Source of the DNA: Clostridia bacterium
GTDB lineage: Bacteria > Bacillota > Clostridia > Oscillospirales > CAG-382
Reading direction: 5' to 3'
Length of the DNA: 32,093 bases
Assembly (NCBI GenBank): GCA_017629895.1
Contig: JAGBWF010000051.1
Location: 1 to 32,093 of the forward strand
This document shows, piece by piece, positions 1 through 32,093 of this stretch. Both the position numbers and the translations under genes were made by a program. How positions within the stretch are numbered: position 1 is the stretch's first letter; each line of letters starts with the position of its first letter. Below the pieces are notes generated by a model. That model searched no databases. It had not been told where the DNA came from and worked only from the letters and a program-made list of their open reading frames with translations.

Positions 1-1674
1 CTGTGCGATAATAAGCTTGGTCGTATCGGGAATCGAGTTCGCCATCGTTTCGCGGAGCATATAATCGGTTTTTGTGTCAACCGCGCTGGTGGAATCGTCC
101 ATAATCAGTATTTTCGGGTGTTTAAGAAGCGCGCGTGCGATACAAAGCCTCTGCTTCTGTCCGCCCGAAACGTTCGTGCCGCCCTGCTCGATATAGGTAT
201 CGTAGCCGTCGGGGAAGGACGAAATAAATTCATCGGCGCAGGCAGAAATACAAGCCTGCTTCATTTCCTCGTCGGTGGCGTTTTCGTTGCCCCAGCGAAG
301 ATTTTCCTTTATCGTGCCCGAGAAAAGCACGTTCTTCTGCAATACCATCGCAACGGCATCGCGCAGGGTGTGAATATCGTAATCGCGTACGTTGTGGCCG
401 CCGACGAGCACTTCGCCGCTCACGGTATCGTAAAGACGGGGAATAAGCTGAACGAGAGTCGATTTACTGCTTCCCGTACCGCCGATAATACCGATGGTTT
501 CGCCCGATTTTATGCTGAAATTAATGTTTTTAAGAACGTTTTTGCCTTCGTGGTAAGCGAAATTAACGTTTCTGAACTCGATACTGCCGTTTTCAACGCT
601 GTAAAGCGCGTTTTCTTCGGGGCTTCTTATGGTCGATTCCTCGTCGAGCACCTCGCAAACACGCTCTGCCGATGCGCGCGACATTACGACGGTTACGAAA
701 ATCATCGAAAGCATCATAAGCGACATAAGTATCTGCATCGTGTAGTTAAGAAGCGCGGTGAGCTCGCCTGTGGTCAGGCTTTCGCCTACTCCTGCGACGT
801 TGTAGTTGATAATAAGCGTCGCGCCGAACCAGCATACGAGCAAAATGCAGGTATATACGGTCATCTGCATAAGAGGCATATTGAACGAGAGTATTTTTTC
901 TGCGCTTACGGTGTCGTTGTATATCTCGCCCGAAACCTCGTTGAACTTTTCGGTTTCCTCTTTTTCACGCACGAAAGCCTTTACCACGCGTATACCGCGC
1001 AGGTTTTCCTGAACGACACGGTTGAGCTTATCGTACTTTTTGAACATACGCTTGAATATCGGGTGCGCCTTTGTCATAATAAGAGTAAGACCGATAACAA
1101 GCACGGGCACAGCCGCAAGGAAGATAAGCGCGAGCCTTGAATTGATGCTGAACGCCATAACGAGCGAGAAAATCATCATCGAAGGGCTTCTTACCGCAAT
1201 GCGTATTATCATGTGGAAGGCTTCTTGCAGACGGTTAACGTCGGTCGTGAGTCTTGTAACAAGGCTCGAGGTCGAAAATTTATCGATGTTTTTAAAGGAA
1301 AAGTGCGAAATTCTTTCGAAAAGGCGTTCGCGCAGATTTTTCGCAAAGCCGGTGCTTGCGATAGCCGCGCTTCTGCCCGCCGCCGCACCGAAAAAGAGCG
1401 AGATCAGCGCACAAACGGCGATAAGTCCGCCGATTATAAGCACGTATCGCATATCGGACGAGCCTTCGGGCTTGCCGATAATGCTTTCGAAGAAGCGGCT
1501 TATAAGGTTCGTGCTTTCTTCGGAATTGCCTGAGGTCGGGTCGATACAGTTGATAAGCAGAGCGAGCAATATGGGGATTATTACCTCCATAATAACCTCG
1601 CCCATAATAAGCAGGGGCGAAAGAAGCGCATGGGTTGTAAAGCCTTTTACGCTTTTTGCGAGCTTTTTAAGCAT
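1..1674 (-). CDS. ABC exporter, fused permease/ATPase (heterodimeric TM287/EfrA-like subunit); 3' end runs off the window
   Basis: Not in the ORF track because it has no stop in the window. Minus-strand reading from ATG at 1674 (SD AAGGAGG) gives MLKKLAKSVKGFTTHALLSPLLIMGEV..., Walker A IIGGTGSSKSTL, signature NVSGGQKQRLCIARALL, Walker B ILIMDDSTSAVD (D in place of the catalytic E) and IIAQ (Q in place of the switch H) at the window edge, i.e. the degenerate-site subunit. Confidence 0.93.
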   Translation of the reverse strand, partial: MLKKLAKSVKGFTTHALLSPLLIMGEVIMEVIIPILLALLINCIDPTSGNSEESTNLISRFFESIIGKPEGSSDMRYVLIIGGLIAVCALISLFFGAAAGRSAAIASTGFAKNLRERLFERISHFSFKNIDKFSTSSLVTRLTTDVNRLQEAFHMIIRIAVRSPSMMIFSLVMAFSINSRLALIFLAAVPVLVIGLTLIMTKAHPIFKRMFKKYDKLNRVVQENLRGIRVVKAFVREKEETEKFNEVSGEIYNDTVSAEKILSFNMPLMQMTVYTCILLVCWFGATLIINYNVAGVGESLTTGELTALLNYTMQILMSLMMLSMIFVTVVMSRASAERVCEVLDEESTIRSPEENALYSVENGSIEFRNVNFAYHEGKNVLKNINFSIKSGETIGIIGGTGSSKSTLVQLIPRLYDTVSGEVLVGGHNVRDYDIHTLRDAVAMVLQKNVLFSGTIKENLRWGNENATDEEMKQACISACADEFISSFPDGYDTYIEQGGTNVSGGQKQRLCIARALLKHPKILIMDDSTSAVDTKTDYMLRETMANSIPDTTKLIIAQ

Positions 1675-2146
1675 TGTTTTCCTCCTTGGGATTAAAATAG
1701 TGTTCCTTTTCGGCGTTTGCGATATTGCGGCAAAGCTTATCTGCGATTGCAAAGAAGCTGTTCAGCTCCTCTTCGGTAATGCCGTTTCGCAGAAATTGCT
1801 CGAACGAATCGATATGCTTTTCGTGCCGTTCGTGAATAGAGAGTGCGACGGGGGTAAGCCTTATTTTTTTAAGCCTTGCGTCGTTTTCGTCGCGCTCGCG
1901 CACCACAAGACCGTTTTTTTCCATTAATTTAAGCATTTCGGTCATTGTCGGACGGCGTACCGAAAAATGCTTTTCGATATCGCGCTGAAAAACGTCGCGG
2001 TGGCGGTTATCGTAAAGATATCCGATTATCCAGCCGTGCGTTCCCGTGCAGGAAAGCCCGCTCCGTGCTCTGCTCGCCTCTACCGCGCGCTTTATCGCAA
2101 CCGAAAGCATTCTCACACGGAAGCCGATGGTTTCTTCGCGTTCCAC
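1667..2146 (-). CDS. MarR-family transcriptional regulator
   Basis: GTG start with GGAGG SD; winged-HTH motif QRDIEKHFSVRRPTMTEMLKLMEKNGLVVRERDENDARLKKIRLT; overlaps the ABC gene start by 8 nt. Confidence 0.93.
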   Translation of the reverse strand: MEREETIGFRVRMLSVAIKRAVEASRARSGLSCTGTHGWIIGYLYDNRHRDVFQRDIEKHFSVRRPTMTEMLKLMEKNGLVVRERDENDARLKKIRLTPVALSIHERHEKHIDSFEQFLRNGITEEELNSFFAIADKLCRNIANAEKEHYFNPKEENNA

Positions 2147-2150
2147 TTAT

Positions 2151-2180
2151 ATTAGCCTCCTAACAATTAGTACCCTAACA
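2151..2180. promoter_or_regulatory. Putative MarR operator: two tandem TTAG-N4-CTAA palindromes
   Basis: ATTAGCCTCCTAACA (2151-2165) and ATTAGTACCCTAACA (2166-2180) lie between the marR -10 and its start; the first covers the SD. Confidence 0.65.
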
Positions 2181-2207
2181 TTATATCCCGTTCGGCGTAA
2201 ATGTCAA
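2180..2207 (-). promoter_or_regulatory. sigmaA promoter for marR-ABC
   Basis: Minus strand TTGACA (2207-2202), 16 nt, TATAAT (2185-2180). Confidence 0.75.
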
Positions 2208-2228
2208 GAGCTTATTGATTTAAAATTG

Positions 2229-2257
2229 TTGACAAGCGTGCGCGGATGGTGTAAAAT
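2229..2257 (+). promoter_or_regulatory. sigmaA promoter for rbsK
   Basis: TTGACA (2229-2234), 17 nt, TAAAAT (2252-2257). Confidence 0.7.
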
Positions 2258-2297
2258 GTATAAGAAAAAGTGTATTTTTTATACGGAGGGCAAAACA

Positions 2298-3224
2298 ATG
2301 GCAAAAAGGATACTTGTGGCGGGAAGCTCGAATATCGATTTTATGCTTACAACGCCTTATATCCCCGCACCCGGAGAAACACTGCTTTCGGGCGGTAAAT
2401 ATGCGTTCACTCCCGGCGGAAAGGGCGCAAACTCCGCTATTGCCGCAAAAGCAATGGGGGCAGACGTTATTTTCTGCTCACGCGTGGGCGACGATGCATA
2501 CGGAGACAGATTGATATCGCTTTTCAATGAGCGCGGTATCGATACGAGATATATAAAGGTGGACCGTCTTGAGCAGACCGGCCTTGCCGTCGTTATGCTC
2601 GAAAAGAACGGAACCAACCGTATTATCGCTTTCAGCGGCGCAAACAGCAAAATCAGCGATTCCGATATAGAAGGTGCGTTTTCGGCTTATCCCGATGCGG
2701 TGCTCACACAGTTTGAAATTCGTCCCGATGCGGTTATAGCCGCCGCACGCCTTGCAAACGACGAGGGCATTCCTCTTTTCGTGGACGCAGGCTCGGCAAA
2801 GGCAGATTTCCCGCTCGAAAAATTAGAGCGTGTCGAGATATTCTCGCCGAATGAAGCCGAAACCGAAATATTGACGGGTATCCGCCCCGATAATCTCGAA
2901 AACTGTCTGCGTGCTTCTATCTCGCTTTGCAACAGAGTCGATATAAAATACGTCGTGCTCAAGCTCGGCGAACGCGGCTGCTACGTTTACGACGGCAAAT
3001 ATTGCGACCTTATCTCTCCGTTCGACGTGAACGTTGTCGATACCACCGCCGCAGGCGACGTATTTACCGCCGCGCTCACAACCGAATATCTCCGCACGGG
3101 CGATATTCTTTCCTCGGCTAAATTTGCAAACGCCGCGGGTGCGCTCGCAACGACCAAGCTCGGCGCCGTAAACTCGGTTCCTACGCTTGAGGAAGTAAAA
3201 AATCTTTTGGAGAATAAATTTTAA
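2298..3224 (+). CDS. rbsK: Ribokinase (PfkB family)
   Basis: Start moved to ATG 2298 (SD GGAGG); motifs VAGSSNIDF, PGGKGANSA, SPNEAE, DTTAAGDVF. Confidence 0.88.
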   Translation: MAKRILVAGSSNIDFMLTTPYIPAPGETLLSGGKYAFTPGGKGANSAIAAKAMGADVIFCSRVGDDAYGDRLISLFNERGIDTRYIKVDRLEQTGLAVVMLEKNGTNRIIAFSGANSKISDSDIEGAFSAYPDAVLTQFEIRPDAVIAAARLANDEGIPLFVDAGSAKADFPLEKLERVEIFSPNEAETEILTGIRPDNLENCLRASISLCNRVDIKYVVLKLGERGCYVYDGKYCDLISPFDVNVVDTTAAGDVFTAALTTEYLRTGDILSSAKFANAAGALATTKLGAVNSVPTLEEVKNLLENKF

Positions 3225-3246
3225 AGGCTTTTAAGGAGATTCCGAT

Positions 3247-4179
3247 ATGTTCAGAATTGGCACGGTCAATATCGATACCTCGCACGCACCCTCGTTCGCC
3301 GAAATTCTTTTGAAGGGCGACGAAGGCAAATACACCGCAATTTATAACGACGGCTTCCGCACCGATGAAGAGGTCAACACCTTTATCGAAAAATTCGGGC
3401 TCGATAAGCGCTATACCGACCTTTCCGAAATGGCAAAGGATATCGATATCGCGTTTATTCAGAGCTGCAACTGGGATAACCACGTCGCTCAGTCGATGCC
3501 CTTTATCGAAGCGGGCGTTCCCGTGTTTATCGATAAGCCTATCGCGGGCAACCTTGCCGATTTGAAGACCTTCGAGGAGCTCGACAGACAGGGCAAGGTT
3601 ATTCTCGGCACGAGCGCACTTCGCTATACCTACGAGCACGATTCCTTCTTTGCAATTCCCGAGGAGGAGCGCGGAAGCGTGGTTCACGTTTCGACAATGG
3701 TCGGCGTTGACGAATTTAACTATGCGATCCATTCGGTAGAATCTATATTGGGCTTTATCGGCGACGTTTCTCCGATCTCCACCCGTTTTATCGGCACGAG
3801 CGTTGCGGGCGACGTCCCCTGCGACAGCTACTACGTGGTATTCGAAAACGGCGCGACCGCTTGCTACCACATCTGCAAGAAGGGCTGGCAGCCCTCTACC
3901 GCTTTGGTTATGACGAGCAAGACCAGCTTTGCATATAAGATCGACACGAGCAAGGTTTACGAAGCGATGCTCAAGCAGGTATGCGCTTATATGGCGGGCA
4001 AGGAAAACAAGCTTGCGACCGTTAAGCAGATGACCGACGCCGTTAAGATAATGCTTGCAGGCAAAAAGAGCGCCGCAAACGGCGGAACAACCGAGCTTAT
4101 CGCAGAGCTTACCGAAAGCGATCCCTCGTTCGACGGAGCCGAATTCGAGGAATTCTACGCGGCTTCGCAGAGAAAGTAA
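3247..4179 (+). CDS. Gfo/Idh/MocA-family oxidoreductase
   Basis: SD AAGGAG; N-terminal Rossmann-like IGTVNIDTSH, VPVFIDKPIA, GTSALRY, YAIHSVE. Confidence 0.8.
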   Translation: MFRIGTVNIDTSHAPSFAEILLKGDEGKYTAIYNDGFRTDEEVNTFIEKFGLDKRYTDLSEMAKDIDIAFIQSCNWDNHVAQSMPFIEAGVPVFIDKPIAGNLADLKTFEELDRQGKVILGTSALRYTYEHDSFFAIPEEERGSVVHVSTMVGVDEFNYAIHSVESILGFIGDVSPISTRFIGTSVAGDVPCDSYYVVFENGATACYHICKKGWQPSTALVMTSKTSFAYKIDTSKVYEAMLKQVCAYMAGKENKLATVKQMTDAVKIMLAGKKSAANGGTTELIAELTESDPSFDGAEFEEFYAASQRK

Positions 4180-4195
4180 AAAATCGGAAAAATTT

Positions 4196-4231
4196 AAGGC
4201 AGAAGCGATAAACTTCTGCCTTGCGTTTTTT
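4196..4231 (+). terminator. Intrinsic terminator
   Basis: AAGGCAGAAG / CTTCTGCCTT stem followed by GCGTTTTTT. Confidence 0.7.
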
Positions 4232-4289
4232 AAAATGATGTGTTATCATATTTATAATGACGAAAAATGTTGAAAAACGGAGAACGACG

Positions 4290-6185
4290 GTGAACAAACG
4301 CATTGTTTCGGCACTTTTGTGCATTGTAATATTCGCTCTTGCGCTTCCGCTTACCGCGGCTGAATTGAATACGGCGAAAGCCGAGCCGATTTCCTTCGAG
4401 GAAAGAATAATGTACGGCGGTACGGCTGTCGATATCGGCGAAAACACCGTGGTATCGGAAAACGGTGCGCTTTGGCTCGTTACTCCGAGCGGAGAAAAGG
4501 CGGTTATCGCAAGGACCGAGGCAAAATATCTTAATTATTATAACGAAAGGCTTTGGTTCGTTTGCGGAAGCGATATAAAGAGCTGTAACGCAGACGGAAG
4601 CGATCTGCGCACCGAAAAAAGCTTTTCCGAGGAAGTAAAGTGCCTGTACGTTACCGAGGAGGGCTTTTTGTATATCCGCGGAAGCGCGGTTTGCAGCTAT
4701 AAAAACGGGAACGAGAAGGTATCGCTCGTCCGCGAGGGCATCGAGGGCTTCCTGCCCGAAGCCGACGGACGAATCCGCTGGATAGTCAAGAACCCCGATT
4801 ACGTTTATACCGAAGAAAACGGCGACGAGATATATACCGACGGAAACGGCGAATTTTTGCAGTATATATCTGCCGAAAACGGTGCTTTGAGCGAAGATAT
4901 GCTTTATACGGGCTCGGATAACGGCGTTTCCGAGATTTCCTCCGACGGAGGATATTCGGGTATCTACGTTCAGGTCGGCGACGTAACGCTTCCGATGGCG
5001 GAGCACATGCCGGGAACCTTTTTTTCGAAAAACGGCAAGGCGTGCGTCTGCCATAACACCGCGCCTACCTACTGTATTCAGTCGGAGGGTAATTGCAACT
5101 GTATGCGATATTACCCGACGGGCTATAAGGAAAGCTGTGAGATAGACCTGCTCGGCGCGCAGTGCTTTGCCTTTGCGAGAATGGTTTTCTGGAAATGCTT
5201 CGGATTTATCGACCATTCGATGAACCAATCGCTCTATTACAGCGCGGGCAGTCTTTCGGGCGGCTCGGTTACCGCAAACAGCGTCAAGGCACTTATGATG
5301 AAATCGGCACCGGGTGCACACGTTCGTCTCGCCGCGGGACATTCGGTTTCGGTGCTCAGCGTCGATGAGGATTTCATCGTTATATATCACGGCAACGCAG
5401 GCGGCGACGGAGTTATCTCCCAGCCCTGCATCGTTTCGACAAGACGCTATACCTGGGAGCAGTGGGCAACGGCGTGCGCGCGCGGAATACTCTACGTTAA
5501 TATGCCGTATAATTACCCCGATTCCGAAATAATCCTTTCGAAAAAGGAGCCGGGCTTTTATAAATTAAAGGCGAATCTTAACCTTCGCGCAGCAGCCAAC
5601 ACCGAATCGACTCCGATATGCATTATCCCGAACGGTGAAATAATAAGCGTTACCGAGATCGACGGCTTCTGGGGCAAAACCGAATATAACGGAAGCGTCG
5701 GCTGGGTGTTCCTCGAATACACGACCTTCTTCAGCGGACTTGCGATAAGCCCCTCGAGCGGACTTTTCGTGCGCGGGGAGGACGGATATCTGCGCGGTGT
5801 AGCATCGGAGCTTTCGCCCGATATGTTCGCCGAGCATTTCCGACACAGCATAGAGGTTTCGTCGAAGGACGGTCTTGCGCTTTCACCGACCGATTATATC
5901 GGCACGGGCTGCGTTGTAAGCCTTTCGGTCGGGGGCAAGGTTATCGATACCGCGGTCGTTTGCATCGCAGGGGACGTGAACGGAAACGGAGTGATCGACG
6001 TCGGCGATTACCTGCTCGCAAAGCGCGCTTATATGGGCACCTATTCGCCGAGCGAGACCGAGAAAAACGCGATCGACGTTTCGGGCAGCGGTACAGTTGA
6101 CGTATACGATTATACCTTTATACGCCGTTATTTCTTTACCGAAAACGAGGAGATTTTCTCGGCGTTTTGCAAAAAAGACGAATAA
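4290..6185 (+). CDS. Secreted modular protein: beta-rich N-domain, CHAP/NlpC-P60-like Cys-His domain, SH3b, dockerin
   Basis: Probable GTG start at 4290 (GGAGA) giving a signal peptide; GAQCFAFAR...GHSVSV...IYHGN; SH3b NLNLRAAANT...FWGKTEYNGSVGWV; dockerin GDVNGNGVIDVGDYLLAKR...DVSGSGTVDVYDY. Confidence 0.8.
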   Translation: MNKRIVSALLCIVIFALALPLTAAELNTAKAEPISFEERIMYGGTAVDIGENTVVSENGALWLVTPSGEKAVIARTEAKYLNYYNERLWFVCGSDIKSCNADGSDLRTEKSFSEEVKCLYVTEEGFLYIRGSAVCSYKNGNEKVSLVREGIEGFLPEADGRIRWIVKNPDYVYTEENGDEIYTDGNGEFLQYISAENGALSEDMLYTGSDNGVSEISSDGGYSGIYVQVGDVTLPMAEHMPGTFFSKNGKACVCHNTAPTYCIQSEGNCNCMRYYPTGYKESCEIDLLGAQCFAFARMVFWKCFGFIDHSMNQSLYYSAGSLSGGSVTANSVKALMMKSAPGAHVRLAAGHSVSVLSVDEDFIVIYHGNAGGDGVISQPCIVSTRRYTWEQWATACARGILYVNMPYNYPDSEIILSKKEPGFYKLKANLNLRAAANTESTPICIIPNGEIISVTEIDGFWGKTEYNGSVGWVFLEYTTFFSGLAISPSSGLFVRGEDGYLRGVASELSPDMFAEHFRHSIEVSSKDGLALSPTDYIGTGCVVSLSVGGKVIDTAVVCIAGDVNGNGVIDVGDYLLAKRAYMGTYSPSETEKNAIDVSGSGTVDVYDYTFIRRYFFTENEEIFSAFCKKDE

Positions 6186-6205
6186 ATATACAAAAATAAG
6201 CCAAG

Positions 6206-6243
6206 ACAGCCGTTTCGTATAAGCGCGAAAACGGCTGTTTTTT
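6206..6243 (+). terminator. Intrinsic terminator
   Basis: ACAGCCGTTTCG / CGAAACGGCTGT stem plus T run. Confidence 0.8.
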
Positions 6244-6482
6244 CGTTTTTTAGCAAAACACAAGATGTTGGTGTGCAATATATGCCGACCACTCTCTGTG
6301 GGACTTGACAAGGTGTGTTATAATATTAAGTGGAAATATTTGCGCCCGCGTAAAAACGGCGGAAAATTTGTCGTTTACGCACATATAATATCGAACGAAT
6401 TAGTGCATATTTCCGAAGGAAGCCGCGTAAGATCATATTATAGGCACGCTTCCGAAAAAAATTTTTAAGGAGACAACTATCC

Positions 6483-6974
6483 GTGAAAAAGCTTATACTT
6501 CCGCTTATAGCCGTTTTGCTTGTCGTTTCGGTCTACCCGATACTCGCAACGGCATCCTCGGCGGAGAGCGCAAGATCGGAAATGAACATCCCCGACGATA
6601 CGCTTATCAATTACGGCTATCTGCAAAAGTTCAAGGAAGAGCTTAAGCAGGAGCTTATAGAGGAGCTTACCGCACAGGGCGGCATAACCGTTGCCACCGA
6701 ATATAAGGACGTATCCTTTAAGGAGGGGCAGATGATCCTTCTTGCTCCCGATGCGGAAATAATCTATCGCGGCGGCGGTGCCGTTGTTATCACCTCCTCG
6801 GGCGAGGAAAACGAAGGAATTACCGATATGGCAGAGGGCAGAGAGCTCTTTTCGGGCGAGGCTCTGGAATACGGCCATATCTATTATGCATCCGAAAGTG
6901 AATCCCGCAAGGCGATACTTGTAACAGGAGCAAAGGCGTATTTCACTGTGAGAGGTGATTATGAAATTGCTTAG
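6483..6974 (+). CDS. Hypothetical exported protein
   Basis: GTG start with SD AAGGAG; N-terminal hydrophobic signal; overlaps the next gene by 14 nt. Confidence 0.75.
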   Translation: MKKLILPLIAVLLVVSVYPILATASSAESARSEMNIPDDTLINYGYLQKFKEELKQELIEELTAQGGITVATEYKDVSFKEGQMILLAPDAEIIYRGGGAVVITSSGEENEGITDMAEGRELFSGEALEYGHIYYASESESRKAILVTGAKAYFTVRGDYEIA

Positions 6975-8574
6975 ACGTCTGCTTTCGCTCGCGCTGGCAA
7001 CCGTATTCTGCATCGGCGCGGCGGTTTTCCCGATAAACGCATCCGCAAAAAAGGCGGAATATAACGAGCCCTACGTCCGTGTCGGTATGTACGTTGACGC
7101 TCCCACGCTCGATACGCGCAGATTTTATTCCGAAAATATTTCGGCAAACGGATTTGATATCGGCTACACGGCGGGCGATGAATTTATAAAGCTTTTCGAC
7201 ACCGATGAAAAGAATATAATTCTCGTTCCTCAGGTAAATATCAGCTTCGAAAACGGCAAGGCAATTGCCGATGAAAACGGAAACGTCGGCGCGTACAGCG
7301 CGGTTTTGGGAAGCTTTTCGAGCTATTCCTCGGCAAATAGCGCCGCAAAGTCGAAGAACGGCTTCGTTGCGGTAGTAAAGGGCGGCTACGAGGCGCGTGC
7401 CTATTCCTCCACCACCGCGGCGGGCGTTAAAAAATCGTCCGGCGGAAGAAGCGTTTCTTCACCCGCGGCAAACGGAATAGCAGTGCTCGATAAAAACGGC
7501 AAAATACTTTTCAGCTTCGAGGATTCCTCCCGCAAGCTTGCGCTCCGCGGCAAAAACGGCGGCGCCGTCAATCTTCCGATGAAGCACCGCTCGGGTAATA
7601 TAAACCATTACGATTACAGCGGTATTTTCGAATATACGGTAACCGATAATCTGCTTACGATGAGCAATATTCTCGGTCTTGAGCTTTATACAAAGTGCGT
7701 TATGTCCGTCGAGATCGGCACGAACTTTGCGGTTGAAACGAGAAAAGCGTTTGCCGTACTCGCACGTACCGTACCGCTTTACGCAAAGCATAAAAAGCTC
7801 GGCTTTGACGTCTGCACAAACTCCGCCTGCTGTCAGGTATACAGCGGACTTTACCGTATGAGCGAGGAAAACAACGCGATAGTGGATGCGACGCGCGGAC
7901 TTATCGCGACCTATAAAAACGCGCCGATAATGGTGCTCTATCACAACTCGAACGGCGGTGCAAGCTGTTCCTCGGTTGCGGCGTGGGGCGGCGAGGAGAT
8001 ACCCTATCTCACGACCGTATTCCAGCCCGAGCACGAGGACGGCGATAAGTGGACCAAGGTATATACAAAGCAGCAGTTTTTCGACCATATAACCTCGCGC
8101 AAGAGCTTTTCGGCTATCAAGGACGATGAAATTTCGGTGCAGATAGTCGAAACCGACCCCTACGGCTCGGATTATATAACCGTGCTTTCGGTCTCGGACG
8201 GAAGCGGTAACAGCGTTCGTATCGAAACGAGCGAGGACGTGCGCTCGGCTCTCGGCTTCACCAGCGCGAATTTTGAGCTTGAATATACCGCAAACCTCAC
8301 CGTTCTTACCGAAAACGGCAGGGTCGAAAAACGCGATATCACGGGCGTTCTCACGGCAGACGGCTATAAAAAATTCGAGGGCTTCGGCGATGGCGTGAAA
8401 ACCCCTATGGGCACGACCGTCTCTCCCGATAAGGTTACGGTGAACGGCTCGGGCGTCGGCCACGGCGTCGGATTTTCGGCAACGGGCAGCGAACAGCTCG
8501 CAAGAGACGGCTACAGCTATAAATATATCCTTGAATTCTTCTTTAACGGCATAACCCTTAAATATCCGCAATAA
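6961..8574 (+). CDS. SpoIID/LytB-domain protein (putative lytic transglycosylase)
   Basis: Signal peptide; YVRVG; LELYTKCVMSVEIG...KAFAVLART; FDVCTNSACCQVY; YHNSNGG; GSGVGHGVGFS...YKYILEFFF. Confidence 0.88.
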   Translation: MKLLRRLLSLALATVFCIGAAVFPINASAKKAEYNEPYVRVGMYVDAPTLDTRRFYSENISANGFDIGYTAGDEFIKLFDTDEKNIILVPQVNISFENGKAIADENGNVGAYSAVLGSFSSYSSANSAAKSKNGFVAVVKGGYEARAYSSTTAAGVKKSSGGRSVSSPAANGIAVLDKNGKILFSFEDSSRKLALRGKNGGAVNLPMKHRSGNINHYDYSGIFEYTVTDNLLTMSNILGLELYTKCVMSVEIGTNFAVETRKAFAVLARTVPLYAKHKKLGFDVCTNSACCQVYSGLYRMSEENNAIVDATRGLIATYKNAPIMVLYHNSNGGASCSSVAAWGGEEIPYLTTVFQPEHEDGDKWTKVYTKQQFFDHITSRKSFSAIKDDEISVQIVETDPYGSDYITVLSVSDGSGNSVRIETSEDVRSALGFTSANFELEYTANLTVLTENGRVEKRDITGVLTADGYKKFEGFGDGVKTPMGTTVSPDKVTVNGSGVGHGVGFSATGSEQLARDGYSYKYILEFFFNGITLKYPQ

Positions 8575-8583
8575 AAAAACAAG

Positions 8584-8622
8584 CCCCGACAGAAGCGATC
8601 GGCTCTGTCGGGGTGATTTTTT
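8584..8622. terminator. Bidirectional terminator between convergent genes
   Basis: CCCCGACAGA / TCTGTCGGGG stem, with an A run upstream and a T run downstream. Confidence 0.8.
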
Positions 8623-9995
8623 TATTCTGTCGGAACGATGCTCATAGTATCGCGGACAACGTCGGATATTACAAAATATACCGTTTTGCCGTCGATTCGG
8701 AGGGGAATAGGCGCATAGCACGCTTCGGGAGCTTCGTTTTTGCTCTTGTAAATAGCGCAGTCGATATAATTATCTGAGGTCTGGGCGCGGAGTCTTGCCT
8801 GCCAAAGAGGAACTTTATCCTCGGACAGCGATGCGATAGGAACCGTTGCCGCTATCTCATACAGCGTTTCGTCGCTTCCTTCGTAGCTGTAAAGACTGCC
8901 GATGAGGATATCGGTGTTTGTTCTGCAGATAAAAAGGCTGTCAACAGGATTTTGCTCGCGGTCTACAAGCAGGAATGCGTCGTAGATCTCGACTCCGTCG
9001 TAATCGTTTTCGAGCAGAACGCGGACCTTTTCGTAATATGCGGCTGATTCGCGTTCGTGTTTTCTTTCGTCAAGCGCTTGCTGTACATAGCCTGCGGTGA
9101 TATAGCAGAACGCAAAAGCAGAAATACAGAGTACTATTCGCAAAATAACGGTTCTTGCGCGGCTCGGGCCATAGCTGACAAGCTCGGTCGGAGCCTGCGA
9201 AATATCAAACGTGTCGGTCGGGGAGTTAAAGGAATCGGGCTCGGACAGCTGCCTTGCGGCAAGCTTGCCGTAATTGAGCTGAGGAATCTCTTTTGCAAGA
9301 AGGGCGAAAAGCTCATTCGCCTCCTCTGTTTTGCCGAGAAGCTGCGCCAGGCGCGCCCTGCAAAAGATACGGTGGTACCTGTCGTGCTCTGTGCGTGTGG
9401 GTGCTTCAAGCCATTTTTCACAATCGTCGAATCGGCGTTCAAGGTACATACGGTAGAAGCTCATGCGCAAATGCCTCTTTTTCAGAGTGTCTTGCCTGCT
9501 TTGCTTTTCCTTGGATAAACGTTCGTCAAAAAGCGAGCAAACCTCGCGTAGCTTTTCGTCCTCGCCGAGATCGAAATAAACGTTTGCGAGATAGGTGAGA
9601 TAGTAATATCCGTAACGCTTTGACAAGGCGGGTATCTTCGATTTGCTTTCGCAGACAGCGACGACGGAGCTGTAATTGCCGATAGCATATTCCGCGTAGA
9701 GCTGATAGGTAGAAGCCTTGTTATCGAATTTGCGCGCGCGGACGAGCGCGAGAAAAGCCTCGGCATCGAGCTTTTGCGACACAAGCGAGAAAATAAATTT
9801 TCTCACAAAAATGCGAACGAAAATCAACACGAGATACAGCAATATTATCGGAGCCGTGATTATAAGGGGAATTATCCGAGTCAAAACAACGGCGTAATAG
9901 ACGATTGCAGCGATCAGGATAATAGCCGACGTCGAAAAGTAGTATTTAAGAAAGGCTTTTTGCCCTCTTTTGTATGCTTCGGGAGAAAGGTTCAT
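8622..9995 (-). CDS. Hypothetical membrane protein (2 N-terminal TMs, TPR-like helical region, TM, C-terminal domain)
   Basis: SD AAGGAGG; 457-aa ORF; hydrophobic segments; YLANVYFDLGEDEK and RARLAQLLGKTEEANELF are TPR-like. Confidence 0.7.
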   Translation of the reverse strand: MNLSPEAYKRGQKAFLKYYFSTSAIILIAAIVYYAVVLTRIIPLIITAPIILLYLVLIFVRIFVRKFIFSLVSQKLDAEAFLALVRARKFDNKASTYQLYAEYAIGNYSSVVAVCESKSKIPALSKRYGYYYLTYLANVYFDLGEDEKLREVCSLFDERLSKEKQSRQDTLKKRHLRMSFYRMYLERRFDDCEKWLEAPTRTEHDRYHRIFCRARLAQLLGKTEEANELFALLAKEIPQLNYGKLAARQLSEPDSFNSPTDTFDISQAPTELVSYGPSRARTVILRIVLCISAFAFCYITAGYVQQALDERKHERESAAYYEKVRVLLENDYDGVEIYDAFLLVDREQNPVDSLFICRTNTDILIGSLYSYEGSDETLYEIAATVPIASLSEDKVPLWQARLRAQTSDNYIDCAIYKSKNEAPEACYAPIPLRIDGKTVYFVISDVVRDTMSIVPTE

Positions 9996-10023
9996 CTGTT
10001 TACCTCCTTGATGTCGGAAGGAG

Positions 10024-10569
10024 TTACTTCTTTTTAATTATCTTTCCGATAGCTTTTGTGGTTTTTTTGACGGTTTTGGTTATAGCGTTGCCGTCCTTTT
10101 TCTTTTTTGTGCCGCCAAGCTCGTCGTAAGCCATATTGAGCGCCATTTTCGCCGCCATTTTGCGAACCTCACTGCGCTTTCCGGCGAAGACGAAGGTGGT
10201 GGAATAGCATTTTTCGTTTGTTGCAACGCCGATGCAGACGGTGCCGACGGGTTTAACCGAGCCGTCGTTCGAGGGGCCCGCAATGCCGGTAACCGAGACT
10301 GCGATATCCGCCTCCGCAAGCTTTAAAACACCTGCCGCCATTTCGCAGGCGGTCTGCTCGGAAACCGCGCCGAAGGCTTTAAGCGTATCGGGAGAAACGC
10401 CCAAAAGCTTTATTTTCGCCTCGTTCGAATAGGTGGTAACCGCCATATTGAACACCGCGCTCGCACCGGGGGTGTCGGTTATCGTTTTTGCGATAAGACC
10501 GCCCGTGCAGGATTCGGCGACGGCGATATGCTTGCCTTGCTTTTTTAATCGGTTGATAAGCGATTTCAT
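10024..10569 (-). CDS. cinA: CinA C-terminal / PncC nicotinamide-nucleotide amidohydrolase
   Basis: IAVAESCTGGL, TYSNEAK, GAVSEQTACEMA, SVTGIAGP, PVGTVCI. Confidence 0.9.
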   Translation of the reverse strand: MKSLINRLKKQGKHIAVAESCTGGLIAKTITDTPGASAVFNMAVTTYSNEAKIKLLGVSPDTLKAFGAVSEQTACEMAAGVLKLAEADIAVSVTGIAGPSNDGSVKPVGTVCIGVATNEKCYSTTFVFAGKRSEVRKMAAKMALNMAYDELGGTKKKKDGNAITKTVKKTTKAIGKIIKKK

Positions 10570-10575
10570 ATAACT

Positions 10576-11745
10576 TTACCCCAATTTAACAAAATGGTCG
10601 GTTGCGAGAGCGCGTTCGACGAGACCTTCGACGTCGAGCTTTGCCTCTTCCTCTAAAATTTCCGCCATATCGGGACGGGTGTCGGGGTGCTTCGGCGTGA
10701 AAACGGTACAGCAGTCCTCATAGGGAAGTATCGAGGTATCGAAGGTGCCGATTTCTCTTGCGCGGACAACGATCTCCTCTTTATCCAAGCCGACGCAGGG
10801 ACGGAGCACGGGCACCGTTGCGACCGCATCGGTAACTGCAAGTGCCTGCATCGTCTGGCTTGCGACCTGTCCCAGACTTTCGCCGGTTATAAGACAGCCC
10901 GCGCCGTATCTTTCGGCGAGCCTCGATGCACAACGCACCATAAAGCGACGGAGAAGCAGGGTGAACAGCTTTTCCTTGCAGGTTGCAACGAGCGTTTCCT
11001 GTACCTCGGTGAGTGAAACCGAGTGGAGATATATCTCACCGCAGTATTCGGTAAGGATTTCGGCGAGCGTGCGTACCTTTTCCGCCGCCAATTCGCCGGT
11101 ATAGGGGGGCGTTTCGAAATAAACCGCGTCGATAGCCGCGCCGCGCCTTGCGATCATGTGGCCTGCAACGGGGCTGTCGATCCCGCCCGAGAGCATAAGC
11201 ATAGCTCTGCCCGAGGAGCCGACGGGAACACCGCCTGCGCCCTTTTCGCCGTTGCCGTGGATAAACGCCTGCCTGTCGCGGATTTCGATGGTTATCACGC
11301 GCTCGGGATTTATAACGTCAACCTTCATATCGGGGCGGTTTTCGAGCACGATTCCGCCGCATATCGCGCAGATTTCGGGGGATTTGAGAGGGAACTTCTT
11401 ATCGCTTCGCTTCGCGTCGCACTTAAAGGTTTTTGCGTTGCCCAAAAGCTCGTCGATATTTTCGGCAAGCACGCGCTTGATATCCTCCATATCCTTTTCG
11501 CAGGCGAGTCCGCGGCAGACGGTTGCGATACCGAAAACCTTTTTGACACGCTCGTACGCGCCGTCGATATCGGCGTCGTCGGAGGGGGTTATGCAAAGCG
11601 TGGACTGGGCGTAATCGAAATAAAATTCGCCCTCGACGCTTTTGAGAGCGCGCCTTACACGGCTTTCAAGCTTGGTGTTGAAAAAGCTTCTGTTGAGCCC
11701 CTTGAGCACGATTTCTCCGTATTTTAAAAGTATGACTTCTTTCAT
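10576..11745 (-). CDS. thiI: tRNA 4-thiouridine(8) synthase ThiI (no rhodanese domain)
   Basis: ILLKYGEIVLKGLNR, THUMP region, PP-loop LSGGIDSPVA, TGESLGQVASQT, PYEDCC. Confidence 0.95.
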   Translation of the reverse strand: MKEVILLKYGEIVLKGLNRSFFNTKLESRVRRALKSVEGEFYFDYAQSTLCITPSDDADIDGAYERVKKVFGIATVCRGLACEKDMEDIKRVLAENIDELLGNAKTFKCDAKRSDKKFPLKSPEICAICGGIVLENRPDMKVDVINPERVITIEIRDRQAFIHGNGEKGAGGVPVGSSGRAMLMLSGGIDSPVAGHMIARRGAAIDAVYFETPPYTGELAAEKVRTLAEILTEYCGEIYLHSVSLTEVQETLVATCKEKLFTLLLRRFMVRCASRLAERYGAGCLITGESLGQVASQTMQALAVTDAVATVPVLRPCVGLDKEEIVVRAREIGTFDTSILPYEDCCTVFTPKHPDTRPDMAEILEEEAKLDVEGLVERALATDHFVKLG

Positions 11746-11781
11746 ATTGTGGGCTTGCGGAGCTTCCGCATATCCTTTCGT

Positions 11782-12906
11782 TTATCTTGTGAGCCTTTTT
11801 ATGATCTGAACGAGCCTTTCGGCGAGAATTTCTATTTCCTGCTCGGTGTTGTGCCAGCCGAAGCTGATTCTGAGCGTACCGTCGATCTCTTCCTTCGTAA
11901 GCCCGTAAGCAGTCAAAGCACCGCTCGGACCCTTTCTTGCCGAGCAGGCACTGCCTGCCGACACGCATACGCCCTGAAGATCGAGCGCGTTGAGCATAAC
12001 CTCGCTCCGAGCGCCCTTTACCGAGAGCGAAAGGACCGTGCTTATATGCTTTTCGGGAAGGTTGAGCTTTATAATATCGCCGTATTGCGAAAAAACCGAA
12101 ATCGCCTTGGCATGAAGCGCCGAGATATGCTCGGAATACTTCGGAAATTCGGCACAAGCTGCGGCAAATGCGGCGATGCCCGCGGTATTTTCGGTGCCCG
12201 AGCGCAGATTACGCTCCTGACCGCCGCCGTGGATAAATGCGGGAAGCTTTATTCCGCTTTTGCAATAGAGCGCGCCGACACCCTTTATTCCGCCTATCTT
12301 ATGTGCCGAAATGCTCGCAAGGTCGCAATTTTTCGCGATGATCCGCTTGTCTGTTTTAAGATATCCCTGCACCGCATCGCAGTGGAAAAGCGCACCGCTT
12401 TGGCTTTTGTCGATAAGCCTTCTCACAGCGGCAATATCGTATTCGGCACCCGTTTCGTTGTTCGCAAGCATTATGCTCACAAAGGCGGCACCGTCTTTGA
12501 GCGCGTTTTCGAGAACCGCTTGGTCGAGACTGCCGTTTTTGGTGGGGATATATACAACCTCCCAGCCCTCAGATTCGAGCGCTTTTATCGGGTTTGAAAC
12601 CGAGGGGTGCTCGCTGTCGGTGGTGATGATTCGCTTCGAGCGCCTCGCACGGAGCTTCGCGAGCCCGAATATCGCCTGATTGTTGCTTTCGCTTCCGCCT
12701 CCGGTGAAAATAATTTCCTCGGGCTTGCAGAAAAGCGATGCCGCAACCGTTTTGCGAGCCTCGTCGATAAGCCTTTTCGCCCTTATTCCCGCTGTGTGAA
12801 GCGAGCTCGGATTTCCGTATTCGTTTATTGCGTTTATCGCGGCGTTTTTTGCCGTTTCGAGCGGCAGAGTCGTCGCCGCGGAGTCGAAATAAATAATATC
12901 GTTCAT
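11782..12906 (-). CDS. iscS: Cysteine desulfurase, class I (IscS/NifZ-like; likely sulfur donor for ThiI)
   Basis: YFDSAATT, GNPSSLH, HCDAVQ, SAHK, RSGTEN, SAGSACS; directly upstream of thiI, as in Firmicute nifZ-thiI. Confidence 0.9.
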   Translation of the reverse strand: MNDIIYFDSAATTLPLETAKNAAINAINEYGNPSSLHTAGIRAKRLIDEARKTVAASLFCKPEEIIFTGGGSESNNQAIFGLAKLRARRSKRIITTDSEHPSVSNPIKALESEGWEVVYIPTKNGSLDQAVLENALKDGAAFVSIMLANNETGAEYDIAAVRRLIDKSQSGALFHCDAVQGYLKTDKRIIAKNCDLASISAHKIGGIKGVGALYCKSGIKLPAFIHGGGQERNLRSGTENTAGIAAFAAACAEFPKYSEHISALHAKAISVFSQYGDIIKLNLPEKHISTVLSLSVKGARSEVMLNALDLQGVCVSAGSACSARKGPSGALTAYGLTKEEIDGTLRISFGWHNTEQEIEILAERLVQIIKRLTR

Positions 12907-12928
12907 AGAAATACTCCTATTCGATTTT

Positions 12929-12956
12929 ATTATAACACAAAGAAAAAACTTGTCAA
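12929..12956 (-). promoter_or_regulatory. sigmaA promoter for the desulfurase-thiI-cinA operon
   Basis: Minus strand TTGACA, 16 nt, TATAAT with a TG extension. Confidence 0.75.
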
Positions 12957-13034
12957 CAATAATAAAATCTATTTAGGGGCAAAAATTTTCGGGTATTTAT
13001 ATATAAAATATAATAAAAATTATATATAAGGGGG

Positions 13035-13063
13035 TTTACAATCGGGATAAAAAGATGTATAAT
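13035..13063 (+). promoter_or_regulatory. sigmaA promoter for rny
   Basis: TTTACA, 17 nt, TATAAT, preceded by an AT-rich tract. Confidence 0.7.
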
Positions 13064-13250
13064 TACCGTGAATACCGATGTCAAGGCTTTGTCAGTCAAA
13101 GAAAAAGCGGTTTTTATAGCTTGATAAACCGCAATAAAATGCTTTGCACGGCGAAATAACGATATATTTGTATGAAAAACCGAATATAAAACTTATCAGT
13201 CGGACAAAAATCCTTGCCTTCGGGATAAAATAAATTTAAGGAGGCAAAAA

Positions 13251-14792
13251 ATGGACCTTTACTTAGCAATCGGCTTAATCGCCGCTGCCGCCGTCGTTGG
13301 TGTCCTTATCGGAGTTCTGGTTCGCAAGGCTGTTGCCGAAAAGAAGATCGGCGGAGCAGAAGCACAGGCGAAAAGAATTATCGAGGACGCAACCAAAGCT
13401 GCCGAAACGGCAAAAAAGGAAAAGCTTGTAGAAGCTAAAGAAGAAGCGCTCAAGATCAAGAACGATACCGAGCGCGAACTGAAAGAGAGAAGAAACGACC
13501 TTCAGCGCATGGAAAGACGCGCAATGCAGAAGGAAGAAAATCTCGACAAGAAGTATGAATCCCTCGAAAAGAAAGAAGAAACGCTTAATGCGAAGATCCG
13601 CGAAAACGAGGAGCTGAAAACAAAAGCGGAAGAAATCGTGGCACAGCAGGAGGAGATGCTCCAGAAGATCTCGGGAATGACCTCCGAGGACGCGCGTGCC
13701 GCACTTATGGAGCGTGTCGAAAGCGAAGCAAGACACGAAATGGCAATGAAGCTGCTCGAGGTAGAGCAGGAATACAAGGATAAGGCAGAGGACGAGGCAA
13801 AGAACATTATCGCTCTCGCTATCCAGCGCTGCGCGGCGGACAGTGTTTCCGAAGCAACCGTATCGGTAGTAGACCTTCCCAACGATGAAATGAAGGGCAG
13901 AATTATCGGACGCGAGGGCAGAAACATCCGCGCAATCGAAACGCTTACCGGCGTTGACCTTATTATCGACGATACCCCCGAGGCGATCGCTATCTCCACC
14001 TTTGATCCCGTTCGCCGCGAGGTTGCAAGAATGACTCTCGAAAAGCTCATCTCCGACGGCCGTATCCACCCCTCGAGAATCGAGGAAACCGTCGAAAAGA
14101 GCCGCAAGGAAGTCGAAGCCGTTATTAAGAAGGAGGGCGAACAGGCCACCTACGAAACCGGCGTTCACGGCATAAATCCCGAGCTTGTCAAGCTTCTTGG
14201 TAGGCTCAAATACCGTACCAGCTACGGTCAGAACGTATTGAAGCACTCTATCGAGGTTGCTCACATTGCAGGAATGATCGCTTCCGAATTGGGCGTTGAC
14301 GTCGCTCAGGCGAAGCGCGCAGGTCTGCTTCACGATATCGGTAAGGCGATGACACACGAAATCGACGGCTCGCACGTTCAGATCGGTGTAGACCTTGCCC
14401 GCAAGTATAAAGAAAGCCGCGAAATAGTTCACGCTATCGAGGCACACCACGGCGACGTTGAGCCCCATACCCTTGTTGCTATGATCGTTCAGGCGGCAGA
14501 TGCGGTTTCGGCGGCTCGTCCCGGCGCAAGACGCGAAAATCTCGAAACCTATATCAAGCGTTTGCAGAAGCTCGAAGAGATTGCAACCTCCTTTACCGGT
14601 GTTGAAAAATCCTTCGCTATTCAGGCGGGCAGAGAAGTACGCATTATGGTCAAGCCCGACGAGGTGAACGACGACGAAATGGTATTTATCGCAAGGGATA
14701 TCGCCCGCAAGATCGAAGAAGAGCTTGAATATCCCGGACAGATCAAGATAAACGTGATCAGAGAAATGCGCCAAGTAGACTACGCGAAGTAA
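13251..14792 (+). CDS. rny: Ribonuclease Y
   Basis: N-terminal TM, coiled coil, KH domain ([14 protein letters not shown]), HD domain (HSIEVA...LLHDIGK...HH...[12 protein letters not shown]). Confidence 0.97.
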
Positions 14793-14959
14793 GTTTTAAG
14801 ACGTTGTAGCGGTGCATCTCGCACCAAACTCACCGCTCGCAGTAGGTTTCTACAGCTTCGGGTTCGTTTGGCACGACCTGCGCTCGCTCCAATCATCTTA
14901 AAACGGTAGAAGCGCGTTTGTCCAATCTGCATCCGCTCCAACCGTCTTAAAACGGTCGA
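14793..14959. repeat. Long imperfect hairpin with a duplicated 3' arm (REP/MITE-like)
   Basis: GTTTTAAGACGTTGTAGCGGTGCA (14793-14816) is imperfectly complementary to both 14879-14904 and 14928-14953; those two arms are direct repeats 49 bp apart. Confidence 0.7.
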
Positions 14960-15113
14960 AAGCGTTGCGGACACAAGAATCCACGCGCATGTCGCGGATT
15001 TTTATGGGATTAAATTGTAAAAGCGGTTTGCGCTCGTTTTGAACCGCTTAAAACGGGCAAACAACGGTTTTGCTTCAAAACGTATAACAGAAAATTCTGC
15101 AGGGTTGGTGTTT

Positions 15114-15908
15114 ATGATAAGAGTCCTTGCGGTAGGAGACGTATTCGGCACGCCGGGTATGGATTTTGTCCGTAAAAACTTAAGAAAAATAATAAATGCC
15201 GAGCAGGCGGATCTTGTTATAGTAAACGCAGAAAACGCGCACGAGGGAAGCGGTCTCGATAAATACGACGCCGATCTTCTTTTCGACAGCGGCGCGGACG
15301 TGCTCACGGGCGGCAATCATTCCTTCCGCCGTTATGCGATATTCGATCTTCTGGAAAGAGAGCCGAGGGTTTTGCGCCCGCTCAACTTTCCGCCCGAATC
15401 CGCGGGTGAGGGATATTGCATCGTCCCTGTCAAAAACGGCTTGCGCGCGCTTGTTATTTCGGTTTGCGGTCAGGTCTTTATGGACCCGAACGATTCGCCC
15501 TTCCGTGCGGTCGAAAGATTGCTTTCACAGCTCGAGGGGAAATATGATTTCGCAATATGCGATTTTCACGGCGAAGCGACGAGCGAAAAGCTTGCGTTTA
15601 TGCACGTTTTCGACGGCAGACTGCAGATAGTTTTCGGAACGCATACTCACATACAAACGGCAGACGAGCGTCTGACAGACCGCGGAAGCGGATATATCAC
15701 AGATATCGGAATGTGCGGCGGCGAGGATTCGATTATCGGGGTAACCTATGAAACCGCAGTGCCGAGATACACGCAGAATATTCGGATGAAGGGCATTCCT
15801 TCGAAGGAAAACGTGTGTCTGCGCGGCGCGGTGTTCGAAATCGATGAATCCACGCATTACTGCACGAACGTAAAAAGAATCAAATACAGCGAAGGTAATT
15901 TAAAATGA
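15114..15908 (+). CDS. ymdB: YmdB-like metallophosphoesterase
   Basis: Start ATG 15114; VGDVFG, NAEN, TGGNH, DFHGEATSEK, GTHTH, TDIGMCG; rny-ymdB synteny. Confidence 0.92.
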   Translation: MIRVLAVGDVFGTPGMDFVRKNLRKIINAEQADLVIVNAENAHEGSGLDKYDADLLFDSGADVLTGGNHSFRRYAIFDLLEREPRVLRPLNFPPESAGEGYCIVPVKNGLRALVISVCGQVFMDPNDSPFRAVERLLSQLEGKYDFAICDFHGEATSEKLAFMHVFDGRLQIVFGTHTHIQTADERLTDRGSGYITDIGMCGGEDSIIGVTYETAVPRYTQNIRMKGIPSKENVCLRGAVFEIDESTHYCTNVKRIKYSEGNLK

Positions 15909-16336
15909 ACGTTACAAATCTTTTAATGCTTGAGCAGGCGCCCCAGCAGGGCTCGTTGCTCATCACGCTTCTTCCTCTTGCACTTCTCGCAATCGTGTTC
16001 TATTTCTTCCTTTACCGTCCTCAGAAGAAGCAGGAAAAGGAAGTTGCCGATATGCGCAACTCGGTTGAGCTCGGCGACGTTATCGTTACCGCAGGCGGTA
16101 TTGTCGGTATGGTCGTTAAGGTAACCGATGAAATGCTTCTTATCGAAACCTCCGGCAACAGAACCAAGATCCAGATTCAGAAATGGGCGGTTCAGTCGGT
16201 GCTCGAAAAGGCAAACGAGCCCGAGACCAAGGAAGTAAAGTCTGTCAAGGTTGACAGCGGCATAAAAATGAAGCAAAAAGAAGACAAGTCCGAAAAGAAA
16301 TCGCTTTTCGGCAAGAAGAACAGCGAAGATAAATAA
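15905..16336 (+). CDS. yajC: Preprotein translocase subunit YajC
   Basis: FYFFLYRPQKKQ...GDVIVTAGGIVG; ATGA overlap with ymdB. Confidence 0.93.
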   Translation: MNVTNLLMLEQAPQQGSLLITLLPLALLAIVFYFFLYRPQKKQEKEVADMRNSVELGDVIVTAGGIVGMVVKVTDEMLLIETSGNRTKIQIQKWAVQSVLEKANEPETKEVKSVKVDSGIKMKQKEDKSEKKSLFGKKNSEDK

Positions 16337-16340
16337 TTCA

Positions 16341-16366
16341 AACGGGGCTGTTTTTACAGTCCCGTT
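16341..16366 (+). terminator. Hairpin after yajC (weak terminator or stabiliser)
   Basis: AACGGGGCTGT / ACAGTCCCGTT stem; poor U tract. Confidence 0.45.
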
Positions 16367-16408
16367 ACAATTTCCCTAACCGAAGTAATCGTTGACAGGA
16401 GAGGAAAA

Positions 16409-17635
16409 ATGAAAAAATCACTTCAAAGAAAATATGCAAAGCTGCTTGTAAAGCAGGGAATCAACGTTCAGAAGGGACAGCAGGTTAATATCTCGGCAGA
16501 CGTTGAATCGGCGGAGTTTGTTGCGATACTTGCCGAGGAGGCATACCGCGCAGGCGCGGGCGAGGTCAGAGTCGATTGGACCATGACACAGCTCACAAAG
16601 CTTGCATACAGACATCAGTCGGTTAAAAAGCTCTGCGAGGTGCCCGATTGGTACGTCGAAAGAGCAAAGCACGATTCCGAGATTCTTCCCGCAAGAATCG
16701 CGCTTCTTTCTCAGGACCCCGACGGCTTGGCGAGCGTTAATCAGGATAAGCTTGCAAAGGCAAGCATTGCCATATCGAGAAAGATAAAGCCCTACCGCGA
16801 TGCGATGGACAACAAGCATCAATGGCTTGTCTGCGCGATACCCGGTAAGGCTTGGGCGAAAAAGATGTTCCCGAACGACCGCACGAGCGTTGCCGTCGAA
16901 AAGCTTTGGGAGGCTATCCTTTCCACCGTTGAATGCGGAGAGGAAAACGATTGCATCGAGGCTTGGGATATCAAAAACGAGAATTTCCGAGCAAAATGCG
17001 AATGGCTCAACGCTCAGCAGTTCGATTACCTGCACTATAAATCGGCAAACGGTACCGATTTCAAATGCGAGCTGATGAAGGAAAGCGTCTGGTGCGGCGG
17101 CGGCGAATATACCCTTTCGGGCGTGTTCTATAACCCGAATATGCCCACCGAGGAAATATTCACCACTCCCATGAAGGGCAAATGCAGCGGCAGATTGGTG
17201 TCTGCGATGCCCCTTTCGGTAAGAGGAACGCTTATCGAAAACTTTTATATCGATTTCGAAGACGGCAGAGCTGTCGCTTGGCACGCCGAAAAGGGCGAAG
17301 AAGCGCTCGGTAAAATAATCACCACCGATGAAGGAAGCAGAATGCTCGGCGAGCTTGCGCTCGTGCCCAAGGATTCGGCTATCGCAGAAAGCGGATTGCT
17401 TTATTACAACACGCTTTTCGACGAAAACGCATCCTGCCACGTGGCTCTCGGTATGGGATATACCGGCTGTGTCAAGGGCTTTGAAAATATGACGCTCGAC
17501 GAGCTTCACGAGCTCGGCGTGAACGATTCGATGATACACGTCGATTTTATGATCGGCAGTAAGGACCTTTGCATTACCGGCTATAAGGACGGCAAGGCAA
17601 CTCCTATATTCGTCGACGGCAAGTGGGCGGAATAA
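16409..17635 (+). CDS. Aminopeptidase, M29 family (AmpS/PepS/AmpT)
   Basis: PNMPTEEIFTTP, LGELALV, NTLFDENASCHVALG, NDSMIHVDFMIG. Confidence 0.93.
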   Translation: MKKSLQRKYAKLLVKQGINVQKGQQVNISADVESAEFVAILAEEAYRAGAGEVRVDWTMTQLTKLAYRHQSVKKLCEVPDWYVERAKHDSEILPARIALLSQDPDGLASVNQDKLAKASIAISRKIKPYRDAMDNKHQWLVCAIPGKAWAKKMFPNDRTSVAVEKLWEAILSTVECGEENDCIEAWDIKNENFRAKCEWLNAQQFDYLHYKSANGTDFKCELMKESVWCGGGEYTLSGVFYNPNMPTEEIFTTPMKGKCSGRLVSAMPLSVRGTLIENFYIDFEDGRAVAWHAEKGEEALGKIITTDEGSRMLGELALVPKDSAIAESGLLYYNTLFDENASCHVALGMGYTGCVKGFENMTLDELHELGVNDSMIHVDFMIGSKDLCITGYKDGKATPIFVDGKWAE

Positions 17636-17708
17636 ATTCTCGGAAATAACGCAATAATAAAATAAGGAGAGCGAAATCGCTTTTTAAGAGATAAACGTCC
17701 GCATAAAA

Positions 17709-17832
17709 GTCTTGCGACAAGGCTTCTGTGTCCGTGGGGATAGGGAAAAAGTCTTGCAACAAGGATTCTGTGTCCGCGGGGATAAGGAAAGGTCTTGCAA
17801 CAAGGCTTCTGTGTCCGCGGGTATAAAGCAAC
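17709..17832. repeat. Three tandem 41-42-bp repeats within an inverted-repeat-bounded insert
   Basis: Units start at 17709, 17751 and 17792, consensus GTCTTGCRACAAGGMTTCTGTGTCCGYGGGKATA; no unique spacers. Confidence 0.9.
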
Positions 17833-17864
17833 AAATCTCAAAAAAGCACATCGCGTATATAAAA

Positions 17865-18683
17865 ATGTTACCTACGGCAATACAGCTATACTCTCTCCGC
17901 GACGATGCGAAGGAGGATCTTGAGGGTACCCTCTTAAAGGTCAAGGAATTCGGATACGACGGTGTCGAATTTGCAGGGCTTTACGGCAGAAGCCCCGAAG
18001 AAATCGCAGAGCTTGTAAAGAAGATCGGTCTTCAGCCCGTTTCTGCGCATATTTCGCTTCCCGAGCTTTCTGCGAACGCGGAACAGCTTATAAACGATTA
18101 CAAAAAGGTCGGCTGTAAGCATATCGTTATTCCCTGGCTTGGCGAAGCCGAGCGTCCCGGCGGCGAAAATTACTCCAACACGCTTGCCGATATCGCACGT
18201 ATCGGTGCGCTTGCCGCAGAAAACGGTATGTCGCTCAGCTATCATAACCACGAATTTGAATTCGTGCGCCTCGAAAACGGCAAATACGGCTTCGACGATC
18301 TTTACGAAAGTACTTCTGCCGAAACTCTTAAAATGCAGCTCGATACCTGCTGGATTCAGGTTGCGGGCGAAAGCGCGGTAAAGTATCTCGAAAAATACGC
18401 AAACCGCTGTCCGCTTCTTCATTTAAAGGATTACGTCGGCGAAAAGAGCAAGAATATGTATGCCCTTATCGGTCTTAACGACGGCGATCAGGCAGAAAAG
18501 AAGCAGGAATTCGAATTCCGTCCCGTCGGATACGGCGTTCAGGATTTCGTCGCGATAATCGATGCGGCGAACAGATGCGGTGTCGAATGGCTTATCGTGG
18601 AGCAGGATATGCCCACGAAGGACAAAACTCCGCTTGAATGTGCAAAAATGAGCGCAGACACTCTCAAAAAAATAAATAAGTAA
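17865..18683 (+). CDS. Sugar-phosphate isomerase/epimerase (xylose-isomerase-like TIM barrel, IolE/IolI-like)
   Basis: Family-like sequence begins at MLPTAIQLYSLR (ATG 17865); GYDGVEFAG, YHNHEFEF, QLDTCW, LHLKD, IVEQD. The longer 17712 start only translates the repeats. Confidence 0.88.
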   Translation: MLPTAIQLYSLRDDAKEDLEGTLLKVKEFGYDGVEFAGLYGRSPEEIAELVKKIGLQPVSAHISLPELSANAEQLINDYKKVGCKHIVIPWLGEAERPGGENYSNTLADIARIGALAAENGMSLSYHNHEFEFVRLENGKYGFDDLYESTSAETLKMQLDTCWIQVAGESAVKYLEKYANRCPLLHLKDYVGEKSKNMYALIGLNDGDQAEKKQEFEFRPVGYGVQDFVAIIDAANRCGVEWLIVEQDMPTKDKTPLECAKMSADTLKKINK

Positions 18684-18709
18684 CCACCCTTAGAAAAGAG
18701 GAATAAAAA

Positions 18710-19525
18710 ATGAGCGAATGTACCCACGATTGCTCGACCTGCAGTGCAAACTGCTCGAGTAGAGAAAAAAGCAAAGAAAGTATGATCGAAAAGCTCCGCG
18801 AGGGCAGTAAGATCGGAAAGGTTATCGCGGTAGTAAGCGGCAAGGGCGGCGTAGGCAAATCGCTTGTAACCAGCCTTCTCGCTATCAACGCGCAGAGAAG
18901 CGGCAAAAAGGTATGCGTGCTCGACGCGGATATCACAGGCCCCTCTATCCCCAGAATTTTCGGTGTGAACGGCGGCGTTCTGAGCGACGGCGAGGCAATG
19001 CTCCCTCCCGAAAGCAAGACCGGTATTAAGATTATGTCGCTTAACCTTCTTCTTCCCAACGAAAGCGATCCTGTCGCTTGGAGAGGTCCGGTTATCGCAG
19101 GCTGTGTAAAGCAGTTCTGGACCGACGTAAATTGGGGCGAAAACGACGTTATGTTTATCGATATGCCTCCCGGAACCGGCGACGTTCCGCTTACCGTTTT
19201 CCAGTCGCTTCCCGTTGACGGAATGGTTATCGTAACCAGCCCTCAGGATCTCGTTTCGATGATCGTCGGCAAGGCTGTAAGAATGGCAGAGCTTATGAAC
19301 ATTCCCATTCTCGGCTTGGTGGAAAACTATTCCTATTTCGAATGTCCCGATTGCAACAAAAAGCATTATATCTACGGCGAAAGCTCGGTTGATGCGGTTG
19401 CAGAGGCACACGGTATCGCGCGCGTTGCGAAAATGCCTATCAATCCCAAGCTTGCTTCTCTTTGCGATAAGGGCGAGCTCGAAAGCTATGAAGGCAGTCT
19501 GCTTTCCGAGATGGACGTTTTATAA
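18710..19525 (+). CDS. mrp: Mrp/NBP35 (ApbC) Fe-S cluster carrier ATPase
   Basis: N-terminal CxxxCxxCxxxC, SGKGGVGKS, DADITGPS, WRGP, DMPPGTGD, ENYSYFECPDC. Confidence 0.93.
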   Translation: MSECTHDCSTCSANCSSREKSKESMIEKLREGSKIGKVIAVVSGKGGVGKSLVTSLLAINAQRSGKKVCVLDADITGPSIPRIFGVNGGVLSDGEAMLPPESKTGIKIMSLNLLLPNESDPVAWRGPVIAGCVKQFWTDVNWGENDVMFIDMPPGTGDVPLTVFQSLPVDGMVIVTSPQDLVSMIVGKAVRMAELMNIPILGLVENYSYFECPDCNKKHYIYGESSVDAVAEAHGIARVAKMPINPKLASLCDKGELESYEGSLLSEMDVL

Positions 19526-19542
19526 TAATTCCTTATAAAAAG

Positions 19543-19583
19543 ACAGTGCGCTTTCGTTTCGTTGAAAGCACACTGTTTTTTTT
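19543..19583 (+). terminator. Intrinsic terminator (possibly bidirectional)
   Basis: ACAGTGCGCTTTC / GAAAGCACACTGT stem plus T run. Confidence 0.8.
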
Positions 19584-19598
19584 ATATTTTCTTTTCAA

Positions 19599-19650
19599 GG
19601 GCGTAAGTCGGGGTCCCCGAAAATGCCTGCATTTTTGGGGTGGCTAGCCC
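19599..19650. repeat. REP-like palindrome
   Basis: GGGGTCCCCGAAAATGC-CT-GCATTTTTGGGGTG inside outer GGGC/GCCC; no U tract. Confidence 0.5.
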
Positions 19651-19678
19651 ATTTCTCTCGGTCTGTTTTTTATGTTGG

Positions 19679-20485
19679 TTATTGCTTTTTCTCAATTTTT
19701 GCGGTTGCGAGCCGAACCGCAATATATATCGCGATGCAAACGTCTACGGCAGAATATGCCGCCGAGAGATTGAACGGAAGGCTGCCCGAGCAACGAAGCA
19801 CAAGGTTGGGAACCGAATAAACGATTAGGAAGAACACCGAAACGAATCCGAAGCCGGAATAGCTTGCGGCAGAGGTTTCGATGACGTAGGATTTGCCCTC
19901 TGTCAAGAAATAGAGCAGCACCGCAACCAAGGAGATAATATGGTAGGCGCCCGAGGACGCGAGCGGTGCCGAGCTTGTGGAGATGAAATCGGATAAAATT
20001 CTTAAAGCAGAAAAGAAAATCGGAACAAGCGCCGCGGTTGCGTAGAAGCTTTCGCTTTTTCGCGGCTTGTTGAATTGCAGGCCCGATACGAGAAAGACAA
20101 CGGCGCTGAGCAGGGTAAGCACGAAGACCGCAAACTCGGCGAGCTTGAATTCGGATCCATCGGAGAAAAGCTGTACCGAATAGAAGAGCGATGCACCGAT
20201 AAGCGCAAAGGCAAGCAAGATCGAAGCCGCAGATACGCCGATATGGGAGTGCCCGAGATTTACAAGCTTCTTTTTGCTCGAGGAATAGCCGAGATAGAGA
20301 AAGAGAATAAGAAAGAGCGCGGAAACGACGGTGAAAGCGGTTATTTCGGGCTTGTCGGGGAGATAATAGGTATCGACAGCGAATGAGTTCTTTTCTATAT
20401 ATGCAGAGATAAGGAAGATGCGGAGAGCAGCCATAATAAGCGAAATAACGGCGACAACCCCGATCCTTGTTTTTTGCGAGTGCAT
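19679..20485 (-). CDS. Hypothetical polytopic membrane protein
   Basis: Start moved to ATG 20485 (SD GAAAGGGG); about 8 hydrophobic segments; minus-strand promoter TTTACA-17-TATAAT at 20553-20525. Confidence 0.8.
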   Translation of the reverse strand: MHSQKTRIGVVAVISLIMAALRIFLISAYIEKNSFAVDTYYLPDKPEITAFTVVSALFLILFLYLGYSSSKKKLVNLGHSHIGVSAASILLAFALIGASLFYSVQLFSDGSEFKLAEFAVFVLTLLSAVVFLVSGLQFNKPRKSESFYATAALVPIFFSALRILSDFISTSSAPLASSGAYHIISLVAVLLYFLTEGKSYVIETSAASYSGFGFVSVFFLIVYSVPNLVLRCSGSLPFNLSAAYSAVDVCIAIYIAVRLATAKIEKKQ

Positions 20486-20657
20486 AAAAAGCCCCTTTCG
20501 GATAGAATCACAGATGACTATGATATTATAGAGCAACAAACGGCTTTTGTAAAGAGAAATTGCATATTTTTTGAGTCAAACGGCATAGAATGGAGAAGCG
20601 CAACGCGAAAAATATTAAATTTAAGGGAATATACAGTAAATTTTTCCGAAAAAAGAC

Positions 20658-20686
20658 TTGACATTCCGAAAAAACGGTGATACAAT
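20658..20686 (+). promoter_or_regulatory. sigmaA promoter for tRNA-Gln
   Basis: TTGACA, 17 nt, TACAAT with a TG extension. Confidence 0.8.
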
Positions 20687-20720
20687 AAATCTCGCGCCGA
20701 GAAAGCGCGGAATTGAATAT

Positions 20721-20795
20721 AGCGGGATTGTGTAACGGTTAGCACGACAGACTCTGACTCTGTTTGTTGGGGTTCGAATCCCTATCCCGCTGCCA
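20721..20795 (+). tRNA. tRNA-Gln (anticodon CTG)
   Basis: Acceptor AGCGGGA/TCCCGCT + G + CCA; D arm GTGT/GCAC; anticodon arm ACAGA-CTCTGAC-TCTGT; T arm TGGGG-TTCGAAT-CCCTA. Confidence 0.96.
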
Positions 20796-20836
20796 AACAA
20801 AAACAGATGGGCGAAAGCCCGTCTGTTTTTGTTTTG
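20796..20836 (+). terminator. Intrinsic terminator of tRNA-Gln
   Basis: AACAAAAACAGATGGGC-GAAA-GCCCGTCTGTTTTTGTT. Confidence 0.85.
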
Positions 20837-20850
20837 TTGTGTAAAAACAG

Positions 20851-20951
20851 GGGATTCGAACGGGTCGGTAGTGAATGACGTGCCGGGGGCACGTCAGAGC
20901 CGACCCTGACCGAGCCCGCAGGCGAGAACGAATCCCTATCCCGCTGCCAAA
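20851..20951. repeat. tRNA-linked structured element ending in a duplicate of the tRNA 3' end
   Basis: CGAATCCCTATCCCGCTGCCAAA occurs at 20775-20797 and 20929-20951; the internal nested stems are GGGATTCG/CGAATCCC, GGGTCGG/CCGACCC and TGACGTGCC/GGCACGTCA. Confidence 0.85.
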
Positions 20952-20987
20952 AAAAATTCCTCGGACTTGTTCCGAGGATTTTTTTAC

Positions 20988-21073
20988 CTCTTCACTCTTC
21001 ACTCTTCACTTTTCACTTTTCTCTCAACGAGGAATTTTTTTGGCAAGTAATAGGTAATAGTGAATAGTGAAGA
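20988..21073. repeat. Two inverted tracts of heptamer repeats
   Basis: (CTYTTCA)x4 plus CTTTTCT at 20988-21022; AGTAATA GGTAATA GTGAATA GTGAAGA at 21046-21073. Confidence 0.75.
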
Positions 21074-21082
21074 AGTAAGGTA

Positions 21083-21116
21083 GCTTTTCGCTATGGCGAA
21101 AAGCAATTTTTGTTTT
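21083..21116 (+). terminator. Terminator-like hairpin
   Basis: GCTTTTCGC-TATG-GCGAAAAGC followed by AATTTTTGTTTT. Confidence 0.6.
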
Positions 21117-21218
21117 AAGGTTAGAAGTAATGGCTTTTACGCACTTGACAATATACAACGGTTTAGCCGTTTTAACCCCAACACCGATTTTCACATATAC
21201 TGAATACGGTGATGCAAT

Positions 21219-22334
21219 ATGTATAATAAGGAAACGCAATGTATAATCGGCGATTGCGGCGGAGGCTACGAGTCCTCGATCGCGCCGCCGATTTTTCAGA
21301 CCTCGACCTTTGTCGGCGGCGGTGAATATTCCTATACACGCCTTTCAAACCCGACGCGCACTATGCTTGAGCGAGAGATTGCTCTTTTGGAGGGCGGAAG
21401 ACACGCTTTTGTATTTTCGTCGGGGCTCGCCGCGATAAACAGCGTTTTTTCGCTTCTGAAAAACGGCGACAGGGTGCTTATTTCCGATGACCTCTACGGC
21501 GGCACCTACCGTATGGCGCAAACGTATGGGGGATACGGGATCGAATTCGAATTTATCGACGTAGGCGATTCACAAAACGTGGAAAACGCATTGAAAAACG
21601 GTGCGAAAATGGTTTTTGCCGAATCGCCGACCAACCCGATGATGAAGGTTGCCGATCTTGCGGAAATTGCGGCTTTGTGCAAGAGCCACGGTGCGATTTT
21701 CGTTGTCGATAACACCTTTCTTACACCCTGCTTTCAAAATCCGCTGTCGCTCGGGGCGGATATAGTCGTACATTCGGCGACGAAATACCTTTCGGGACAC
21801 CACGATACGCTTGCGGGGGCGGTTGTTGTAAACGACGAAGCACTCGCCGAGCGCATTTCTTATATCTCGATGACGCTCGGCAACGCGCTTTCACCCTTCG
21901 ACAGCTGGCTCGTGCTCCGAGGGCTGAGGACGCTTTCTCTGCGTATGGAAAAGCACCAGAAAAACGCCTTTGCGCTCTGCGAGGTGCTGAAAAACAGCGA
22001 TAAGATCGAAAGCGTGATATACCCCGGACTTCCCGAGCACAAGGGGCATTCGGTGATGAAAGGGCAGGCGAGCGGATACGGCGGCGTCGTTACGTTTACG
22101 CTCCGCGACGTTAAAGACGCGGGCAGGCTTTTGAAGGGCGGGGAAATAATTAAATTCGCAGAAAGCTTAGGCGGGTTTATGAGTCTTATCACCTATCCGC
22201 TGACGCAGACACACGCATCCATACCCAAGGAAATGCGCGAGCGTATAGGGATAAACGACAGACTTTTCCGCCTTTCGCTCGGACTGGAAAACGAGAAAGA
22301 TATTGCAGAGGATATGCTTAAACTGCTTTCTTGA
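21219..22334 (+). CDS. Cystathionine gamma-synthase / beta-lyase (Cys/Met metabolism PLP enzyme)
   Basis: PPIFQTSTF, YTRLSNPTR, FSSGLAA, DDLYGGT, ESPTNP, VDNTF, HSATKYLSGHHD, AESLGG, RLSLGLE. Confidence 0.92.
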   Translation: MYNKETQCIIGDCGGGYESSIAPPIFQTSTFVGGGEYSYTRLSNPTRTMLEREIALLEGGRHAFVFSSGLAAINSVFSLLKNGDRVLISDDLYGGTYRMAQTYGGYGIEFEFIDVGDSQNVENALKNGAKMVFAESPTNPMMKVADLAEIAALCKSHGAIFVVDNTFLTPCFQNPLSLGADIVVHSATKYLSGHHDTLAGAVVVNDEALAERISYISMTLGNALSPFDSWLVLRGLRTLSLRMEKHQKNAFALCEVLKNSDKIESVIYPGLPEHKGHSVMKGQASGYGGVVTFTLRDVKDAGRLLKGGEIIKFAESLGGFMSLITYPLTQTHASIPKEMRERIGINDRLFRLSLGLENEKDIAEDMLKLLS

Positions 22335-22338
22335 TATA

Positions 22339-22367
22339 TTGACTTTTATCGCAAGATGGAGTATAAT
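22339..22367 (+). promoter_or_regulatory. sigmaA promoter
   Basis: TTGACT, 17 nt, TATAAT. Confidence 0.7.
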
Positions 22368-22396
22368 TAAACAAACTGAAAAAGGAGATAAAAATA

Positions 22397-23167
22397 ATGA
22401 AGAGATTCACAGCACTTCTTATCGCACTTCTTATGCTCTGCCTTCTCGTTCCCGCAGGCGTTTCCGCAGAAGAAGAAAAACCCTTTTGGATAACTCACTT
22501 TAACAACAACACCGTCGAGGGCTCGGGCGTTATCTTTACCGATTCCTACTCCGGCGCAGGCTGGTGGCTCCATTACGCATTTGCACCTACCGAAGAGGAG
22601 GGTGTTTACGAAATCGTGGACAGCTCGAACGGTCTTGCAGACGGCTCCGCAACTGCGCTCGAAATTCCCGAGGGCGGCTTTGTCTGGGCGGCAAACACCG
22701 GTAACGACTATATCACGCTCAACCCCAACGACCCCACCGCTGTCGACTACACCTCGCCTAACTGCAGTAACTGCATTAACGACGTGCTTATGAGCTGGAT
22801 GGTCGGCACCCTCGTTAAGTTCAACGGTCTCGACCTCGAGGGACAGACCATTCCCACCACTACTGCCGACCTGAACTGGTATGACGATGCATACGTCTGC
22901 ACCGCTACCTATACTATCTGCGAAGCAACCGCAGGCGATGAAACCGAGGAACCCGCTACCTCCTCCGAGGCAGAGTCCAAAGCCGAATCCTCTGCAACCA
23001 TTTCTCCGTCTGAACCCGAATCCTCCGTTGCGGCTACCTCCGAGGCAGGATCTGACGCAGTCGAAGAAGACGGCGGCCTTTCCACCGGCGTACTCGTTGC
23101 TATTATAGTTGCGGTTGTTGCGATCGTAGCGGCTGTTGTTGTAGTTATTGTTAAAAAGAAGAAATAA
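22397..23167 (+). CDS. Surface protein: signal peptide, uncharacterised domain, S/E/T/A-rich linker, C-terminal TM + KKKK
   Basis: SD AAGGAG; architecture read directly from the translation. Confidence 0.85.
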   Translation: MKRFTALLIALLMLCLLVPAGVSAEEEKPFWITHFNNNTVEGSGVIFTDSYSGAGWWLHYAFAPTEEEGVYEIVDSSNGLADGSATALEIPEGGFVWAANTGNDYITLNPNDPTAVDYTSPNCSNCINDVLMSWMVGTLVKFNGLDLEGQTIPTTTADLNWYDDAYVCTATYTICEATAGDETEEPATSSEAESKAESSATISPSEPESSVAATSEAGSDAVEEDGGLSTGVLVAIIVAVVAIVAAVVVVIVKKKK

Positions 23168-23210
23168 GTCTTTTTAAGAACGGCTGTATTTAATACGGTA
23201 TAAGTAAAAT

Positions 23211-23253
23211 CTACCCGAAGAAGAGAAAAAACTCTTGTTCGGGTAGTATTTTT
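23211..23253 (+). terminator. Intrinsic terminator
   Basis: CTACCCGAAGAAGAG / CTCTTGTTCGGGTAG stem followed by TATTTTT. Confidence 0.7.
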
Positions 23254-23272
23254 ATATGGGATTATCTGATAA

Positions 23273-23301
23273 TTGACAAACGTATACGTCTGTGGTATTA
23301 T
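23273..23301 (+). promoter_or_regulatory. sigmaA promoter
   Basis: TTGACA, 17 nt, TATTAT with a TG extension. Confidence 0.75.
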
Positions 23302-23329
23302 GGCAATAAGAAAATAAAAGGAGATTTAT

Positions 23330-25657
23330 ATGACTTCACGAATCAGCCGTGCAATTTCTGTGTTGCTGTGCTTTGCACTTATGGCATCGGCATGCGTATT
23401 TTGCGCTCCGACGCTCGAAGCAAGCGCGGCAAGCTACAGAACAGCCTCTAACAGCGCGCACTCCTCTTATCTCGGAAGTAAATATTATCAGCACTATTCG
23501 AACCTTGAGATCACCGGCGACGGAAGAACCGACGTGGTTGCCGTTGCTCTTTCTCAGCTCGGATATCAGGAAAGCCCCACCGCATACGATTTCGACGGTA
23601 TCGGCGGCGGTAGCGGCAACAACACCGAATTCAACTATAATATGGGCGATTTCGGCGTCGGCTACGGCGGCTCGAACTACGACTGGTGTGCATCCTTCGT
23701 CGCTTGGGCGCTTTATCAGTCCTATTGCACCGATCAAAAATCGATGAGCGACTGGTGCAGAAAGCACGACGGCATCAACGGCACCTACGATAAGTCTTAC
23801 GTATGGCGCGAGGTAGGCTGCGGCCATTGGGCAAATCAGCTTCGCCGTTCGGGTTATTTCGAACGCTCCTACGCATACAACGGTAACACCTATAAGCCCC
23901 AATCGGGCGACCTTATCTTCTTCTGCTGGGACGGCCCCACGGGCAGTGAGGACCATATCGGCATCGTTGTCTATTCCGATGACAGCTACGTTTATACCGT
24001 AGAGGGAAACACCGCGAACTATAACGGTCTCGAGGATGACGGAGGCGGTGTATATTTCAAGCGTTACGCGCTTACCTACAGCTACATAACAGGCTATGGC
24101 GTGTTGCCCTATAAGACCAATCCCAACGTGGAAAAGATCGATTACAGCGGCGCAAATCCCACACCGGGCGAATATATCTGCAACGAATCGAAGGCTATCT
24201 ACGAAAACGAAACCACCGCGTCCGCAAGCTATTATTCCGAACGCTTTACTACCTTTCAGGTTATCGGAATTGCGGGCAACGGCAGATTGCGCGTAAGAGG
24301 AATCAAGACCACCACCGGCGCGGTTGTAGACGGTTATATCAATAACGACAGCGCTCGCGTTCTTCAGCTTTCCTCCGCTCCCTATTCTGCATCCGACCGT
24401 CTTGCCGCGGCTATCGATAAGGCTCGCTCTGCGCGCTACGACAGATATACCGACGAGGATCTTGCGGCATTGAGAATTGCCTATGAAGAAGCGTTGGAGA
24501 CCGCAAATCTCGAAAACGCAACCGAGGCACAGCAGCTCTCTGCTGCCGAAAAGCTCGAAAACGCTGTCGGAAGCACGGTTAAGAGCAAGGAAGAAATAGC
24601 TTCCCTCGGCAAGACCTATACCGCCCCCGCAAGCGGCAGAACCGATAGCTTCGTCGATAACGGCACCCGCCTTACCGACGGCAAAAAAACCGATACCGAC
24701 GGCGGCAAGGATACCTTCGCGGGCTTCAACACAAAAGCTCCGATCGATATCGTTATCGACCTCGGAAGCGGTGCAAAAACGAATATTTACCGCGCGTATA
24801 CCGCCAAAAGAAGCGATTGGGGTATCGCAGTACCCGAAAAAATTGCCGTTTCGGTTTCGAAGGACGGCAAGAGTTATACCGAAATCGGCACGACCGACGT
24901 GAAGATAGCAACCTATACCAGCGAAAACTGGAATATGTATACCTTCGAGCTTGAATCGGATACCGTCCGCACCGAGCGTTACGTCAAGTTTACCGTAACG
25001 CAGGGCAGTAACCATATATGGCTTCAGGAGCTTGAGGCGGTATATTCTCCCGAGGCATCGGACGGCAAGGTCTACGTTTCGGGCATCAACACCCGTATCA
25101 ATGCGGGCGATACCGTTATCTTTACCTCGGACCTCGGCAAAGTGAGCGCTTCGGAATATAATTTCCGCTATACCAGAAACGTTGTGGCGGCTTGGAACGG
25201 AAGCGCGTATATTGTTAAATCGATAACCACGGGCAGCGGAGACAATACCCCCGATATCACTCTCGGGGACGGCGAGATTCTTATCGCCTCGCACGATTGG
25301 GAAATCGGCGCCGAGAACCCCGTTGTCGGCTCCCACGCGAACTTCCTGCGTCTTTCTCAGGCAAAGGTGGGCGACGAGCTTTCGTTTGTCGGTATCGACC
25401 TCGAGAAAAAGACTCTTGCGGCGGCGCCCGTTATTCTGCTCCCCGAGTATGAAGCGGATTTCATTCTCGGCGACGTGAATAACGACGGCGAGATAAATCA
25501 GTACGATTACCTTCTTATCAAGCGTCAGCACTTCGGAACCCGTCTGCTTACCGACGACGAGACCTCCCGCGCCGACGTAAACCGCGACGGTAAGGTCGAT
25601 CAGTACGATTACCTCCTCATCGCAAGACACTATTTCGGCACCTATGTGATCGTATAA
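23330..25657 (+). CDS. Secreted CHAP-domain amidase/peptidase with FIVAR-like, discoidin/F5-8C (CBM32-like), uncharacterised and dockerin domains
   Basis: VALSQLGYQE...DWCASFVAW...PQSGDLIFF...DHIGIV...VYTVEGN; RLTDG...IVIDLG...RYVKF; dockerin GDVNNDGEINQYDYLLIKR...DVNRDGKVDQYDYLLIAR. Confidence 0.88.
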   Translation: MTSRISRAISVLLCFALMASACVFCAPTLEASAASYRTASNSAHSSYLGSKYYQHYSNLEITGDGRTDVVAVALSQLGYQESPTAYDFDGIGGGSGNNTEFNYNMGDFGVGYGGSNYDWCASFVAWALYQSYCTDQKSMSDWCRKHDGINGTYDKSYVWREVGCGHWANQLRRSGYFERSYAYNGNTYKPQSGDLIFFCWDGPTGSEDHIGIVVYSDDSYVYTVEGNTANYNGLEDDGGGVYFKRYALTYSYITGYGVLPYKTNPNVEKIDYSGANPTPGEYICNESKAIYENETTASASYYSERFTTFQVIGIAGNGRLRVRGIKTTTGAVVDGYINNDSARVLQLSSAPYSASDRLAAAIDKARSARYDRYTDEDLAALRIAYEEALETANLENATEAQQLSAAEKLENAVGSTVKSKEEIASLGKTYTAPASGRTDSFVDNGTRLTDGKKTDTDGGKDTFAGFNTKAPIDIVIDLGSGAKTNIYRAYTAKRSDWGIAVPEKIAVSVSKDGKSYTEIGTTDVKIATYTSENWNMYTFELESDTVRTERYVKFTVTQGSNHIWLQELEAVYSPEASDGKVYVSGINTRINAGDTVIFTSDLGKVSASEYNFRYTRNVVAAWNGSAYIVKSITTGSGDNTPDITLGDGEILIASHDWEIGAENPVVGSHANFLRLSQAKVGDELSFVGIDLEKKTLAAAPVILLPEYEADFILGDVNNDGEINQYDYLLIKRQHFGTRLLTDDETSRADVNRDGKVDQYDYLLIARHYFGTYVIV

Positions 25658-25670
25658 GCTTAATAAACAA

Positions 25671-25710
25671 CAACACCGTCGAGGCATCTCGGCGGTGTTG
25701 CTTTCGTTTT
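25671..25710. terminator. Bidirectional terminator between convergent genes
   Basis: CAACACCGTCGAG / CTCGGCGGTGTTG stem. Confidence 0.75.
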
Positions 25711-26438
25711 TACGGGAGCTCGGGTTCGGGGTCGATTTGGGTGCCGTTTACCGTCATTTCGAAATGAAGGTGCGACGGGTCGAGAGCCTCGGAGCGCGCA
25801 GAGCTGCCGACGACTCCGATAACCTCCCCTGCGAGCACCTCCGCGCCGACGGAAATACCCTCGGCGAGCTCGGGAGCGAGGTTCATATAATAGGTTACAA
25901 CGCCTTTATCGTGGGTGATCGCTACGGTAACGCCGTCGAAATAGTCTTCTTTAACCGAGGAAACGGTGCCGTCGGTAAAGGCGTGCACCTCGCTGCCGCT
26001 CGCGGCGGCGATATCGATACCGCCGTGAACGCGGTAATCCTTCATCGTTTCGGAATAAACGAGCTTATCGAGGCTGTGGGATTTAATGATTTCGCCTTCG
26101 ACGGGACGGTAAAACATAACGCGCGGAGTGTCGGGAACGCTGACCTCCGCATCGACGCCGCTTTGCTCGTTACCCACGGGCAGATCGCTCGTTTCGGGCT
26201 CGGTTACGGGCTTATCGGGAGTCGGGTTATCGGGAGTGAAATCGATTTCGGGTATCGAAATCTCGGGAAGCGAGGTATCGTAATCATAGGAAATGCTGAA
26301 TATACCAACGGTTGCGACGATAACTACGGTTATCGCAAGTCCGAGATATATAAACGCAGAGAATTTAGCGATCCTTTTTGCAAAGGGCTCGCGTTCTTTT
26401 TCGGATAAATTATCCTTGTTTTCGTAATTGTCGTTCAT
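25710..26438 (-). CDS. spoIIQ: SpoIIQ-like M23/LytM peptidase, single N-terminal TM
   Basis: Start ATG 26438; TM, P/T/E linker, YSETMKDYRVHGGIDI (HxxxD), HLHFE (HxH); lies directly downstream of spoIID. Confidence 0.78.
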   Translation of the reverse strand: MNDNYENKDNLSEKEREPFAKRIAKFSAFIYLGLAITVVIVATVGIFSISYDYDTSLPEISIPEIDFTPDNPTPDKPVTEPETSDLPVGNEQSGVDAEVSVPDTPRVMFYRPVEGEIIKSHSLDKLVYSETMKDYRVHGGIDIAAASGSEVHAFTDGTVSSVKEDYFDGVTVAITHDKGVVTYYMNLAPELAEGISVGAEVLAGEVIGVVGSSARSEALDPSHLHFEMTVNGTQIDPEPELP

Positions 26439-26468
26439 TGGAAACCCCCAAAAGTGTTTTGTCGTTTG

Positions 26469-26498
26469 TATTGTTCGCACTTTTTGGGGTTATTATTC
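26469..26498 (-). promoter_or_regulatory. Putative sigmaF promoter of spoIIQ
   Basis: Minus strand GAATA, 15 nt, GCGAACAATA, close to the sigmaF consensus G(Y/A)ATA-N15-GGnnAnAnTA. Confidence 0.55.
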
Positions 26499-27345
26499 AA
26501 TTATTGTAAATTTTGTCTGCCGACAGATTCGGAAAATATTTCAAAAGAATATCTTTGTATCCGAATCCGCTTTTTGCCATCCTGTCGGATGCGCATATAT
26601 CGAGTCCGCAGCCGTGTCCGAGCCCGCGGCAGTGAAATACCGCCGTTTCGTCGAGGATTTCAAGCGAAAATTCGTACGAAGGGAGCGAAAAGCGCGTTAC
26701 AAGCTCGTCGGCGGAGAGCATTTTGTTCTGCGCGATGCCGAATTCGCATTTTTCGTTTTCGCCGTACACAAGGCAGAGCTCGTCGTTCGTTGTGAAAAAC
26801 AGGTCGGAATCTGTGGGGAGCTCGACCGTCGAAGTGTGTGAAGAGCACCTTTCGGCGCTTGCAACCGGCGACAGATAGGGAAATTCGGCGCAATACCTCG
26901 TGCCCGAGCCGGCGCAGGCTGTGAAAAGCGCCATTGCGGGCATTCCGTCGAGCGTGAGGATTTCTCCCTTCGTGGCATCGAGCGCGTTTTTCAGCCTTGC
27001 GAGATATGCGCCGTCGGTTTTTTGCGGATCGCCGAGCGAAAAGCAGCAATCCCCGCTTGTGCAGACGTCGAAGCTCTCGTGCTTCAGACCGTACAACGAA
27101 AAATACGCGGCACAGGAGCGCACGGCAACGGCGAGCGCATATAAAGCCTGCTCGCTTTGGCAGTCCTTCGCCTCGGAAATAAGCACGCGCAGGGTGTATT
27201 CCTCGATATCGATCTCATATACCTCGGCGCCGCCCGAAACGAAAAGCGACATACCGCCCGCCCCCGCAACGCTCTTTTTCGCGGCGATGGGCAAAACGGC
27301 GGTGAGCACTGCCACCAAAACAAAAAACCAACCGAAACGCTTCAT
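26497..27345 (-). CDS. spoIID: Stage II sporulation protein D-like (divergent)
   Basis: IEEYTLRVLISEA...ALAVAVRS, KHESFDVCTSGDCC, ATKGEIL, FPYLSPV, GLGHGCG...YKDILLKYFP; spoIID-spoIIQ synteny. Confidence 0.8.
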   Translation of the reverse strand: MKRFGWFFVLVAVLTAVLPIAAKKSVAGAGGMSLFVSGGAEVYEIDIEEYTLRVLISEAKDCQSEQALYALAVAVRSCAAYFSLYGLKHESFDVCTSGDCCFSLGDPQKTDGAYLARLKNALDATKGEILTLDGMPAMALFTACAGSGTRYCAEFPYLSPVASAERCSSHTSTVELPTDSDLFFTTNDELCLVYGENEKCEFGIAQNKMLSADELVTRFSLPSYEFSLEILDETAVFHCRGLGHGCGLDICASDRMAKSGFGYKDILLKYFPNLSADKIYNN

Positions 27346-27378
27346 ACAAAAACTCCCTTTGAAAAATCCTTTTTGTAT

Positions 27379-27408
27379 AAGTATACGGTTGGCTTTTTAA
27401 TTTTAGAA
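27379..27408 (-). promoter_or_regulatory. Putative sigmaE promoter of spoIID
   Basis: Minus strand TTCTAAA, 14 nt, CGTATACT, resembling the sigmaE -10 CATAcanT. Confidence 0.45.
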
Positions 27409-28575
27409 ATAACTTACCTTTATATGCTTGCCCATTTTTTTCAGGCACTCGGAGAGCTCCTTGACAAGATTCATCTTGATGCTGAAATTAATGGGAAGGT
27501 CGGGGTTCTGGTGGGCGGGGTTTATCGCTCTGCCGACGTAGAAGTTGATATCGGTCGCTTCCTCGAACAGCATTCTTGCGATAAGCGATGCGCCGTCGCG
27601 CTTGAAGCCCCAATGCTCGTAGGTCTTGTTGTCCTCGAGATAGTCGCGGGCGTAGGTGAGCACCTTGTTAACGGTTATAACGCCCTCGGTAACGAGATCA
27701 ACACCCTCGATGAATGAGATCGGGGGGATATCGGGCGCTTCGAAGCTCAGGCTTGTTTTTATCGGCTTGCGCAGATATTTCGCCGCGATAGAGGAGGTCG
27801 TACCGCCGCAAATGATGTGCTTGCCTGCCTTCGAGAAGAAGAGCGACATCATTCTGTCGCAATCGTCGCGGTTTGCGGGGGGACCGAAGAGAAGGTTCAT
27901 CGGCACGCGCTTGCGTATGCGAACGACGCAGGCGGTGGTGTCGTCATAGGGCTCGCCGCCGTAGAGCTTGTTACATTCATCGACAAGAATTGTCGAAAGG
28001 GTTTTTGCGGTAAAGCCGGCGCAGGAAACCGTTTCCATAAATTCGGCGATGTTTTCGCGCTTCCAGCCGAAATTATAGGTAAGTCCGGTTCCGGCGTGGG
28101 GACAGCCGTCGCTCATTGCGATAAAAATATCGTCCTCGCGAAGCTTTATCGACGAGCGGTATATTTTTTTACCGCCGATAATCGTTTCGGTCATGGGATA
28201 TTCGGTGTTTTTGCCGTCGCGCAGGAAGATAATATGCGGATTATCGTACTGAATAAGCTCCGCCGTTTCGTTGTTGATTATATGAATAATGGTAAAGGTA
28301 GAATAAGCCACCTTGCGCACCGAGCAAACGGGCAGAGTTGCCGCGATGGTTTCGACACATTCCTCGATAGGCAGACCCTCCGCCATCATCGTCGAGATGA
28401 TTTTCGAGGTGAGGGTGGAAAGTATGCTCGCCTTAACGCCGCTTCCCAAGCCGTCGGTAAGCACGATAACCGTGGAATTATCGTCCTTTTCGACAACGTC
28501 CACGTGGTCGCCGCACAGCTGTTCGCCGAAGTGATTATAGCTTTTATATCCGATATCGGCACAAAGATCGTTCAT
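27403..28575 (-). CDS. SpoIIE/PP2C-family Ser/Thr phosphatase (HfsC-like)
   Basis: EQLCGD, VLTDGLGSGVKA, YSTFT, MSDG, DDTT, plus C-terminal CGGTT...VTEGV...GRAINPAH; SD AGGAG; own promoter TTGAAA-17-TAAAAT on the minus strand at about 28635-28607. Confidence 0.88.
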   Translation of the reverse strand: MNDLCADIGYKSYNHFGEQLCGDHVDVVEKDDNSTVIVLTDGLGSGVKASILSTLTSKIISTMMAEGLPIEECVETIAATLPVCSVRKVAYSTFTIIHIINNETAELIQYDNPHIIFLRDGKNTEYPMTETIIGGKKIYRSSIKLREDDIFIAMSDGCPHAGTGLTYNFGWKRENIAEFMETVSCAGFTAKTLSTILVDECNKLYGGEPYDDTTACVVRIRKRVPMNLLFGPPANRDDCDRMMSLFFSKAGKHIICGGTTSSIAAKYLRKPIKTSLSFEAPDIPPISFIEGVDLVTEGVITVNKVLTYARDYLEDNKTYEHWGFKRDGASLIARMLFEEATDINFYVGRAINPAHQNPDLPINFSIKMNLVKELSECLKKMGKHIKVSYF

Positions 28576-28678
28576 TATTTTCGCTCCTGATGTTTTGCGT
28601 TCGATTTATTTTATCAAATTGCAAGGCTTATTTCAAGAGGTTTAAACAAAAAATATCACCCCTAAAAGCCCGAACGTG

Positions 28679-28707
28679 TTGCAAAAAGGATGCATGCGTG
28701 ATATAAT
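28679..28707 (+). promoter_or_regulatory. sigmaA promoter
   Basis: TTGCAA, 17 nt, TATAAT with a TG extension. Confidence 0.7.
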
Positions 28708-28738
28708 TACGGAACAACACAACGCAAAGGAGTTTATT

Positions 28739-31324
28739 ATGAAAAAATTGATCGCGCTTATGCTTTTACTTGCATTTATGCTTTCGCTTGCCTCCTGCGG
28801 AGAGGGCGGAGAGCAAAGCGTTTCCGAAAGCGAGGCATCATTTGAGGAATCCGAGCCTTTTGTGCTCAGTACGGATATCAAAAAGATCGATTCCTTTATG
28901 AAAACCGATATAGACAGAAGCTTAAAGGTCAAGAACCTGTTTTATAACAAACAGTACTCTACCAGTCGCACTCCCGACGATAAATATCCCGACGGCGGCG
29001 GAAAGCTTACCGACGGGGACACGATGGACCTGATCTACGGCAGTAATACGCACACCGGATTTAGCGGTGCACGCCCGGTTGCGATAAATTTTGATCTCGG
29101 AGAGGGGAGCGAGCACAATCTTGCCGATATCTCGGTCAGCGCAAGCAAGATCAAGGATTACGGCATCGGTCTTCCGAGATACGTTACCGTTTCGGCATCC
29201 GATAACGGAAACAGATATACCGAGCTCGGCAGAATAGATACCCCTGCGGATATCGCCGACACCGCGAACTACGTATATTATTTCGCATTTCCGAAGGCGG
29301 TAACCGCGAGATATATCCGCGTTACTCTTTCCGCGCCCGACGGAAGCCTTATGCTTCTCGATGAGATATGCGGCTTTGAATATTGCGAGGACGGTCAATA
29401 TTACAATACCCTCGGCAACAAATACGATCAGTATCTCACAATCGAGGATTATTACGGCTACGAGCTCAATCTCGGCGAAAGCAAGGTTAAAATCAGCGAA
29501 AGCGACGCCGACTATAACGAGCTTCGCAACCTCGCAACGCTCGAGGGCGTCGAGTTCGATATTCAGCACTTCGAGGGCTTTTTCGAGGGGCACACCAACA
29601 GCGGCATGGACGAAATCGGTAAGCTTACCGACGGCAAGCTTCATTACGGAGATATCGAAAACGGCTATTTCCGCTGCTATCGCGGCGCGGGCAGACACAT
29701 CGTTGCCGACCTCGGTCATATAATGTCGGTTTCGGGCTGTACCGTCAGCTTTCAGGACAGAGAGTCCTGGGGTATTACGACGCCTCCCGTTTATTATATC
29801 AGCGTGAGCGAAAACGGAGAGGACTGGGTTACCGTTTTTGCAGAGCATAACTCCGATTACGGTATGAATAAGCCGAGATTCAACGATACGAGAAATATTT
29901 CCTTTAAGGACGAATACCGCGCAAGATACGTAAGACTTACCTTCGCCACCGTTCCCGACAGCGAGGTTTCCTGTCAGGTATATATAGGCGAGTTCGAAAT
30001 TCTCGGCAGAAAGAACGCGGCAAACGCAAAGCCCGCTGTCGAAAACCGCGATACCCCCTACGGCAGATATCCCGATGCGGAGGAGCTCGGTATCGGCGAC
30101 ATTCTTTGGGCGGGTATTTCGGATACGGTAGGAGTTCACAGCAGTGATTACCACGTTATCACCGAGCAGACCGCTTATGATTATATGGTTTCGACCGAGG
30201 CGACAGGCAAGGAGCTGTTGTTCGACTCCTTTGCGTTCACCACGCGCGGCAGTATTTCCTGGCACGCCGAAAGAAACGAGGGCTACTCCTGGTTCCTCGA
30301 TGAGCTTTTCTATGAGGGCTTGAATATCGACGCGGTCGAAAAAGCCTACGGCAGAGTTAAGCAGGAATTCGGTCTCACCGAAAAAATGCCCGTCTGGATA
30401 TCGGTAAACTGCCCGATAATCGGCGATATCTTCAACGGCAAGGAGATAAAGACCGCCGAGGACTATATCGAATGTCTTAAATGGCAGGTGGATGAGGCTA
30501 CCGCCCGATTTAATGCCAAAGGATATCAAAACATCTATCTTATGGGCTTTTATTGGCAGGTCGAAAACCTCCGCCCGAACCATTGGTCGCCCGACCCCGC
30601 GCACGATACCGAGGCGTTGATAGCATTTAACGAATATATTCATTCCAAGGGCTATAAAACCGTCTGGGCGCCCTATTATTCCTATCTGCAGGGTATATGG
30701 AACAGCCATTACTACGGCATCGATATCACCTGCTGGCAGCCGAACTACGTTTTCAGTCCTGCCGAGCACTACCGTCTCGATGCGATAGCCGAGCTTGCAA
30801 AGCTTTACGGCGTAAGCGTTGAAATCGAAATCGAGCCCAACCGTCAGAGTGAAGAATCGCTCGAAAGATACCGCACCTATCTTGCGGCAGGCGTTAAATA
30901 CGGCTTTATCGATTCGGTAAATACCTATTATCAGGGCGCGGTTCCCGGTGCCTACGTCGTTTACCGCGACAGCGAGGACGAAATAACCAAGGCTATCTAC
31001 GAGGAATCGGTGCTTTATATTCAGAATAAGCTCGATTACGACCCGAGAGAGAAGGAGCCCGCAGACCTTTCGGTTTATACCGATAAGACGGCAACCGTTA
31101 AGCACGGCGAAAAGGTGAGCATTTCGCTCGGCTCGCTCGAGGGCGCGAAATACCGCTTCGCACAGACCTCTGTCTACGGCAGAGTCGAGCTTTGCAGGGA
31201 CGGTACCTTTAAATATACCGCAATGAAGAATTTTGCGGGCGAGGACGTCGTTAAGATCGATATTTACAACGGCGAGGGCGAGATAAAAACCGTAACGGTT
31301 ACTATCACCGTTACCGAAGAGTAA
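28739..31324 (+). CDS. Lipoprotein with two discoidin/F5-8C domains, a DUF4855-like domain and a C-terminal cadherin/Ig-like domain
   Basis: Start ATG 28739 (SD AAGGAG); lipobox LASC; two KLTDG...DLG...ARY(I/V)R units; LMGFYW, WAPYY, WQPNY, GVSVEIE, YYQG; GTFKYT...FAGED. Confidence 0.82.
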   Translation: MKKLIALMLLLAFMLSLASCGEGGEQSVSESEASFEESEPFVLSTDIKKIDSFMKTDIDRSLKVKNLFYNKQYSTSRTPDDKYPDGGGKLTDGDTMDLIYGSNTHTGFSGARPVAINFDLGEGSEHNLADISVSASKIKDYGIGLPRYVTVSASDNGNRYTELGRIDTPADIADTANYVYYFAFPKAVTARYIRVTLSAPDGSLMLLDEICGFEYCEDGQYYNTLGNKYDQYLTIEDYYGYELNLGESKVKISESDADYNELRNLATLEGVEFDIQHFEGFFEGHTNSGMDEIGKLTDGKLHYGDIENGYFRCYRGAGRHIVADLGHIMSVSGCTVSFQDRESWGITTPPVYYISVSENGEDWVTVFAEHNSDYGMNKPRFNDTRNISFKDEYRARYVRLTFATVPDSEVSCQVYIGEFEILGRKNAANAKPAVENRDTPYGRYPDAEELGIGDILWAGISDTVGVHSSDYHVITEQTAYDYMVSTEATGKELLFDSFAFTTRGSISWHAERNEGYSWFLDELFYEGLNIDAVEKAYGRVKQEFGLTEKMPVWISVNCPIIGDIFNGKEIKTAEDYIECLKWQVDEATARFNAKGYQNIYLMGFYWQVENLRPNHWSPDPAHDTEALIAFNEYIHSKGYKTVWAPYYSYLQGIWNSHYYGIDITCWQPNYVFSPAEHYRLDAIAELAKLYGVSVEIEIEPNRQSEESLERYRTYLAAGVKYGFIDSVNTYYQGAVPGAYVVYRDSEDEITKAIYEESVLYIQNKLDYDPREKEPADLSVYTDKTATVKHGEKVSISLGSLEGAKYRFAQTSVYGRVELCRDGTFKYTAMKNFAGEDVVKIDIYNGEGEIKTVTVTITVTEE

Positions 31325-31327
31325 AAT

Positions 31328-31355
31328 AAAAAAGGACGAGCAATCGTCCTTTTTT
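31328..31355. terminator. Bidirectional terminator
   Basis: AAAAAAGGACGA-GCAA-TCGTCCTTTTTT. Confidence 0.85.
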
Positions 31356-31367
31356 GTTTGAGCGTTT

Positions 31368-31907
31368 TTAGTTGTTCTTTGCCTTGCCGATAGCAGCCTT
31401 AACGTAGCCGAACGCGCCGACAACGCAGAAGATCAAGCCGATACCGAGGTCTTTGAGATATGCGATTGCGATTTCGGTATCTTCAACGAGGAAGAGATAG
31501 CCTGCACGCACAGATTCGGCAAAGGTAAGCGTGAAATCGACCTCGCCGTTTGCAAACCAATCCTGATAAGCGTTGTAAACGTCATAGGAAAGGCAGAGAT
31601 ACCAAGCGGCAACGATAACCAGGAAGGCAAGAACGGTCGAAATGATAACGCCCTTAACGCTTTCGCGCTTGCCGAAGATAGCATAGCCCTTAATCGCACA
31701 GACAACGCCGATGATACCGCTGATTGCGGCAAGGAAGCCGATCTGATAAAGCAAAAACCAAACGATGCCGCCCGCGAGCGAGAAGAGAAGCGCGCCGACT
31801 ATACCTGCAAGAACATTTTCCTCTTTGGGCGCAATAGGCTGTACGGGAGGTGCCTGCGTAGCGTCGGGGTTGTTATCGGTGAATTCGGGTTCAAAGTTTT
31901 CGTTCAT
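31368..31907 (-). CDS. Hypothetical membrane protein (about 4 TMs)
   Basis: SD GGAGG; ENVLAGIVGALLFSLAGG; minus-strand promoter TTGACA-17-TATAAT at 32054-32026. Confidence 0.8.
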   Translation of the reverse strand: MNENFEPEFTDNNPDATQAPPVQPIAPKEENVLAGIVGALLFSLAGGIVWFLLYQIGFLAAISGIIGVVCAIKGYAIFGKRESVKGVIISTVLAFLVIVAAWYLCLSYDVYNAYQDWFANGEVDFTLTFAESVRAGYLFLVEDTEIAIAYLKDLGIGLIFCVVGAFGYVKAAIGKAKNN

Positions 31908-32093
31908 AAATATACCTCCGTTTTTTCAAGAAAAAGAAACCAACAGATTGTTGATAGAAATGTTTATTTTTCTTGCCTTTTTGATTTAGGATTCGACATT
32001 TTCCACCGAAATATCTAATGCGTACATTATATAATCCGAAAGTCTATTTGTCAAGACATTATTGATATTATATATAATTTGTACATTATATAA

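Follow-up and report, generated by a model that had tools for sequence, protein, structure and literature searches.

The window, by which we mean the whole 32,093-nucleotide stretch of Clostridia bacterium DNA that was analysed, contains a tRNA-Gln gene followed by a small module that ends in a second copy of the tRNA 3' end. The features of this locus are as follows.

20721..20795, + strand: complete tRNA-Gln(CTG) gene with encoded CCA (ARAGORN; Rfam tRNA, 60 bits), the partner gene of the module
20775..20797, + strand: first direct-repeat copy (copy 1), tRNA sequence C56 (T loop) to CCA plus 2 nt
20795..20844, + strand: terminator-like hairpin 1 (with T run), separating tRNA and left arm
20851..20861, + strand: left arm L', reverse complement of tRNA G53-C63 (20772-20782)
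20859..20927, + strand: conserved 69-nt core cassette (AAC...GCGAGA), from BLAST and CM matches
20862..20906, + strand: stem P2 (20862-20868 / 20900-20906) around stem P3 (20876-20884 / 20888-20896)
20911..20926, + strand: P4, a short hairpin, CGAG-CC-[CGCA]-GG-CGAG
20929..20951, + strand: right arm R, which is copy 2 of the direct repeat (tRNA gene from C56 to the CCA plus 2 nt)
20958..20985, + strand: terminator-like hairpin 2 with T run, part of the adjoining repeat element
20952..21110, unstranded: TTCAC-rich palindrome of a second, unrelated repeat family, starting directly past the CCA of copy 2

The two copies of the direct repeat (20775-20797 / 20929-20951) agree at all 23 positions, with a spacing of 154, and 27 of 28 positions are identical if the repeat is extended to 20775-20802 / 20929-20956; it stops at 23 nt in the window because the TTCAC-rich family begins there. 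The left arm (20851-20861, GGGATTCGAAC) matches the reverse complement of 20772-20782 without mismatch. P2 consists of GGGTCGG/CCGACCC at 20862-20868 / 20900-20906 and P3 of the exact inverted pair TGACGTGCC/GGCACGTCA at 20876-20884 / 20888-20896. The initial annotation, made from the sequence alone, had described the 23-bp repeat, a terminator-like hairpin behind each copy, the anti-T-arm and the nested stem with its inner hairpin, and all of these were confirmed. The hairpins behind the two copies, with T runs on the + strand, cover 20795-20834 and 20958-20978. Terminator-like sites numbered 8 in 800 nt, compared with 1.0 expected, and hairpin 1 (20795..20844) is terminator-like on the minus strand too.

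The 11 ORFs scanned between 16409 and 31324 were housekeeping or cell-wall genes with no recombinase among them, and the only two matches to the tRNA end in the window were the copies already known, with no third. The statements of the initial annotation that the site holds neither integrase nor cargo and is not an ordinary att scar therefore hold within the window. Members of the TTCAC-rich family (matches to query 851-1012) were found across many genomes; one copy lies directly behind tRNA-Tyr in the genome of the window (G000:C132:2370-2508) and another adjoins tRNA-Val (C60:3735-3848).

Fold and covariation of the module

Folded as single-stranded DNA, the module reached -25.1 kcal/mol, compared with -16.8 +/- 2.7 kcal/mol for shuffled sequences, none of which (0/200) was as good. 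The left arm (20851-20858) pairs with the right arm (20929-20936) in stem P1, which closes around a core of three covarying hairpins, P2, P3 and P4. The loop of P3 is GGG, an asymmetric internal loop (TAGTGAA / GAG) lies between P2 and P3, and P4 is closed by tandem G.A/A.G beside C:G. Relatives carry longer, different hairpins in place of P4 and keep the same CGAG flanks.

Across the stems 90.8% of the cells were paired, as against 76.9% in shuffles, a value that no shuffle equalled (0/500), and double changes were present in 28 of the 33 stem pairs. In P2 96.6% of the cells were paired, with double changes in 5/7 pairs; the corresponding values for P3 were 98.2% and 9/9. The 1686 cells of P2 and P3 comprised 1629 Watson-Crick pairs, 15 G.T, 11 A.C and 31 others, that is, no strand-specific excess of wobble pairs (G.T/G·U). 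Since the stems show no G·U excess, a hairpin at the DNA level fits these data. A read-through RNA starting with the tRNA was predicted to fold at -128.8 kcal/mol (z -9.1), in a structure where the left arm pairs with the T arm of the tRNA and copy 2 with the 5' acceptor strand. The alternative RNA folds envisaged in the initial annotation are predictable by modelling, but covariation was limited to P1-P4, and the stems show no RNA-type wobble signature.

Partner genes, matched arms and distribution

A second copy of the cassette in the same genome lies behind tRNA-Arg(ACG). Its arms match that tRNA, its stems show compensatory changes relative to the window copy, and the two copies are 74-83% identical. 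The core is not unique to this locus (uniqueness would, for the initial annotation, have counted against its proposal): cassette matches occurred in 56/164 genomes of the bacterial family, in 8/15 genera, with at most 10 matches per genome. In a sample of the order 42/151 genomes and 15/30 families had matches, and presence within one genus was patchy (26/60 genomes). An exact core 22-mer was found at at least 120 loci and, among the 22-mer matches listed, all record titles were those of uncultured Clostridia-type MAGs; the carriers are uncultured gut Clostridia/Oscillospiraceae MAGs. Because the same architecture recurs behind other tRNAs, the module is more than a product of chance; it is neither a local oddity nor an integrase scar.

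We collected 122 distinct modules, 61 of them at most 75 nt behind a same-strand tRNA gene, 2 behind tmRNA and 12 behind another module. In a further 27 the available upstream sequence was too short for a decision, and 20 had no partner within 75 nt. Modules always had the orientation of the partner gene, mostly at a distance of 48-65 nt. The 60 modules directly behind a tRNA covered 17 isoacceptors, and in 42 of them the right arm reproduced the entire gene tail. This arm repeats the gene sequence in direct orientation, starting at T-loop position 56 and continuing through the gene end and often into the trailer or terminator; the duplication always begins at position 56, and in the 42 full cases it spanned 19-75 nt. 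The left arm repeats the same part of the gene in inverted orientation over 8 to about 21 nt. It was complementary over at least 8 nt in 50/60 modules and followed 11 different T-loop/T-stem 8-mers.

In all nine loci whose tRNA gene does not encode the CCA the copy was also devoid of it, and in six of these the copy ran 1-34 nt on into the gene's own trailer, indicating that the right arm is copied from DNA and not from mature tRNA. The reading of the unit as a primer-binding site for reverse transcription, to which the initial annotation had pointed, is disfavoured by this result and by the presence of a reverse transcriptase in only one of five carrier genomes tested.

Three groups of 100% identical 69-nt cores have different matched arms. 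The window core is identical to two tmRNA-linked copies from congeneric genomes, the matched arms being CGAATCCC for the tRNA-Gln of the window and CGATTCCC for tmRNA; one core is shared by Ser-GGA (CGAATCCC) and Ser-GCT (CAAATCCC), and another by loci L042 and L105. A further 21 module pairs with at most 2 core differences likewise differ in their matched arms. Since identical cores have different target-matched arms, the arms are apparently derived anew at each target. One core behind different tRNAs with both arms matching each of them was the pattern that the initial annotation had named as support for its element, and this is the pattern found, over 17 isoacceptors. Some loci deviate from it. 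The arms of L154 match each other and not the adjoining tRNA-Leu, and L136 has a Ser-type right arm behind tRNA-Gln; element-borne arms therefore fit better at these two loci than target-derived arms. In 17 of the 113 modules with at least 110 nt of upstream sequence neither a right-arm copy nor the 8-mer was present within 130 nt upstream.

The copies show several traits of a selfish repeat. Locus L020 has tandem copies with a period of ~151, L034 and the second copy of L028 are truncated, L178 is a core-deleted remnant, and L019, L027 and L029 are broken up by a different, tiny hairpin insert. Within a single genome (G012), core scores ranged from 108 to 53 bits, and in other families the core occurs without tRNA arms, nested inside other hairpin repeats. 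The tRNA-Gln loci of ten congeners included two plain empty sites (L179, L185), one decayed module and seven loci with other tRNA-end repeat elements. An empty site, which the initial annotation had proposed to look for, was thus found twice, but these ten loci yielded no clean empty/filled pair. The same applied to the tRNA-Ser(GGA) locus in a sister genus, where either terminator could be native, and no pair of near-identical genomes was found in which one site is filled, its counterpart is empty and the junction is clean.

The gene ends that carry modules are also hot spots of other insertions, such as hairpin arrays. Variable DNA starts directly past copy 2 at several loci and ahead of the module at others. 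The only prophage adjoining modules (L157) lies at a tmRNA end, upstream of the modules, and has a serine recombinase.

Proposed mechanism and alternative explanations

We tentatively favour, at a little less than an even chance, the view that the cassette is a non-autonomous, gene-less hairpin element that targets the 3' ends of tRNA and tmRNA genes and is served by an enzyme in trans. This is in essence the tRNA-targeting element with host-templated ends suggested in the initial annotation. The ~69-nt core with its three hairpins (P2, P3, P4) would presumably be the mobile part, and the arms would not be fixed parts of the element but would be taken from the target gene, arm and counter-arm closing stem P1 around the core. 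The active form of the cassette would be a DNA hairpin, either single-stranded or extruded, and insertion would proceed by a replicative or repair-type step in which the target is duplicated once directly and once inverted. In a stricter form of the proposal, possible but on the unlikely side, the core alone would be mobile and each insertion would build an inverted and a direct arm from the target, from position 56 onward, by a hairpin or fold-back target-templated mechanism, or base pairing of the left arm would select the target, in either case with no element-encoded enzyme. We know of no such target-templated mode of transposition described for bacteria. Identical cores with different arms could also result from gene conversion of cores between old, site-adapted modules.

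Candidate enzymes were sought in five carrier genomes with the profiles PF01797, PF01548, PF00078 and PF00589. The Y1 (HUH) transposase (PF01797) was present in one; the genomes in which it was not found include G012, G255 and G235, with 98-99% completeness, and G000, with 74%. The HUH partner considered in the initial annotation is disfavoured by this result. The IS110-type DEDD recombinase (PF01548) was found in none of the five and a reverse transcriptase in one. Tyrosine recombinases (Phage_integrase) were present in all five and are therefore uninformative; the co-occurrence that the initial annotation had asked about exists, but the modules of G012 have none of these genes nearby. In G235, a cluster of core copies (L177) has, by eye, only a MerR-type regulator and a hydrolase-like ORF beside it, with no transposase, and no autonomous element related to the cassette was found in these searches.

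An alternative that we consider unlikely is that the module encodes a structured non-coding RNA comparable to the RtT RNA of the E. coli tyrT operon. Read-through transcription starting at the promoter of the tRNA or tmRNA gene would produce it, and its copied end, being tRNA-like, would serve 3' processing, stability or CCA handling; alternatively, the left arm would pair with the T arm of the upstream tRNA and so regulate its maturation. The orientation shared with the partner gene, the short and fairly constant distance and the position between two terminators would all be explained. On the other hand, a strong terminator-like hairpin lies upstream, and no consistent promoter was found between this terminator and the left arm. 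The conserved multi-helix structure with its strong covariation, the high stability predicted for the read-through RNA and the CGAG...CGAG flanks of P4, which give tandem G.A pairs on the + strand only, are as expected of an RNA, but P2 and P3 show no wobble excess (15 G.T against 11 A.C). A search with cmscan against Rfam 15 (20300-21400, E<=10) gave only the tRNA above gathering and nothing credible on 20848-20951, with RtT and the tRNA-like and ribozyme families among those not matched, and ten core-only loci had no match at E<=0.01; a described Rfam family, another outcome that the initial annotation had set against its element, was thus not found. Contigs from three RNA-library runs and one DNA run were also surveyed; such contigs show neither ends nor strand nor level. 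In two RNA libraries, both of one study, short contigs extend over 20860-20936, but other copies, or DNA present in the library, could be their source, the third RNA run did not cover the core, and no joints were seen in the contigs of the four runs. The patchy distribution, the empty sites and the truncated and interrupted copies also argue against an RNA function.

Quite unlikely, in our estimate, is that the modules are CIME-like remnants of T-loop-targeting islands, bounded by attL/attR and moved or stacked in trans by tyrosine integrases, with the core as the attP arm region. The direct repeat runs from the T loop to the 3' end of the gene, as is typical of T-loop-type integrase sites, but an att scar leaves the target-matched inverted arm, and the cores inside non-tRNA hairpin repeats, unexplained. 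Although tmRNA is also targeted and modules are stacked in tandem at L020, (near-)identical cores at 17 isoacceptors and tmRNA go far beyond the specificity of one integrase lineage, and a 150-bp double-stranded circle would make a poor recombination substrate. Gene ends do host other insertions (hairpin arrays; the prophage at the tmRNA end in G098) and tyrosine recombinases occurred in 5/5 carriers, yet no integrase or integrase remnant adjoins the modules in the window or in G012. The exact core 22-mer had no match in IMG/VR, and blastn with the core had none in GenBank phages and plasmids, so that neither these searches nor the 11 window ORFs gave an integrase-bearing relative. CIMEs are elements that have lost integration and transfer genes and in which attL and attR are retained (PMC5704250). 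The attL/attR duplications left by tyrosine-integrase islands at tRNA and tmRNA 3' ends, and their decayed forms, share with the cassette a direct repeat that starts in the T loop, the use of tmRNA, tandem stacking and the lack of genes between the repeats. The cassette differs from such scars in having one 69-nt core at at least 17 genes together with the inverted arm; one or a few target genes per lineage would be expected of CIMEs, whereas cassette cores are found at tRNA-Gln, Ser(GGA), Ser(GCT) and tmRNA.

It is improbable that the modules are old and are kept by a DNA-level host function, such as an insulator, a bidirectional terminator or a spare attachment site protecting the tRNA gene, with cores homogenised by gene conversion. 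Conversion between cores would also yield identical cores with different arms, but the cores are heterogeneous within one genome. A fit between arms and local gene persists even in modules with a decayed right arm (8/60), and the variable DNA on either side of the modules would be consistent with such a role; on the other hand, presence is patchy within the genus (26/60 genomes), and decayed and interrupted copies are tolerated.

Three further ideas were discarded: a hammerhead-like reading of CUGACCGAG...CGAGAA, in which both conserved boxes have an extra base and no Rfam ribozyme matches; a T arm split by insertion, as TTCAAAT-type T loops have the left arm ATTTGAA (the complement) and not TTCAAA; and a cut at a TTCGAA restriction-type site, as other T-loop sequences behave alike.

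Relation to known elements and significance

The hairpin element that we favour shares traits with several known systems. The 178-bp repeats distal to E. coli tyrT, which give rise to RtT RNA (RF00391), are units ending in a copy of the tRNA 3' end, as the cassette is, and are tied to one enterobacterial tRNA operon, their function being poorly understood. The cassette does not match RtT at E<=10, and its core occurs at many genes and with an inverted arm. REP/BIME/REPIN sequences with their RAYT (Y1 HUH) and MITEs are short, non-autonomous, multi-copy palindromes that often lie just behind genes, and the cassette resembles them as a multi-copy, intergenic, imperfect palindrome with conserved unpaired bases. 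Whereas MITEs have conserved terminal inverted repeats and a short target duplication of fixed length, the cassette is conserved internally, its arms vary by site and copy the target, and the duplication is 19-75 nt long from position 56. Unlike REP/RAYT systems, four of the five carriers tested are missing a Y1 transposase; the absence of a DEDD recombinase from all five sets the cassette apart from IS110-type (bridge-RNA) elements, and the single reverse transcriptase and the right arm without a mature-tRNA CCA set it apart from a tRNA-primed retroelement.

Integron attC sites and the CTX-phage attP(+) are imperfect hairpins of ~60-140 nt that constitute the active form. The cassette is similar in that parts of its stems conserve structure more strongly than sequence and in having strictly Watson-Crick stems, but it has no integron integrase context and its arms are copies of host genes instead of recombinase-binding boxes. 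By eye, the arm ends (..TTCGAAC / CGAAT..) seem not to fit the consensus of the attC core sites R''/R' (RYYYAAC ... GTTRRRY). IS1397-type elements use REP loops as insertion sites, and class C group II introns insert behind terminator stems; the cassette is likewise tied to hairpin or terminator DNA, and small hairpin elements nest. The IS1397-type elements and the introns, however, bring an enzyme or ribozyme of their own and do not leave inverted plus direct copies of the target.

This small tRNA-following cassette family looks undescribed and uncatalogued, no description of such a cassette having been found in the full-text literature outside subscription journals. Islands and phages classically land at the ends of tRNA and tmRNA genes, and short tRNA-end copies are routinely taken for integrase scars; here the tRNA-end copy is part of a compact, widespread cassette family with target-following arms. 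If the arms are templated at insertion, this would be a novel mode of DNA insertion and target selection, and a compact natural case of sequence-programmed insertion beside essential genes that is harmless to them. If the product is an RNA instead, it would represent a new class of tRNA-linked structured RNA in abundant gut bacteria. The cassette repeats can also mislead island-finding tools based on tRNA fragments. Many module copies sit at contig ends, indicating that these repeats break MAG assemblies at tRNA genes.

The tRNA-Gln module of the window

The sequence elements named in the initial annotation were all found in the window:

20721-20795, plus strand: tRNA-Gln(CTG) with encoded CCA, the single tRNA of the window
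20775-20797 and 20929-20951, plus strand: exact direct repeat of 23 nt at a spacing of 154 (27/28 when extended); the second copy is the right arm
20772-20782 and 20851-20861, plus strand: exact inverted match of 11 nt, T arm versus left arm
Between the repeat copies, plus strand: nested stems GGGTCGG/CCGACCC and TGACGTGCC-GGG-GGCACGTCA

The two arms close stem P1, and the 69-nt core (20859-20927) comprises P2 enclosing P3, followed by P4. A terminator-like hairpin with a T run follows each repeat copy, and a search of the whole window revealed no third copy of the tRNA-Gln end. Folded as single-stranded DNA, the 104-nt module adopted the proposed shape at -25.1 kcal/mol, compared with -16.8 ± 2.7 for shuffled sequences, none of which (0/200) was as good. 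The absence of an integrase was confirmed for the 11 ORFs scanned (16409-31324): none encodes a recombinase, and they are ordinary genes (peptidase M29, ParA/Mrp-type NTPase, PLP-dependent Cys/Met enzyme, CHAP/dockerin and sporulation proteins).

A second repeat family, a long palindrome rich in TTCAC/GTGAA (20952-21110), starts directly after the CCA of the second copy. An inverted repeat (TGCCAAAAAAA... / ...TTTTTTTGGCA) that takes in the final 5 nt of the tRNA forms its boundaries. The family also occurs in the same assembly after tRNA-Tyr (G000:C132:2370-2508) and beside tRNA-Val (G000:C60:3735-3848), and in many congeners; Rfam gave only sub-threshold Phe_leader-like matches.

Distribution and partner genes

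The assembly of the window, which is 74% complete in 174 contigs, contains a second module on a different contig, directly behind tRNA-Arg(ACG) and with an identical order of parts. Its core is 74-83% identical to that of the window, with compensatory differences in the P2 and P3 stems, and its right arm corresponds to the last 21 nt of tRNA-Arg, not of tRNA-Gln. Modules were thus located at 2 of the 20 tRNAs identified by ARAGORN. The tRNA-Ser(GGA) gene (G000:C101:16099-16190) stops exactly at a contig end, and in a congener this gene carries a module with a core 99% identical to that of the window (L007); therefore the assembly may break at a further copy.

The core is not unique to the window locus. 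Besides the second copy, matches to an 83-nt core were obtained in 56 of 164 genomes of the bacterial family (8 of 15 genera), with up to 10 per genome, frequently in tandem and frequently at contig ends; within the genus of the window 26 of 60 genomes carry it. A covariance model built from 25 copies detected the element in 42 of 151 genomes sampled from the order (15 of 30 families). An exact core 22-mer was present in at least 120 stretches of a species-representative genome collection, and the titles listed were all uncultured Clostridia, Oscillospiraceae, Eubacteriales or Ruminococcus-type MAGs.

Partner genes were sought for 122 distinct modules extracted from the loci examined. A same-strand tRNA lay within 75 nt upstream in 61, a tmRNA called by ARAGORN in 2 (the order tmRNA then module was confirmed in two longer sequence stretches) and another module in 12, while in 27 the available upstream sequence was too short for assignment. 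For the remaining 20, no such partner was located within 75 nt; right arms of the tmRNA type occur in several of them, and the tmRNA gene of about 350 nt exceeds the upstream sequence covered. Upstream sequence of 110 nt or more was available for 113 modules: 77 showed a copy of their own right arm (up to 2 mismatches in 16) within 130 nt upstream, 19 only an 8-mer matching the left arm, and 17 neither. The 60 modules directly behind a tRNA involve 17 isoacceptors: Gln, Ser (4 anticodons), Arg (3), Leu (3), Glu, Lys (2), Ala (2) and Gly.

Source of the arms

In 42 of these 60 modules the right arm is the whole gene tail from T-loop position 56. The resulting direct repeat is 19-75 nt long; its start is always position 56 (± 2 nt), and its end falls anywhere between the CCA and beyond the terminator. 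The left arm is exactly complementary to the gene tail over at least 8 nt in 50 of the 60 (8 nt in 23, 9 nt in 12, 10 nt in 8 and 11-15 nt in 7), and follows the gene across 11 different T-loop/T-stem 8-mers, among them CGAATCCC, CAAATCCC, CAAGTCCC, CGATTCCC and CGAGCCCC. At non-palindromic T loops (TTCAAAT) the left arm reads ATTTGAA, which makes it a genuine inverted copy; its interpretation as a degenerate 5' half of a T arm was rejected. The main interpretation of the initial annotation, a tRNA-targeting element with host-templated ends, withstood the comparison it had proposed, since one core recurs behind different tRNAs with both arms changing to fit each.

The right arm is copied from gene DNA, not from mature tRNA, since in all 9 loci (of 60) whose partner gene lacks an encoded CCA the right arm also lacks it, and in 6 of these 9 it extends 1-34 nt into the partner gene's own trailer.

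Three groups of modules combine 100% identical 69-nt cores with arms that differ and fit the respective partner gene:

Group 1: the window tRNA-Gln copy (CGAATCCC, both arms) versus two tmRNA-linked congener copies (CGATTCCC, both arms)
Group 2: a Ser(GGA) copy (CGAATCCC) versus a Ser(GCT) copy (CAAATCCC)
Group 3: locus L042 versus locus L105

A further 21 module pairs differ by at most 2 core positions and have different target-matched arms. Copies with identical or nearly identical cores show no conservation in the spacer and terminator that separate the gene from the left arm. The simplest reading is that the core alone would travel and both arms would be built from the target gene. Two loci argue the other way: the arms of L154 match each other and not the neighbouring tRNA-Leu, and at L136 the right arm behind tRNA-Gln is of the Ser type. 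In 8 of the 60 tRNA-linked modules the right arm has decayed and agrees less well with the tRNA than the left arm. Alternatively, old, site-adapted modules could swap cores by gene conversion instead of core movement; against this, cores are heterogeneous within a genome (74-83% identity in that of the window; from 108 down to 53 bits in G012, a relative).

Nature of the element

We tentatively favour, with somewhat less than even confidence, a non-autonomous cassette of hairpins, active as DNA, that targets tRNA and tmRNA 3' ends and has target-derived arms. Were the arms truly templated on insertion, this would be a new mechanism. In 109 distinct sequences aligned to the covariance model, 90.8% of pair cells held standard pairs, compared with 76.9% in column shuffles (0/500 reached 90.8%), falling to 35-46% when partners were slid; changes on both sides occurred in 28 of 33 pairs. 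TGAC...GTCA and CC-GGK-GG are constant in P3 (20876-20884 / 20888-20896), with three freely varying middle pairs, and P4 (20911-20926) keeps its CGAG...CGAG flanks around hairpins that differ in length and sequence.

An RNA role of the module appears unlikely. A read-through transcript is predicted to form a very stable fold in which the left arm invades the T arm of the tRNA and the second copy pairs with the 5' acceptor strand; this is the third of the alternative folds proposed initially, a tRNA using the second CCA, as an in silico prediction only. Contigs from three RNA-library runs and one DNA run, uninformative on ends, strand and level, were also inspected. In two RNA runs of one study, short contigs cover 20860-20936 but not the unique flanks; the third run gave none over the module. 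These contigs are a weak hint of module RNA, and may derive from other module copies or library DNA. In a structured RNA, G.U pairs are normally in clear excess on the RNA's own strand. The P2 and P3 cells comprised 1629 Watson-Crick pairs, 15 G.T, 11 A.C and 31 others, so that G.T is as rare as A.C, the wobble of the opposite strand, and the excess expected of an RNA is lacking. Such near-perfect stems without strand bias would be in keeping with a hairpin of DNA, or with copies of very recent origin.

An integrase-dependent mini-CIME is improbable. Among known arrangements, the closest is the attL/attR duplication produced by T-loop-crossing integrases, together with its gene-less remnant, the CIME (as defined in PMC5704250). 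Direct repeat, tmRNA use and stacking are common to both, but the module has many targets per core lineage, an inverted arm and no parent element found. The core was absent from IMG/VR (exact 22-mer), GenBank phages and plasmids. In G098, another relative, a prophage with a large serine recombinase at its end lies next to two modules; its junction, a tmRNA-end copy, is upstream of the terminator and modules (the tmRNA is on another contig), and therefore the phage landed in front of pre-existing modules. The prophage-like region (L157, G098:C160:14000-30000; also L189, G098:C191) encodes a LexA-type repressor, DUF3799 nuclease, cytosine methylase and intein-containing helicase, and the 3' end of the recombinase gene directly adjoins a tmRNA-terminus copy.

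The initial annotation had suggested looking for a co-occurring RT, HUH or tyrosine recombinase. Among five carrier genomes tested, Y1/HUH transposase and RT were each found in one and IS110-type recombinase in none; tyrosine recombinases occurred in all five, as in all 14 controls, but none lay near the G012 modules. The suggested primer-binding site of a retroelement is disfavoured by the DNA-derived right arm and by the lack of RT in the other four carriers, three of which are 98-99% complete.

Within the tRNA-linked repeats and small insertion elements, the module appears to be a variant not described before; full-text searches of the literature outside subscription journals turned up no account of a cassette of this kind. 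E. coli RtT also has a repeat unit ending in a tRNA 3' end, and an Rfam search gave no RtT match on the module. The hairpin-repeat life style is shared with REP/REPIN and MITEs; in contrast to those, the module has variable ends around a conserved middle, and a Y1 transposase of the RAYT kind is missing in four of the five carriers tested. Strict Watson-Crick hairpin logic is shared with the folded single-strand sites attC and CTX attP.

Decayed and nested copies

A maintained DNA-level host function with core conversion is very unlikely. Several traits, among them the patchy presence within the genus, look more like those of a selfish repeat than of a gene under maintenance. Ten congener tRNA-Gln loci without a clean module comprised two plain empties, one core-deleted remnant and seven other tRNA-end repeats. 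Behind tRNA-Gln in L178 (G040:C13) the left arm GGGATTCGA runs straight into the right-arm end of a different tRNA-Gln variant (..TCGGCAGCCA), which looks like a core deletion across a short repeat. L020 has tandem units (period about 151) whose terminators are identical; L034 and the second copy in L028 are truncated.

P3 or P4 is interrupted by a hairpin insert of about 40 nt in three loci (L019:1642-1788, L027:1626-1773 and L029:1492-1639), probably a further nested miniature element. The insert (GGGGTCCCCG..AAAAC...GTTTT..GGGG) also occurs alone near the end of L007. In other families of the order (G166, G174, G180, G195, G210, G213, G220, G241 and G256) the core alone (67 nt; model positions 20-87) lies inside different hairpin-rich repeats (L161-L176; for example ..CCTTGAGGGTAGCGAAGCGGAG[core]CAGGTGGCGCGAAGCGCC..), many at contig ends. 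No tRNA was found within the 200-500 nt examined on either side, and these composites matched no Rfam family.

Arrays of small GC hairpins (250-350 nt) were observed directly after tRNA-Gln or tRNA-Ser of relatives in L008, L012, L025, L029 and L180-L184. They start right behind the post-tRNA terminator, repeat the spacer word GTGAAAT, GTGATAT or GTGAAGTT depending on the locus, and in some cases finish in a T-loop-like GAGTTCGAAT. Small genes often lie downstream, including ORFs that by eye are four-helix-bundle-like and HTH-like.
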